Origin: an uncultured delta proteobacterium | Lineage (GTDB): Bacteria > Desulfobacterota > Desulfobacteria > Desulfobacterales > Desulfosalsimonadaceae | Reading direction: 5' to 3' | NCBI GenBank assembly: GCA_963826785.1 | Contig: CAWGYD010000006.1 | Coordinates: 640,001-704,000, forward strand | DNA: 64,000 nucleotides | Shown here: positions 1-64,000 of the stretch, piece by piece | Numbering within the stretch: the first letter of the stretch is position 1 | How the letters are laid out: every line of letters begins with the position of its first letter | Made by a program: the position numbers and the translations under genes | The notes under the pieces: generated by a model | Database searches by the model: none | The model's input: only the letters and a program-made list of their open reading frames with translations | Told to the model about the DNA's origin: nothing

Positions 1-389
1 AGCTCGTACTGGCTCTGGGCTTCCTTGACCCCGGCTTCAGCCAGGGTGACCGCGATTTCATAATCGGTGGATTCGATTTTAAGCAGCCGCTCCCCGGCCT
101 TGAACGTCCCGCCGTTGATCAGGCTGGGGGATACGTCCGTGATCCGTCCGCCGACTTCCGGAATCAGCTGGATTTCGGATACCGGATGAACGGTCCCCTG
201 ACCGGTAAGGGTCATTTTCACATCCCCGGCAAGGGTTCCGATGGTCCGCACCATGGGAAGGGAAACTTCCACCTGCTGGCGGGCCAGGGCCGGGCGGCTG
301 GAACTGAGGACCTTGAAGCCGGCAATTCCCGAGGCGATGATGACAATCGTAATGACTGAATGAAAAATGATCTTGAATGTATTTTTCAT
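1..389 (-). CDS. RND efflux periplasmic adaptor (MFP) subunit, runs off window start
   Basis: Manual translation from ATG 389: MKNTFKIIFHSVITIVIIASGIAGF...GQGTVHPVSEIQLIPEVGGRITDVSPSLINGGTFKAGERLLKIESTDYE (N-terminal TM plus lipoyl-like half motif); RBS AAGGA; downstream of an OMF gene; absent from ORF track. Confidence 0.85.
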   Translation of the reverse strand, partial: MKNTFKIIFHSVITIVIIASGIAGFKVLSSSRPALARQQVEVSLPMVRTIGTLAGDVKMTLTGQGTVHPVSEIQLIPEVGGRITDVSPSLINGGTFKAGERLLKIESTDYEIAVTLAEAGVKEAQSQYE

Positions 390-447
390 GGTGTCCTTGA
401 GCTTATTATAAAGTTTGTGGATTTCATGAGAACGTCTTTGGTTGTTT

Positions 448-1878
448 TTAACCCCTGGCTTCTTGAGCTGAAAACAGGTGGTCCCATCCTCCGCCCAGGG
501 CGCGGTACAGCCCCACCCGGTTGGTGTAGATGGCCCGCTCGGAGTCGATCAGGTCAAGTTCAGCCTGGTACAGAGATTGCTGGGCATCCAGAACGTTCAA
601 GTAGTCGGTCAGGCCGCGGGTGTAGCGGTCATTGGCGATTTCCACCGTGCTTCTGGCTTCCTCCCGGAACTTGACCAGGAGATCGCGGCGTTCCAACTGC
701 TGCTGGCGGGTGAGAAGCGCCCCTTCGACTTCGGAAAAGGCATTGAGCACCTCTTTGGCATATGCGGCCTCCTCCTGCTGATACCGGGCTTCTGCGGCAC
801 GCTGGCCCGCGGACAGCCTTCCGGCGTTGAACACCGGTTGAAGGCCCTGGCTGGCGATGCGCCACAACTGGCTTGCGGGGGTGAACAGGGTATCGAGTGC
901 CGTGCTGGCGTACCCGAAGGTTCCCGTCAGGGTGATGCTGGGGAAGCGGCTGGCCTTGGCCACACCGATACGCGCACTGGCGGCCTGGAGGCGGGCTTCG
1001 GCCGCCCGGATGTCCGGCCGCCGGTTCAGCAGCTCGGAAGGCAGCCCCACCGGCACCGGGGGGAGCTGTGAAAACGTGTCCAGGTGTGCGGGCCGGGGTC
1101 CATCCGACCGGGGATAGGCCCCCTGGAGAATGGCCAGGGCATGCCGGGTCCGGCCGAGAACCTCCACCAGGGAAGGCAGCCGGGATTCGGCCTGGGCCAG
1201 TATCCGGCTGGCCTGTCTCACGTCCAGAACCGATGCCAGACCTTTTTGATACCGGTTGTCCACCAGTTTCAGGTTCTGCTGATAGGCCTCGACCATCTGG
1301 CGGTTGACGCCGATCTGCTGTTCCAGGGAGCGGATTTCGAGATACCGGGTGACGGCTTCTGCGATCATGGACTGGACGATGGTGCGCCGGTTTTCCTCCG
1401 AGGCCATCAGTTCGGCGGCGGATGCTTCCGAAGCCCGCGCGAGCCGGCCCCACAGGTCGAGTTCAAAGGAAGCCGGCAGTGAAAGGGAAAACGAATTGGC
1501 GGTGTCGCTTTTTTTGCCCCCGGTCACCGGATCGATGGTGGGCTGCTGCTGCCGGGAGGTTTCGGCATCGAGGTTGAACTCCGGATACCGATTGGCCTCG
1601 GTCTGGTTCAAAGAGGCGCGGGCTTCCATGACCCGGGCGGCGGCCTGGTGAATATCCGGATTGTTTATGGCCACACTGGCAACGATGGCGTCGAGTGCGG
1701 GATCATTGAAATCCTTCCACCATTCATCCGGCGGCATATAGGTTTGGGTACTGACCTGGCCGCCCTGATAGGCCAACGGAACTGCAAAATCGGATGCCGG
1801 CCGCGTGTAATCAGGGCCCACTTTCATGCAGCCTGACAGTGTCAACGCTGCAAGCAAAAAGATCATTGGTCGATACAT
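448..1878 (-). CDS. Efflux outer membrane factor lipoprotein (NodT/OprM/TolC family)
   Basis: Lipobox LSGC-MKVGPDY; motifs FELDLWGRL, PSELLNRRPDIRAAE, LYRALGGGW; start moved to ATG 1878. Confidence 0.93.
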   Translation of the reverse strand: MYRPMIFLLAALTLSGCMKVGPDYTRPASDFAVPLAYQGGQVSTQTYMPPDEWWKDFNDPALDAIVASVAINNPDIHQAAARVMEARASLNQTEANRYPEFNLDAETSRQQQPTIDPVTGGKKSDTANSFSLSLPASFELDLWGRLARASEASAAELMASEENRRTIVQSMIAEAVTRYLEIRSLEQQIGVNRQMVEAYQQNLKLVDNRYQKGLASVLDVRQASRILAQAESRLPSLVEVLGRTRHALAILQGAYPRSDGPRPAHLDTFSQLPPVPVGLPSELLNRRPDIRAAEARLQAASARIGVAKASRFPSITLTGTFGYASTALDTLFTPASQLWRIASQGLQPVFNAGRLSAGQRAAEARYQQEEAAYAKEVLNAFSEVEGALLTRQQQLERRDLLVKFREEARSTVEIANDRYTRGLTDYLNVLDAQQSLYQAELDLIDSERAIYTNRVGLYRALGGGWDHLFSAQEARG

Positions 1879-2179
1879 GTGGTTGGGGTCGCTCCTGTTC
1901 CATAAGCCGAAAGGCCCTGGAGCGCGGGAAGCGGGAGTCACATCGCTGGCGGTCGAATAAGGGGTGAATACGGGATCTTGCCGATATGACAGGAACTGAA
2001 AACGCGGGAAATCTTATCGGGGTGCCGGTGGAATCGGCAGGATCGGTTCACAAACGCCGTATTGATATGGCCGTGTTTTTTCTCCGGCCGCAATCCAGGC
2101 TTTTCGTTGGTGAGGTGGTTGCTAAAAAATCAGTATTTCTGTTTCCTTGAAATTATGTGCGGTTAATTACTGGAGAGAG

Positions 2180-2208
2180 CTTGTAATAAACATGGCTTTT
2201 GATGTCAA
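2180..2208 (-). promoter_or_regulatory. Candidate sigma70 promoter of efflux operon
   Basis: TTGACA-N17-TACAAG on minus strand. Confidence 0.4.
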
Positions 2209-2456
2209 GCCATTTCGTTGCAGCCGCTGAGCACCTCCCTCGGGGCCAAAGAGCGCAGGATGCGTTCCGGTGCGGTCCTGCCGGTCTGCAGGGGGGGCTC
2301 TTACTGTCATTCCCGTGGAGGCCGTCCCAGGGGTGTGGGTCTTCGGCATTCATCCATGGCGATACATATTTATTGAAATCAGTTAATAAATGTCATAGAC
2401 GGGAAGATGAGTGCATCATAATTCTGAGATGCCGTTTTTTTCACAAGGATCCCAGC

Positions 2457-3323
2457 TTGCAATTCCCCATTCGCAAAAAGCTGTTTTACAGCCACTTCCT
2501 GGCCGTGCTGCTGGTATCGGGCAGCATCGGAACCTACTTCTATCATAGTGCCACCAGTACACTGTTTTCCCACTTGCGCAACCGGCTGATGAACAGTGCG
2601 GCCCTGATCAGCCGTACGATCGATGCCCGGAATCTCGTCGACATCCGGGAACCGTCCGATGTAAACCGTCCCTCGTACCACAAGCATCTTCAGATGCTCC
2701 GGGAATTTCAGGCAGCCAATGAGGATATTGCCTTCATCTACGCGATGAAACGGATCGGGGACAAGGTGGTATTTGTCATCGATTCCGACACATCCGAAAA
2801 ACAGGCACTTCCCGGACGCCCATATGAGGCCGACGCCCCCCACCTGCGTAGCGGATTTACCGCCCTGACCGCTGATTCCAGCACCATCCTCGAACAGGAA
2901 ATCCGGCAAATCCGCCGAAGCGGCACCGAATCCTCCCTGATCCTGGTCGACATGGATCATTTCAAACGTATCAATGACCGGTTCGGACACGCGGCGGGTG
3001 ACAGGGTGCTGGCCCATGCCGCCCGAATTCTCAAGGGCATTCTGAGAAACCAGGATGCCGTGTCCCGGTGGGGCGGCGAGGAACTGCTCATCCTGCTTCC
3101 GCGGACAGCGGGAGATGGCGCGGCCCGTGTAGCGGAAAATATCCGCGCCGCTTTTGCCGGTCAGCCCGTAAGAATCGATGATCAGGATATCCGGGTAACG
3201 GCCAGTCTCGGGGTCTGTCCCATGAGCGGCGCGATGAGCATCGACGAATATTTCCGCGAGGCGGATAAGGCCATGTACAGGGCCAAGGCAGAGGGACGAA
3301 ACCGCATCGTAATGGCCGGATAA
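2457..3323 (+). CDS. Diguanylate cyclase (GGDEF, GGEEL variant) with N-terminal TM and extracytoplasmic sensor; appears internally deleted
   Basis: DMDHFKRINDRFGHAAGD, RWGGEEL, ADKAMYRAKAEGRN; likely TTG start 2457 after AAGGA; no second TM/HAMP and no DxLTGxxNR. Confidence 0.75.
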   Translation: MQFPIRKKLFYSHFLAVLLVSGSIGTYFYHSATSTLFSHLRNRLMNSAALISRTIDARNLVDIREPSDVNRPSYHKHLQMLREFQAANEDIAFIYAMKRIGDKVVFVIDSDTSEKQALPGRPYEADAPHLRSGFTALTADSSTILEQEIRQIRRSGTESSLILVDMDHFKRINDRFGHAAGDRVLAHAARILKGILRNQDAVSRWGGEELLILLPRTAGDGAARVAENIRAAFAGQPVRIDDQDIRVTASLGVCPMSGAMSIDEYFREADKAMYRAKAEGRNRIVMAG

Positions 3324-3468
3324 TCCGGGTTTGCCCCTTTAACAGAAAACACCGGCGAGGCAACGGCTGTCCGCAGGGCCTCACCGGATCATCACCCCTT
3401 TCGCCTGCCGGGATTGCGGACACAAAATGGCGATGAAGGGTCCCCTGAAATACAGAAAGGAGAAATTC

Positions 3469-5346
3469 ATGTTTTTGGTCAAGAGGCTTACCCTTGGAAT
3501 TGCCGCCATTCTGATTCCATTTTTCATGCTGCTTTCATTCGGAATGCTTTCCGGGTGTGATGACGATGGCGACAACAACATCCGCTCCCTCACCATCCTG
3601 GAGACTTCCGATATGCACAACCACGCCAGCGGATACGGGCCCTATGCTGATTATACGCCCGAAGACACTTCGGACAGTGACTCCGTGACCGGTGGATACG
3701 CCCGGCTTGCCGGAGAAATTAGCGATATCCGCGCCGAACGGGATGCGGAGCAGATTCCCGTGGTGCTGGTCGATGCCGGTGATTTTTTCATGGGCACGAT
3801 CTATGATTTGGCCTCCATGCCGCCGGTGACCCTGGCGTTCCTGAAAGCCGCGGGATACGATGCGGTCACATTGGGCAACCATGAATTCGACTGGGGGCCG
3901 GCGGGGCTGGCGATGATGCTGGGGGCCGGCCTGAATTCCGGTTTTGATGTGCCGATTGTGGCCACCACCATGGTGACCGATCCGGATGATTCGGCCGATG
4001 ACGGCATTGAAGCCCTGGTTGCCGGCCAAACGATCGTCTCCAAAAAGATCCTGGAAACATCGAATGGTTTGAAGATTGGAATTCTCGGCGTTTTCGGTCC
4101 GGATGCCATCCAGGACATGCCGGCGGCGGCACCGGTGACATTTGAAACGGATTATGCATTCATTCAGGGGAAGGTGGATGACCTGAAGCAAAATGACAAG
4201 GTGGACATGGTGGTGGTTCTTTCCCATGGCGGTGTGGAAACCGATGGCACCGGAGACGATGCCGACCTGGCCGAAAATGTCACGGGAATCGATGTCATCG
4301 CGTCCGGCCACTACCATACCGCTGCCGGCGAAGCCCTCACGAAGGGGGAATCCAACACCATTATCATGTCCCCGGGTTACTATGGCCAGTGGTTGAGCCG
4401 CCTGGATCTCGAGTACAACCGCAAGACGGGTAAAGTTATTTCGTCCAAGTACACACTGGTACCCATCGATGATACCGTTGAAGGCGATCCGGCGGTGAAT
4501 CTGCTGGTTGAGAATGCAGAGACGGAAATCAATGCCACCCTGGCTCAGTTTGGTCTTGGCGGTGCGGGTGACCCGGTGGGGAGTACCTCGTTCACCCTCG
4601 GGCTCGAACCCTTCACGGAGAGCGGCCTGGGCAACATGACCGCAGACGCGCTACGATTTGCCGCAAGCCAGACTTCCGCCGTCCCCTATGATGTCGGCGT
4701 CGTGGCCGACGGGGTGATCCGGGATTATCTGTATCCGGGAAAAACCGGCGTGATCACCCTGGCCGATGCCTACAATGTGCTGCCGCTGGGCATATCCCCG
4801 GTGACAGGCACTCCCGGCTACCCGCTGATGTCCGTTTACATCAATGGCCCGGAATTGAGGACCATGTGTGAAATATCCGCAAGCCTTTCCAGGGCGCTGG
4901 GGAATGATTTTTACCTCAATGTTTCCGGCATCCGGTATGAAATCGACCCGCAAGGGACGCCGGGAGCCATGGTGCAGCGGGTTTACCTGGTTCCGGGAAA
5001 TGATTTCGAAACGGTATCCTCGGGCACCCAGATCGATATCACGGATGAGACCACTCTGTACCATGTCGTGGCGGATTATTACATGCTGCGGATGATGGAT
5101 GTGGCCGTCAGTATGGGCATTTCAATCGTTCCCAAGGATTCGGAGGGAAATCCGATTCCAAAAGAAGCCTATCTGGATCATCGCGTGGACATGGATCCGT
5201 CAAGCGACGGCATCCAGGAACTCAAAGGGTGGACAGCCATGCTGGCCTGGTTTCAATATCTCGCCCAGGCACATGGGGGCGTGGTTCCCGAAGCGGCGTA
5301 CGGCCCCGGCGGAACCGCATTTGGGAGAGCCGGTATCCTTCAGTAA
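3469..5346 (+). CDS. Bifunctional metallophosphatase/5'-nucleotidase lipoprotein
   Basis: Lipobox LSGC; motifs TSDMHN, DAGDF, LGNHEFD, LSHGG, SGHYH; C-terminal nucleotidase domain; RBS AAAGGAG before ATG 3469. Confidence 0.9.
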   Translation: MFLVKRLTLGIAAILIPFFMLLSFGMLSGCDDDGDNNIRSLTILETSDMHNHASGYGPYADYTPEDTSDSDSVTGGYARLAGEISDIRAERDAEQIPVVLVDAGDFFMGTIYDLASMPPVTLAFLKAAGYDAVTLGNHEFDWGPAGLAMMLGAGLNSGFDVPIVATTMVTDPDDSADDGIEALVAGQTIVSKKILETSNGLKIGILGVFGPDAIQDMPAAAPVTFETDYAFIQGKVDDLKQNDKVDMVVVLSHGGVETDGTGDDADLAENVTGIDVIASGHYHTAAGEALTKGESNTIIMSPGYYGQWLSRLDLEYNRKTGKVISSKYTLVPIDDTVEGDPAVNLLVENAETEINATLAQFGLGGAGDPVGSTSFTLGLEPFTESGLGNMTADALRFAASQTSAVPYDVGVVADGVIRDYLYPGKTGVITLADAYNVLPLGISPVTGTPGYPLMSVYINGPELRTMCEISASLSRALGNDFYLNVSGIRYEIDPQGTPGAMVQRVYLVPGNDFETVSSGTQIDITDETTLYHVVADYYMLRMMDVAVSMGISIVPKDSEGNPIPKEAYLDHRVDMDPSSDGIQELKGWTAMLAWFQYLAQAHGGVVPEAAYGPGGTAFGRAGILQ

Positions 5347-5357
5347 GGTATTTCAGT

Positions 5358-5394
5358 GCGTGCGATTCCGCATACCGAAAGCGGAATCGCATGC
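5358..5394. terminator. Hairpin/bidirectional terminator between convergent genes
   Basis: GCGTGCGATTCCGC-N9-GCGGAATCGCATGC. Confidence 0.65.
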
Positions 5395-5418
5395 TTTCTC
5401 TCTCTGATGCGATCTGAA

Positions 5419-6153
5419 TCAGTCGCTACCCTGATGGTGCCCTTCTTCTTCATGATCCTTGTGGCCGCTCCACAGGTAATTCAGGTACTCATACAGGGCT
5501 GCGGCCTGGTCCTGAGAGATGCTCTGCGGTGAAAAAGGGGGCATGGGTTCTTCCGGGGAGCGGATCCAGCCGGTCAGGGTCTGGCTGGACGCCAGTTTAT
5601 CCGAACCCACAATGGTCATTTTGGGTTTGAGGATATTTCCCCCATAGGGGTGGCAGCCGCTGCAGTTGCCCCGGAACACTTTTTCGCCCAGGCTGTATTG
5701 GGCAGGGGCGTGGGGCGCACGGTCCCCGAAGACCAGGTTCGCCCCGAAATAGCCCAGGGCCACCACGGTCACCCCGCTGACCAGATAGATGAGCAGCAGG
5801 GGAATGGTCACCCGCTGACTTTTTTGCCCCACCAGGATGCCCAGAAGCAGAAGAACAAAAAAGAAACAGGCCAGTCCGACCTTCACCCGGATGGGAAACA
5901 GCCACTCCCCGTGGTAGAAGTGCTGCCAATCCATGAAGGCGCCGGCCACAGTGGGAAAAATAAACAGGAAGGCCAGGATGTAGGTGTACCGCGCGGCTTT
6001 GTCCATACCGGCATTTTTGGTCCATAACGCGGCAATGGCCAGCACGATGGTGCCGATCACCAGGCCGATCGGCATGTTGACCTGGGTGGGATGGACCGGA
6101 TGAAAATATCCGATGGCTTCCAATGCGCTGTAAAATCCGTCAAACATATTCAC
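5419..6153 (-). CDS. DUF2231-like membrane domain fused to monoheme cytochrome c
   Basis: HPVHP..MPIG start, 4 TMs ending LGYFGANLVFG, CSGCH heme motif, distal MPPF Met ligand, His-rich tail. Confidence 0.78.
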   Translation of the reverse strand: MNMFDGFYSALEAIGYFHPVHPTQVNMPIGLVIGTIVLAIAALWTKNAGMDKAARYTYILAFLFIFPTVAGAFMDWQHFYHGEWLFPIRVKVGLACFFFVLLLLGILVGQKSQRVTIPLLLIYLVSGVTVVALGYFGANLVFGDRAPHAPAQYSLGEKVFRGNCSGCHPYGGNILKPKMTIVGSDKLASSQTLTGWIRSPEEPMPPFSPQSISQDQAAALYEYLNYLWSGHKDHEEEGHHQGSD

Positions 6154-6318
6154 CCCCGGTCAATTGATTTTTTCCAATACTATATAACCATGGTAATGAC
6201 CTTCTTATAGTCCACGCTGAAAAGCCATGGGGATCCTCCCCCATTTTTTAAGGTGAATCGCTGTATTTCATCATGATCGGGAGAGGGTGACCCGGGCGAA
6301 AATGCCGCGCGTCCGCCA

Positions 6319-6441
6319 TCAGCCCGAGATGAACAGAAATGCGAACAAAAAGCGCGCGGCCCGGGCCAGCAGCAGGCAGGCGAGCAGTCCGCCGTACCAC
6401 AGACCGGCAAACCAAATCCACTGGCGTCTCTTTTGATTCAT
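6319..6441 (-). CDS. Small membrane peptide, DUF2474-like putative cytochrome bd accessory subunit
   Basis: MNQKRRQWIWFAGLWYGGLLACLLLARAARFLFAFLFISG (40 aa, one TM) directly after cydB; not in ORF track. Confidence 0.65.
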   Translation of the reverse strand: MNQKRRQWIWFAGLWYGGLLACLLLARAARFLFAFLFISG

Positions 6442-6510
6442 TTCGTGTTCAATCGGATACCAGGGCGCCGATGACGCAGCCGACAAATATGGCGCCGGGC
6501 GAAATCAGGT

Positions 6511-7530
6511 TCAGTAAGTGCTCTCATGGGATACCTTCCCCCTGAAGATGTAGTAATTATAACCGGTATAAGCGAGGATGACCGGCAGCAGGATGACGGT
6601 GCCGATGAGCATCAGGGACTGGGATTCCGGCGGGGCGGCCGCCTGGCGGAAGGTGATGGCAAAGGGGACCACATAAGGCCACATGCTCACCGCAATCCCG
6701 ATAAACCCGGTAAAAAACAGGCCGAAGCTCAAAAAGAAGGGGCGATACTCCCTGTCCGTGTGCAGGTCTCGCCAGGTGACGACGAGCAGGATCAGGCTGG
6801 CTAAGGGGATGGGAAACAAGAATAAGATGTTGGGCATGGAAAACCACAGCTCCCGGATATTTGCATCCATGGCCGGCATGCTGATACTGACCATCGCCAG
6901 GAACACGGCCTGGTAGATGATGGTGTAGGATGCGCTTTCCCGGGCCCAGGCCTGGGTTTCTCCGTCGGTTTTCATCACCACCCAGGTGCCGCCCAGCAGG
7001 GCGTATCCAAAAATCACGGCAATGCCGGTCATGATGCTGTAGGCATTCACCCAGTCGAATGCGCCTCCGGCAAAGCTGCGGCCGGAAACGGTAAATCCCT
7101 GCACGAAATTTCCCACGATGATGCCCTGCATGAACGCCGCCACCAGCGATCCGAAATGAAACGAATAATCCCAGATGCGGCGGTCCCCGGCTCCTGCCTT
7201 GAACCGGAATTCGAATGCCACCCCTCGGAAAATAAGACCCAGCAGCATGAGAATCACCGGCATGTACAGCGCCGGCATGAGAACGGCGTACCCCAGCGGA
7301 AATGCGGCCAGAAGCCCGCCGCCGCCCAGCACCAGCCAGGTTTCGTTTCCGTCCCAGAAGGGGGCGACGGAATTCATCATGCGATCCCGGCACTGGTCGG
7401 TGGGGGCAAAGGGGAACAGGATACCCACCCCCAGGTCGAACCCGTCGAGCAGGACATACAGAAAAATGGCGATGCCGATCAGCCCGTACCAGATCAGTGC
7501 CACGTCGATATATGCTTCCAGATTAATCAT
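6511..7530 (-). CDS. cydB: Cytochrome bd quinol oxidase subunit II
   Basis: LDGFDLGVG, PFWDGNETWLV, RGVAFEFR; overlaps cydA stop. Confidence 0.96.
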   Translation of the reverse strand: MINLEAYIDVALIWYGLIGIAIFLYVLLDGFDLGVGILFPFAPTDQCRDRMMNSVAPFWDGNETWLVLGGGGLLAAFPLGYAVLMPALYMPVILMLLGLIFRGVAFEFRFKAGAGDRRIWDYSFHFGSLVAAFMQGIIVGNFVQGFTVSGRSFAGGAFDWVNAYSIMTGIAVIFGYALLGGTWVVMKTDGETQAWARESASYTIIYQAVFLAMVSISMPAMDANIRELWFSMPNILFLFPIPLASLILLVVTWRDLHTDREYRPFFLSFGLFFTGFIGIAVSMWPYVVPFAITFRQAAAPPESQSLMLIGTVILLPVILAYTGYNYYIFRGKVSHESTY

Positions 7531-8927
7531 GGCCGGCCTCCTTTTTTATCAGCCATACCCGTAATGAGGGGCGGTTTTTTCACCCCGTGTTCACCATATA
7601 CTCCATTTTGCGTGTCCGGGCCTTTGCCGATCAGCTGCAGGATATAATAACTCCCGGCGCCGAATACACACAGGTAGACGATGATGAAAGCGGCCAGGGA
7701 AAGGGCCACGGAAAGCCCGATGACCGGGGAGGCGGCATCCCGGGTCCTGAGTACGCCGTATATGACCCAGGGCTGCCGGCCGACTTCGGTGACGATCCAT
7801 CCGCTCAGCACGGCCGCAAATCCCGCCGGGGTGACGGCCATGCACCAGAGCTGAAACCACCGGGTGGTAAACAGCCGTCTGGTAAAATAGAGCACCACGG
7901 CGATCAACCCGGTGGCGATCATCAGCAGCCCGATCCCCACCATTACGCGAAACGCCCAGAATACCACCGCCACCGGCGGCCGTTCGTCTTTTGGCCAGTC
8001 TTTCAGCCCCCGGACCTCCCCATTGAAATCATGGGTGAGAATCAGGCTGGAAAGCTTGGGGATTTCCAGCGCATACCGGTTGGTCTCCGCCTTCTCGTCC
8101 GGCCAGCCGAACAGCACCAGGGGGGCGCCCGTTCGGGTTTCCCACAATGCTTCCATGGCCGATACCTTGACGGGCTGATGTTTCAAGGTGTTGAGCCCGT
8201 GCAGGTCGCCGAACAGGAGCTGCAGCGGGGCCACGAAGATCGCCATGATCATGGCCATGCCCAGCATCACCCGGGCATGGGGCACATACCGGTCGCGCCA
8301 GAGATAGTAGGCACCGATGCCGCCCACGGTAAATGCGGTGGTCAGGTAGGCGGCGGTGACCATGTGCACGAACCGGTAGGGAAAAGATGGATTGAAAATG
8401 ATATCCATCCAGTCGGTGGGATAGGGCATTCCCGCGTCGGTGATCCTGAAACCGGCCGGGGTCTGCATCCAGCTGTTGGCCGACAGGATCCAGAAAGCCG
8501 AAATCAGCGTTCCCGCGGCCACGATCAGGGTGGCGGCGAAATGCATTTTCGGGCTGACCCGTTCCCAGCCAAAGAGCATCACGCCCAGGAAGGATGCCTC
8601 CAGGAAGAAGGCGGTGAGCACTTCAAATCCAAGCAGCGGCCCCAGGACATTTCCGCCGTGATCCGAAAACACCGACCAGTTGGTGCCGAACTGAAACGAC
8701 ATGACCACCCCTGAAACCACGCCCATGCCGAAGGCGACCGCGAAAATCTTGACCCACATGCGGTAGACTTCCATGTAGACGGAATTTCCGGTGCTCAGGA
8801 ATCGCCATTCCAGCATCGCCAGCCAGCTGGCCAGTCCGATGGTAAACGCTGGAAATAAAATGTGAAAGGCAATGACAAAGCTGAACTGAATACGGGAGAG
8901 CAGGACGGGATCCAGGTTTTCAAGCAT
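7527..8927 (-). CDS. cydA: Cytochrome bd quinol oxidase subunit I (short Q-loop)
   Basis: SRIQF...FHILFP, FQFGTNW, ANSWMQTP, QPVKVSAME, TEVGRQPW. Confidence 0.96.
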   Translation of the reverse strand: MLENLDPVLLSRIQFSFVIAFHILFPAFTIGLASWLAMLEWRFLSTGNSVYMEVYRMWVKIFAVAFGMGVVSGVVMSFQFGTNWSVFSDHGGNVLGPLLGFEVLTAFFLEASFLGVMLFGWERVSPKMHFAATLIVAAGTLISAFWILSANSWMQTPAGFRITDAGMPYPTDWMDIIFNPSFPYRFVHMVTAAYLTTAFTVGGIGAYYLWRDRYVPHARVMLGMAMIMAIFVAPLQLLFGDLHGLNTLKHQPVKVSAMEALWETRTGAPLVLFGWPDEKAETNRYALEIPKLSSLILTHDFNGEVRGLKDWPKDERPPVAVVFWAFRVMVGIGLLMIATGLIAVVLYFTRRLFTTRWFQLWCMAVTPAGFAAVLSGWIVTEVGRQPWVIYGVLRTRDAASPVIGLSVALSLAAFIIVYLCVFGAGSYYILQLIGKGPDTQNGVYGEHGVKKPPLITGMADKKGGRP

Positions 8928-9176
8928 GGTCGAATCCTTTTTTGTAGTTTATTCATCAGCCGGCGGGCCAATCTGCATGCCGCTTCGTCTGCATAAATCC
9001 GTCGATAACTTTATACTTATATATACTCTTTTGATATATTTCAACTTTGAAGGAAGCGGAAAAGAACAAGGGGTTGCATTTGCCCGTTTTGCAGATTAAG
9101 AAAGAGGGCTTGAGGAAAAATGCACTTTCGCCTCACGTCAGGCAAAAACAGACTTCAACGCGATCGGATATGACCC

Positions 9177-9875
9177 ATGATTCAGAAAATTTCTTCCTGC
9201 GACGATACCCAATGCTATATTGTTTCGGAGCATTTTCTCGAGTACTTCACAGACGACGGCCATGTCAGCAAGTTTGACCGGGTGCTGATGGATATCGCCA
9301 AAATTTACGGCAATGCCATCCTCATCGGGGCGGTGGGCGCATCGAAATACATCCTGCATCCGGTTGAGCCGCGAGTCACCTTTGACATCGACCTGATTGT
9401 CGATGAGCCGGACTTCGAGGATTTTTTAAACGATGAAATCCCCGAAGAAAAGCGTAAACTGCTGGATGCCCTCTTCAAGACCTCAGATTCGGCAATCCAC
9501 AGCCTCAAGCACGCCGCCACCGGAATTTACGTGGATCTGCTGTCTGCGACCAGCCAATCGGTTCGGGGAAAGCTGATCCGCCATATCCTTTCGCACCGGC
9601 AGGAAACCACCAACATTTTGACGTTAAACGGATGCAAGATCGAAATCTTAAAACCCGAACTGCTGATTGCCATGAAGCTCAACCGCTATACCAAAAACCC
9701 CCGGACCGAAAAAGGACTGGCGGATCGCCTGGACACGGTTAAAATCTTGAAGTCGTATTATCACCAGAAAGACCTGTTCGACCCGGAAAAGATCCGCATG
9801 TTCCTCAACCGCAGGGAGATCCCCCACCTGGATGAAATCCTCAAAGACGTGACCTGCGAGATGTGCGAAGCCTAA
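9177..9875 (+). CDS. Nucleotidyltransferase-fold protein (AbiEii/DUF6036-like)
   Basis: LIGAVGA...PRVTFDIDLIV, VDLL, PELLIAMKL...K..AD..D pattern. Confidence 0.55.
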   Translation: MIQKISSCDDTQCYIVSEHFLEYFTDDGHVSKFDRVLMDIAKIYGNAILIGAVGASKYILHPVEPRVTFDIDLIVDEPDFEDFLNDEIPEEKRKLLDALFKTSDSAIHSLKHAATGIYVDLLSATSQSVRGKLIRHILSHRQETTNILTLNGCKIEILKPELLIAMKLNRYTKNPRTEKGLADRLDTVKILKSYYHQKDLFDPEKIRMFLNRREIPHLDEILKDVTCEMCEA

Positions 9876-9888
9876 AAACTCAGGATTT

Positions 9889-10023
9889 TTACCGGGTATT
9901 CGCCATCCGGGTCAGCGCTGTCCCGCTGCCGGCATCGGCACGGCAATGGCGGTAGGGATGGCATGACATCAGGCTGAGAGTCAGCAGAATCGTGAGAAAC
10001 AAGAAGGCAGATCGTTTTTTCAT
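9889..10023 (-). CDS. Small putative lipoprotein (44 aa)
   Basis: GGAGG RBS; MKKRSAFLFLTILLTLSLMSC lipobox; not in ORF track. Confidence 0.5.
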   Translation of the reverse strand: MKKRSAFLFLTILLTLSLMSCHPYRHCRADAGSGTALTRMANTR

Positions 10024-10371
10024 TTTGACCTCCAATTTCGGGATAAATCGCTTATCCCATCCGTGATCCCCGACCGGCAGGGGCCTGTCAAATGGGGTTT
10101 TAAATCGCTTAACCCCCCCTCAAATCAAATATAACCGGAGATGGCCGGAAGCGCAAAGCGGTCCGGGCCCGCTTTTGGGCAAAGAAATCAAAAGCGGAAA
10201 AAATACATGATTTATATGCCCGAATACAGTCAATCCCCTATTTATCAAGAGATGTTTCATTCCTATCCTATATGTAACATCGCGGGTCGATATACAGGGA
10301 TCAGCTGATCATCGGCCTTGAGGCAAAAAAATTATGCGCTGGTCCAAATCGAACAGAAGGGAGGAATGATT

Positions 10372-10686
10372 ATGTGGAGAGCTTGGGTTAATTTCGTTGT
10401 CGGAATATGGGTTTTTATTTCGGCATTCTGGCTGGCCCTGGTGGCCCCCTGGAACTTTTTCATTTCCGGACTGATCATCGCCGTTTTCGGATTTACGGCC
10501 TACCGGTCTGAGTGGCAGGGATATATTAATGGCGTACTGGGGCTCTGGTTAATGGCATCCGCCTTTTTCGTCGGCTTGGCCGTTCCATGGAATATGCTGA
10601 TTACCGGCGCAATCGTTGCGGCACTGGCTTTCTGGCGGGCAATGGCCCCCGGGCCGATTCACCGGGAAGTGCCACACGCAAGATAA
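10372..10686 (+). CDS. SPW-repeat membrane protein
   Basis: Two repeats W(V/I)NxxxGxW...PWNxxIxG; GGAGG RBS 7 nt before ATG 10372. Confidence 0.75.
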   Translation: MWRAWVNFVVGIWVFISAFWLALVAPWNFFISGLIIAVFGFTAYRSEWQGYINGVLGLWLMASAFFVGLAVPWNMLITGAIVAALAFWRAMAPGPIHREVPHAR

Positions 10687-10704
10687 TTTAAATTAAATCG
10701 ATAC

Positions 10705-10744
10705 AAAAACGCAGAGAACCACAGGATGGTCTCTGCGTTTTTTT
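10705..10744 (+). terminator. Rho-independent terminator
   Basis: AAAAACGCAGAGA...TCTCTGCGTTTTTTT. Confidence 0.8.
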
Positions 10745-11132
10745 GTTCCCTGTCACTGTTTTTCCATATTCGCAGAAATCCTCTCGTGTCTTAAATTCCT
10801 CTATGAAATCATCATACTTCAATCGAACAGATTACATTTGCCCTATACCATATAGGCCTTTGGCAGAGTTCATCGGCTCTTGCGCAGGCCCTTCATGTCG
10901 GTTTTCCTTGACAGATAAAAAGGTGAAGGATAGAGATAGTTAAAATGCAGTTTTGATGAAACACCTTTTATCTCTTACGTATATCGAGGGTATCATCGAA
11001 CAGGCAATATCTAAATTACCTCTCGGACGCTTGTGTCCACTTCCCACTCATCATTTTCATTTGCTGTTCCCCGAAATCCCGTTTTATTCTTCCTTTTTAT
11101 TTTTATTACCAATCTCAATATCTTATTTCATT

Positions 11133-11160
11133 ATCATGTGATCATATGATATCATGTGAG
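11133..11160. promoter_or_regulatory. Triple palindromic operator-like site
   Basis: ATCATGTGAT / ATCATATGAT / ATCATGTGAG in tandem in the AT-rich region upstream of the OM-barrel operon. Confidence 0.5.
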
Positions 11161-11267
11161 TTCAAATGTAAATTTATAAAGAAAGGAGGTGATGGCCACG
11201 TCCTGAAAGGTCTGCGAAATCGAACGGCGGAAATACGGATTCTTTTCAATGAAAAAAAGGAGATATA

Positions 11268-12914
11268 TTGATGAAAGCCAAAATTTTCTGGGTATCGATA
11301 CTGTTATTGGGCTTTATACTGGCCGGGCCCGCGGGTGCGGCCACCGACCGGGGGGTTGAAATCACCAAGGATGTGCTTTCCGGACCGGGAAGCATCGGAA
11401 TTACCACCTACAAAGACATCCAGATGAGTTTCGGTGCCCGCGGCCGGATCATCCCGGTGAGCGAGTCCGACTTTGACTTCGGCATCCGCGAAAATCTGCA
11501 GGCGCCGTTGCTGGGCGGTGCCGTACCGGATAACTTTTTCACCTTTCATGTCAATGAGTCCGGCTGGATCAACAACAACTATATCCGCTCCGAAAACCAG
11601 CTGTATTTCAATGCGCTTCCCGACAACCGCGCCTGGAGTTTCTATGCGGCCCTGGAATTCGACCGGCCGCTGGAAACCACTTCCGTGGACGACCGGGGCG
11701 GAAAAGATTACAAGACCAGCAATTTCGGTATGGAGCGGCTGCACGGCACGTTCGCCCTTCCGCTGAATATGCGGCTGCATGGCGGCTTCGACATCTGGGG
11801 GATCGATATCATCGATGCGGCCGGGCTGGTTTACGGCGACGACAATCCCGGGTTCTGGCTGACCGGCGATTATGATACGGTGAGCTTCAATGTCGGATAT
11901 TTCAAGCTTTCCGAGAGCAATTTCCAGACGACCGAGACGCTGACCCAATTGGGCGGCAAGGACGATGACCGTGACCTCTATGCCGGCTATTTGACGTTCA
12001 AGCCGGCGGAAGGGCAGAAATTTCAGCCCTTCTATGCGTTTGACCGAATCCGGGATGTGAAAGTGGGCAGCTTCTCGAATTATTTTACGGGCCAAATGGG
12101 TGCGGTACCGGATACCAATGTCCACCATGCCGGCGCCTATTACACCGGAAGTTTCGGGGTCCTGGAACTTTTCCTCGAAGGTGTGTACGAATTCGGCCAG
12201 GCAGACGATACCGGTCTGGCACAGGATGATTTCGACATTTCCGCCTATGCCTTTTCCGGCGACATCGGCTTCAAACTCGATGACATGTTCGGCTTCGGGG
12301 TCAAGCCCCATATCGGCGCCATCTATACCTCCGGTGACGACGATCCCACCGATGATACGTTGGGCGGCTATACCGGCGTGGAAAATGCCCAGCGGTTCTC
12401 ACAGTATTTCGGCGGTGAAAACACCATCATCGGCGATACGAACCTGGTGCTGGGCAGCGTCCTGTATGGGTTCCTGCCGGAGCTCTACGGCAACGGCACA
12501 CCGGTTTTCACCGGCGGCCTGGAGAATTTTGCGGGACTGGGCAGCGGCCGCGGGGATAACCCCGGTCTGACCATGGCCAGTGCCGGCATTACCCTGACCC
12601 CGAAAAAGTTTCTCATTTTCCGTTCAAACGTGAATGCCTTCTGGTGGAACGAGGATTTTGCGGTGACCAGTTTTTCCAATCCGGCCGTCACCACCACTGT
12701 TCAAAACGGCTACACCGGGGCGGAATGGGACAATGAAATCACCCTCGCTACCAGCCCCAACAGCTTCATCAAGGGGCAGTTCGCCTTTTTCTTCCCCGGG
12801 GAGGTCATTGAAGACGTGAGCAGCGCCCTTACGGCCCTGGCACCGACCCTTCCGGGCGAAAAGAGCGATGAAACGGCCATGCGCCTGGGACTGGAATTCA
12901 TCTGGATGTTCTAA
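11268..12914 (+). CDS. Outer-membrane beta-barrel/porin (alginate-export-like)
   Basis: Signal peptide, alternating beta-strand pattern, YTSGDDDP motif, C-terminal LGLEFIWMF BAM-type signal. Confidence 0.7.
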   Translation: MMKAKIFWVSILLLGFILAGPAGAATDRGVEITKDVLSGPGSIGITTYKDIQMSFGARGRIIPVSESDFDFGIRENLQAPLLGGAVPDNFFTFHVNESGWINNNYIRSENQLYFNALPDNRAWSFYAALEFDRPLETTSVDDRGGKDYKTSNFGMERLHGTFALPLNMRLHGGFDIWGIDIIDAAGLVYGDDNPGFWLTGDYDTVSFNVGYFKLSESNFQTTETLTQLGGKDDDRDLYAGYLTFKPAEGQKFQPFYAFDRIRDVKVGSFSNYFTGQMGAVPDTNVHHAGAYYTGSFGVLELFLEGVYEFGQADDTGLAQDDFDISAYAFSGDIGFKLDDMFGFGVKPHIGAIYTSGDDDPTDDTLGGYTGVENAQRFSQYFGGENTIIGDTNLVLGSVLYGFLPELYGNGTPVFTGGLENFAGLGSGRGDNPGLTMASAGITLTPKKFLIFRSNVNAFWWNEDFAVTSFSNPAVTTTVQNGYTGAEWDNEITLATSPNSFIKGQFAFFFPGEVIEDVSSALTALAPTLPGEKSDETAMRLGLEFIWMF

Positions 12915-12939
12915 GGTCATTACCATAGATCAGCATGCG

Positions 12940-12978
12940 GTATGGCGGTCTCCGATTTTGAGGCCGCCATACTTTTTT
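12940..12978 (+). terminator. Intra-operon terminator/stabilising hairpin
   Basis: GTATGGCGGTCTC...GAGGCCGCCATAC then TTTTTT. Confidence 0.75.
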
Positions 12979-13017
12979 CAAGCGGCTTTCATACAATCAT
13001 AAGAAACAGGATCAAAA

Positions 13018-13989
13018 ATGTTTGGTAAAAATTTACGGCGGATAATGGCGATGGCGGCAATCTGCTGCCTGATGTCGGGATGCATGGGGTCCTGGCCGGA
13101 TGTGGTTTCCAAAGACCGGGCGCCGGGGGAAGAATATTCCAATGCCGAGGTCAGGCAGATGATCGTGGATCAGCCGCAAACGCTTTCCGGAGATTACTTC
13201 AGAAAGCGGGGGGCTGAAAATCTTTCTTCGGAAGAAAAAGAGCCGGCGGCACAAGGCCCGGCGCAGAGTGCGGATCAGCCCCATGATGCGTATGGGCTGA
13301 AGATCGGGATCATACCGGAGGAAAACCCCTATGACGCCATGGTCGCCGGGCAGTTCGCCACCGCAGCGCTTGCCGCTGCCGGCCCCGATATCATCCTTGT
13401 CGGACCAGACAGCATACAAGAGATCCTTGCAAATGCGAACTGTGCGGGCCGCGAGGACCTGTTCTGCATTGCCGGGCAGCTGTCCATTTATCCCGGCGTG
13501 CGCATGCTGATCATGTGCGACGCCGTTCATCTGCCCCAATCTTTTCCCGGGGTGGCCGCCCTTCGATGCAGTGTGGTGGACACCGGGCTCATCCATTCCT
13601 ATCCGGTGCAGGAGATGACCCTGACGGTTGAAAGCCGGGCGGATGCCGATGCCTTCCTGCAGCAGTCCCTTCAGCGGCTGTTTTCCTATGCGAAGGAGAA
13701 GGCCGTCATCATGCCCCGGCACTGCCGGGTCTTTTCGGTTAAGGATGAGAGGTGCTACATCGGCGCCGGTGCCGTGACCGGCCTGAAAACCGGCGATGTT
13801 TTCGATGTTTTTGCCGGCGGAGAAATGATCGCGTCGCCCACCGGGATTCCCGTGGGATGGATTCCCCGGGATAAAAGAGGAACGATTCGGGTAGAATCGC
13901 TCCTGGGCGAAGATTCGGCCGCATGCGAACCGGTGGACGGCACCATGCCGGCAGTGGGTGATTTTGTTATTTTGACCACAGGGCAATGA
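13018..13989 (+). CDS. Lipoprotein with FlgT-C-like C-terminal domain
   Basis: Lipobox MSGC; C-terminal YIGAG..TGLKTGD.FDV...I..PTG..VG...G.IRV. Confidence 0.55.
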   Translation: MFGKNLRRIMAMAAICCLMSGCMGSWPDVVSKDRAPGEEYSNAEVRQMIVDQPQTLSGDYFRKRGAENLSSEEKEPAAQGPAQSADQPHDAYGLKIGIIPEENPYDAMVAGQFATAALAAAGPDIILVGPDSIQEILANANCAGREDLFCIAGQLSIYPGVRMLIMCDAVHLPQSFPGVAALRCSVVDTGLIHSYPVQEMTLTVESRADADAFLQQSLQRLFSYAKEKAVIMPRHCRVFSVKDERCYIGAGAVTGLKTGDVFDVFAGGEMIASPTGIPVGWIPRDKRGTIRVESLLGEDSAACEPVDGTMPAVGDFVILTTGQ

Positions 13990-14046
13990 TCGATCCGGAT
14001 CGTCCGTTTTTCCCCATATTCCGAAAAACCCGAAAGGAGAAGACCC

Positions 14047-15558
14047 ATGAAGATGAACATTGGCGGTTTCCTGCACAAGCGCGCCCAGCTGACTCCGAGA
14101 AAAGAGGCGCTGGTCCAGGGAGATGTCCGGCTCACCTGGGATCAAATGAACCGGAAATGCAACCGTTTTGTCCATGCCATAACGGATCTCGGGATCGGAT
14201 ATGGAGACCGGGTGGCCATTCTGGCCTTGAATGAACCCGAATATTTTGACCTGTACTTCGGCCTGGGAAAAATCGGGGCCATCATGGTGCCCATCAACCA
14301 CCGGCTGGCCGGACCGGAGATCGAGTACATCGTCAAAGACTGCGGGGCCAAAGTGCTCGTCTTCGGTGCGGAATTTGCGCCGGTGGTCGATTCCATCCGG
14401 GAGAAAATTTCCTGCGAACACCTGATCGCGCTGATGGAGAATCCCCCCGCATTTGCCACGTCCTATCAGGAACTGACCCGCTCCACATCCGAAGCGGAGC
14501 CTGAAATCGTCTATGGAGACGACGATACACTGACCATCCTGTATACGTCCGGGACCACCGGCCGGCCTAAGGGCGCCGAACTGACTCACAACGGCTATTT
14601 CGGCACCTCGGTGACCCTGCGGTCCACCTTCGGCGACATCGGGGAGGTCCTTTTGATGCCCCTGCCGCTGTTTCATATCGGCGCCCTGGCGCCCGTGCCC
14701 ATGTGCGTGCATTTCGGCATGAAGATGGTGTTTCAGCGGGCATTTGATCCCAAGAATTTCCTGGAGCTTCTGGGACAGGAAAAAATCACCTGGTTCGGGT
14801 CCGTTCCCGCGATCCTCATGGTGCTGCGACAGATACCGGGATTTGAAAAATACGACTGGCGTTCGGTGAAGATGGCCCTGGTCTATGCGGCCCCGGTCCC
14901 GGTGACGCTGATCAAGGCATATGCCGAATCCGGCATCGAGGTGCGGCAGCTCTACGGGATGACCGAGTGCACGGGGCCGGCCACGGTCATCGACGGCGGA
15001 AACGCCATTCACAAAGCCGGCTCATGCGGGCTTCCCTTCTTTCACAACGAGATCCGCCTGGTGGACATGGAAGGAAAGGATGTCACCCGGCCCGATGAAC
15101 TGGGAGAAGTGCTGATCGCGGGCACCAACCTGATGAAAGGATACTGGAACCGCCCCGAAGCCACTGCCGATGCCATGAAGGACGGCTGGCTCTATTCGGG
15201 GGATATCGCAAAGATGGATGCAGACGGATTTCTGTACATCATGGACCGGAAAAAGGATTTGATCATTTCCGGCGGCGAAAACATCTACCCGGCCGAAGTC
15301 GAAGATGTGCTCCTGTCCAACCCCAAAATCGCCGATGTGGGCGTAATCGGGTTTCAGGATGAAAAATGGGGTGAATCCGTCCAGGCGGTGGTGGTTTTAA
15401 AGCAGGGCGAAAGCATGGACCCGGCGGAACTCATTGAATGGAGCCAGGGAAAAATCGGTAAGTTCAAGATTCCCAAGAAGGTGGTGTTTACGGATCAGAT
15501 CCCCCGCACCCCCACCGGCAAGATCCTCAAACGGGTGCTCAGAGACCAGTTCAGCTGA
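14047..15558 (+). CDS. Long-chain fatty acid/acyl-CoA ligase (AMP-binding)
   Basis: YTSGTTGRPKG, YGMTE, SGD, DRKKDLIISGGENIYPAEVE, PRTPTGKILK. Confidence 0.93.
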   Translation: MKMNIGGFLHKRAQLTPRKEALVQGDVRLTWDQMNRKCNRFVHAITDLGIGYGDRVAILALNEPEYFDLYFGLGKIGAIMVPINHRLAGPEIEYIVKDCGAKVLVFGAEFAPVVDSIREKISCEHLIALMENPPAFATSYQELTRSTSEAEPEIVYGDDDTLTILYTSGTTGRPKGAELTHNGYFGTSVTLRSTFGDIGEVLLMPLPLFHIGALAPVPMCVHFGMKMVFQRAFDPKNFLELLGQEKITWFGSVPAILMVLRQIPGFEKYDWRSVKMALVYAAPVPVTLIKAYAESGIEVRQLYGMTECTGPATVIDGGNAIHKAGSCGLPFFHNEIRLVDMEGKDVTRPDELGEVLIAGTNLMKGYWNRPEATADAMKDGWLYSGDIAKMDADGFLYIMDRKKDLIISGGENIYPAEVEDVLLSNPKIADVGVIGFQDEKWGESVQAVVVLKQGESMDPAELIEWSQGKIGKFKIPKKVVFTDQIPRTPTGKILKRVLRDQFS

Positions 15559-15592
15559 AAACAAACAGCGCCGCATGACCTTGTCAAATAGA

Positions 15593-15632
15593 AAAGCGAA
15601 GCGTCCTGAAAGTCAGGACGCTGCGCTTTTTT
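15593..15632. terminator. Bidirectional terminator
   Basis: AAAGCGAAGCGTCCTGA-AAG-TCAGGACGCTGCGCTTTTTT between convergent genes. Confidence 0.75.
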
Positions 15633-15638
15633 GCTGGC

Positions 15639-17172
15639 TCAAATATCATTTTCAAAATCAAGGTGCATGAGCAAATCCGATCTTCCCACCAGCTCCCGTA
15701 CGCTTCTCATGCCGAACCGTTTTAAGATGTCCACCAGGTCTTTGCGCCAGGCGCTGTAGAGATTGACCACCCGCTGGGTGGCCCATTCCAGGTGCATCTG
15801 GGTCACCAGTCCCGGATCGGTGGTGGCGATTCCCCGGGGGCAGCCGCGCCCGGCCGAGCAGCGGGAGCAGCGGATGCAGCCCAGCGCCACCATTTCGGCC
15901 GTTCCCACCACCACGCCGTCTGCGCCCAGGGCAATGGCCTTGGCGATATCATAGGCGGTGCGCACGCCGCCGCTGGCAATCAGGGCGACCTTGTCCCGTG
16001 GCCCCTTCGTCCACCAGGAACTTGTGAACCTTGGCCACGGCGTATTCGATGGGCATGGCGATATTTTTCTTGGCGATGTCCGGGGCGGCACCGGTGCCGC
16101 CGTAGCCGCCGTCCAGATGGATGATATGCGTGCCGGCGGAATAGCTGCCCACGGCCACCATGTCCACGTCGGTGGGCGTGGACACCTTGGTGGAGATCAG
16201 GGCGCGCCGGTTGATGTGCTTGATCCAGTCGATATGCTTCATGTGGTCTTCGATGGAATAGACGCTGTGGAACGGAAACGGTGAAAACAGCGAGATGCCC
16301 GACCACGGCCTCCCGGATCTTGGCCACGGCAGGCGTGTTCTTGTCGCCCAGCAGATGTCCGCCCAGCCCGGGTTTGGCGCCCTGGGCATACTTGAATTCC
16401 ACGATGGGCACCCGCTGGATGGTTTCCTCGCGCACGCCGAAAAGGCCGGTGGCGACCTGGGTGATCATGTGGTCGTCATAGGGCCGCATCCGCTCCATGT
16501 ACCCGCCCTCCCCGGAGCAGGAAAAGGTATTCCACGCGGCCGCCGCACGGGCTTTGGCCAGCTGGGTGACATTGCTCACCGACCCGAAGGACATGCCGCC
16601 GCCATACCAGGGCACATCGATTTGAATTTGGGGCCGCCCGTCTTCCCGGTGGTTCAGCAGAATGCAGGTGTCGATCTCGTCATCGTCGAGGTCCACGTGG
16701 CGGTTTTTCCGGAAATTTGAACCGGATGCCGGTCAAATCCGCCTCCGGACTTCCCCACCTGGTAATCGAGTTCGTATTCATTCGGGCGGCGGGTTGCCGG
16801 TTTCGGCCATTTTCCAGGTGGCCAGCAGCATGTCCGCCGGCCAGCGATAATCGCCCAGGGCATTGATCATGGGGTTTTCCACGAGCCTCAGGGCCTGTTG
16901 CGGGCAATTGGAGATGCAGAAATGATCCGTCTTTTCACAAGCCGCGCCGATGCACAGGTAGCTCTTGGGGCGTGGCGAAATATTTATAGCCCGTCTTTTA
17001 GCACATGAACATGGTGGGGGCACAGTTGTGCGCATTTGCCGCACCGGATGCATGCATCGCTTCGAAAGATGATGTATTTGGCGATTTCATTGCGATAGCG
17101 CGGACGGGGCCGGCGTGATCTCCCGGCTGACATCGACCTGCGGGCACACGGGTTTTGAGCGTGTTTTCCGGC
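15639..17172 (-). CDS. Glutamate synthase FMN-binding subunit (GltB2-type) with N-terminal ferredoxin; about 8 apparent +1 frameshifts, start uncertain
   Basis: Stitched frames: CIRCGKCAQLCP; GGGMSFGS; SGEGG; QVATGLFGV; KYAQGAKPGLGGHL; DGGYGGTGAAP; CIRCSRC..GRGCPRGIATTDP. Confidence 0.85.
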
Positions 17173-17181
17173 AGGATCTCC

Positions 17182-18610
17182 TTAAGCTCTTTTTCTTGAA
17201 CCGAAAAGCGTTCCAAAGATTTCCTCCTCAAGGTCTTCAAAAAACATGGCGCGGCCGACATCGCCCCGCAGGCGGCGGGCTTCCCGCATTCCCATGGCGC
17301 CCATCAATTCGATCAGCTGCAGGTGCCAGGCGGCAATCAGGTTCCGTGATGCGCCCGGTCGCCATAATCAAAATCCGATTTCTTCCAGCCGGGCGGGACA
17401 TATCACGCCGGGTGCGCAAGTGCCGCAGAGACGGCATTCCAGGGCGATCATAAAGGGCAGATAAGAAGATACCAGGTCGGCGCCGCAGAGCAGGGCCTTG
17501 GCCATGTGCTCCGGCAGTGCGATGCCGCTGCCGGCAATAAGCGTCACTTCGTCCCGCCTGCCCGCTTTGATCAGGGTCGTATGAATTTCGCGGATCATGT
17601 CCTTGATGAACCGGGGGCGCTTTGCGCCGATCTCATCCCCGTTGCAGTCCCCCGCCACATGGATCACTTCGGCCCCGGCGTCCGCCAGTTCAACGGCGCG
17701 ATCTGACCCCCTGCGCATCGAGTGCGACCCGCACCGAAACGATCATCCCGGGATGGGTCTTTTTCAGTGCCGCCATCTGCTCGAAAGTACATCCGCATGG
17801 TCCGGGTATTTCCACCAGCCGCGTTTTGCTAAGCACTTCTTCGGGCAGGTCCGGCGCATCCGGATTCAGGTGAAAGGCGATGTGGGGCAGATATTGATCC
17901 ATATCCGTCATCTGGAGATCTTTTCCGGCGATCGGCCATTTTCCCGAATCGATGATGGCGATCAGGTCGGTCTGCTTCACCGCTTCGATGATAAACGGCT
18001 CCAGCTGCGGCAGGGTGAATTCGGGCGGATTCATGTCGATGATCAGCGGCATGGGAATGTCGATGATGGCCGGCGGTTCCGCCACGTTTCGCCCCTCATC
18101 GAAATTGAGGTAGGACGGCTTTTTTCCGATATCCACCGAGGTGGAGATATATTCCCGCCCATGAATGCCGTCCCGGGTGGGCCGGACGATTTCGGACATG
18201 TCCGTCCACATGGCGTCAAATCCTTTGCCCGCGAATTTTCCCCGGTACCCCGCGCCGGAAACGGGTACGGATGCCGTTTCGGACTGCTGCCAGGTGCTGT
18301 GGATGATTTCCGGGGTCCAGTAATGGTTTCCCATCTGCTGGTATTCGGTGTTGATGGTCAGGCACAACAGGTTCTTGGTGCAGTTCTGCACACAGGAAAA
18401 ACAGCCCATGCACTCGAAAAACAGAAAATCCGTGAACTTGAGATTGCGGATGTACTCGGATTCCTGGCGGTGGCGGTCGTACACGCAGGCCTTCTTGACG
18501 CAGTTGTGGCACCGGGCGCAGTCTTCACGCCAGTCCACGATGCCGTGCTTTCCCACGCGGGGAAGCCGGGGCGGGACCGGGGTGGTCTTGATATGGTATT
18601 TTTCTGGCAT
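17182..18610 (-). CDS. Glutamate synthase-related protein (divergent FMN barrel plus 4Fe-4S); 2 frameshifts (~17700, ~17365)
   Basis: CARCHNCVKKAC and CMGCFSCVQNC; RRDEVTLIAGSGIA, AKALLCGAD, CRLCGTC, LMGAMGMREARRLRG; stop TAA 17182. Confidence 0.78.
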
Positions 18611-18627
18611 TGTTTTCCCTCGAAATC

Positions 18628-18661
18628 AAATCCCCCCTTGCCCCCCTTTTTACAAGGGGGG
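18628..18661. repeat. C/G-tract palindromic REP-like repeat, type A
   Basis: AAATCCCCCCTTGCCCCCCTTTTTACAAGGGGGG; related to the units at 21168-21255. Confidence 0.7.
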
Positions 18662-18675
18662 TAAAGGCAAAAACC

Positions 18676-19587
18676 TTATGATAATCCCGCAGCCGAAAGG
18701 ATCTCCGGGACGCAACTCTCCCTGCCGCCGGAAAGGATATGGATGCCGCGCACCCCGTCCATCCCCTTGATCTTTTTGATCGTCTCGATGCAGATGGCCA
18801 TCCCCTCTCTGTTTTGCGATGCTTCATCGCCTGCGGCCGCCAGCCGTTCGATGACGGCATCGGGAATGGATACATCCGTATACTTTTTGCTCAGGCGCTT
18901 GGCTTCATCCGCGCCGGAAAGCGGCATGACGCCCGCGATGATGGCGGCCTTTTCCGTAATTCCCTGGCTGCGGGCTTCTTTCAGCCAGTCGGAAAAAGTG
19001 TCCGTGTCGAACACGGCCTGGGTCTGGATGAACCGGGCGCCGGCGGCCACTTTTTTGGAAAGGCGCAGGATATTGAGCGCAAGCGGTTTCATGTCCGGGC
19101 CGGCCGCCGCGCCGATGAGCATGGAAAACGGCCCCTTGATGGTGCTCCCGTCCAGGAGAAGCCCTTCTTCGCACATCTTTTTCACCGCGGCAATCAGCTG
19201 GATCGAGTCGATGTCATAGACACTGGCGGACTGGCGGCTTTCCGTGAGCGACGGGTGATGCCCGGAAAGGCACAACAGGTTTTTAATCCCTAAAGCCGCT
19301 GCGCCCAGAAGATCCGACTGGAGCGCAATCCGGTTCCGGTCCCGGGTGACCATCTGGTAGACCGGCGCCACACCGCTTCTGCCCAGGATCACGGCGCCGG
19401 CAAGGCTGGACATGATGGGACCGTGGGGATTGTCCGCGACATTGACGGCCGCCAGGCCGTTTTTAAAAAATCCGGCACACGTTTCGATCGCCTTCTCCTC
19501 TCCGCCTGCGGGCGGGAGCAGTTCAGCCGTCACGATAAACTCGCCGTTGTGGATCTTGTCTGCCAGATTGCCGTTTTCTCGGGTCAT
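18676..19587 (-). CDS. metF: Methylenetetrahydrofolate reductase
   Basis: FIVTAELLPP, NVADNP, TRDRNRIALQSDLLGA, GARFIQTQAVFD, GVRGIHI. Confidence 0.9.
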   Translation of the reverse strand: MTRENGNLADKIHNGEFIVTAELLPPAGGEEKAIETCAGFFKNGLAAVNVADNPHGPIMSSLAGAVILGRSGVAPVYQMVTRDRNRIALQSDLLGAAALGIKNLLCLSGHHPSLTESRQSASVYDIDSIQLIAAVKKMCEEGLLLDGSTIKGPFSMLIGAAAGPDMKPLALNILRLSKKVAAGARFIQTQAVFDTDTFSDWLKEARSQGITEKAAIIAGVMPLSGADEAKRLSKKYTDVSIPDAVIERLAAAGDEASQNREGMAICIETIKKIKGMDGVRGIHILSGGRESCVPEILSAAGLS

Positions 19588-19595
19588 ATGATCTC

Positions 19596-19988
19596 CTATT
19601 GCTGATTCCCTATCGATTCGCGCAATGCGTTTATTTCTTTAATCACCTGTGGGATGCCGTCCTTGCTTGTTTTCCGGACCACCCGGATGCGCCCCCGGTC
19701 CAGGCCCGATTCCGCAAGAAGGGCATCCACGGCGTCGGCGCGTTTTTGCGCGCGGAGGTTGCCTTCGAGAAATTTGCAGTCCCCATCCCCGCAGGTGACC
19801 AGCATCACGGCGTCGGCGCCCTTTTCAAAGGCCTTGAGCAGATACAGCAGGTTCACTTTTCCGGAGCAGGGAAGGCTGACGATGGTTAATTCGCATTTTC
19901 CCGATTCGAAGCTTTGTCTGAGCGCATTTGCATCCAGGCTGTTTGCGCAGTAGAACAGGGATAATTGCAGTGGCTTGTCATTCATCAT
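19596..19988 (-). CDS. mvhD: Second MvhD/FlpD-type [2Fe-2S] subunit (no Sec)
   Basis: FYCANS, LPCSGKV, AFEKGADAVMLVTCGDGDCKFLEGN. Confidence 0.8.
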   Translation of the reverse strand: MMNDKPLQLSLFYCANSLDANALRQSFESGKCELTIVSLPCSGKVNLLYLLKAFEKGADAVMLVTCGDGDCKFLEGNLRAQKRADAVDALLAESGLDRGRIRVVRKTSKDGIPQVIKEINALRESIGNQQ

Positions 19989-20006
19989 GGATATCCCGGG
20001 CAATGG

Positions 20007-20675
20007 CTAAATTTTGTGGTCTTCACGGACAATCTCCGCGGCATCCGCCGGAAAGGCTCGGCTCCCAGTTTTTGGGCGGCTCGATGGCGTTTAGCCGGTC
20101 CAACTGCCCGATATTTTTCAGGCGCTGGTAGATCAGCTGCCAGGCGCAGGGCCGGTCCGGGCGCACTTCGCAGCGGTCTTCGCGTGATCCGCCGCAGGGG
20201 CCGTTGAGCATGTGTTTGGCACACCGGGTGACCGGGCAGATCCCCCCGAACTGGTGCAGGACGCAGTCGCCGCAGGCCGCGCATTTCTCGGTCCACACGC
20301 CCCTTTCTTCCAGGATGCCCAGAAAGGCGGTATTGAGCCCCGCATAAACGGGCTTGTCGGCAAAACGCTCGGCAATGGCCTGGACACCGGCGCCGCATCC
20401 CAGGGAAAGCACGGCCTCGTTTCGCCCGATGGCCTCGGCCGCCGCTTCGATAAAGACATTGTCGCACTGGCGCTCGATGGTGAGCTCTTCCACTGAAAGG
20501 CCCAGGTCTTCACCGTGGAGGCGATCCGCAGGGCCGAGGAGATGATGGACACCTCGCGCTCTCCGCCGGCCAGGCAGACGGTCACGCACGTACCGCACCC
20601 CAGTACCAGTATTTTTTTATACCCCTGAAGGATTTCGACCAGCTCGGGGATGGATTTTCTTTCCGCTACGATCAT
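20007..20675 (-). CDS. metV: MetV, MTHFR small Fe-S subunit; frameshifts ~20510 and ~20035
   Basis: [63 protein letters not shown]. Confidence 0.88.
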
Positions 20676-21121
20676 GAATGGGTCTCCTGTTTCATGGATG
20701 TGTGGGCAGGATTGGATCTGACGGGGTTGGGCCCGAGACTGCGGACGGTTTCGATCATGTCGACGACGATCTCGACAAAGCGGCGGGCGTCTGCCGCGCC
20801 GATGTTCACCATCCGCAGGCGTTCTTTTTCGAATCCGGCTTCGGCCAGAATCGCGCGGGCATAATCGACCCGGCGCTTGGCCATGAAGTTGCCTTCGATA
20901 AAATGGCAGCTGCCTTCCTCGCACCCGGCCACGAGAACCCCGTCGGCCCCGTTTTCAAAGGCCCGCATAAAATATTCCACTTCCAGCTTGCCGGTGCAGG
21001 GCGTCCGGATAATCCGGATGTTGGGGGGGTACTGCAGTCGCATGGAACCTGACAGGTCCGCGGAGGAATAGGCTCAGTAATGGCAGCAGAAGGCCACGAT
21101 TTTCGGTTCGAAATTTTCCAT
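20672..21121 (-). CDS. mvhD: MvhD/FlpD [2Fe-2S] selenoprotein (UGA=Sec at codon 16)
   Basis: [45 protein letters not shown] in frame with the 20672..21043 ORF; TGA at 21074-21076; hairpin follows. Confidence 0.9.
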
Positions 21122-21167
21122 GGGTTTCCTGATATTTGCTTTTTTTAGCAATTGGGTTTCGGCCTTT

Positions 21168-21255
21168 CTCCCCCCCTTTTTTTCAAAGGGGGGCGGGGGG
21201 GATTTTTTGTAGTGCGATCAAATCCCCCTGAATCCCCCTTTGAAAAGGGGGACTT
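21168..21255. repeat. Inverted pair of C/G-tract REP-like repeats, type A
   Basis: CTCCCCCCCTTTTTTTCAAAGGGGGGCGGGGGGGATTTT and CAAATCCCCCTGAATCCCCCTTTGAAAAGGGGGACTT. Confidence 0.72.
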
Positions 21256-21280
21256 TGGACCCCGGTTCTCCGGGGATTTT

Positions 21281-24200
21281 TTAATTCGCTATCCGTTCAT
21301 TACACGAAAACAGGTCGTCCAACATGATGTTGAAGTGCCGGGCCTCGAAATGGTTCAGCTGGATGGCCCGGGCCGGGCATTCGGATGCGCAGATGCCGCA
21401 CCCCATGCACTTGGCGGCCGCGATTTCCGCCTTATGGTCGCGGTTGACAAACGGCGCCCCATAGGGGCAGGAGTGGACGCAGGTCATGCACGAAATGCAT
21501 TTTGACTGGTCCACCCGGGAAACCTGGGCGCCGACTTCCAGATGCGTCTTTGACAGCACGGTGGCGGCTCTGGCCGCCGCGGCCCGGGCCTGGGAGATGT
21601 TCTCGTCCATGAACTTGGGCGAGTGGGCCAGCCCGCACAGGAAGATCCCTTCACTGGCGAAATCCACCGGCCGCAGCTTCAGGTGGGCCTCCACGAAAAA
21701 GCCGTCCGGCGTTTAACGGCACCTTGAGCATGTTCGACAGGGCGTGATTGGCCGGCGCGGGCGAAATCCCCGTGCTCAGGACCACATGGTCCGCCTCGAT
21801 CTCGATGGGCTCGGGGAAATCCGGGCTGTGAAGCGCCACCAGAAGCCCGTTGTCGTCTGTCACCACCGGCGGTTTTGCCTCATCATAGCGGATGAACACC
21901 ACCCCGGCCCGGCGGGCCGTCTTGTAATATTTCTCCCGGAACCCGTAGGTCCGGATATCCCGGTAGAGGACGAAGATGTTCGCATCCGGGTTTTTCTTTT
22001 TGATGGCCAGCGCATTCTTGACCGCCATGGAGCAGCAGATCCGGCTGCAGTAGGCGCGCTCGTCGTTGCGCGATCCCACGCACTGGATCATGACGATGTT
22101 TTTGCCGGCGCCGTCAAATGTCTGATCATGCAGACCCTTTTCCAGTTCCACCTGGGTGATCACGCTTGGGGATGCATCGATGCGGTACTCGGAAGTTTCT
22201 GCCATGTCCGCCCCGGTGGCCACGATGATGGCGCCGCAGGGGACCTCGACGGGTTCACCGCCGTTTTGAGACAGTTTTGCGGAAAACTTGCCCACATGCC
22301 CGGCAATGCCGGCCACTGCCGTTTCCAGGTGAAGTATCACATGGGGATGTGTTTTGACTTTTTGAACCAGGGAATCGGTGAAATCCGATATCGCCTCGTG
22401 CTCCAGGGTGCCGTGGATGTCGCGCAGATGACCGCCGAGAGATGCGGTCTTCTCCACCAGGTGCACCTTGAAGCCCTGCTCCGCCAGGGACAGGGCCGCG
22501 GTCATGCCGCTCAAGCCGCCCCCGATGACCAGGCCCAGTTGGTTGATGGCAAGCGTTTCCCCCAGCTGGGGGGAAAGATGCCGGGCCCGGGCAATGGACA
22601 TGCGCACCAGTTCGATGGCTTTTTGGGTGGCCGCTTCCGGCTGGGATGCGTGCACCCAGGAGCACTGATCCCGGATATTGGAAAGATCGAACAGGTAGGG
22701 GTTTAGGCCCGCTTCCCGCAGGGTTTCCCGGAACAGGGGCTCATGGGTCCGGGGGGTGCAGGAGGCCACCACGATCCGGTTGAGCCGGTGGGCGGCAATG
22801 GCCTCCTTGACCGACGAGAGGCTGGCATCGGAGCAGGCATACATGGAGTGGGTGGCAAAGATGACGTCGGGATCGTGCTCGATGGCCGCGGTCACCTTTT
22901 CCACATCCACGGTGGAGGCGATATTGATGCCGCAGTGGCAGACAAACACGCCGATTCTGGGCTTCTCATCGGTGATATCGCGTTCCTGCGGATACTCCCG
23001 TTTGGCGACGAGCGTGTTGCGGGCTTTCCCCAGCAGTTCCATGGCCATGGAGGCCGCGCCGCTGGCCTGGGTGACGGTTTCGGGAATATCCTTGGGCTCC
23101 TGGAACACGCCGGCCACAAAGATGCCCGGCCGGGAGGTTTCAAGGGGGGAGAAGCGGTCCGTGGCGGCAAATCCGTATTCGTTGAGCGCGATGCCAAGGC
23201 GTGAAATCGGTTCGGAAACCGTTCTTTTGGGGTCGAGCCCCACAGACAGGACCACCAGGTCGAACTCCCGTTCTTTAATCCCCTCGCCGGTCATAAACCG
23301 CAGCCGAAGGTCCTTGGTGCCGGGAATCTCCAGGACCCGGGAGGGAATGGCTCTTGATATAACGGATGTTGCCCTGGCTTTTGGCGCGTTCGTAATACTG
23401 GTCGAAGTCTTTGCCGAAGGCCCGGATATCCATGTAGAAGATGGCGGCTTCAAGACCGTCGACATGCTCGCCGGCCACCAGGGCCTGCTTGGTGGCGGCC
23501 ATGCAGCAGATGGAGGAGCAGTATTCCTTTTCGCACCGCAAATCCCGGGACCCCACGCACTGGATAAAGGCGATGCGCCGGGCTTCGCGCCGGTCGGAGG
23601 GGCGCAGCACATGGCCGGCAAAGGGCCCGGCGGCTGACAGCATCCGCTCGAACTGGACGCTGGTGAGGACGTTGGCATACCGGCCGAAACCGTATTCGCC
23701 TTTGAGCTCGGCCTCAAATTCCTGAAAACCGGGGGCCAGGATGACCGAGCCGACCTCAAGGGCGATCACTTCTTCTTTCATGGCGTGGTCGATGGCCTCT
23801 TTCTCGCAGGCATCCACGCACGCGCCGCATTCGGAGCAAATGGCGCAGTTTAGACACCGCTCGCTTTCCGCCATGGCCTGATCTTCAGAAAAGGCCGTGC
23901 TCGATTTCCGAAAAATCACGGATGCGCTGGGTTACCGGCAGTTCATCGGCTGCGGCCCGCGGCGTTTTTTCTATGCCTTTGGCCGACGGCAGCAGCTTTT
24001 CCGGCACCGGTTGGAGGGTATCGGCAAACCGCGGCGTTTCCGGGTTGACGCCCCGGACATAGCGGTCGATGGATTCGGCGGCCCGCTTTCCCGCAGCCAC
24101 CGCTTCAATCACCGTGGAAGGCCCGGTGACGATATCCCCCCCGGCAAAGATGCCCGGGATTTCGGTGACGCAGTTGGCATCGGCGATGATGTTTCCCCAG

Positions 24201-25753
24201 GCGTTCACCTTCAGGTCGTGCGCCGCATCGGAAAGCGAGGTATCCGGCTGGCTGCCGATGGCCAGGATCGCCGTGTCCGCGCTCATCTCGAATTCGGACC
24301 CCGGCTCCGGAACCGGCCGTCGGCGCCCGGATGCATCCGGTTCGCCAAGCGTCATCCGGATGCACTTTACCCGGCCCAGCCGGCCGTCGGCGCCGGCGAC
24401 AAATTCCACGGGATTGGTGAGAAACGCAAACCTCACCCCTTCGTCAACGGCATGCCGGATCTCTTCCGGAATGGCGGGGAGTTCGTTTTTGCTCCGGCGA
24501 TAGACGATGGTGACCTTGTCCGCGCCCAGCCGGACGGCGCAGCAGGCGGCATCCATGGCCACGTCCCCGCCGCCGACCACGATCACATGCCCGTTAAGGG
24601 ATGGCTTGTTGTCGGTGGTGCTGGCCCGGTAAAGAAATTCAAGCCCCTGGACCACCCCGGGCAGGTCATCCCCCTTGACCTTTATGGGCGTGCCCTTCTG
24701 GGTGCCGATGCCCACAAATACGGCCTGGTGATCGTTGCGCAGTTGTTCGAAAGAGATGTCTTTGCCCACCCGGCAATTGTAAACAAAGGAGACCCCTTTT
24801 CGCCGGATCAGTTCGACTTCGTAGTCGAGGATGTCCGCCGGGAGGCGGTAGTCCGGGATGCCCCACCGGAGCATGCCGCCCGCAGCCGGCGATGCCTCAT
24901 ACACGCTCACGGCATACCCCCGGTCGGCCAGATCCTGGGCCGCCGTTAAACCCGAGGGGCCGGCGCCGATCACCGCGATTTTTGCAGCATCCGATGCCGG
25001 AATTTTTTCTTCGGGAAGAGCGATCTCCCCCGAGGCTACCAACTCCATTTCTTTGTCTGAGGCAAAGCGCTTCAGCTGCCGGATGGCCACCGCTGAATCG
25101 ACATTTTTCCGGGTGCAGGCACTCTCGCAGGGATGGGTGCAGACCCGGCCGCAGATGGCGGAGAGCGGGTTGCGCTCCCGGATCAGCCGGACCGCCTTGA
25201 CGTATTCCTTTTTTTTGATGAGCTGGATATACCCCTGAACGTTGATGTTTGCCGGGCATGCGGTCTTGCAGGGGGCGTGTCCGAGTTTGAGGATGCCCAC
25301 CTTGTTGGGCACCGCCTGGGGCGAATACTTGGCGATGGCCTTGCGCCTGCCCAGGTTCCGGTTAAACCGGTCATCGAGCTCAACCGGGCAGACCGGGGAG
25401 CAGTCCCCGCAGTCGTTGCAGATCTTCGGGTCGACATAGCTGGGGGATTTTTTGACGGTTGCCGTGAAACGGCCGGGCTCGCCTTCGACGTTGAGCAGCT
25501 CCGAGTAATTCAGGATTTCGATGTTCAGGTTGCGGGCGCACTCCACCAGTTTGGGGGAGACGATGCAGGTGGCGCAGTCGCCCGTGGGAAACGTCTTGTC
25601 CAGGTGGGACATCATGCCCCCGATGGCCCCGCCGCGTTCGACCAGGTAGACCTTGAATCCCGAGTTGGCCAGATCGAGGGATGCCTGGACCCCGGCGATT
25701 CCGCCTCCCTGCACCAGCACCGCGCCGGTGGGTTTTTTTTCATTTTCGACCAT
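21281..25753 (-). CDS. hdrA: Large HdrA/HdrL-type flavoprotein: HdrA module with inserted GltD-like NAD(P)H domain plus second HdrA module; frameshifts ~23900, ~23355, ~21710
   Basis: GGGIAG..LDKTFPTGDCATC; CPANINVQGY..CGRVCTHPCE; GAGPSG; GGGDVAMD; IQCVGSR..YCSSICC; RIGVFVCHCG; second IQCVGSR..CSRICC; C-terminal 2x[4Fe-4S]. Confidence 0.9.
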
Positions 25754-25757
25754 GATA

Positions 25758-26655
25758 TTAAATGTTCCTTGAAATCGTCTGGGCAGTTGCGTTCACGGCA
25801 TTGATGATTTTCGACGGGGAGACCACCAGCTTGTTCAGGCCGAGCCGGTCCGGTGATATGCCCAGGCACAAACCGATCAGCTGGCGTGATATAGATCACC
25901 GGCATGTCATAGCGCCGCCCGGTGGTTTTTTGAATATCGATCTGCCGGAGGTCCAGGTTCACCTGGCACAAGGGGCAGGCCACGGCGATGCAGTCGGCCC
26001 CCGCGGCCTTGGCCATGCCGATAATCGCATCGGACAAGCTCACCACGAGATCGGATCGGGTGGTCAGGGACAGGCTGTTTCCGCAGCATTCCACCTTGCC
26101 GGGCCAGTCCAGGCTTTGTCCGCCCAGGGCCGTGACCAGGGTGTCTATCGACCGGGGGTTTTCCGGGTCGTCGAAACGGGTGACCTCGTGGGGCCGGACC
26201 AGCAGGCACCCGTAATAAGAGGCCACCTTGAATCCGTTCAAGGGGCGGGTGATTGCTTTTTCAAGAAAATCCATGCCGCAGTCTTCGAAAAGCACTTCCA
26301 TCAGATGCTTTACCTTGACCGAACCGTCGTAATCCCGGCCGATGGCATCGGCGATTTTGGCGCGCATGCCCGGATGGTTTTCGATTTCGTAATTTGCCGT
26401 TTTCAGACGGTTGTAGCAGGCGGCGCAGTTCACCACCACATCGAGGCCCATGTCTTTGGCCAGCACCAGGTTCGCCGCCGAAAGACTCGCCGCCAGATAA
26501 CGGTCGGTCTGGTGTCCCGGCGTGGCGCCGCAGCAGGACCAGCCCTTGATTTCGATCATGTCGATGCCCAGCGCCCGGGCCACGGCGAGGCTGGATGCAT
26601 GCTGGTCGCGGGCGGACGATTCCGAGGAACACCCGGGATAATAGGCATATTTCAT
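25758..26655 (-). CDS. hdrB: Heterodisulfide reductase subunit B; frameshift ~25885
   Basis: YAYYPGCS, CCG..CAAC, YYGCLLVRP, ECCG..ACPLCQVNLD; corrected end QLIGLCLG...TAA 25758. Confidence 0.9.
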
Positions 26656-27215
26656 TATAAAATTTCCTTGTTTTGCCTGACTTTGGCAAATATCCGCTTC
26701 ACCGTTTTCCGGTTGGGGCTCCAGGAGGGAAGGATGGCGATTTTTTTCTTCCTGAAGATGACGGGGATCTTGTCCGAGTCCCGTCCGTAGGAGGAAGTGC
26801 CGCTTTTATACAGGGCCATCAGCCCCAGATCATAGGTGCGGCCGAAAATCTTGACGGTCTTGAGAAAAGCCCGGTTGAACAGCGGGATGTTGCCTTCCGG
26901 GACGGCGGCGTTTCGCTCGACGGCCAGTTTGCGCAGCACATCCATGACCGACACCAGATCGATCCCCATGGGGCAGCGGGCATGGCAGGTTTCACACGAG
27001 ACGCACGTCCAGATCAGGCTGTTTGAAAGCAGTTCATTGCCGGCGCCCAGCTGCAGGCGGCGGATCAGTTCGGAAGGGGGAGACGGGACATGGCCTGAAA
27101 CGGTGCACCCGCATGAACATTTACGGCATTGATAGCAAAGACCGATATCCACGCCGGACATCTTTGCCACCGTATCGCGTATCCCTGTTTGGCCTTTTTT
27201 GATTCGAATCGTCAT
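26655..27215 (-). CDS. hdrC: Heterodisulfide reductase subunit C
   Basis: CYQCRKCSCGC and IWTCVSCETCHARCP. Confidence 0.9.
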   Translation of the reverse strand: MTIRIKKGQTGIRDTVAKMSGVDIGLCYQCRKCSCGCTVSGHVPSPPSELIRRLQLGAGNELLSNSLIWTCVSCETCHARCPMGIDLVSVMDVLRKLAVERNAAVPEGNIPLFNRAFLKTVKIFGRTYDLGLMALYKSGTSSYGRDSDKIPVIFRKKKIAILPSWSPNRKTVKRIFAKVRQNKEIL

Positions 27216-27224
27216 ATGATCATC

Positions 27225-29918
27225 CTAATTGCTCAGGTCCCCCACCGTTTCCATCTCGCGCGGCTTTTCCATCGCCTTTTTCATGGCCGCGCCCACCGCG
27301 GAGGGGACGACTTTGCGGTAGACGCTTTCCGGGGGCATCGATTTACCGTCGATGGTTAGCAGGTCCTCGATGCGGATATTGAAAAGCCGTTCGTTTTCCG
27401 TCAGGTACGGCCGTATCAGCTCCCAGTCCGCATCGGTTAAGGGGAGAAACATGCCGCCGTTTAACTGTCCGTCCACCATGATGCCGTGCGGGTCCCGGAT
27501 ATAGATGGCCCCGCCGGAGGCCAGCGAGAAGAGGTTGCCGCCGGGATAGGGCTGGGGCAGGGGAACGATGGCGCCGTCATCATCGAACCGGATGCCGTTT
27601 ACGATGACAAACCCGCCCCCCTGGTGGGGATCTCCGGCCATGAACGATTCGGCCAGAAAGTCGAGCGCCGTGCCGTTGATCACCACCCGGGGCCGCCCCA
27701 CGGAGTTGATGAGCGGGCCGGCCGGCGGCATTGCCCATCACATAGACCACCCCGCCCTTGGCGCCGTACATGAAGGTCTGGCCGACATCGCCGTAGACCA
27801 CCAGTTTGCCGCGCTTGAAAATCTGCCCCAGCTGATCCTGGGCATTGCCGTGAACCGTAACGGCCATCCCGTCGATCCCGGAGGCGAGGTAATCGCCGCG
27901 AGCTCCCGTACACGTCGATGACCACGTCATCCGTGTCCGGTCCGAGTCCGCACCCGACATATCGCTGGCCCGAACACCGGTAGCAGATAAATTTTCGCCA
28001 TCCTTTAATAAATGCGTCCACCAGAAGCGCCGCGTCGCAGTCATCGCCTTCCGGAGGAAACCCATGCGCGTTGATCACCAGGGTGGTCTTCGCCGGAAAG
28101 CGGCGCCCTCAGACAATGGCGGGTGTCAAAATCGATCAGGCGGTAGGGGCTTTTCTCCGCGTCCCCGGCGTCAATGGGCGGGAGGCTGCCGAAGAGGCGG
28201 TCGAGTTCCCCGTGGACAATATGCAGCAGATGGCTTCTTTTCTTGGCACCGGTCGGATATCGAAGATCGTTGAGCAGCGTCAATGACTGAATCGCCCTGC
28301 GGGTAAACCGGGGATTTTTCCCCTTTTTCCGGATCGCCTGGCAGGCGGCGCCCACATCGTCGAAATTCCAGCCGGGAACCGCGTCACGGACAGCGGCGAA
28401 AATATCGGCGGCATCGCCGGTTTCCATGCAGCCGTTGATCCTGCTCTCAATTTCCGGATGGGGCGCCGGTGATCCTTCGTTTTGTAAAATCGCATGATTC
28501 GGATTGCTCCGGCAGGGGAACTGCCGCGCCGAACTTGTCCGTGCAGCTGATCCGCATATTGCCGGCAAGCATCCGGCGCCAGATTGAAGATAAACGCCCC
28601 GCCGTCCGTGTGGCTGCCGCCCCGGGCGTTCCAGTACCGGTCCGCCACCGGGCAGATCCGCTTGTCGTCTTTGGCCAGGCTGGTGAGCGTGGCGTCGATG
28701 GCCTGCTTCTCGGATGCGATCAGACCGACCTGCACCTCTCCGTCCGCGAAGGCGAACACCTGGGGCCGCAGCATGGAGGTGTCGGTGATGCCCAGAAGCT
28801 GGAATTTATTCTTTTCGGGAATGTTGCGGGCGATGATGAAAAACCAGGGGCCGTCGGGCGAGCCGTGGATGTGCGTTGCCTGGATGGCCCGGTAGATCTT
28901 CTGCTTTTCGGCGGGCAGATGGTCAAAATCGAGTTCCGTGGTGGGCGCCAGCGCTTCGATGATGTACTCCAGCGGGTATTTGTAGGTCCGGTTGAGCAGG
29001 TCGAACATGAGGGCGGACACCTCCGTGTCGGTGATAAACTGCGGGAAGATGTTGCGCTGGAGCAGGTATTCGGTAACGCAGTGGTAATTGGCGAAATCGC
29101 CGTTGTGGACCAGGGCCATGTTGATCCCGGCAAAGGGATGGGCGCCGCCGGGATGCCAGACCCGCCCCTTGGTGGGAAACCGCTGGTGGGCGATCCAGGC
29201 ATGGGCGGCCAGATCTTCGATCTTGTAGTATTTTACGATGGCTTCGGCATAGCCGACCACCTTCAGGATCATGATGTTTCGGCCGTGGGACAGGACAAAT
29301 GCCTGCTGATCCTTAAGCGACGCGTAGTATTCCTGGTTGAGCCGGAAACTGTTCTGGTTGACAAACTCGTCTTCGGCTTCCCGGGGGGCGAATCCCTCAA
29401 ACCCGTTTTCTTCTATAAAGGTGGCAAGGACATCTTCCTTCACCCGGACGAAATACCGCCACACATCCGGCGGCCTGACTTCCAGTCCACTGACGGCTGT
29501 CCAGTCGTCCACTTTGTCCAGCGTCGTTTGAGGCTTTCACATCGAAATGGGGCGTGATGTATTTTTCCTCCAGCGCCGGCCGGACCTCCGGGTCCAGATA
29601 GGCCACATGAATCATGTAGCAGGTGTCCAGGATTTCCCGGCTGACCCCCAGCTGCTCCGGGACCAGGCCGACGGCGGCGATTCCCCCGCCTTTTCCGTTT
29701 CCGCGGTTGTGCATCAGCCGCGACGGCTCATATATGTGGCGTCCGGCCACCGGCTGGGTGCAGCAGAAGCCGACGACCCCGCAGCCCCCTTCTTCCTCGC
29801 CCTTTGCGACGCTGCAGGGAAGTTCAAGATTGCGGACGAGGCGTTTTTTTGATTCCAGAAGCTTTTGTATCCTATCCAATTTCCAATGCTCCACGGTAGG
29901 TGTGGTCGAAAATATCAT
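27225..29918 (-). CDS. Glutamate synthase-like Ntn glutamine amidotransferase fused to GltB C-terminal (GltB3) beta-helix; about 6 frameshifts
   Basis: EEEGGCGVVG, MHNRGNGKGGG, AHQRFPT..AHPF..VHNGD, DGPW, LRP; then GDYLASGIDG..HGNAQD, GDVGQTFMYGAKGG, AESFMAG, ASGGAIY. Confidence 0.85.
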
Positions 29919-30060
29919 TCAAAGGGTTTATTTACGGGATGGCACGCATAAAAAAACGTCTTTCCCGGAAAAACCGGATAAGACGCCTTTGTCTTGTTCC
30001 TCTATTTTTGCTCGCTAAAACACGCCGTTGTGCTTTGTCGGGCAGCATGAAAGGTGCTGA

Positions 30061-30089
30061 AATATATTTTTTATTGATATGTTTGTCAA
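30061..30089 (-). promoter_or_regulatory. Sigma70 promoter of the GltB/Hdr/MetFV operon
   Basis: TTGACA-N17-TATATT on minus strand. Confidence 0.6.
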
Positions 30090-30380
30090 GGAATTTAGAA
30101 AAAAATCAATTATTTAGCTAAACTTACGGATAATGGATTTTTTTAACTTTGGCTAACATGGAACAAGTCCATGCGGGAAGGCGTCATTGTGATCCCGTGA
30201 TATCTTAAAAACCAAAATAAAGGCCTTCGAATCGGAAACTACAGGTTTGACCCCATTCATATTCAGGAGACGTTTAAGGTATCCTTATCATCAAATCAGT
30301 TCAAAATTGCGCGCAGGCGGTGTTTTCAAATCAAGAAGAACCGGGCATGCCCTGTCCGTCTTTAAACCGAAAGCGATGAA

Positions 30381-30707
30381 ATGATGCCGATCACATTGAG
30401 CCGATATGCCCTGGTGGGAATGGTAGGGTTGATGGTGCTGGGCCTGGCCCTGATCGGGGCGGCCCTCTTCCGGCCGAAACCGCAGGCGCGGGATGTGCCG
30501 ACGGGTTGGCACCCGTATCTCATCGGGTACCCGGTTTACGCGCTGATATTTATCTCCTTCGACATGGAAATGATTTTCATGTACCCATGGGCGGTGGTTT
30601 TCGTGAAACACGGGGTAAAGGCTTTTATGGATATGCTGGTATTTATCGGGTTGCTGGCGGCCGGGATCAGTTACGCCTGGGGCATGGGGGGGTTCAAGTG
30701 GGAGTAG
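30381..30707 (+). CDS. nuoA: NuoA-like subunit lacking the YECG loop
   Basis: YALIFISFDMEMIFMYPWAV, YAW..GGFKW. Confidence 0.85.
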   Translation: MMPITLSRYALVGMVGLMVLGLALIGAALFRPKPQARDVPTGWHPYLIGYPVYALIFISFDMEMIFMYPWAVVFVKHGVKAFMDMLVFIGLLAAGISYAWGMGGFKWE

Positions 30708-31600
30708 TGCTGACGGCATTTTATCTGATGGCGGGTCTTGCCGCCGGGGCCTGGCTCACCCAGCAGATCGAACGGCGGGTCTACGGCACCCGGTATGAAG
30801 CGGGCCCTGCCCGTCCGGTCAATTTCACTACCGTGCCGTCAACCCCCCGCGCGGACCGCTGGATGTATGCGGCCGGACCGGTCAGCGCCCTTTTCGGCGT
30901 TGCCGCGGCCCTGGTGGTCATCCCTTTCAGCCGAACCTGGATCGGGGCGGACCTGGGGATCGGCGTCTTCTATTTCATCGTGGTGGTGGATTTTACGGTA
31001 CTGGGGCTGGCCATGGGCGGATGGGGGGCCAACACGCCCGATGGCGCGGAAGTCTACTACCGCGCCACGGCCCAGCTAATCTCCTATGTGATCCCGCTGG
31101 GCCTGGCCTATATCGGGGCCATCATGATGGCAAAATCCCTTTCCACCGTCAAAATCGTGGAGGCCCAGTCCGGGCTCTGGTTCATTGTCACCCAGCCCGT
31201 CGGATTTGCCCTCTATGTGGTGACCGCCCTCATGCAGAGTTTTCGGCCCCCGTTTGTGGAAGCGTTTTCCAGAAAAATCGATTACGGGGTGCTGACCCTC
31301 TATGGCGGCGGATATGCCGTTATCTGGCGCGTGGCCATGTCCGGGCTGCTGTTCGCGGTATCGGCCATGGGCGCGGTCCTGTTTTTGGGGGGCTGGCAGG
31401 GGCCGCTGCTGCCGGGACCGGTATGGATGCTGCTTAAGACCTTGCTGATGATGCTTTTGCTCACCGTTGCCGGATCGCAAATCCAGCCGCTGACGACGCA
31501 CCAGATGCTTCAGTTTTCCTGGAAGGTGCTCACGCCGGTGGGGCTGGCCAATGTTTTGCTGGTGGGGCTGGAAATCCTGCTGGGGGTGGGAGTGAAATGA
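30707..31600 (+). CDS. nuoH: Degenerate NuoH-like subunit
   Basis: GTG overlapping nuoA stop; DLGIGVFY, GGWGAN, RATAQLISY, SLSTVKIVEAQ, LFLGGWQGP, SWKVLTP. Confidence 0.8.
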   Translation: MLTAFYLMAGLAAGAWLTQQIERRVYGTRYEAGPARPVNFTTVPSTPRADRWMYAAGPVSALFGVAAALVVIPFSRTWIGADLGIGVFYFIVVVDFTVLGLAMGGWGANTPDGAEVYYRATAQLISYVIPLGLAYIGAIMMAKSLSTVKIVEAQSGLWFIVTQPVGFALYVVTALMQSFRPPFVEAFSRKIDYGVLTLYGGGYAVIWRVAMSGLLFAVSAMGAVLFLGGWQGPLLPGPVWMLLKTLLMMLLLTVAGSQIQPLTTHQMLQFSWKVLTPVGLANVLLVGLEILLGVGVK

Positions 31601-32336
31601 TACTGCATCCGATGGCCCAATGGGCCTCCTTCTTCATCTTTGCCTTTATCTCCGTGGCCGGCGCCGTCGGGATGGCTACCACCATGAGCATGTTCCGGTC
31701 CGGCATTTTCCTGATGGCCTCCTTCATCGGGGTGGCGGGCCTGTTTATCCTGCTGCTGGCCGACCTGCTGGCCCTGCTGCAGGTGATGATGTACATCGGC
31801 GGCATGCTGGTGATGATCCTGTTCATGGTGATGTTTTCACACGATCCCGGCGGCTCCATGATGGCGGGGATGAACATGTCCCCGGTGGAGGATTTCTTCT
31901 CCGCGGGCATCGTCCCCGAAAAGATGGAGCATATGGACATGAAAGGGATGTCCATGACCACCCCGGTAAAAAAACTGGCAGCGGTCATCGGGGTGATCAC
32001 CGGAATGGTACTGGTGGCCCTGCTGCTGCTCCAGCCAGTCTGGAAGGTGGCCCAACACCTCCCGGAAACCGATTCGGCAAAAAAAGTGGGAGACCTGCTC
32101 ATGGGCAAATACATGATGGCCTTCGAAGGGGCCGGCGGGCTGATTCTCATCGGTATTTTCGGCGCGGTGCTGATGGGGCGCGCCGGCCGGTTCTCAAATG
32201 ATCCCGGCCGGGAAGACCGTGCGGGGAAAAAAGGCGATCCCCAGCCCATCGACGAAGACCGGCTCGAACCGGTCCGGCCCCTGCCCGTTTCCGGAGAAAT
32301 CAAATTCCCGACACCCACAGGGATGACATGCCATGA
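31597..32336 (+). CDS. nuoJ: NuoJ-like subunit with Met-rich loop; probable 1-nt deletion ~32298, restored end ...QIPDTHRDDMP*
   Basis: LALLQVMMYIGGMLVMILFMVM, GKYMMAFE..LILIG; restored TGA overlaps nuoK ATG. Confidence 0.8.
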
Positions 32337-32647
32337 TGACCATCCCCATTACCCCATATCTTGTCGTGGCGGCCATCCTCTTTGCCGTGGGGATATATGC
32401 CGTCATCGCCCAGCGGACGGCCGTGATGATCCTGATGGGAATCGAGGTGCTGCTCAATGCGGTGGGGCTCAACATCGTGACCTTCTGGCGCTTCGTGAAT
32501 CCCGGTGATTACAGCGGCCAGATGTTTCTCATCATCATCGTCACCGTGGGGGCGGTGGAAATGGGCGTGGGGCTGGCCATCATGATGCTTTTGTACCGCA
32601 ACCGCAAGACGGTTCAGGTGGACAAGTTCACGGAACTCAAAGGATGA
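32333..32647 (+). CDS. nuoK: NuoK-like subunit
   Basis: MGIEVLLNAV, GQMF, GAVEMGVGLAI...LKG. Confidence 0.9.
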   Translation: MMTIPITPYLVVAAILFAVGIYAVIAQRTAVMILMGIEVLLNAVGLNIVTFWRFVNPGDYSGQMFLIIIVTVGAVEMGVGLAIMMLLYRNRKTVQVDKFTELKG

Positions 32648-34605
32648 ACGGGCTTTTGCTCATAGCGGTGCCCGTATTTCCCCTGGCGGCCGCACTGGTC
32701 ATTGCCGCCTCCGGCCCAAGGCTTGCCCGGATCGGGGGCCGAATCGGGGGATGGATCAGCACGGCTGCAACCGCCGCCTCACTGATCAGCCTGTACTTCC
32801 TGTCGGGAAATGTCCCGGTAAAATTAGATGCCCGATGGGGCGTCGGGGGCGCATATGAGCTCACCGTGGGGCTCCTGCTCGATTCGCTTTCGTTTTATAC
32901 CGCCATATTCGTTGCGGCAGTGGCGTTTTTCGTCAATCTCCATGCAGTGGGGTACATGGGCAAAGATCCGGGCCGGTCCCGGTTTTTCGCCCAGATGGCC
33001 TTTTTTACCGGCGCCATGCTGATGCTGGTGCTGGCCGGTTCCTTTATCGTCCTGTTTGCCGCCTGGGAATGGGTGGGGCTGGCCTCTTTTCTGCTCATCG
33101 GGTTCTGGTACGACCGGAAGGAGACGCCCGGGGCGGCGAGAAACGCATTTTTGATCACCCGGACGGGGGATGCGGGGTTCCTCCTGGGATGGCTGCTGGC
33201 CCTGTTCCTGGCCCACACCACGGATATGGGGGGATTTCTGGAAAAAGTGGGGGATGGTTCGGCTGCTCCCGGAATGCTGACACTGGTCGCGCTTCTGCTG
33301 CTGGCAGGGGCCGCGGGAAAAAGCGCGCAATTGCCGCTTTCCGCCTGGTTGCCGCCGGCCATGGCCGGCCCCACCCCGGTCTCCGCCCTGATCCATTCGG
33401 CCACCATGGCCGCGGCCGGGGTTTACCTGATCCTGCGCCTCTATCCGCTCTTTCAGGCGGCCCCCCACGTGTTGACCGTCATTTTATGGATGGGGGCGGC
33501 AACCGCACTTTTCGCGGCATTGACCGCCACCGTGCAGAACGATCTCAAACGGATTCTGGCCTGGTCCACCATTTCACAACTGGGCGAAATGTTTTTTGCC
33601 CTGGGCCTGGCCGGACCCCTGGCGGCCCTGTTTCACCTGACCACCCATGGGTTTTTCAAGGCCACCCTGTTTTTGGCTGCCGGTTCCGTAGAGCATGGCG
33701 CAAAGACCCGCGATATTTCCAGGACGGGACGCCTGTGGCGAAAAATGCCGGCAACCGCGACCATATTTGCCCTTTCGGGTCTGGCCCTTTCCGGCATCTG
33801 GCCCTTTTCCGGTTTTTTCAGCGAGGACCGGATACTGGCCATGGCTGCATCCCGGGGAACCTTTTACCCCGTGTTCCTGGTGCTGCTGATCGCCATTTCC
33901 GGCATTTACATCAGCCGGGCCGCCATGGCCGTTTTCGGCCCCTGGCCCGGGGCACCGGCCCCCAGGGCCAGCGAACCGGGCAGGGTGGTTCTGTTTGCAA
34001 TGTCGGGGCTGGCCATTTTTGCCGCGGGTGCCGGTTGGGCATTGTCGGGCAGGATCGGGCATCTGGTGGCGTTTGTGCAAGGCCCCGAACTGGCCCTGTA
34101 CTGGAAAATTGCAGCTGTTCTGGCGGGCCTGGCCGGTATCGGGTACGGCGCCGGGCATGTATTCCGATACGGCCCCCGGCCGGCGCTGGGAGAAATTTTT
34201 TCCCTTCTGGAGAGAAATCTGAACAGGGGCACGCAAGGATTTGGCCGCATGGCCATTCTTGGCGCATCCGGGTTGACGGCATGTGAACGGGGGCTGGACC
34301 GGGCGGCAGGGGCCGTAAAGAAGCTGTCTCTGGATACCGCGGCGGTAGTGACCGTCCTTGAGGAAAACCTGGACCGGGGTGCCCGGGCGGCCACAGGATG
34401 GACCCTGAAAACCGCTCTCGGGGTGGACAGGATCGAACTGGCCGGATTTGCCCTCGGGATGAACCGTTTTGCCGGCCTGCTCGGGCGGTCGGGGGGCCGG
34501 CTTGTGCAGCTGCAGTCAGGCAAGCTCTATCTCTATACGCTGGGCCTTTTCATCTGGGCGCTTCTGGTGGCGCTCGGCGGATTCCTGGTCTGGTTTGCCC
34601 TTTAG
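32644..34605 (+). CDS. nuoL: NuoL-like antiporter subunit with extended repetitive transverse helix
   Basis: WEWVG, ITRTGD, GKSAQLPL..WLP.AM.GPTPVSALIHSATM, HGFFKATLF, LQSG..Y. Confidence 0.88.
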   Translation: MNGLLLIAVPVFPLAAALVIAASGPRLARIGGRIGGWISTAATAASLISLYFLSGNVPVKLDARWGVGGAYELTVGLLLDSLSFYTAIFVAAVAFFVNLHAVGYMGKDPGRSRFFAQMAFFTGAMLMLVLAGSFIVLFAAWEWVGLASFLLIGFWYDRKETPGAARNAFLITRTGDAGFLLGWLLALFLAHTTDMGGFLEKVGDGSAAPGMLTLVALLLLAGAAGKSAQLPLSAWLPPAMAGPTPVSALIHSATMAAAGVYLILRLYPLFQAAPHVLTVILWMGAATALFAALTATVQNDLKRILAWSTISQLGEMFFALGLAGPLAALFHLTTHGFFKATLFLAAGSVEHGAKTRDISRTGRLWRKMPATATIFALSGLALSGIWPFSGFFSEDRILAMAASRGTFYPVFLVLLIAISGIYISRAAMAVFGPWPGAPAPRASEPGRVVLFAMSGLAIFAAGAGWALSGRIGHLVAFVQGPELALYWKIAAVLAGLAGIGYGAGHVFRYGPRPALGEIFSLLERNLNRGTQGFGRMAILGASGLTACERGLDRAAGAVKKLSLDTAAVVTVLEENLDRGARAATGWTLKTALGVDRIELAGFALGMNRFAGLLGRSGGRLVQLQSGKLYLYTLGLFIWALLVALGGFLVWFAL

Positions 34606-34620
34606 CGCAAGGAGAAGAAC

Positions 34621-36102
34621 ATGCTCAATCTCACCATATTTTTTCCTATGCTGGCCGGGCTGGCCCTGCTGGTTCTGCCGGGTTCAAAACCGGAATGGGT
34701 CCGGCGGGGGGCGTTGGCGACAGCAGGGCTGAACCTCGTTTTCAGCCTGGTCTTGTGGTTCGGCTACGATCCGGCCGGTTCGATCCTCCAATGGCGCACC
34801 ACCGCTGCATGGATCCCCAGCATCGGGGCTTCCTATGACGTGGCGGTGGATGGAATTTCCCTGCCGCTGATTGCGCTGACCGCCCTGCTGACATTTCTGG
34901 TGATGATTTACGTGCTGCCGCAGAAAGATAAGGTCAAGGCGCACGCCCTTTTGTTTCTGTTGATGGAGACCGGCCTCATCGGCCTGTTCTCGGCCCGGGA
35001 CCTGCTGCTGTTCTACCTGTTTTTCGAGGTGGGCCTGGTCCCCATGTATTTCATCATCGGCATCTACGGCCACGAGCAGCGCCGGTATGCGGCCGTCAAG
35101 TTCTTCCTGTACACCCGGGCAGGGTCCCTGTTCATGCTCCTTTCCTTCCTGGGGCTCTATCTCAACACGGACCCGCTCACTTTTTCCCTGGCGGACATCA
35201 TCGCGGCCCGCCCGTTTGCCGGCCGGCCGGTGGCCGCCGCCCTGGCCTTTGCCGGCATGCTGCTGGGATTCGGGGTGAAAATCCCCACCTTCCCCATCCA
35301 CAACTGGCTGCCGGATGCCCATGTGGAGGCCCCCACCGAGGGGAGCGTCATCCTGGCGGGAATTCAGCTGAAGATGGGCGGATACGGGCTGATCCGGATC
35401 CTGCTGCCCATCCTGCCGGAAACGGCCAGGCAATATGGATGGGTGCTGCTGGCCCTGGCGGTGGTTTCCCTGTTGTACGGGGCGCTGGCCGCATTGGCCC
35501 AGAATGATTTCAAACGCCTCATCGCGTATTCCTCCATCAACCACATGGGTTACGTGATGCTGGGGGCGGCCGTATGGGCCCTGTCGGAAAATCCCGACAT
35601 CCGTCAGCTGGGGTTGAATGGTGCGGTCTACCAGATGGTTAGCCATGGTCTGCTCACCGGCGGGATGTTTTTCATGGTCGGCATCCTCCAGGATGCCTCG
35701 GGCACCCGTGACCTGAGCCGCTTCGGGGGATTGATGGGCCGGCTTCCCCTGTACTCCGGTCTGCTGGGGCTGCTTGCGTTCGGCTCCCTGGGGCTTCCCG
35801 GCCTGTCGGGGTTTGTGGCGGAATTCCAGGTGATCGGCGCCACGGTGGATTTTCGGCTCTGGGCGGCCATTCTGGTGGTCATTTCACTGATCATCACCAC
35901 GGCCGTATATCTGAAGGTGCTGGTGGCGATCATGATGGGGGAGCCGGCGGCGGACCTGCCGGCCATGCATGACATGGGGGCGGGGCAGACGTGGGCGGTG
36001 GCGCCACTGGCGTTTTTGTCCCTGCTGATCGGCATCCTTCCCTATTACCTGCTGCAGGTGATCGCCGGAACCACCCGGTGGATTTCCCGGATCGGGATCT
36101 GA
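34621..36102 (+). CDS. nuoM: NuoM-like antiporter subunit
   Basis: DGISLPL, FFEVGLVPMY, KIPTFPIHNWLPDAHVEAP, LKMGGYG, GFVAEF. Confidence 0.9.
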   Translation: MLNLTIFFPMLAGLALLVLPGSKPEWVRRGALATAGLNLVFSLVLWFGYDPAGSILQWRTTAAWIPSIGASYDVAVDGISLPLIALTALLTFLVMIYVLPQKDKVKAHALLFLLMETGLIGLFSARDLLLFYLFFEVGLVPMYFIIGIYGHEQRRYAAVKFFLYTRAGSLFMLLSFLGLYLNTDPLTFSLADIIAARPFAGRPVAAALAFAGMLLGFGVKIPTFPIHNWLPDAHVEAPTEGSVILAGIQLKMGGYGLIRILLPILPETARQYGWVLLALAVVSLLYGALAALAQNDFKRLIAYSSINHMGYVMLGAAVWALSENPDIRQLGLNGAVYQMVSHGLLTGGMFFMVGILQDASGTRDLSRFGGLMGRLPLYSGLLGLLAFGSLGLPGLSGFVAEFQVIGATVDFRLWAAILVVISLIITTAVYLKVLVAIMMGEPAADLPAMHDMGAGQTWAVAPLAFLSLLIGILPYYLLQVIAGTTRWISRIGI

Positions 36103-36103
36103 T

Positions 36104-37555
36104 ATGGGCGGCGGCGCATGCCCCATGGAACTCTGGGCCATTTACCCGGAGCTGGTCATTGCGGGACTGGCCCTGGCCCTGGTGCCGGTGGCCGGTTGGG
36201 TCCGGGGCCGCGGTGTTCAAGTGCCGGTTTTAACCGCCATGGCGGGTGTTGTTCTGGCCATGGGGCTGACCGCGCGCATGCTTGGCTGGGCACCCATGTC
36301 CATTTTCTGCGGCACCTATGCGGTGGACGGTTTCGGTAACGGGTTCAAGCTTATCATCGAGGCCGGGGCGCTGATTACCCTGATCCTCTGCCGGGCTTAT
36401 TTCCGGGATCACGCGCAGTTGGCCCACGCCCCGCCGGCCATCCTGTTTTCCACCCTGGGATGCATGGGGCTTGCCTCAAGCCTGGATCTGGTTCTGATCG
36501 TTTTGTTTCTCCAGATGCTTTCCCTGGCCTCCTACCTCCTGGTGGGACTGCGGCGCGACGATCCCCTGGCCAATGAAGCCATGCTCAAGTATTTTATCTA
36601 TGCGGCTGCCGCCCTGGCCATCATGGCCTATGGCCTCACCTTCCTATATGGTTTGACCGGCAGCCTGAACATCAACCGGATCGGTGCGCTTCTTACGCAA
36701 CAAGGGCCCGGGGTCTGGCTGGCGGTGTCCCTGGGGCTGCTGCTGATGGGGTATGCATTTGAAATGACGGTGGTGCCGTTTCATTTCTGGGCACCCGATG
36801 TCTACCAGGGAAGCAGCGCCCCCATCGCCGCCTTTTTGTCTGTGGTGCCCAAGGTGGCCGGGTTTGCGGGGTTATTGCGTCTGCTGCTGGCCGTGTACGC
36901 CGGGGGAAGGGTCCACTGGCCCGACCTGATGGCCGTCCTGGCGGCCGTCACCATGGTGCTGGGCAACCTGGCCGCCCTGCGGCAGAAACGGTTGAAGCGC
37001 CTGCTGGCCTACTCCAGCATCGCCCAGGCCGGGTATATGCTCATGGCACTGGCGGCGGCCGAAACCGTTCCCGGGGCTGTCAGCGCGATGGGATATTACC
37101 TGGCGGCGTACCTGTTCATGAATTTCGGTGCCTTTGCCGTGGTCTCCCAGGTGGAAAGAACCTTTGGCACCGACAGCCTCGACGCGGTAAAAGGGCTTGG
37201 CCGCATCGCCCCGTTTCCTTCGGCCGTGCTCGCCCTTTCCCTGCTGTCCCTGGCCGGCATTCCGCCCCTTGCGGGATTTGCCGGAAAAATCCTGCTGCTG
37301 GCCGCGGCCATGAAAGCCAATTACCTGTGGCTGGCGATCCTTGCCGTGATCAATATGACCGTGGCGCTTTACTATTATGTCGCCGTTATCGCCCATCTCT
37401 ACACCCGTGCGCCTGACCCCGGCCTTCTGCTTCCGGAAACGGGTCGGGAATACAGCCTTGCGGCCGGGATCTGCCTGGCCGGCACCCTTTTGTTCGGCAT
37501 CTTCCCTGAACTGCTCCTGTCGCTTACCCGCTTCCTGCCCAAACTGATGCATTAA
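36104..37555 (+). CDS. nuoN: NuoN-like antiporter subunit with altered charged pair
   Basis: EAMLKYF, VPFHFWAPDVYQG, PKVAGF, KRLLAYSSIAQAGY, GIPPLAGFAGK. Confidence 0.88.
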   Translation: MGGGACPMELWAIYPELVIAGLALALVPVAGWVRGRGVQVPVLTAMAGVVLAMGLTARMLGWAPMSIFCGTYAVDGFGNGFKLIIEAGALITLILCRAYFRDHAQLAHAPPAILFSTLGCMGLASSLDLVLIVLFLQMLSLASYLLVGLRRDDPLANEAMLKYFIYAAAALAIMAYGLTFLYGLTGSLNINRIGALLTQQGPGVWLAVSLGLLLMGYAFEMTVVPFHFWAPDVYQGSSAPIAAFLSVVPKVAGFAGLLRLLLAVYAGGRVHWPDLMAVLAAVTMVLGNLAALRQKRLKRLLAYSSIAQAGYMLMALAAAETVPGAVSAMGYYLAAYLFMNFGAFAVVSQVERTFGTDSLDAVKGLGRIAPFPSAVLALSLLSLAGIPPLAGFAGKILLLAAAMKANYLWLAILAVINMTVALYYYVAVIAHLYTRAPDPGLLLPETGREYSLAAGICLAGTLLFGIFPELLLSLTRFLPKLMH

Positions 37556-37918
37556 TGCCATTTGATGATTATTGTATGATCTGAGGGAATGAAAAAGAAC
37601 GGCAATGGGTGTTAAAAAAGGTAAACCAGGAGTTCATATGCCCGGGTCAATTGCTTATCGATCTAAGGTGAAATTTAAAAAATTCAAAAAAGATCAGGGG
37701 TGCCAAATTTTTCATCAGCGAATGAAAAGAGTGATTATAATTGATATCTTCACCGGATGAAGTGGATTCAAAAATTATTTTTGCAAGCCACGCGGCACAT
37801 TTCGGCATTGCACGGTCAACAGACTGGCCGTATATTTATGAACAATCATTCAACTCTATGTATCCGCTGCGGTCATTTCAGCTTGAGGCGGAAAATATAA
37901 ATGCAAGGGAGAACAATA

Positions 37919-38359
37919 ATGGCAAGCAAAACATTGAAAATTGGGATTATGCCCCGAGAAGAATATAGAAAACGATCCATCGCCATAGCGAGAGGCGAAT
38001 ATGAACCCAAAAGAACCGAACCGAAAGTCTGGTTTGATTCCATCAAATCCATGGCGCAGATTCTGAGCAGCGAAAACCGTGAACTCCTGAAGGTCATCAA
38101 AGAGCGAAAACCCGCCTCTTTAAAAGAACTGGAGATGGCCACCGGAAGAAGGCGAAGCAACCTGTCACGCACATTGAATACCATGCAGCGTTATGGCATC
38201 GTCGAAATGGTCCGGCAGAACCGGGCGGTTCGACCGATTGTCAAGGCTACTGAATTCAAGGTGGAATTCGGCCTCGATCAGAATTACACCCGTATGGAGC
38301 GGGAGCGGCCCAGCAAGCGCCGCTACAAAAAAGAAGCCGTGGGCCGGGAAAAACGGTAG
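37919..38359 (+). CDS. HTH DNA-binding protein (HVO_A0114/antitoxin-like)
   Basis: LKIGIM...VWFDSIKSMAQILSSENRELL..I....PASLKELE..TGR..SNLSRTL. Confidence 0.75.
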   Translation: MASKTLKIGIMPREEYRKRSIAIARGEYEPKRTEPKVWFDSIKSMAQILSSENRELLKVIKERKPASLKELEMATGRRRSNLSRTLNTMQRYGIVEMVRQNRAVRPIVKATEFKVEFGLDQNYTRMERERPSKRRYKKEAVGREKR

Positions 38360-38450
38360 TCTGCCGATCTCATTTCCTTCGCATTCAAAGTGCGGCCAGA
38401 CAGTTCCCGGCTGAGCATGCCGGTGGGGATCCAGTTGTAGCAATCGGATA

Positions 38451-39689
38451 TCAGGTCAGATCCGTTTCCGCAGCACGGGAATGCTTCTCATAGAGCAGGG
38501 TCATGGGGGTGGCGGTGACCCCGTGGGCCAGAATCGAGGCGCAGATTACCAGGGTGCCGATGGACCAGATCATTTCCATGTTGGTTTTGCGGTAAGCAAA
38601 AGAGATGTAATAAAGTGAGGAAATGCCGATGGGACCGAACCAGCCGATAAACAGTCGGTCCCGGAAAGAGGTGAGTGGACGGAAATAGCGGCCGAATAAA
38701 AATATCCCCGGCAGCCGTCTGAACGCCAGTATGAGCAGGCAGAGCACAATGCCGGCCGATCCGAGATCCATCCACAGATCCCACGGAATCACCATTCCCA
38801 GCAGGACAAAGACGGGAATGGTGAAATAATTGTTCACCGCTTCCTGTACCCGGATATCCTCCACCTGGGCGTGCTCCTTCACCCTCATTTTGAAGGCCAG
38901 TCCGGCGATAAAGACGGCGAAGATGCCGTCACTGCGGATGAGTTTGGCCGCCCCCAGGGCGAGCAGGGCCATTGCCACGGAATACCCCAGGATATGAATT
39001 TCGGCGATCCACTCATATTTGCGCGTCACACGCAGGATCGATCCTGTCAGAAAGCCGATGGCGCCTCCGATCAGGGCGGCGACCCCGACTTCCCACAGGA
39101 TCACCCCGACCACCCCCCACGGCAGAATCGATTTGACCGAATGCCCCATGACCAGCAGCGGAAAAAGGACCAGCACATAGGCCAGTCCGTCATTGCTGGC
39201 GGATTCCGCGGATAAAAAATGGCGAAGCCGTCCGGGGATGGAGCGGTCGGCCAGTTTGCCGGTCACGATTGACGATGCCAGTACGGGATCGGTGGGCGTC
39301 AGCGCCGTTCCGATCAGCATGGCCACCCAGAAAGGGAGATCGAGGAAGAAGAAGGTCATCAGTCCGGCAGCGGCTGCCATGAACGGCATCATTAAAAGGA
39401 GTATCAAAACGATGGAGCCCGCGTATTGACGCAGGAAATCACCGGGGATGCGCAGGGCTACGCTCACCAGTGCAATCCCCAGGGTGATCCGGGAGAGTTC
39501 TTCCACGATGTCCATCCTGAGCTGCCAGCTGCCGGGATGAACCAGCTGGAAACCGGCCGGACCGATGGCCACGCCCAGAACCAGGGCCAGAAGCGGAACG
39601 GAGAGATACAGCCGCTGAAAACCCGAATAGGTTCCCAGCAGGATGAGAATGGCGGCAAAAAGGGTATAAAGCAGGTTTATATCGTGCAT
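38451..39689 (-). CDS. Cation:proton antiporter (CPA1, NhaP/Nha1-like)
   Basis: LTPTDPVLASSIV, AESASNDG, FIGWFGPIG; start ATG 39689. Confidence 0.88.
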   Translation of the reverse strand: MHDINLLYTLFAAILILLGTYSGFQRLYLSVPLLALVLGVAIGPAGFQLVHPGSWQLRMDIVEELSRITLGIALVSVALRIPGDFLRQYAGSIVLILLLMMPFMAAAAGLMTFFFLDLPFWVAMLIGTALTPTDPVLASSIVTGKLADRSIPGRLRHFLSAESASNDGLAYVLVLFPLLVMGHSVKSILPWGVVGVILWEVGVAALIGGAIGFLTGSILRVTRKYEWIAEIHILGYSVAMALLALGAAKLIRSDGIFAVFIAGLAFKMRVKEHAQVEDIRVQEAVNNYFTIPVFVLLGMVIPWDLWMDLGSAGIVLCLLILAFRRLPGIFLFGRYFRPLTSFRDRLFIGWFGPIGISSLYYISFAYRKTNMEMIWSIGTLVICASILAHGVTATPMTLLYEKHSRAAETDLT

Positions 39690-39723
39690 GGCCTTTTTGT
39701 CAGGTGCATACCCGCATTCAGGA

Positions 39724-40212
39724 TCAGAAAACCGTTCCCACGCCCAGGCCGAAGCTGATGCGGGGAAATCCCCCGGACTCGGGCTTCCATGTCCAGATGC
39801 GGCCGTTGATGACCGGGTATACATACCTGTAGTCGCCGATGGGCCGGGTTTCACCCCCCTCGATTTCACCGGCCGCGGTAACCAGCGTTCCCGGTTGATA
39901 CACCGCCGGATCCAGAAACTGATCCGAGACGACCCGGAAACGACCGCCGGTGTTTTTTTCCGTCTGGGGCCGGAAGTCCGAGTCCAGCGGATACTGGAGA
40001 ACGGTCATGACGGACCCTTTTTCCCGGTTCTCCACTGAGATCACCGCTCCTCCCAGTATGGCAAATTCGCCTTTAAAACGTTGTGGCGATGCCTGCAGGG
40101 TTTTGAAGTCGCCTTTGTAGGTGACTCTTGAGGTCACTTCCCTGGGTATTTTTGCTGCACAGCCGATGAACAGTCCGACTGTCAACAGTATGATGATCAT
40201 CTTTATTCGCAT
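39724..40212 (-). CDS. Slp family outer-membrane lipoprotein
   Basis: Lipobox FIGC; LGG.VI..EN, LQYPLD...RP, GRF....FLDPAVY..G..VT, Y.YP. Confidence 0.85.
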   Translation of the reverse strand: MRIKMIIILLTVGLFIGCAAKIPREVTSRVTYKGDFKTLQASPQRFKGEFAILGGAVISVENREKGSVMTVLQYPLDSDFRPQTEKNTGGRFRVVSDQFLDPAVYQPGTLVTAAGEIEGGETRPIGDYRYVYPVINGRIWTWKPESGGFPRISFGLGVGTVF

Positions 40213-40431
40213 CTGTCTTGTGCCTCCTTATCCCCATTTTTTGCAGATAAATAATGGGGTGGCAAACGGTCTGTGTCAAACCGCCTGCATGATTCGCCTT
40301 TATCGGGCAAATAGCGTCAGCAGATGATGAAAAAGCGAACGTTCGTTCTTTTTATTGACAACCGCACCCTGGTTAATGGAAAATGAAAAACGGGGATCGA
40401 GACAATCTTTCATTTTAATACGGGGGCGGAC

Positions 40432-41994
40432 ATGAATTTCGAAGATAAAGTCAAGGAACTGGCCGAACGAAAAGAAAAAGCCCTTCAAATGGGGGGTGCG
40501 GAAAAGGTCGAGCGACAGCATGCCCGGGGGAGGCTGAGCGCCCGGGAGCGGATCGATCATCTGCTGGATCCGGGCACATTTCTGGAAACGGGCATGTTCA
40601 ACCATTCCGATGTTCCCGGCATGGAAGACAAGACCCCGGCCGACAGCAAAATCGGCGGCTATGGAAAGATCGGCGGCCGGGAAGTGGTCATCGTAGTCAA
40701 TGATTTTACCGTGCTGGCCGCCACTTCCAGCCGGATTGCCGGGCGCAAGGAAGGCGAGCTGAAAGTGCATGCCGCCCGCAAGGGGATTCCCGTGGTCTAC
40801 CTGGGGGAGGCCGGCGGCGCCCGCATGCCCGATATCATGGGATCAAAAGGCCTGGCTTCTTTTGGCGGAGGACACTTCGAAGCCTATTTGCATATCATGA
40901 GCCGGGTCCGGCAGACGCCCATGGTGACGGGCATCATGGGCGAATGCTACGGAATGCCTACCTGGATGGCCTGCCTGTCGGATTTCGTGGTCCAGGTAAA
41001 AGGAAGCGCCATGGGCGTATCCGGCCCCCGGGTGCTCAAACTGGCCCTGGGCGAATCGGCCACCGATGAGGAACTCGGCGGGTGGCGGGTGCACGCGGAA
41101 ATCACGGGAAACATCGACCGGGTGGCCGAAGATGAGACGCAGTGCTTCGACCTGATCCGGCAGTACCTCTCCTACATGCCCTCCCATAACGGCGAAGTTC
41201 CCCCGGTATATACCGTACCGGAAGGCTCGGGTGCGGGTATGGAAAACATCCTGGACCTGGTGCCCGAGCAGCGGAACAGAGGCTATGACATGCACAAGGT
41301 GCTTTCCTGCATCGTGGACACGGACAGCCTGTTTCCCATCAAGCCCGATTTCGGCCAGGCGGTGATCACGTCTTTGGCCCGGATGGGCGGAAAGAGCGTG
41401 GGGATCGTGGCAAACCAGCCCATGTTCAATGCCGGCGCCATGGACACCGACGGAATCGACAAGGTGACCAGTTTCCTGTGCCTGTGCGATTCGTTCAATA
41501 TTCCGCTGCTGTTTTTCCATGATATCCCCGGTTTCCTGGTGGGCATGGAGGCGGAGCGCAAGCGGGTGGGGGCCAAGGTCATGAACTACATGAACGCCCT
41601 GGGGCAGCTCACGGTCCCGAGGATTTCCGTGGTGGTGCGCAAGAGCTACGGCATGGCTTTCTGGAACATGTGCGGTTCCGGGTGCGGGGCGGATTTTATC
41701 GTGGCCTGGCCGTCGGCTGAAATCAGCTTCGTGGATCCGGCCATTGCCGCAAACGTGGTCTACGGCCGAAACCTCACGGATGAAATGCGAAAATCACCGG
41801 AATACCAGTCCCTGCTGCAGCAGATGGTGGAAGACGCCTCCCCTTATGGCGCCGCCGGCATGCATTATATTCATGACATCATCGACCCCCGGCAGACCCG
41901 GGAGTTCATTATTCGCGCCCTGGAGGCGGCCGTCAACCGCAGGACCGGCGGCATCGGCGAGCACCGGCTGGCCAACTGGCCCACCAAATTCTAA
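40432..41994 (+). CDS. Acyl-CoA carboxylase/decarboxylase carboxyltransferase (beta) subunit
   Basis: QHARGRLSARERIDHLLD, GGARMPD, VANQP, CDSFNIPL, RKSYG. Confidence 0.88.
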   Translation: MNFEDKVKELAERKEKALQMGGAEKVERQHARGRLSARERIDHLLDPGTFLETGMFNHSDVPGMEDKTPADSKIGGYGKIGGREVVIVVNDFTVLAATSSRIAGRKEGELKVHAARKGIPVVYLGEAGGARMPDIMGSKGLASFGGGHFEAYLHIMSRVRQTPMVTGIMGECYGMPTWMACLSDFVVQVKGSAMGVSGPRVLKLALGESATDEELGGWRVHAEITGNIDRVAEDETQCFDLIRQYLSYMPSHNGEVPPVYTVPEGSGAGMENILDLVPEQRNRGYDMHKVLSCIVDTDSLFPIKPDFGQAVITSLARMGGKSVGIVANQPMFNAGAMDTDGIDKVTSFLCLCDSFNIPLLFFHDIPGFLVGMEAERKRVGAKVMNYMNALGQLTVPRISVVVRKSYGMAFWNMCGSGCGADFIVAWPSAEISFVDPAIAANVVYGRNLTDEMRKSPEYQSLLQQMVEDASPYGAAGMHYIHDIIDPRQTREFIIRALEAAVNRRTGGIGEHRLANWPTKF

Positions 41995-42108
41995 TGCCGA
42001 TCCACTTGCTTTCATCATATTTCCAGAATTTTTAAATAGTTGACATAAGGAACGAAAATGATACACTGATGCTGGTTCTTTTATAATATACAAATGGTTT
42101 ACGGAATA

Positions 42109-42714
42109 ATGAGCATGGATAAAATCCGCTGCGCCTGGTGTACCAGCAATCCCCTGTATATCGCCTATCATGATCAGGAATGGGGGGTGCCGGTCTATGA
42201 CGACCGGAAGCTGTTCGAAATGCTGGTGCTGGAAGGCACCCAGGCCGGCCTCAGCTGGCTTACCGTCTTGAAAAAACGGGAAAACTACCGCCAGGCATTT
42301 GACCAATTCGATCCGGAAAAGGTTGCCCGCTACGATGAAGCCCATTTCCGGGAACTGCAGGAAAACGAAACCATCATCCGCAACCGCTTGAAAATCGCCT
42401 CGGCCATTCGAAACGCCCAGGGAATCGTCGAAATTCAAAAAGAATGCGGTTCATTCGCCCGTTTCATCTGGCAGTACGTGGATTACGCGCCCAGACAGAA
42501 TCAATGGGCATCCATTGAGGAAATCCCCGCCACCACCGCCGAATCCACGGCCATGAGCAAGGACCTGAAGATGCGCGGTTTCACCTTTGTCGGTCCCATC
42601 ATCTGTTACGCCTTCATGCAGGCCGTCGGCATGGTCAACGATCATACCACAGACTGCTTCCGCCATGACCAGATCAAAAAGACAGCCCAATCCTTTCCGG
42701 CAGAACGCCTTTAA
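42109..42714 (+). CDS. tag: DNA-3-methyladenine glycosylase I
   Basis: RCAW..YHDQEWG, EGTQAGLSW, IIRNRLKI, GFTFVGP, QAVGMVNDH..C. Confidence 0.93.
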   Translation: MSMDKIRCAWCTSNPLYIAYHDQEWGVPVYDDRKLFEMLVLEGTQAGLSWLTVLKKRENYRQAFDQFDPEKVARYDEAHFRELQENETIIRNRLKIASAIRNAQGIVEIQKECGSFARFIWQYVDYAPRQNQWASIEEIPATTAESTAMSKDLKMRGFTFVGPIICYAFMQAVGMVNDHTTDCFRHDQIKKTAQSFPAERL

Positions 42715-42923
42715 ATCTTAAGATTTTGATTTACTCGTTGACCCTTTGCGTCTTATCCCGCGCAATCAGGCGAAAAAAATACGGGCGGCAACCCGAGTCC
42801 GCCGTTAACGCCTGATTTCCCTTCGCTTGAACATGTGCGCAGAATGGGTATTCTGTTGATAAGACCGGAAGGCAACGCGGCCGGCATTAATTGAAAAAAC
42901 CGGAAGAAAAAGGAGACCCGAAA

Positions 42924-43433
42924 ATGAATGCGATCGTTAAAAAAAATCTGATCTTCATTCTGATCTTGGCCTTGTGCCTGGTATCCGCCTCCTCGACAAC
43001 CGTTTTTGCCCAGGATTACCGGGCGCTGCGAGGGCTCAATTCGGTAAACACCATTTTTGATTTCCGCATGGACAATCCCCAGGGTGCGGTTGACCATCTG
43101 CAGCTGGTTCTCATTACCTATCAAAACAAGTATATCACCGATGTGGCCAAAAATCCGGACTTTGTGGTGGTTTTCATGGGGCCTTCCGTGAAGCTGCTGA
43201 CCAGGGAGGGCAAAGGGGTTTCGGGTGAGAAAAATCAGCAGGCCGGAAAGATCGCCCACGTGCTGACCCAGCTGAAAAATGCGGGGGTGAGACTGGAAGT
43301 CTGCGAAGTGGCCATGAACGCATTCGGGGTCGACAAGCGCAAATTGCTGCCGGAGTTGACCCCTGTGGGAAACGGCTGGATTTCCTCCATCGGTTATCAG
43401 AACAAGGGATACGCCCTGGTGCCGATTTTTTAG
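42924..43433 (+). CDS. Exported DsrE-family protein
   Basis: Signal peptide ..VFA-QD; VVVFMGP, GVRLEVCEVAM, YQNKGYA. Confidence 0.75.
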   Translation: MNAIVKKNLIFILILALCLVSASSTTVFAQDYRALRGLNSVNTIFDFRMDNPQGAVDHLQLVLITYQNKYITDVAKNPDFVVVFMGPSVKLLTREGKGVSGEKNQQAGKIAHVLTQLKNAGVRLEVCEVAMNAFGVDKRKLLPELTPVGNGWISSIGYQNKGYALVPIF

Positions 43434-43449
43434 GATTTTTATAGCCGGG

Positions 43450-43620
43450 TCAGGCGTATGCGCCGGCCAGTGAAATGATTTTTGTACAGATCCCGCCAAA
43501 TGCGTTAAATACAAACCGGTCACCCTCCCGGCGGGCGGGCAGGTTTGCGTCAAGATCGGCGGGAAGCGCGGAATAGAGCCGGTCCAGGTTTTCTTTTGCA
43601 ATCTTTTGATAATTATCCAT
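43450..43620 (-). pseudogene. Short remnant resembling the N-terminus of a DUF3786 protein
   Basis: MDNYQKIAKENLDRLY..LP.DL...LP....GDRFVFNAFG ends after 56 aa; family recognised from memory only. Confidence 0.4.
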
Positions 43621-43747
43621 GATTTGTCGGCCCATCCTTTTCCTTTGATTTTGCCTTATCTTTTCCAATGTTTTTCCAATATGCTCCAATGTGCCATATT
43701 TATAATCCATTTTCAAAAATCAATTTGCAAAAAATAATGGGCAAAAA

Positions 43748-44494
43748 ATGATGCTAACGGACCAGGCGATAAGACCCTCACCTGTATGGATCAGCCATCG
43801 CGGGTTCAAGGAAGAGGCGATCGAAAACACGCTGGGTGCGTTCCAATCTGCGATTTCCCTGGGATTTGACGCGCTTGAAACCGACCTTCGCATCACCGGC
43901 GACGGCCATATCGTCTTGTCCCACGATCGCAGCCTCAAGCGTCTTTTCAATCTGGATGTACCCGTGGACCGTATTTCCAGAAGCGCGCTTTCGGAATTGA
44001 AACTTGCGGACGGGTCAAGCCCGCTGTTTTTAGATGATTTCGCAGAAGCGTTTGCGGATTTTTACTGGGTTTTTGACATCAAGCCGGAAACAGGGGAAAG
44101 GACCATCCGCGCACTGGACCGATGGGCGGATGCCGCTGGGATCAGGCAAAAACTTGTTTTAAAGACGAAATTTCTGGCATGGCGGAAAGGACATGAGGAA
44201 ATGCTTCAATCCCTGTTCACGGGGGCGACATTTTACGCGCGGCAGGAAGAATGCTGGCGTGCAGGGCTTGCGGTAATGGCGCGGCTGCCCGGCGCAGGGG
44301 GCATCCGGACCGGACGGACCTACGCCCTGCCGCCCGCTTTTTTCCGCATTCCGCTGTATCAAAAGCGGATCGTCCGATATTTCCATGCACGCGGGGCGAA
44401 GGTCGTGGCGTTTCTGCCGGAAACCCGGAAGCAGTTGCGGGCGGCCGCTGAAGCGGGTTTCAACGAGATCCTGACCAATTTAAATCGCTTGTAA
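43748..44494 (+). CDS. Glycerophosphodiester phosphodiesterase family
   Basis: ISHRG....ENTL.AF, LETDLRIT.DG..V.SHD, DIK. Confidence 0.85.
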   Translation: MMLTDQAIRPSPVWISHRGFKEEAIENTLGAFQSAISLGFDALETDLRITGDGHIVLSHDRSLKRLFNLDVPVDRISRSALSELKLADGSSPLFLDDFAEAFADFYWVFDIKPETGERTIRALDRWADAAGIRQKLVLKTKFLAWRKGHEEMLQSLFTGATFYARQEECWRAGLAVMARLPGAGGIRTGRTYALPPAFFRIPLYQKRIVRYFHARGAKVVAFLPETRKQLRAAAEAGFNEILTNLNRL

Positions 44495-44502
44495 TAGAAA
44501 AC

Positions 44503-44543
44503 AAACCTCTCCCCGGTGTCAAAGCCAGAGCAGGAGAGGTTTT
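44503..44543. terminator. Putative bidirectional terminator
   Basis: AAACCTCTCC...GGAGAGGTTTT between convergent genes. Confidence 0.55.
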
Positions 44544-44607
44544 AATGGCAATCTGATAAAGTGGGGGATCAACAAGGCTTGAAGCGGAAAAAGAGGTGGC
44601 AGCAGTG

Positions 44608-44790
44608 CTATTCGTTCTTGCGTTTATCCTCGATCTGTTCGGGCGGCTTTTCCCCTTCTTTGGTCGCCTTCTTGAAATTCTGGATCCCTTTTCCCAGCCC
44701 GGCCCCGATTTCGGGCAGCTTTCCCGCGCCGAAAATAATCAGGATAATGACCAGGATGATGATCAGTTCAGGTATGCCGATGCCAAACAT
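44608..44790 (-). CDS. tatA: Twin-arginine translocase TatA/E
   Basis: [52 protein letters not shown]. Confidence 0.93.
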
Positions 44791-45057
44791 ATGTCCTCCT
44801 CGTATCTGAATGCGGCCCGGCTTGAGTGGCCAGGATCGGTGTTGTGGCCGCATGTGTTTTGAATTCGAAATATTTTCATCATTTTGACGTCCCCAAAGAT
44901 AAGTAAATCCGCATCTCCTGTCAATCTTTTCCCCGGTCCCCCGCAAAAATTTAAAATATAAAAAACTTGTCATGTCATCAGATATCATTTAAAATAATAG
45001 ATTTAATAAGCAAATCGGCTGTCGGGAATATGGTCAGCCGGAAAGGATGACGCTGCC

Positions 45058-46125
45058 TTGACAACTTCGTTTCGCCCCAATGGACTGCCCGCCTGGATCG
45101 GAAGTCTGCCGGTAAGGGATCACGATCAGGCCGTCCGTCTCATGATGGAATATACACCCGACATTCCTATCTGGATTCAGCTGCCCGCCTTTAAAAAGGA
45201 AGGTATGATCCCGCAGTTTCTGCCCGGCATGCCGGGATTGAGCCAGGCAGACGATAAGGTGTTCATCAATTCTGTTTCAGATGAATTCGATGGGCAGCTG
45301 GTATCCTTTTTCGAAGATTATCTGGCCATCAGCGAGGATGAAAAAAGTCTTCAGGATTCCCGGTTTGCCTTGGACGCCGATGTGGCTCCCGGGTTTTTCG
45401 CGTTCACCGAAGCAATGGATGCACTGGAGAAACCCCCGGCAGCGGTCAAAGGGCAGGTCACGGGCCCGTTCACCTTCACCACGGGCGTTGTCGATGAAAA
45501 CGGCCGGGCCATTTTTTACCAGGATCAGCTGCGTGACGCCGCCGTCAAGCTCATCGCCTTGAAGGCTCGATGGCAGGTCCGGCAGCTCAAGCGCTACAAC
45601 GTGCCGGTGATCATGTTCCTGGACGAACCCGCCCTGGCCGGGTACGGGTCCTCCGCCTTCATCAGCATCTCCAGGGAGGAAGTGGATGCGTGCCTGAAAG
45701 AGGTGATCGATGCGGTTCACCAGGAAGGCGGCATTGCCGGGGTGCACGTGTGCGCCAATGCCGAGTGGTCCATTATTCTGGATTCACCCGCCGATATCGT
45801 CAGCTTCGATGCCTATTCCTTCTTCGACAAATTCATCCTCTATGCCGGCCAGATCCGGAAATTCATGGACAAGGGCGGCATCATGGCCTGGGGAATCGTT
45901 CCCACCGGCAGCCCCGAGGCGGTTGCCGAGGCGAGCCTGGATTCGCTGGCGGCCTTGTGGGAAACCGAGGTCCGGCAATTAGAAGCTTTAGGGATCAAAC
46001 GGGATGACATCATCGCGCAGTCGTTGATTACGCCCAGCTGCGGGACCGGTTCCCTTGCCCTTGATCAGGCGCTGAAGGTGATTACCTTGACCCGGGAACT
46101 GTCCGACCGGATCCGGAATACGTAA
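45058..46125 (+). CDS. Core (half-size) cobalamin-independent methionine synthase-like protein (MesB-type)
   Basis: IGSLP, KGQVTGPFT, FLDEP, GVHVCAN (HxC), AWGIVPT, ITPSCGTG; no N-terminal MetE barrel. Confidence 0.65.
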   Translation: MTTSFRPNGLPAWIGSLPVRDHDQAVRLMMEYTPDIPIWIQLPAFKKEGMIPQFLPGMPGLSQADDKVFINSVSDEFDGQLVSFFEDYLAISEDEKSLQDSRFALDADVAPGFFAFTEAMDALEKPPAAVKGQVTGPFTFTTGVVDENGRAIFYQDQLRDAAVKLIALKARWQVRQLKRYNVPVIMFLDEPALAGYGSSAFISISREEVDACLKEVIDAVHQEGGIAGVHVCANAEWSIILDSPADIVSFDAYSFFDKFILYAGQIRKFMDKGGIMAWGIVPTGSPEAVAEASLDSLAALWETEVRQLEALGIKRDDIIAQSLITPSCGTGSLALDQALKVITLTRELSDRIRNT

Positions 46126-46171
46126 ATATTCGCAATCGAATCTAATTTCATATGTAAATTGAGGAAGAAGC

Positions 46172-47025
46172 ATGCTGCAGCAGACAAAATCCAATGAATT
46201 TACCGGCGCGCGCAAATATGTGCTGGACGAGGAACTGGCCAAGATCGTCAATATTTCCATGGGGCTGGAGATGCCCCTGCTGCTGAAGGGCGAACCCGGG
46301 ACCGGCAAGACCATGCTTGCCCATGCCATTGCCGAAACCCTGAAGATGCCCCTGATCGTGTTAAACGTCAAATCGAACATGAAGCTGGTGGAGGCCCTGT
46401 ATCAGTACGATACGCTCACCCGCCTCAACGACAGCCGGTTCGGCGATTCCACCCGGGATGTCAGCCGGATAGAGGACTACATCAAGATGGGCAAGATCGG
46501 TCAGGCCTTCACCGCGGACACCCGGACCGTCTTGCTGATCGACGAAATCGACAAGGCGGACACCGATTTTCAGGACGACATGCTCGATGTTCTGGACCAG
46601 ATGGAATTCGACATCATCGAGATCGATAAGACCGTCCGGGCCAAACACCGGCCGGTGATCATCATCACATCAAATGCCAAGAAGGACCTGTCCGATCCGT
46701 TCCTGGGCCGGTGCAATTTCCATCACATCGCCTTTCCGGACCCCAAGATGATGCGCCTGATCATCGATGTCCATTTTCCCGATATCGAAAACGACCTCAT
46801 GGAGAGCGCCATCGCCGCCTTTTACCAGATGCGGGAGATCGACACGGTGGAGAAGAAGCCGGCCACCCGCGAACTGATCAACTGGATGCGGGCGCTGCAG
46901 CCGATCCGGAGTTCAAGGCCAAGCAGCTGGCCAAGGGCGATATCCCGTATCTCGGCGTCCTGTTCAAGAAAAGCCAGGATTATGTCACGGCCAGCAACAT
47001 CATCAGCCGAAGAAAGATCTTTTGA
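46172..47025 (+). CDS. MoxR-family AAA+ ATPase; 1-nt frameshift ~46900
   Basis: GEPGTGKT, LLIDEIDKAD, IITSN, KKPATRELINW; natural C-terminus IPYLGVLFKKSQD in adjacent frame. Confidence 0.88.
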
Positions 47026-47153
47026 CACTCCGATCCCCTCGAGGGGGGAAAAGCGGGGCACTCTCGAACCCTGTATGGGGAATTAGCGGAATTTGAACTC
47101 TGAGCGGGACACCTCTCCCAAAATCCCCCCTTGAGGGGGGCCAGGGGGGTGTC
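47024..47153. repeat. C/G-tract MITE/REP-like element, type B
   Basis: 47115-47153 is the near-exact reverse complement of 50034-50072; degenerate left unit GACACTCCGATCCCCTCGAGGGGGG. Confidence 0.78.
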
Positions 47154-47213
47154 TTGGTGGGTTGGCTTAACTATAAAATCGCAATATTGAACTAACAACA
47201 GCATAGTCAAATC

Positions 47214-48404
47214 ATGTTTGTCGAATTTTTTTTCAAATTAAAAGACGCGGGGATCCCCGTCAGCCCCACCTCCTTTCTCACCCTGCAGAAGGCGCTGAGC
47301 AGGGGGATGGTCAATTCCCTGGAGGATTTCTACACGGTCTCCCGGGCGGTGCTGATTAAGTCCGAGCGCAATTTCGACCTGTTCGACCAGGTATTCGCCC
47401 ATTTCTTTGAAGGGGCGGAAATGCCGGACGTGGAAGGGTTTGAACTCGACGGCATCGCTAAAGCCATGCTGGACCAGTGGCTAAAAGACCCCAAATCCAT
47501 TGCCGATGCCCTGGGAATCGACGAATCCGCCTTGAAAAGCATGTCGCCGGACGAACTGATCGACTATTTCAAGAAGCGGCTGGAAGAGCAGACCGAGCGC
47601 CACGACGGCGGCAACAAATGGATCGGCACCGGCGGGACCTCGCCGGTGGGCCATTCCGGGTATCACCCGGGCGGCATGCGCGTGGGCGGCGTTTCCAAGA
47701 ACAAGTCCGCGGTCAAGGTGGCCAATGAGCGGCGCTACAAGGACTATTCCCGTTCCGGCCCCCTGACCAACGCCCTGATGGGAGAGGCGCTCAAGCGGCT
47801 CCGCAACCTGGTGCCGGCCGGTCCCAAGGACCGGATCAACGTGGATGAAAGCATCTACCAGACCATGAAAAACGCCGGGGAGATCGAGATCGTCTTTGAC
47901 CGGGATTTAAAGGACCGGCTCAAGGTGATTCTGGCCATCGACAACGGCGGCTGGTCCATGGAGCCCTATGTCCAGGTGGTGCAGACCCTGTTTGATTATG
48001 CCCGTTCCCAGTTCAAGGATGTAAAAACCTGCTTTTTCCACAACACCATTTATGATACCGTGTGGGAAGATCCGGCCCGGTACCGCAAACCCCATCGGGT
48101 GGCGGATTTTTCCCGGAAGGACCCGGAAACCCGCCTGATCCTGGTGGGGGACGCCAGCATGGCCCCCTATGAACTCATGGCGCGGGACGGATCCATTTAT
48201 ATTCACGAGCGCAGCGGAAAGGCCAGCATTGATCAGCTGCAGTTTCTGGCGGAAACCTTCCCGCACAGTGTCTGGCTCAACCCGGTTCCTGCCCGGATGT
48301 GGCCCTACACGCGGACCATCATGGCCATCCGCCAGATCTTTCCCATGTTCGAACTCAGCATTGACGGCATCGAAGAGGCGGTCACACAGTTGATGGCCGC
48401 GTAA
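47214..48404 (+). CDS. VWA-domain (CoxE-like) partner of MoxR
   Basis: KWIGTGGTSP.GHSG, DNGGWSM, VGDASMAPYEL, VWLNP. Confidence 0.85.
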   Translation: MFVEFFFKLKDAGIPVSPTSFLTLQKALSRGMVNSLEDFYTVSRAVLIKSERNFDLFDQVFAHFFEGAEMPDVEGFELDGIAKAMLDQWLKDPKSIADALGIDESALKSMSPDELIDYFKKRLEEQTERHDGGNKWIGTGGTSPVGHSGYHPGGMRVGGVSKNKSAVKVANERRYKDYSRSGPLTNALMGEALKRLRNLVPAGPKDRINVDESIYQTMKNAGEIEIVFDRDLKDRLKVILAIDNGGWSMEPYVQVVQTLFDYARSQFKDVKTCFFHNTIYDTVWEDPARYRKPHRVADFSRKDPETRLILVGDASMAPYELMARDGSIYIHERSGKASIDQLQFLAETFPHSVWLNPVPARMWPYTRTIMAIRQIFPMFELSIDGIEEAVTQLMAA

Positions 48405-48428
48405 AACATAGAGAAACAAGAGGAGATT

Positions 48429-48896
48429 ATGAATTCAGCGAGGCGAGATTCAATCCGGTTGGGGTCCGTTTTTTTTATCATCCTGGTGACGGTTATCCTG
48501 CTGTCCGGCCCGGCCTGGGCCAAGCGGATGTGCGTGGACGCGGATATTGCCAATATCCGGTCCGGGCCCGGCACGGAATACGAGGTGCTGTGGCGGGCGG
48601 AAAAATACACCCCCATCGAGACCATCCAGGTCGATAAATCCGGGGACTGGTATTATTTCAAGGATTTTGAAGGGACCAAGGCCTGGATTCATAAGAATAT
48701 CATCGCCGGCACCGACACCGTGATCACCCGGAAGGGCCCCTCAAACGTCCGTTCCGGCCCCGGAACCAATTTCGATACGGTTTTCCAGGCGGAAAAGGGT
48801 GTCCCCTTCAAGGTCCTGGAGCGAAAAGGGGACTGGATTCACATCCAGCATGCGGATGGGGACACCGGCTGGATTCACAAGATCCTGGTTTGGTAA
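48429..48896 (+). CDS. Exported tandem SH3-domain protein
   Basis: Signal peptide; two N(I/V)RSGPGT...W....D..G...WIHK repeats. Confidence 0.88.
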   Translation: MNSARRDSIRLGSVFFIILVTVILLSGPAWAKRMCVDADIANIRSGPGTEYEVLWRAEKYTPIETIQVDKSGDWYYFKDFEGTKAWIHKNIIAGTDTVITRKGPSNVRSGPGTNFDTVFQAEKGVPFKVLERKGDWIHIQHADGDTGWIHKILVW

Positions 48897-48977
48897 AACA
48901 GGCGTGGTAAAACAGGATTGGTAAAGCAATTGACCATTTTCAATTGATGATTGTCAATGATCAACGAAAAGGAGAAT

Positions 48978-49970
48978 ATGGGTTTATTAGGAATACATGA
49001 CGACCGGAAAATGATCGTGGGCGTAGGATCGGCCCTGGTGGATATGCTGGCCCAGGAGGATGACGAATTCCTGGAACTCATTGGTGTGCCCAAGGGGGGC
49101 ATGAACCTGGTGGAGAACCATTTTATCGAAGACCTTCTGGATCGGGCGTCCCGTCCGCCGTCAGTGGTGCCGGGGGGCTCGGCCTGCAATACCGCCATCG
49201 GGGTCAGCAAACTCGGCGGCGCATCCCGTTTTATCGGGAAAATGGGGCCGGATGAACTGGGCGCTCTGTTTCATTCGGACTTGAAGAAGCACAATGTGGA
49301 GCCGCTCCTGTTCATGTCCGAGAACCCCACCGGCCGGGTGGTCTCCGTGATTACCCCGGATGCCCAGCGCTCCATGTTCACCCACCTGGGGGCCGCTTCG
49401 GAGATGCTGCCCGAGGAACTCACCCCGGAGTGCTTCAGGGATGCCGCCGTGGTCCATGTGGAAGGCTATCTCCTGTTCAACCGCGAGTTGATGATGGCCG
49501 CGCTCAAATCCGCCAAGACCGCCGGCGCCCTGGTCAGCCTGGACCTGGCCAGTTTCAACGTGGTGGAAGAATCGCGCGACATCCTGAATGACATCATCGA
49601 AGAATACATCGATATTCTCATCGCAAACGAAGATGAGGCCCGCGCCTTTACCGGTGACACGGATGAAGCCAAAGCCCTGGCGAAACTGTCGGAAAATACC
49701 GATATCGCCGTGTTGAAACTGGGCTCCCGGGGCAGCGTGGTATCCGTGGAAGGAAAGATCACGGCCATTCCCGGCATGGGATCGGGAAGCGCCCTGGACA
49801 CCACCGGTGCCGGGGACCTGTGGGCATCCGGGTTCCTGTTCGGCATGGTCAACGGCTATTCCGTGGAAGCAAGCGGCATGCTGGGATCCGCCTGCGGGTA
49901 CGAGGTCTGCCAGGTCATCGGCGCCAGCATTGCCAGTGACGGCTGGGACCGCATCCGGAAATTGCTGTAG
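48978..49970 (+). CDS. PfkB-family (adenosine kinase-like) kinase
   Basis: PGGSACNT, ANEDE, DTTGAGD. Confidence 0.9.
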   Translation: MGLLGIHDDRKMIVGVGSALVDMLAQEDDEFLELIGVPKGGMNLVENHFIEDLLDRASRPPSVVPGGSACNTAIGVSKLGGASRFIGKMGPDELGALFHSDLKKHNVEPLLFMSENPTGRVVSVITPDAQRSMFTHLGAASEMLPEELTPECFRDAAVVHVEGYLLFNRELMMAALKSAKTAGALVSLDLASFNVVEESRDILNDIIEEYIDILIANEDEARAFTGDTDEAKALAKLSENTDIAVLKLGSRGSVVSVEGKITAIPGMGSGSALDTTGAGDLWASGFLFGMVNGYSVEASGMLGSACGYEVCQVIGASIASDGWDRIRKLL

Positions 49971-50033
49971 AAATCGCGATACGTGCGGTTGCAGGATAAA
50001 TGAGTAATTGAATATGTTGAGTTCTGCTGTCCA

Positions 50034-50247
50034 GACACCCCCCTGGCCCCCCTCGAGGGGGGATTTTGGGAGGGGGCACCCCGCTTAATAAGGGGGATTT
50101 CGGGAGGGAGCGTTCGGCTTAACAGGGGGGATTTTAGAAGGGGGACGCCCCTCTTAATCTCCCTTAGAAGGGGACGCCCCCTTGGTGCCCCCTTGGAAAG
50201 GGGACACTCCGCTTAATTCCCCCCTTGAGGGGGGCCAGGGGAGTGTC
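50034..50247. repeat. MITE-like element with terminal inverted units and internal tandem ~34-nt C/G repeats, type B
   Basis: Left GACACCCCCCTGGCCCCCCTCGAGGGGGG, right CCCCCTTGAGGGGGGCCAGGGGAGTGTC; internal GGGGGATTT..G.AGGG...C.CTTAA repeated. Confidence 0.8.
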
Positions 50248-50323
50248 GCTATGACAATGCCTCTACGGGTGACCGGACAGCACGTTAAACCACCTTCTAT
50301 TTGACTTTTTTGGAGAAACACTC

Positions 50324-51007
50324 ATGGCAGACGAAAAATCACGTAAAGAGCTCCTGGAAGAACCCGATCCGTTTCTGGTATTTGTCAATAAAGCAATGGC
50401 GTTCGGCAAGAAATACCAGCAGCAGCTCATCGTTGCCGTGGGCGCGGTGGTCCTGGTGGCCATCGTGGTCAGCGGCATCATTTATTACCAGGGCAAGGAA
50501 GAGGACCGGTCCGCGGCCCTGCTCGGCCAGGCCATCGCGAAATACCAGACCATGCAGCAGAAGGGCCCCACCTTTATTGATTATGAATCATTGAAAAATG
50601 ATTTCAAAACCATCATGGACAAGCATGGAAGTACGGGCGCGGGGCATGCCGCCCTGCTCGAGTATGCAAACCTGGCCTATGTCACAAAAGATTATGATAC
50701 CGCCATCGCCACCTATGAAAAGGCGCTGGATATCTATGACGACCAGGCCGAATTCAAAAACCTGATTTACAATGGCCTGGCCTATGCCTATGAGGGGAAA
50801 AACGACCTGGAAAAAGCCCGGTCCAACTATGAGATGATCATATCCGATCCCCAGACCGGGCTCAAGGATCAGGCCCTGTTCAACCTTGCCCGTATTTATG
50901 AAAAGCAGGGCAAGGAAAAGGAGAAAACCCAGGCCTACCAGCAGATTGTGGCCGAATACCCGGATTCCATGTATTACGAACTGGCCAGGGAAAAAACCGC
51001 CGGGTGA
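50324..51007 (+). CDS. Membrane-anchored TPR protein (YfgM-like)
   Basis: RKELLEEPD.F, single TM, TPR helices. Confidence 0.75.
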   Translation: MADEKSRKELLEEPDPFLVFVNKAMAFGKKYQQQLIVAVGAVVLVAIVVSGIIYYQGKEEDRSAALLGQAIAKYQTMQQKGPTFIDYESLKNDFKTIMDKHGSTGAGHAALLEYANLAYVTKDYDTAIATYEKALDIYDDQAEFKNLIYNGLAYAYEGKNDLEKARSNYEMIISDPQTGLKDQALFNLARIYEKQGKEKEKTQAYQQIVAEYPDSMYYELAREKTAG

Positions 51008-51032
51008 TCCGGCCGCCACAGCGGGTAACCTC

Positions 51033-53261
51033 ATGCAGGTGGATTTAACCGGTCAGATCGACCGCATCACCTATTCGAACCCGGAAAACGGCTACACCAT
51101 CGCCCGGCTGAAGGTCCGGGGCGAAAAGCGGGTGGTCACGGTGGTGGGCAGCCTGATGGAGCCGATGCCCGGTGAAATCCTGGAGATGAAGGGCCGCTGG
51201 AAAATTCATCCCTCCTACGGCGAGCAGTTCGAAGTGGAGGAATATCGCACCACTGTTCCCTCCAGCATCTTCGGGATCAAAAAATACCTGGGTTCCGGAC
51301 TCATCAAGGGAATCGGGCCGAAAATGGCCGAGCGCATCGTGGACGTGTTCGGCAAAAAAACCCTGCACATCATCGAGCACCACATCCATAAGCTCGCCGA
51401 GATCGAGGGGATCGGCGAAAAGCGGATACAGATGATCCGGGCCGCCTGGGGCGAGCAGAAGGAAATCCGGCAGGTGATGGTATTCCTGCAGACCCACCAG
51501 GTCAGCTGCGGATATGCCGTCAAGATTTTCAAGCAATACGGAGACCGCTCCATCGAGGTGGTGACCGGCAATCCCTATCAGCTGGCCACGGACATCTTCG
51601 GCATCGGGTTTTTGACCGCCGACAAGATCGCCGCCAATCTCGGCTTCGCCAAGGACTCCCCCCTGCGCATCCAGGCCGGCATCCTCTATGTCTTAAATGC
51701 CCTTTCCGATGACGGCCATGTCTGTTACCCCTACCTGCCCCTGATCGGAAAATGCGGTGAAATCCTGGAGGTGGCCGATACCCTGGTGGCCGATGCCCTG
51801 GCCCGTGCCGCCGGGGATCGGCAGATCGTCATCGAGCAGCACGAGGCGCTTGCCGAATCCGACGGGAACCGGATCATGGTCTACCTGGCCCGCCATCATG
51901 TGTGCGAAAACGGAATCGCCTGGATGATCCGGCGGCTGCTGTCGGTCCCCCGGTCGATCCGCAGGATCGATGCGCCCCGGGCCGTGACGTGGGTGCAGGG
52001 CGAGTTGTCCTTCACCCTGGCCGAAAAGCAGGAAGAAGCCATCTCCCTGGCCACGGAACAAAAGGTGATGGTCATCACCGGCGGCCCCGGCACCGGAAAA
52101 ACCACCATCATCCGGGCGGTGCTGAAAATTTTCAGCCGGCTGGGCGCAGCCATCGCGCTTGCCGCCCCCACGGGCCGGGCCGCCAAACAGATGAGCGAAG
52201 CCACCGGCCATGCCGCTTCCACCATTCACCGGCTGCTTTCCTACAACCCCCACAGCGGCGGGTTCCAGAAAAACGACCGGGACCTTCTGGAATGCAGCCT
52301 GCTCATCGTAGATGAAGCCTCCATGATCGACACGGTTTTGATGTACCACCTGCTCAAGGCCGTTCCGGCATCGGCCATCCTGATCCTGGTGGGGGACGTG
52401 AACCAGCTTCCTTCGGTGGGGGCGGGCAACGTGCTAAACGATATCATCGCCTCGGGCATCGTGCCCGTGGTCCGCTTGAATGAAATCTTCCGCCAGGCAA
52501 AGCAGAGCCGGATCATCGTCAACGCTCACCGGATCAACAACGGCTACATGCCGGAAATCGAAGCCGACAACCCCACCACGGATTTTTATTTTATCGAAGC
52601 CGAGGAACCCGAGCGGGTGCTGGACATCATCCTGGAGCTTGCCCACACCCGGATTCCGAAAAAATTTGGGCTGGACGGGACCTGCGATATCCAGGTCCTT
52701 TCCCCCATGCACCGGGGAACCGTGGGCGCCGTCAATTTAAACGCCTGCCTCCAGAAGCGGCTCAACCCCTCCGGTGACGGGATCACCTACGGCGGAGCCA
52801 CCTTCCACATCGGCGACAAGGTGATGCAGATCCGCAACAATTATGATAAGAACGTGTTCAACGGCGACATGGGGCGGGTGAGCGCCATCAACCGGGAGAT
52901 CCGGGAACTCCTGGTCGATTTTGACGGCCGGTCCGTTCCCTATGATTTTTCGGAGCTGGATGAAATTGTGCTCGCCTATGCCGTATCCGTGCACAAGTCC
53001 CAGGGATCGGAATACCCGGCGGTGGTCATGCCGGTGCACACCCAGCATTACCTGCTGCTGCAGCGCAACCTGATCTACACGGCGGTGACCCGGGGCCGAA
53101 AGCTGGTGATGCTGGTGGGAACCCGAAAGGCCCTGTACATCGGCATCAAGAACGACAAGACCCAGAAGCGATTCACCCGCTTGAAGCATCGGCTGAAAGG
53201 GGACGCATTCCTGAAAAATCCGGACGGCATCTCAAACTCATCACAGGAGGCGGCGTTATGA
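51033..53261 (+). CDS. recD2: ATP-dependent RecD-like helicase RecD2
   Basis: YLGSGLIKGIGP, ITGGPGTGKTT, APTGRAA, VDEASM, GDVNQLPSVG, HKSQGSEY, YTAVTRG; start ATG 51033. Confidence 0.93.
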   Translation: MQVDLTGQIDRITYSNPENGYTIARLKVRGEKRVVTVVGSLMEPMPGEILEMKGRWKIHPSYGEQFEVEEYRTTVPSSIFGIKKYLGSGLIKGIGPKMAERIVDVFGKKTLHIIEHHIHKLAEIEGIGEKRIQMIRAAWGEQKEIRQVMVFLQTHQVSCGYAVKIFKQYGDRSIEVVTGNPYQLATDIFGIGFLTADKIAANLGFAKDSPLRIQAGILYVLNALSDDGHVCYPYLPLIGKCGEILEVADTLVADALARAAGDRQIVIEQHEALAESDGNRIMVYLARHHVCENGIAWMIRRLLSVPRSIRRIDAPRAVTWVQGELSFTLAEKQEEAISLATEQKVMVITGGPGTGKTTIIRAVLKIFSRLGAAIALAAPTGRAAKQMSEATGHAASTIHRLLSYNPHSGGFQKNDRDLLECSLLIVDEASMIDTVLMYHLLKAVPASAILILVGDVNQLPSVGAGNVLNDIIASGIVPVVRLNEIFRQAKQSRIIVNAHRINNGYMPEIEADNPTTDFYFIEAEEPERVLDIILELAHTRIPKKFGLDGTCDIQVLSPMHRGTVGAVNLNACLQKRLNPSGDGITYGGATFHIGDKVMQIRNNYDKNVFNGDMGRVSAINREIRELLVDFDGRSVPYDFSELDEIVLAYAVSVHKSQGSEYPAVVMPVHTQHYLLLQRNLIYTAVTRGRKLVMLVGTRKALYIGIKNDKTQKRFTRLKHRLKGDAFLKNPDGISNSSQEAAL

Positions 53262-54619
53262 AAATCATCATAGTGGGAGCGGGGCAGGTGGGGTTTCACA
53301 TCGCCAGCCGCCTGGCCTACGAGAATAAGGACGTGGTGGTCATCGACAAGAATCCCGAGTCCGTGAGCCATGTGGCGGAAAACATCGATGTGGAGGCCAT
53401 CGTCGGCTCGGGCTCCAGTCCCGTGGTCCTGGAAGAAGCCGGCCTGAAGGACGCCGATATTCTGCTGGCCGTCACCGACAGCGATGAAACCAACCTGGTG
53501 GCCTGCCTGATGGCGGACATTATTTCTCCCACCACCAAGAAACTGGCCCGCATCCGGCAGAAGGGGTACGATAATTTCCATCAGTTCCTTCAGGAGTCCG
53601 CTCCCCATATCGATACCATCATCAACCCGGAAATCGAGGTGGTCAAGACCATCGAGCAGTTCATGAGTGTTCCCGGGGCAGTGGACGTGGGGGAATTCGC
53701 CAACGGCCGGCTCAAGTTCGTGGGCCTTTATCTGGGCAAGGAAGCGCGTCTGGCCGGCATCCGTCTGTCCGAGCTGCCTGAAAAACTGGGGGAGCGTGCC
53801 CTGATTGCGGCCGTGATGAGGGAAGAGGAGCTGATCATTCCCCGGGGGGATGACCGCCTGTATCCCGGCGACCTGGTCTATTTCATCAGCGAGGAGAAGG
53901 GCCTTCCCTCTATATTGAAGGGGTTTGACAAGGAAATTCAGCCCATCCGGCGGGCGCTCATCGTTGGCGGCGGGCGGATCGGCCACCGGCTGGCCAAATC
54001 CCTGGAAAACCGCTCCATTTACACCAAGCTGATCGAAAAATCGCCTTCGCGTTCCGCGGACCTGGCCGAGCAGCTCAACAAGGTGGTGATCATCCAGGGG
54101 GACGGTTCGGACCAGAGCCTGCTTCAGGAGGAGAACATCCAGGAAATGGACGTGGTGATCACGCTGACCAATGATGAGGAGACCAACATCCTGGTGTCTT
54201 TGCTGGCCAAGCGGATGGGGGCGCGCAAAACCATCACCAAACTCAACAAGTTCGGTTACTTTTCCCTGATGGCCACTATCGGCCTGGAGCAGGTGGTCAG
54301 CACCCGGTTGTCGGCCATCAACACCATCCTGCAGCATATCCGGCGGGGCAAAGTGCTCTCCGCCCGGACCCTGACGGATGAACAGGCGGAAGTCTGGGAA
54401 GCCGTTGCCATGGAGACATCTGATATCGTGGGAAAACCACTGCACAAAACCGGCATTCCCAATGGCGCCCTGGTCATCGGTATCATCCGGGGGGATCAGA
54501 TCGAAATCCCCTCCGGTGAAAGCGTCATCGAACCTAATGACCGGGTGATCATCTTCGCCAAGCGCCAGGTGATCCCCAAAATCGAAAAAATTCTGGCCGT
54601 GAAGCTGGAGTTCTTTTAA
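53258..54619 (+). CDS. trkA: Trk potassium uptake NAD-binding subunit
   Basis: Two RCK domains: IIVGAGQVG and IVGGGRIG. Confidence 0.94.
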   Translation: MKIIIVGAGQVGFHIASRLAYENKDVVVIDKNPESVSHVAENIDVEAIVGSGSSPVVLEEAGLKDADILLAVTDSDETNLVACLMADIISPTTKKLARIRQKGYDNFHQFLQESAPHIDTIINPEIEVVKTIEQFMSVPGAVDVGEFANGRLKFVGLYLGKEARLAGIRLSELPEKLGERALIAAVMREEELIIPRGDDRLYPGDLVYFISEEKGLPSILKGFDKEIQPIRRALIVGGGRIGHRLAKSLENRSIYTKLIEKSPSRSADLAEQLNKVVIIQGDGSDQSLLQEENIQEMDVVITLTNDEETNILVSLLAKRMGARKTITKLNKFGYFSLMATIGLEQVVSTRLSAINTILQHIRRGKVLSARTLTDEQAEVWEAVAMETSDIVGKPLHKTGIPNGALVIGIIRGDQIEIPSGESVIEPNDRVIIFAKRQVIPKIEKILAVKLEFF

Positions 54620-56068
54620 GTGCGCTGGCGCTATGTCTTCTACCTGGTGGGGATACTGGTCTTCTCCCTGGGGCTGCTCATGTCCCTTCCATTGGCCTTC
54701 GGGGTCTATTACCGCAATGGGGGGCTTTTTTCGCTGATCAATTCCATGGGGATCACCACGGCGGCCGGTGCACTGCTCGTCATTTTTTTCAGGGGCCCCA
54801 AAACCGAATACATCAGCCAGCGTGAAGGCATGGCCATCGTGGCCATCGGGTGGGCCGCGGTGGGGCTGTTTGCGGCGCTGCCGTTTTATTTTTCCGGCTA
54901 TTTTTCCTCTTTTGTGGATGCGTTTTTCGAGTCCGTGTCCGGGTTTTCCACCACCGGGGCCTCGGTTCTCGTGCTCATCGAAGGGCTGCCCGAAAGCATC
55001 CTGTTCTGGCGAAGCTTCATCCAGTGGCTGGGGGGGATGGGAATTATCGTCCTGTCCGTTGCCATACTGCCATTTCTGGGGGTGGGCGGGATGCAGCTGT
55101 ACAAGGCCGAGGTGCCCAGCCCGGTCCCGGACAAGCTGAAGCCCCGCATCCGGGATACGGCCATGATCCTGTGGAAGGTATACGCCCTGATCTCTCTGGC
55201 CCAGGTGCTGATGCTCCTGATCGGGGGGTTGAGTTTCTATGATGCCCTGTGCCACACCTTCACCACCATGCCCACCGGCGGATTTTCCACCAAGAACCTG
55301 TCCATCGCCCATTTCGACAGCCTGTATATCGATATCGTGTTCATGGCGTTCATGGTCATGGCCGGGATCAATTTTTCACTGCACTACCAGATGTTCAAGG
55401 GAAAACCGCTGGCCTTCTGGCGCGATTCGGAATGCCGCTTCTTTTTGTCCCTGGTCCTGATCTTTTCCCTCATGGTCAGCTTCGACGTATACGACAGCAT
55501 CTATGAAAGTGTTGCCCTGTCCTTGCGGCACGGGTTTTTTCAGGTAATCTCCATCATCACCACCACCGGATTTGCCACGGCCGATTTTCATTCGTGGCCG
55601 GCCATGTCCAAGCTGATCCTGCTGACCTGCATGTTTGTGGGCGCCTCCGCCGGTTCTACGGGGGGCGGCATGAAATGCATCCGGATCATGTGCTGCTTTA
55701 AATACTGCTATAAGGAACTGTTCAACCTGCTGCACCCCCATGCCGTCTCCCATGTCAAGATCGGCGGCAAGACCATATCCGATGATGTCATCCGGGGTAT
55801 ACTGGGATTTATGTTCCTGTACCTGGGGATTTTTGTCATTTGCGCGGTGCTGCTGGCCGGAATGGGGGTCGATTTTGTCACCTCGTTTTCAGCCGTCGCC
55901 GCCTCCATCGGCAACATCGGCCCCGGCCTGGGCATGGTGGGACCCCTTGGCAACTATTCGGAAATCCCGTCTGCGGGCAAATGGCTGCTCATCTGGTGCA
56001 TGCTCCTGGGCCGCCTGGAAATTTATACGGTCATCATCTTTATGGTACCGGAATTTTGGCGCAAATGA
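54620..56068 (+). CDS. trkH: Trk potassium uptake membrane subunit
   Basis: FESVSGFSTTG, QWLGGMGI, TGGFS, GSTGGG, GNIGPG, MLLGRLE. Confidence 0.94.
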   Translation: MRWRYVFYLVGILVFSLGLLMSLPLAFGVYYRNGGLFSLINSMGITTAAGALLVIFFRGPKTEYISQREGMAIVAIGWAAVGLFAALPFYFSGYFSSFVDAFFESVSGFSTTGASVLVLIEGLPESILFWRSFIQWLGGMGIIVLSVAILPFLGVGGMQLYKAEVPSPVPDKLKPRIRDTAMILWKVYALISLAQVLMLLIGGLSFYDALCHTFTTMPTGGFSTKNLSIAHFDSLYIDIVFMAFMVMAGINFSLHYQMFKGKPLAFWRDSECRFFLSLVLIFSLMVSFDVYDSIYESVALSLRHGFFQVISIITTTGFATADFHSWPAMSKLILLTCMFVGASAGSTGGGMKCIRIMCCFKYCYKELFNLLHPHAVSHVKIGGKTISDDVIRGILGFMFLYLGIFVICAVLLAGMGVDFVTSFSAVAASIGNIGPGLGMVGPLGNYSEIPSAGKWLLIWCMLLGRLEIYTVIIFMVPEFWRK

Positions 56069-56145
56069 TGAATCGGGGGAGCAAAACAAGACGCCCGATC
56101 CGGTAATTTATTTGAAAAAAAAACCATGGTGCCATATATTTTCTG

Positions 56146-56174
56146 TTGACACCCAAGAGAGAACCCGGTACAAA
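56146..56174 (+). promoter_or_regulatory. Candidate promoter of tRNA pair
   Basis: TTGACA-N17-TACAAA. Confidence 0.45.
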
Positions 56175-56206
56175 ATCGGCTTTAACGTTGCTGGCATAGT
56201 ATGCTT

Positions 56207-56282
56207 GGGCCGTTAACTCAGGCGGTAGAGTATCTGCCTTTTAAGCAGAGAGTCGCTGGTTCGAGCCCAGCACGGCCCACCA
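56207..56282 (+). tRNA. tRNA-Lys(TTT)
   Basis: GGGCCGT/ACGGCCC acceptor stem, TCTGC-CTTTTAA-GCAGA anticodon arm, GGTTCGAG T loop, CCA end. Confidence 0.96.
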
Positions 56283-56298
56283 ACAAAACAGACCATGC

Positions 56299-56376
56299 GT
56301 CCCCATCGTCTAGCCCGGTCCAGGACACCGGCCTTTCACGCCGGCGACAGGGGTTCGAATCCCCTTGGGGACGCCA
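56299..56376 (+). tRNA. tRNA-Glu(TTC)
   Basis: GTCCCCA/TGGGGAC stem, CCGGC-CTTTCAC-GCCGG anticodon arm, GGTTCGAATCC, CCA end. Confidence 0.96.
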
Positions 56377-56689
56377 ATTATATCAAATGGTTAGCAAGTT
56401 TAACCGATCCTGAAACTGGCTGGAAACGGTTCTGGAAACGGTTTTGTTGCTGGCCATTTTTTTTAGACCGCCCGGGAGCGCTTTTCCAGGTGGCCTTGCA
56501 GGCTGATCACTTCAGCCCCTTTCCCGTTTGGGACTTCCAATACTGCCTCGTTTGCTTCTTTGACCGGCTTTCGCATATCACAAAGCGCCTCCAGGTGAAC
56601 CCGGGTATCCTCCAAGCCCAAGGATTTCAAATATCCCTCAGTGGTGGCTGCGCTTTGGTGACGAAGAATCGCTTGAATGGCACTGACCG

Positions 56690-57219
56690 GTTTCCGATCA
56701 TTGCTGAACCAGCGTCATTAACGCCCAGAAGTCTCCCGTCATTACCGACAACTCCAAATCCAATTCCTGTGTCCCCATATCCGTCGGAATGCCAGGTTCC
56801 TGTTATTAGCCCCTGATTATCAACAACTAATCGACCTTCACCCCGATCATCGCCTTTAAATGTGCAGTCATACGTCCCAACAAATTCTGAAATTTTGTGG
56901 GGTATCTTACTCAGTCTTCTCTCCAGTATAATTATTATAAATGATTTTCAGGTTTGCGTTTCCGTCCACGCCTTCAACTGCACCGGACTGATCAATTTTC
57001 AAATATTCATAATCCCCGTTATTCCAGGCATAATAAATTTCGCCGTTTGCATTGACATTGCCTGAGATATAAATTCCAACCTCATAATTCATTGACCAGG
57101 CCATGCCTTCAAAGAAGCCATTCGCGTAACAATAAACACCCCAAACTCCTTCATCGGTACCGGTATATGTACCGGTGTAAACGCCCTGATAATCTGAGAC
57201 CGCAGCATTGCTTATGTAA
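56690..57219 (-). pseudogene. Fragment of a beta-rich repeat (probably secreted) protein cut by IS1634
   Basis: Two similar units YQGVYTGTYTGTDEGVW...EGMAWS and FVGTYDCTFKGDDRGEG...TGTWHS separated by a stop; no start codon. Confidence 0.5.
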
Positions 57220-58989
57220 CCTGGATTCCCATCACCTCATAACGAGGAAGGCGGAACCACCCCGAGAATGTTGTAAAGTTCCTTTTGTTTCTTGGTGATT
57301 TCGCCCACACGCAAGTCTTTTCCGGGTCTGCCAAAGCACTCGATCACATCAAATTGATCCAGCAAGCCTTGAAGCGTGTACTTGCCAAACAAGTTGTTAA
57401 TCTGCATCGCTTTTTTGATACAGGACAAATATATCAGAGCTACGAATTGCACGAACATCTTCCCATCCAGTGATTGCTCTGACGAAACCAGCAACCTTCG
57501 CATGCTCAGGCGCTCTTTAAGATTACCAAACGCCTTTTCTACCAGATCCTTGTTGCGGTAGACATCAAGGGCCTTGATGGGATCTTTAATTTCATTGCTG
57601 ACAAGCGCGAAGTAACCATAGTTTCTTCTGGCCTCATCTATGGCTTCTTGTCTGGCAATGACCGTAATACCTCTTGCTGGTGTCTCATGGATTTCAAAAT
57701 ATTTATCATAGAGCTTTGAATTTTCGGGCTTCTTTTCGCCAGACTGCAATTCCTTTTGCAGTGCCAGCAACCGCCTCGTTTGTCTTTGTTCGTCTTCGGC
57801 AGCCCGCTCGCCGTTGAAATAAAGGTGGAGGTACATCCTCCGCTCGCCCCGGATGGTATCCCCTTTGTTGGGGCGCTGCTGGAGGTAATCCCATTTTATG
57901 GGAATGCATGTAGCAAATACTTCATGGTTCTCGCAGTAATTTGTCCATTCTCGCAAAGAGTGACGAACGCTATCCAGTTGCTCTTTTACAAACCTTAAAG
58001 AAAGCTTGGCTCCAATGAGAAATTTGTGGTGCTCTTTGTACAATTCATTGATGTTTTCGGCGCTGTAAAATCCCCGATCCATGACCAGATGAACCTTTTT
58101 CAGGTTGAGAAAATCCATATCTGCCAACATATTCCTGACGGTTTTGACATCGGTAACGTTTCCTGGCAGCTTGCGGTAATAAAACGGCAAACCTGATTCC
58201 TGGCCAAATACAAGGGCCAGATTGAGCTGCGCCAGATGATCGTGTTCCTTGTTCATTCCGTACCGGACCTGTTTCAGACACTCTGAGTAACTTGATACAG
58301 AGGTGATGTCGTAGGCCCAATATTCCTTCTCACAGCGCCGTGCTGCCTGGAGCTGGAAGAATCGATAGCGATCCTCTTCTGTGATGGATGCAAAAAGCTC
58401 ACTGCTTCTCTGGGATGGTATATCTTGCATGTGTGGATGTTGATGCAACGAAGACCATTTCGAAAAGCGACTCAGAGGGCTGTCTGCCTCAAGAATCAGA
58501 TAGTAGGCAAGTGAGATGATTTGCTTATAGCTGTGAGGAAAACACTGCTTCAGATCCGAAACAAGTCCAAGCCTATCGCCAAGAACATCAAGCAGGTAGG
58601 TGGCACCGTAAAATTTGCGGGAGGTTTCCGTGACAGGGACCGGGCCTCTCTTGGCAGCCCTCAGGGCGGTAATGCCTTTTTGGGATCTGTTTGTTGCTTT
58701 GGTCGGAATAATCTCTCCGGTGCTGTCATCTACTCGACCAATAAGGGTGCGTTTTGCCCTGGATTGTTTCTTTTCCTTATCCCAATGAGAAATCGATTCG
58801 TAGGCATATGTGATACCGGATCGCTTGTCATGCTGATGCACAATGGCCATAAACCCCCCTTAAACATCGTTATGTTACATTCTCACATAACGATGTTTAA
58901 GGCAAGGGAAAAATACAATTTATGCAAAATATTTGGTTTCTTACGATTGATAACCATGAATTTATCGTTACGATGATCGGGAACTCAGG
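57220..58989 (-). mobile_element. IS1634-family insertion sequence (~1.77 kb)
   Basis: Imperfect terminal IRs CCTGGATTCCC (57220) and reverse complement CCTGAGTTCCC (58989) around the transposase. Confidence 0.85.
57237..58850 (-). CDS. IS1634-family DDE transposase
   Basis: GITYAYES.S.WDKEKKQSR, AYDITSVSSYS, MDRGFYS, YRNKDLVEKAFGNLK. Confidence 0.9.
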   Translation of the reverse strand: MAIVHQHDKRSGITYAYESISHWDKEKKQSRAKRTLIGRVDDSTGEIIPTKATNRSQKGITALRAAKRGPVPVTETSRKFYGATYLLDVLGDRLGLVSDLKQCFPHSYKQIISLAYYLILEADSPLSRFSKWSSLHQHPHMQDIPSQRSSELFASITEEDRYRFFQLQAARRCEKEYWAYDITSVSSYSECLKQVRYGMNKEHDHLAQLNLALVFGQESGLPFYYRKLPGNVTDVKTVRNMLADMDFLNLKKVHLVMDRGFYSAENINELYKEHHKFLIGAKLSLRFVKEQLDSVRHSLREWTNYCENHEVFATCIPIKWDYLQQRPNKGDTIRGERRMYLHLYFNGERAAEDEQRQTRRLLALQKELQSGEKKPENSKLYDKYFEIHETPARGITVIARQEAIDEARRNYGYFALVSNEIKDPIKALDVYRNKDLVEKAFGNLKERLSMRRLLVSSEQSLDGKMFVQFVALIYLSCIKKAMQINNLFGKYTLQGLLDQFDVIECFGRPGKDLRVGEITKKQKELYNILGVVPPSSL

Positions 58990-59783
58990 TTGCAAATGCA
59001 AAGAGCCGGCTTGATGCCGATTTTTTCTCTTCGTTGGCCATGTCCACGAGTGCAAATACTGGTGTTTTGGCATGATCCACATAATTGTCCGACCGTCGCA
59101 GCCGGAGGCGAGATAAATTCCGTGACGGCTTAGTTCCACCATCAGCTATTCCGCGCCTTCTCCTCCAAGTCAAAGAGTGGCCTTGTATAATGCCTTCCTG
59201 TTGGGACGAAAAACAGGGATTTCTGGGAAAAATAATTTTGGCTGATCATTGGTCATAACACGGGAATCAGGAAAATATCTATTTAACAAAGAAATCATGC
59301 CGGACAGAGGGCGATTCCATCATTATTAAAGTGGGCATTTTCGATCCAAATCTGTAAAGATTCGAAAATCTGTACTTCCCCGCGCAGATCATTACACTTA
59401 AAAATATGATTCTTTTTCTTTGCACATGAATTTTAAAATGGAAATTCAAACCGACAGTATTGCTAATTTTTTAAGGAATGCGGCATATCGATAACTTTGC
59501 GTATTCATAAGATGAAATGATGGGCACAATATGTTGTGGCAATGATTTTGCCATAGACCTGGATTGGTAAAAATCAAAAATCCTGCTGATGTGCTCGTTT
59601 TAGACGTGCTGAAATTTTCGGGATTTTGCCAGCTGCATCAACAATCATCCCGTCTCTTCTGCACCACGAACATTGGATCCGGCAATCCTCGACACCTCTA
59701 TATCTATAATCGCCCTGCTGAGCCATAGCCATTCGATATGATTGTTGGACGATAAAAACCATATAAATAGCCATATTTTAATA

Positions 59784-59812
59784 TTGACTTAATCTCATAC
59801 ACCAACTATCTT
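59784..59812 (+). promoter_or_regulatory. Sigma70 promoter of TA operon, probably leaderless
   Basis: TTGACT-N17-TATCTT ending 6 nt before ATG 59819; no SD. Confidence 0.55.
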
Positions 59813-59818
59813 TGAATC

Positions 59819-60112
59819 ATGGTAAAAAGATCCGATTTTGAATGGGATACAGTTAAAGACCAGCTTAATCAGGAGAAGCATGGAGTCTCCTTTGCGTTGG
59901 CGCAGCTTGCGTTTATGGACCATTATCGTGTCATCTTGGAAGATTTGGAACACAGCGGAGATGAAGAACGATATTACTGCCTTGGTAGGGTAGCAGAAGG
60001 AATAATGACCGTGAGATTCACTTACCGGAAAAATAAAATCAGAATCATCGGCGCCGGGTATTGGCGGAAAGGAAAACGAATATATGAAAAAGAAAATAAA
60101 ATACACAGATGA
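59819..60112 (+). CDS. brnT: BrnT family ribonuclease toxin
   Basis: FEWD..K...NQEKHGVSF, HS..EERY..LG, VRFTYR..KIRIIGA. Confidence 0.9.
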   Translation: MVKRSDFEWDTVKDQLNQEKHGVSFALAQLAFMDHYRVILEDLEHSGDEERYYCLGRVAEGIMTVRFTYRKNKIRIIGAGYWRKGKRIYEKENKIHR

Positions 60113-60311
60113 GCCAATGGGAAAGACCAAAGTTATTCCGGATTTTCTTCCTTCACCCGAAGAGCTCGCTTTGAAGGACGAAACCGTTAAGGTCACAATT
60201 GTGCTTAGCAAAACCAGCATTGATTTCTTTAAGAAGGAAGCAAAAAAATATAACACTCAATACCAGAAGATGATTCGCAGGCTTTTGGATGAGTATGCCA
60301 CTCATCAATAG
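60084..60311 (+). CDS. CopG/BrnA-like ribbon-helix-helix antitoxin
   Basis: DFLPSPEEL...TVKVTI.LSK.SIDFFK..A......YQKMIRRLLD; overlaps brnT. Confidence 0.82.
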   Translation: MKKKIKYTDEPMGKTKVIPDFLPSPEELALKDETVKVTIVLSKTSIDFFKKEAKKYNTQYQKMIRRLLDEYATHQ

Positions 60312-60439
60312 TTTGCCATCACTGGTAGCAGTAATTTCGGCCTCCCTTCAAATTTGCACAATTGATTTGCCAAGTTATCCTTTTACCAGTCGGCCACATG
60401 TATGGCCTTGATGCAAATCTCAACAAAAGGAGGTCCGTC

Positions 60440-61275
60440 ATGCTACTTTCACAGGCAGTCAAGAATTTCATGGAGTACCAGAAGCTGAACGCGGGAAAAA
60501 AATACGGTCAAGAATTACGGACTCTTTCTCAGAAAATTTGATTTATATTTCAAAGATCAAGACGTCGGGTCAATCACACCAGATCAGATTTTTGAATTCT
60601 TGACCCAGGATACGCCAGGCCAGAAACAATCCACCAAGCGTTTCAAGTACACCCTTCTGAAAACCCTTTTCAATTTCATCAAGAATACCAGCGATCCCTC
60701 TTTTCTAAATCCCTGTGAATCATCGGTTTTGGGAAAGGCTTTTCGCGTCGCCAAAGGCCGCCAATGGGTCATCCTGGAAAAAGATGTGGTTGATGAAATC
60801 ATTTTCAGGACCGACAATCCAAGAAACCGGTTAATGCTCGAACTGATGGCCAGGGGCGGCATGCGGATTGGGGAGGTTTTGAAACTGAGGTCGATGGATG
60901 TCGACGGCTGCAAATTGTTTCTGATCAGCCCCAAGAGCGGCCGGCAGAATGAGGTGGTTTTCATCCCCAAAAAGGTTGCGGACCGGCTTAGGGAATATGT
61001 CCGGTCCAAAAAGGTTGCTGGAGGAAAGGGTTTTCCCGATGGGGTACACTGGCGCCCGACAAATCGTGAAGAAAGCGGGTAGACTGGTCGGAATCGAAAT
61101 GAGCCCTCATGATCTCCGGAGGCATGCGGCAACCTATGCAAGCCGGGCCGGCGCACCAATTGAAATCGTCAGCAAGGTCATTCTGCGGCATGCCAACCTG
61201 TCCACCACACAAAGATATTTGGGAAAAGTGAGCGATACCGAGGCAATTCGCTGGATCGACAACATCTTTAATTAA
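60440..61275 (+). CDS. Tyrosine recombinase/integrase split by two +1 shifts (A7 run 60496-60502; ~61015)
   Basis: RBS AAGGAGG; SAM-like N-terminus; GMRIGE (R), PKSG (K), HDLRRH, LRHANLSTTQRY. Confidence 0.85.
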
Positions 61276-61280
61276 AATGA

Positions 61281-61314
61281 AAACCGGGGCATTTCTGAGG
61301 ATCTGCCCCGGTTT
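61281..61314 (+). terminator. Hairpin after integrase
   Basis: AAACCGGGGCA...TGCCCCGGTTT. Confidence 0.6.
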
Positions 61315-61626
61315 GCAAGATTGAAATCGCTATTGCTCAGAGAAGAATTTTGAGGATTACTGAAAGGCCATAGCTGAAGTACTCCACAACGATCCTCGCC
61401 CAGACATTCTGTTTCTTGAAATAAATCAAGAACAAGTCACATTATTTTTTGCTTCCCCCCATGCCTATATGAAATCTGTGATTTATATCGATTTCATATC
61501 TTGCTGTCTGTGCCTTTTTCCCGATTACACACCCTGCAACACAGGTTGCGCCTGGGCAAAGAAGGCATCAAAATATTTATAGCCCCGGCTCCAGTGGGTG
61601 TATGATTTTTTGAAAGGATGTGAGAC

Positions 61627-62658
61627 ATGGCCGTGTCTGAAAATGAATTTTCCCCGACGACGCGACTGGAAAATGGTTCGACCCCTAATAGGCCCGCATT
61701 ATATGTGACTTTGAGGCAGTACCGAAACCCGAGTACCCGGAAGGCCATCTGGCAATTGGCGAATACACTTCTTGCTTATGGGTTTTTGTGGTTGGCAATG
61801 ATCTGGTTAATCCGGAACGGCTATCATTATGGCTTTGTTCTGGCGCTGGCGGTGGTGGCTGCCTTGTTTCTGGTTCGGGTGTTTATCCTTTTTCATGATT
61901 GCGTCCATGGTTCATTGTTCCCCAAACAAAGCGCCAATACATTTTTCGGGCATGCGCTGGGGGTATTGGTGTTCACACCGTTTGACGACTGGCGTTTCAG
62001 TCATCTTAAACATCATGCGAGCTATGCCAACCTGGACGCTCGCGGGTTCGGCGATATCTGGACCATGACCCGAGAGGAATACGAAAATGCATCAAGGGCA
62101 AAACGATTGTCCTATCGCCTTTACCGTAATCCATTGATACTTTTTGGCTTCGGCGCGGTGTTCAGTTTTTTGCTGCGCTTTCGACTACCGGCACGATTGG
62201 CTACCCGTAAAGCGCGTGTGAGCGTCCTGTTTACCGATCTGCTCATCCTATTTGTCATTCTGATTGCGTCCTGGACGATAGGCTTGAGAACATATATTCT
62301 CATCCAACTGCCGGTGATCTGGTTGGCGGGGGCACTGGGAATCTGGTTTTTCTATGTGCAGCATCAGTTTGAGGGCGTATATTGGGCACGCAGGAGTGAT
62401 TGGGATGCATTGCGCGCAGCACTGGAAGGCAGTTCTTTCTACAAAGTGCCGGCAGTATTGCGCTGGTTTTCGGCTAATATCGGATATCACCATGTTCATC
62501 ACCTGAATTCACGGATTCCGAATTATTCGCTGAAACAATGCCATGACGCCGTGCCGGTCCTCAATAATAAGCCACCCCTCACAGTATGGAAAAGTCTATC
62601 CGGCATCCACCTGAAAATATGGGATGAAAAGAGAAAACAACTGGTCGGTTTCCCTTGA
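61627..62658 (+). CDS. Membrane fatty acid desaturase (Bacillus Des-like)
   Basis: His boxes HDCVH, HLKHH, HHVHH; FYVQHQFE. Confidence 0.9.
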   Translation: MAVSENEFSPTTRLENGSTPNRPALYVTLRQYRNPSTRKAIWQLANTLLAYGFLWLAMIWLIRNGYHYGFVLALAVVAALFLVRVFILFHDCVHGSLFPKQSANTFFGHALGVLVFTPFDDWRFSHLKHHASYANLDARGFGDIWTMTREEYENASRAKRLSYRLYRNPLILFGFGAVFSFLLRFRLPARLATRKARVSVLFTDLLILFVILIASWTIGLRTYILIQLPVIWLAGALGIWFFYVQHQFEGVYWARRSDWDALRAALEGSSFYKVPAVLRWFSANIGYHHVHHLNSRIPNYSLKQCHDAVPVLNNKPPLTVWKSLSGIHLKIWDEKRKQLVGFP

Positions 62659-62828
62659 GTTGCGGGCAAGATTTATTTTAATCCGAACTTCTCATTCCAC
62701 CATGCTTGCCAGCCCCTGGCGCAATCCTGCTGCTTTTACCCATGGAAACTTGAACTGGCAATCCTCAGCAGGCCAATTTCTGCATTACTGTCCGGCCATA
62801 GCCGTAGTGGTGTTGCAATAATGGGGGT

Positions 62829-64000
62829 TTACCGGTCCACTGACATCCGGATGGCTTGAAGGAGTTCAACTGAAGGGGCGGCTTTGTAGACATAGGAACT
62901 GGCACCGGCACGTATCATTTTTTCTTTAATGGAAGGATCATCATGCATGCTCAAGCCGATGATGCAGGTGCGGGGGTGTTTCTTTAAAATCTCTTTAGTG
63001 GCGGCAATGCCATCCATTTCGGGCATGGTGATATCCATCAGGATCACATCCGGGGCGGTCTGGTCGGCCATTTGAATTGCCTCAAGCCCGTTTTCAGCCT
63101 GGGCCACCACCTCCAGATCAGGCTGATTCCGCAAAATGCCGGTCAGCCCCTCGCGCATGACGGCATGATCATCGGCCAGGAGAATACGGATTTTGCTGTT
63201 GCTGACGAAATCGTCCTTTTCGAATTTATTTTTCTCCAGCGCTTCTGGCCAATTTTTAGTCAGCCGTTTTTGGGAAGGATGGGGAATGTTGGGGACCTCG
63301 ATATTGATACGGCACCCGGCGCCCGGGGCGGATTCGATCTTGAAAGAACCTCCCATAAATTGAATCCGCTCCTCTATGGTGAACAAACCGTACCCGGCCC
63401 GATACTCTCGCCGCCGGCGTCGGAACTTGTCCATATCAAATCCCTTTCCGTGGTCGCTGACCGAAATTTGGATACAGCCGTTTTCAGACTTTATCCGAAG
63501 CTCAGCCCGATCCGTGTCAGCGTGTTTGACGATGTTAAAGAGCAATTCCCGGACAGAGCGGAACAGTGCGGCAGCGAGTTTGGGCGAATCGGGCTCTGCT
63601 TCCGGATCGACATGCAGCTCCACTTTCAGGCCGTAGCGTTCTTCTTTGCTTCGGGCCAGCCAATCCAAGGCTGACAGCAGACCGTTTTGCTGCAAGACCG
63701 GCGGGAAAAGCTCATGGGACAGGTTCCGGCATTTCTGAATGCTCTCATCAAGGAGGGACTCCACTGAGGCGACCCTTTCAGCGGTTCCCGGATCATTGAT
63801 TCCATCAGGAAACAGTCCGTCCAGCCGGAAACGGATGGCAGCCAAATACTGCTGGAGATCGTCGTGAAGGATATTGGCGATGCGGCGGCGCTCCAGGTCT
63901 TCCGCGCCGGAGAGTTCCAGGGCCAGCTGCCGCAGGGCCTCGGCCCGATGCTCCGCCTCGGCGGTGCGCTCGGCCACCTGCTGTTCAAGACGCTCGTTGA
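62829..64000 (-). CDS. Hybrid HisKA_3 sensor kinase with C-terminal receiver; 5' end beyond window
   Basis: ERRRIANILHDDLQQ, ELLFNIVKHA, DHGKGF, GYGL; REC LLADDH..DVILMDITMP. Confidence 0.88.
   Translation of the reverse strand, partial: NERLEQQVAERTAEAEHRAEALRQLALELSGAEDLERRRIANILHDDLQQYLAAIRFRLDGLFPDGINDPGTAERVASVESLLDESIQKCRNLSHELFPPVLQQNGLLSALDWLARSKEERYGLKVELHVDPEAEPDSPKLAAALFRSVRELLFNIVKHADTDRAELRIKSENGCIQISVSDHGKGFDMDKFRRRRREYRAGYGLFTIEERIQFMGGSFKIESAPGAGCRINIEVPNIPHPSQKRLTKNWPEALEKNKFEKDDFVSNSKIRILLADDHAVMREGLTGILRNQPDLEVVAQAENGLEAIQMADQTAPDVILMDITMPEMDGIAATKEILKKHPRTCIIGLSMHDDPSIKEKMIRAGASSYVYKAAPSVELLQAIRMSVDR

Follow-up and report, generated by a model that had tools for sequence, protein, structure and literature searches.

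A headless membrane arm of complex I as a candidate proton-driven metal transporter

The seven genes at positions 30381–37555 on the plus strand of the window (the whole stretch of 64,000 nucleotides that was analysed) are confirmed to encode only the membrane half of complex I, without the electron-carrying half, and the operon is under purifying selection. It most likely encodes a proton-driven metal transporter, probably for copper, and not a respiratory enzyme, as judged from its residues and its relatives. This is in agreement with the first-pass annotation, made from the sequence alone, in which a stand-alone non-respiratory ion or metal transporter was proposed; no other reading is as well supported, and the data now point more narrowly towards copper or other soft metals. 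The more specific proposal that the operon is a proton-driven Cu(I)/Ag(I) exporter is tentative and is given a little less than an even chance. The coupling between redox chemistry and pumping in complex I is still disputed, and a membrane arm without redox input, with a rewired NuoN pair and under selection, is a natural test of the central axis alone. If it moves copper, it would represent a new class of metal exporter.

Gene layout and the missing peripheral arm

The seven ORFs are assigned as nuoA-H-J-K-L-M-N from ORF calls and profile matches (Table 1), and the top-scoring NCBIfam models of the three large subunits are Nuo models, not Mrp models. The tight coupling of the genes, with overlaps of nuoA with nuoH and of nuoH with nuoJ, is as previously annotated: nuoA and nuoH overlap by 10 nt, given a nuoH start at the GTG at 30698 (the nuoH product has 300 residues in database protein P0001), and the nuoH/nuoJ and nuoK/nuoL junctions are both ATGA overlaps. 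The intergenic gaps are 15 nt between nuoL and nuoM and 1 nt between nuoM and nuoN. Because the seven genes abut, there is no room for B, C, D and I, or for MrpE/F/G.

Table 1 Genes of the headless operon in the window
Product	Positions	Strand	Profile matches and remarks
NuoA homologue, 108 aa	30381..30707	+	PF00507
NuoH homologue, 300 aa	30698..31600	+	PF00146, eight TM helices
NuoJ homologue, about 246 aa	31597..32336	+	PF00499; end is the probable true stop
NuoK homologue, 104 aa	32333..32647	+	PF00420
NuoL homologue, 653 aa	32644..34605	+	PF00361, NCBIfam NuoL
NuoM homologue, 493 aa	34621..36102	+	PF00361, NCBIfam NuoM
NuoN homologue, 483 aa	36104..37555	+	PF00361, NCBIfam NuoN

As assembled, the nuoJ ORF runs to 32508, 175 nt into nuoK. 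This overrun probably stems from a single wrong base in the assembly near 32300, since the J/K overlap is 4 nt in 31 of 43 related loci, the two shortest close NuoJ relatives have 246 residues and one public contig of 205 nt has one extra base at 32300 (a single contig, depth 2.6); the true end of nuoJ is probably the stop that overlaps the nuoK start. Other genes of the window are likewise fragmented in the assembly.

No NuoB, NuoC, NuoD or NuoI is present inside the operon, as had been noted from the sequence, and family searches of the whole genome for NuoD, NuoB and NuoC gave five, five and four matches, respectively, none of them on the contig of the operon. Separate nuo operons, which the annotation had suggested looking for, do exist: there are four other complex-I-like operons in the genome, each with its own B/C/D, and all four NuoD loci adjoin their own NuoH. 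An orphan head (a NuoB/C/D cluster), set beforehand as the observation that would speak against a stand-alone arm, was not found in this genome, the assembly of which is 87.8% complete. In a Chloroflexaceae host, one NuoD-like gene with no NuoH close by was rejected as an orphan head, as antiporter-like subunits of its own accompany it.

Residue changes in the seven subunits

The window operon and its headless relatives were compared using E. coli (Ec) numbering, with 31 canonical NuoH sequences as controls. The TM1–TM2 loop of NuoA, the clamp for the peripheral arm, is shortened, and the column of Ec K46 is gapped in 42/42 sequences. NuoH retains its eight TM helices, lacks the amphipathic helix after TM1 and has lost the quinone-site and E-channel residues Ec R46, D63, E157, D213, E216, E218, E220, E228, E241, R286 and R291. 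Seven of these (E157, D213, E216, E218, E220, E228 and E241) are all replaced or deleted in the window, with the canonical residue present in 30–31 of the 31 controls at the same positions; D98 and E188 of NuoH are new and invariant. By these residues, the membrane arm is evidently no longer able to dock the electron-carrying half.

The charged central axis is intact in NuoM (Ec E144, K234, H248, K265, H322, H348 and E407) and in NuoK, where E38/E76 (Ec E36/E72) are retained. In NuoL, the region before the last TM helix is lengthened and E142, D176, K226, H251, H331 and K339 are retained, the axis being intact except for the TM12 lysine (Ec K399), which is Glu394; this K399E change is found in 36 of 42 sequences. 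It was considered as an Mrp trait and rejected, since TM12 of MrpA has a lysine. The TM5/TM7 ion pair of NuoN (Ec E133/K217) is replaced by Q137/E220 in 39/39 relatives, with K250 and K395 retained. Since NuoL K399E and NuoN E133Q/K217E change residues that have been described as essential for complex I as well as for Mrp, the coupling must, on this comparison, presumably differ from both.

Methionines have been gained in NuoJ, NuoK and NuoA at the A-J-K gate, and NuoL, NuoM and NuoN have no Met enrichment. NuoA retains D61/E63 (Ec D79/E81) and has the clade-specific residues M62, M64, M67 and D84, and in NuoK the clade-specific residues are M32, M77, M84 and D59. Helix TM3 of NuoJ, in which Y66 (Ec Y59) is retained, is lined with M64, M65, M70, M73 and M77, and the Met content of core NuoJ is 10.6%, compared with 3.2% for canonical NuoJ. 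In the alignment to E. coli, three of the new Met positions fall at Ec J V58, J I63 and K A73, residues which line or gate the water wire from A-D79 to K-E36 according to the accessible part of a preprint (bioRxiv 10.64898/2026.01.27.702182). It appears from these positions that the methionines lie where ions pass. Between TM3 and TM4, NuoJ has a 36-residue insertion with nine Met and a single His, the shortest among the relatives, in which the insertion has 36–200 residues, with at least three His in 34/43 and a full HMBD domain in one. The predicted NuoJ model is weak (pTM 0.40) and served for the helix count only.

Distribution and genomic neighbourhood

The headless operon was found in 43 loci from nine phyla and on two plasmids, and B, C, D or I is not present within any of these operons. 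They are monophyletic in 7/7 gene trees and cluster apart from the complexes of their own hosts. The dN/dS values of all seven genes are 0.12–0.30 (versus the two closest full relatives), and 0.00–0.30 in eight other pairs. Absence of the arrangement elsewhere with dN/dS near 1 had been named as grounds for abandoning the transporter reading; the arrangement recurs and the values are far under 1. Together with the clade-specific invariant residues, these values also speak against simple decay, in line with the first-pass annotation. Cultured carriers include Deinococcus marmoris, Deinococcus saxicola and Methylobacterium and Rhodopseudomonas plasmids, and by record title the carriers are mostly from soil, sediment or freshwater-type sources. 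No RNA run is among the public sequencing runs listed, and the best DNA share is 0.12.

Gene order by itself does not identify the headless form: a Zixibacteria locus (L086) shares it, but its residues are canonical and it is one part of a split operon. This was missed by the first-pass annotation, as was the earlier publication of related relic-head operons. Operons like the one in the window are routinely tallied as respiratory NADH dehydrogenases, a caution for annotators.

The sister clade (SH-aLRT 100) includes actinomycete operons with the layout of the 'partial nuo operon' and similar subunit lengths, and it has a redox-dead NuoB–NuoD relic head with metal-binding HMBD domains. In the operons of this layout, a gene between nuoA and nuoH matched the relic in 4/8 of those fetched, and the other four have a gap of similar size. 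A Rubrobacter-type relic profile gave no matches in 401 actinomycete genomes (two candidates scored per genome); with a NuoJ profile 11 were then found in actinomycete genomes, nine of them of the sister clade. No relic head was found in the genome of the window, and the 41 host genomes gave no full-length matches to it, only HMBD or NuoD fragments.

DUF305 or HMBD genes lie within 15 kb of 18/43 headless loci, versus 0/61 canonical loci of the same genomes (about 0.6 expected). At related loci, metal neighbours outnumber Na+ transporters by 24 to 2, and most of the former serve detoxification or efflux (P1B ATPases, CusA, multicopper oxidases, CopB, Csp, CsoR). Uptake or delivery neighbours are CopC/CopD with a cbb3-type oxidase (L052) and SCO1/CtaG (L082), NhaA and a Na/Ca exchanger flank 2/43 relatives, and the commonest neighbours are a two-component pair, at 9–10 of the 43 loci. 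No metal genes were found at 19/43 loci, some of which are short, and no copper genes near the window copy or near its three Desulfobacterota relatives; the CopA-like and CusA-like genes of this genome are on other contigs. Upstream of the operon, no CsoR/CueR operators score above shuffled sequence, and the one promoter-like site faces the other way. The window also has Trk genes, and its nearby terminal oxidase is of the copper-free bd type. A CPA1 antiporter gene (38451–39869) does lie less than 1 kb downstream, as annotated, at 895 bp and behind an HTH gene, whereas its link to the system does not hold: it is on the opposite strand, CPA1 (PF00999) is absent among 256 neighbour proteins from related loci, and it was rejected as a partner.

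Proposed function and comparison with known systems

Assembly, substrate, direction and coupling are all proposed here. The complex would be a seven-subunit secondary transporter, derived from the 11-subunit complex I and accepting no electrons. Protons would enter down the proton-motive force via NuoL and NuoM, as in Mrp antiporters, and the charge change would be relayed to the N-K-J-A junction, the place of Na+ binding in Mrp and of E-channel gating in complex I. Methionines around carboxylates (A D61/E63, K E38/E76, the new N E220, H D98 and J D56) would make this junction suited to Cu(I) or Ag(I). In NuoJ, the His/Met loop, presumably on the cytoplasmic side given the topology of the subunit, may gather or sense the metal, standing in for the relic head of the sister clade, and NuoH may be kept as a scaffold or entry vestibule. 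The net reaction would be Cu(I)/H+ antiport, with export most likely. The loss of the quinone-site and E-channel residues, the Met-rich A/J/K core, the sister-clade HMBD domains, the copper-type genes near 18/43 loci and the co-regulation of a related Marinobacter cassette with cop genes favour a copper exporter; the cost of seven subunits next to CopA or CDF exporters, the lack of a nearby copper gene, the 19/43 loci with no metal gene, the shortest, single-His insertion, the missing CsoR/CueR box and the altered NuoL and NuoN residues count against it.

It is unlikely, but deserves consideration, that complex I here gave rise anew to a pH regulator or to an antiporter of the Mrp kind for Na+(K+) and H+. 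The loop would then only sense metal stress, and the operon would ride along on metal-resistance islands. Mrp has the same fold and does antiport without redox, and in the accessible text of its structural description (PMC7419157) the cation path passes the counterparts of NuoK, of J Y59 and of N E133, with MrpA E706 at the J Y59 position and MrpD GluTMH5 at that of N E133. Related operons have been read as salt adaptation of marine actinomycetes, and CPA1 and Trk in the window, and NhaA and the Na/Ca exchanger at two relatives, would also fit. However, Tyr is found at the MrpA E706 position in 43/43 and Gln at the GluTMH5 position in 39/39, MrpE/F/G are absent, most carriers have soil, sediment or freshwater-type sources by record title and metal neighbours predominate. 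Methionine is also a poor Na+ ligand. That a copper machine serves uptake, delivery to cuproenzymes or as a metal-gated proton channel is quite improbable; direction is not readable from Met tracks and the L052 and L082 neighbours agree with it, whereas most neighbours point to efflux and the bd oxidase of the window is copper-free.

Slightly more doubtful still is a pump driven by a soluble partner encoded elsewhere, as in Dab/Mps, where a NuoL homologue is coupled to a carbonic-anhydrase-like protein (accessible text of PMC5700660). This would account for NuoH being kept under selection, whereas no gene family accompanies most loci, and it is as a set of seven that the genes pass between phyla and to plasmids. 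An alternative membrane arm borrowing NuoBCDI(EFG) from one of the complexes of its host has a very low probability: NuoD is present in 37/41 host genomes and at four loci in this one, a relative (L060) is directly behind a canonical operon and split operons exist, but NuoA and NuoH have had their elements for docking and for the quinone site deleted or replaced, while L086, a true split operon, retains 13/13 NuoH residues checked. Each NuoD of this genome is, moreover, already paired with a NuoH, and the operon clusters apart from the hosts' complexes. The decaying duplicate, to which the nuoJ frameshift as assembled could point, appears largely refuted, with hardly any probability left, by the dN/dS ranges, the invariant residues and the resemblance of that frameshift to an assembly error among other fragmented genes.

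A wider proposal built on the Cu(I)/Ag(I) transporter is advanced with more reserve than the exporter itself. A complex I lineage may have shed all its redox cofactors and then its whole peripheral arm, the E-channel gate becoming a Met-lined Cu(I)/Ag(I) path; within the complex I–Mrp superfamily, this would be the first antiporter of a transition metal and H+. Metal-resistance islands may have carried it into nine phyla or more, with the window form as the minimal, membrane-only end state.

As the first-pass annotation held, the operon fits neither complex I nor Mrp, lacking defining features of both. It resembles complex I in its complete and canonically ordered set of seven membrane subunits, a NuoH fold (Z 24–25, rmsd about 4.6 Å over about 290 residues), the axis of NuoM and, for the most part, that of NuoL, K E36/E72, A D79/E81 and J Y59. 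It differs in lacking B/C/D/I/E/F/G and the NuoH quinone-site and E-channel residues, and in the shortened NuoA loop, the NuoN change from E/K to Q/E, the NuoL TM12 change from Lys to Glu, the Met-lined A/J/K and the NuoJ His/Met loop. With Mrp (CPA3) it would share redox-free antiporter-like subunits driven by the proton-motive force and a cation path at the N/K/J equivalents; unlike the operon, Mrp has MrpE/F/G, no NuoA/H and two large subunits instead of three, and its His/Glu Na+ ligands are absent from the window operon. The Ehr complexes, group 4 hydrogenases and Dab/Mps are likewise complex-I-like membrane modules with other uses. Ehr and group 4 hydrogenases retain NuoB/NuoD homologues, whereas the window cluster has no NuoB- or NuoD-like subunits, and Dab/Mps combines one or two antiporter-like subunits with DUF2309, without the A/H/J/K present here. 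Conserved methionines along a transmembrane path are a trait of the Cu(I) transporters CusA and Ctr; here methionines are enriched and conserved, with a presumed spatial clustering taken from E. coli numbering, and the folds are unrelated.

Relic-head relatives of the operon are already in print, and a literature search that covered few subscription journals turned up none that describes the form with no head at all. In the accessible text of the reports, a 'partial nuo operon' nuoAHJKLMN of Salinispora, Streptomyces and Kocuria is read as a marine or osmotic adaptation (PMC3314556, PMC6676996, PMC6002675); the sister-clade form appears to match it by layout and similar subunit lengths. If the metal reading is true, these 'marine adaptation' genes are probably metal-homeostasis genes. 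In Marinobacter atlanticus CP1, complex-I-like genes lie among cop genes and are co-regulated with them, ion pumping is proposed with copper redox as the energy source, and a NuoD-like gene but no nuoMN is reported in the accessible text (PMC8233155); placed by this published description alone, the cassette would belong to the sister clade. Like the 'partial nuo operon' as far as its accessible description goes, the headless operon has no redox head and is patchy and horizontally acquired, whereas in the published form nuoA and nuoH, which overlap in the window, are separated by a 'hypothetical' gene.

Gene content of the operon and its genome

The seven ORFs match NuoA, H, J, K, L, M and N, and these genes abut or overlap throughout, leaving no space for further genes, which bears out the stretch of coupled membrane-arm genes without nuoB, C or D described in the first-pass annotation. 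In whole-genome searches of the window genome (4.43 Mb, 87.8% complete), all NuoB, NuoC and NuoD matches fall within four other clusters, which are spread over contigs C1, C3 and C4 and all include a NuoH. The orphan head genes considered in that annotation are not found, and the window NuoH is the sole NuoH without a head. Among the four clusters, one has 14 subunits, one has a G-like gene with no E/F seen, one has four antiporter-like subunits and one is Ehr/hydrogenase-like.

As assembled, the NuoJ ORF runs past its probable stop into nuoK. This is probably a one-base assembly error, because J ends in a 4-nt overlap with K in 31/43 relatives and, at 32300, one public contig, the only such contig and one of low depth, reads an additional base. 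The broken frames of the divergent upstream genes suggest indel errors across the whole assembly. The CPA1 gene, placed less than 1 kb downstream in the first-pass annotation, is encoded on the opposite strand, and no CPA1 recurs among the neighbour proteins scanned at the related loci.

Features of the window, of its genome (G000; contigs C1, C3, C4) and of loci in other genomes (L handles)
Feature	Location	Strand	Remarks
nuoA-H-J-K-L-M-N	30381-37555	+	headless operon
Glutamate-synthase-like and HdrABC-like/MTHFR genes	15639-29918	-	several broken into overlapping frames; divergent from operon
AT-rich 15-nt inverted repeat	30099-30144		divergent intergenic region, beside near-consensus sigma-70 site on minus strand; candidate operator
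HTH protein (HVO_A0114 family)	37901-38359	+	between nuoN and CPA1 gene, lower-GC stretch; possibly orphan antitoxin or regulator
CPA1 gene	38451-39869	-	
Complex-I-like clusters	G000 C4:29-42 kb, C4:388-404 kb, C3:397-408 kb, C1:722-729 kb		
MBL-rhodanese genes preceding related operons	L043:1-2331, L044:7710-9095, L050:3644-5044		L043 also YeeE sulfur transporters
Same MBL-rhodanese/YeeE genes	G000 C3:390-392 kb		another complex-I-like cluster lies ~5 kb away
Lone degenerate NuoD/hydrogenase-like subunit with antiporter-like genes	L206:4259-9514		Chloroflexaceae; no NuoH or NuoB seen

Recurrence and descent of the headless arrangement

The headless operon is real and conserved. When the NuoH alignment is searched against one genome per species, the best 79 loci of 487 candidates comprise 43 close relatives (43-75% identity) and 36 canonical-type NuoH. 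The arrangement expected from the first-pass annotation recurs at all 43 related loci, none of which has B/C/D/I/E/F/G inside the operon; the seven genes are complete at 35, and the other 8 run off the end of a contig. By record title, these loci occur in Desulfobacterota, Chloroflexota, Verrucomicrobiota, Pseudomonadota, Cyanobacteria, Actinomycetota, Vulcanimicrobiota, Deinococcota and Bacteroidota, and on two plasmids. The operon is present in just 1/40 relatives of the window genome, and its nearest copies, among the loci listed, are from Desulfobacterales, which hints at the affiliation of the host.

The gene order alone is not enough for membership of this family. The L086 operon has the same order as the window and lies outside the headless clade, its NuoH keeps 13/13 canonical residues checked, and a B-C-I-D cluster stands as an orphan elsewhere in its genome; these are the marks of a split operon, and the window operon does not resemble one. 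The L086 genome (also L208 and L210), with its split complex I, has another operon with no nuoI seen.

A sister form, A-X-H-J-K-L-M-N, is found at 13 loci in 301 Actinomycetota genomes sampled. X is a fusion in which a NuoB remnant is followed, in most cases, by a metal-binding domain (HMBD), then by a His/Met/acidic linker and finally by what remains of NuoD; the NuoD quinone site has lost both its His and its Tyr, and many X proteins have no cysteines outside the HMBD motifs. At least 1034 relatives of X are present among 8000 candidates scored. X is found on 13 plasmids, and of the five opened, four have the full operon with nearby copper or heavy-metal genes and one is truncated. A shorter relic occurs in actinomycetes (11 loci in 401 genomes, 9 within the relic-bearing clade), with CsoR-HMA-P1B ATPase genes adjoining two of these loci. 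Searches of the 41 genomes carrying the headless form, and of the window genome, found no full-length X.

Headless operons are monophyletic in 7/7 single-gene trees (local support 0.12-0.98), as are headless and relic-bearing operons together (0.95-1.0), and SH-aLRT is 100 for both splits with concatenated H, K, L, M and N, in trees of 29 and 38 operons that exclude incomplete operons and have thin outgroup sampling. Given these splits and the nearest outgroup among those sampled, an actinobacterial A-B-C-H-I-J-K-L-M-N operon, parsimony suggests that an 11-subunit complex I lost its redox ligands and gained a methionine core before one branch lost the relic head.

Residue changes and gene neighbourhood

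Each subunit was compared across 39-44 headless, 16-17 relic-bearing and 18-31 canonical sequences (E. coli numbering). NuoH has lost R46, D63, E157, the acidic TM5-6 loop, E228, E241, R286 and R291, despite which its eight helices and fold are kept, and the first loop of NuoA is mostly gone. The NuoM axis is complete, as is that of NuoL apart from K399E; K E36/E72, A D79/E81 and J Y59 are kept, and the NuoN E133/K217 pair is Q/E in 39/39. Methionines at A 62, 64 and 67, J 64, 65, 70, 73 and 77, K 32 and 77, and N 174 (window numbering) recur in the two sister clades but are seldom seen among controls. The methionine content is 10.6% in core NuoJ (3.2% in controls) and 5.5% in NuoA (2.9%), with no enrichment in NuoL, NuoM or NuoN. 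After TM3, an insertion of 36-200 residues is present in headless NuoJ but in neither relic-bearing nor canonical NuoJ; it contains at least three His at 34/43 loci and an HMBD in one (L045), and that of the window copy is the shortest. In the relic-bearing NuoJ of L154-L166, the TM3 Tyr is Met and a Glu occurs three residues further, recalling the Na+ ligand of MrpA.

The 256 neighbour proteins scanned with Pfam (238 representing clusters of 295 picked ORFs, plus 18 more) include DUF305, CsoR, Csp, P1B ATPases, CusA/B/F, multicopper oxidases, CopB, CopC/D, HMA, YHS and DUF411. At least one such gene occurs at 24/43 loci (17/27 long loci), which come from five or more phyla, against 0/35 controls, mostly Pelagibacteraceae, although this count is circular, its queries being from the same loci. 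In a fairer test, whole-genome family searches with a 15 kb radius, DUF305 or HMBD is near 18/43 headless NuoH and 0/61 canonical NuoH of the same genomes (~0.6 expected), the 18 including one HMBD inside NuoJ and related loci in Deinococcus and Ignavibacteria. A Na+/cation exchanger lies beside 2/43 loci. One Deinococcus marmoris assembly has two near-identical headless copies (L062, L063) flanked by CsoR, Csp and DUF305. No metal gene is near the window operon or its three Desulfobacterota relatives, and no metal-regulator box was found for the window operon; the case for copper is weakened at this locus.

Possible function and relation to known systems

In Mrp, proton flow through the large subunits drives transport of Na+, which binds at a site framed by the equivalents of J Y59, NuoK and N E133 (PMC7419157). 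The wire that links A D79 with K E36 in E. coli complex I is lined or gated by J V58, J I63 and K A73 (bioRxiv 10.64898/2026.01.27.702182); all three are Met in the window operon. Because redox input is gone, the proton axis is kept and soft ligands are at the cation site, the operon may be a Cu(I)/H+ antiporter, a tentative reading that we favour: the kept axis would power transport, the methionines would take Cu(I), and the outcome would be antiport, probably export.

A metal-regulated Na+/H+ antiporter is a possible but less probable alternative, for which the Mrp precedent speaks (PMC7419157). Copper uptake or gating is unlikely, and a machine working with an unknown partner less likely again. 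It is improbable that the head is borrowed from a host complex; one of the 43 operons sits directly behind a canonical operon. Decay is very improbable: dN/dS, for which values near 1 would have counted against a functional operon, is 0.12-0.30 for all seven genes versus the two closest full relatives (Nei-Gojobori; rough values, as dS is near 1).

The headless operon is a variant within the complex I-Mrp superfamily, and its function would be categorically new if it moves copper. In the literature searched, no account of the fully headless form was found, and as far as searched it is unexplained in print. PMC12142623 and PMC6295475 speak solely of the normal membrane arm, PMC4453560 counts genomes with missing subunits as being without complex I, and PMC5700660 describes Dab/Mps. 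PMC8233155 reports that a Marinobacter cassette, one that includes a NuoD-like gene, is co-regulated with copper genes. The 'partial nuo operon' of Salinispora, Streptomyces and Kocuria is published as a marine-adaptation trait (PMC3314556, PMC6676996, PMC6002675); its feature there, an extra gene after nuoA, fits the relic-bearing clade.
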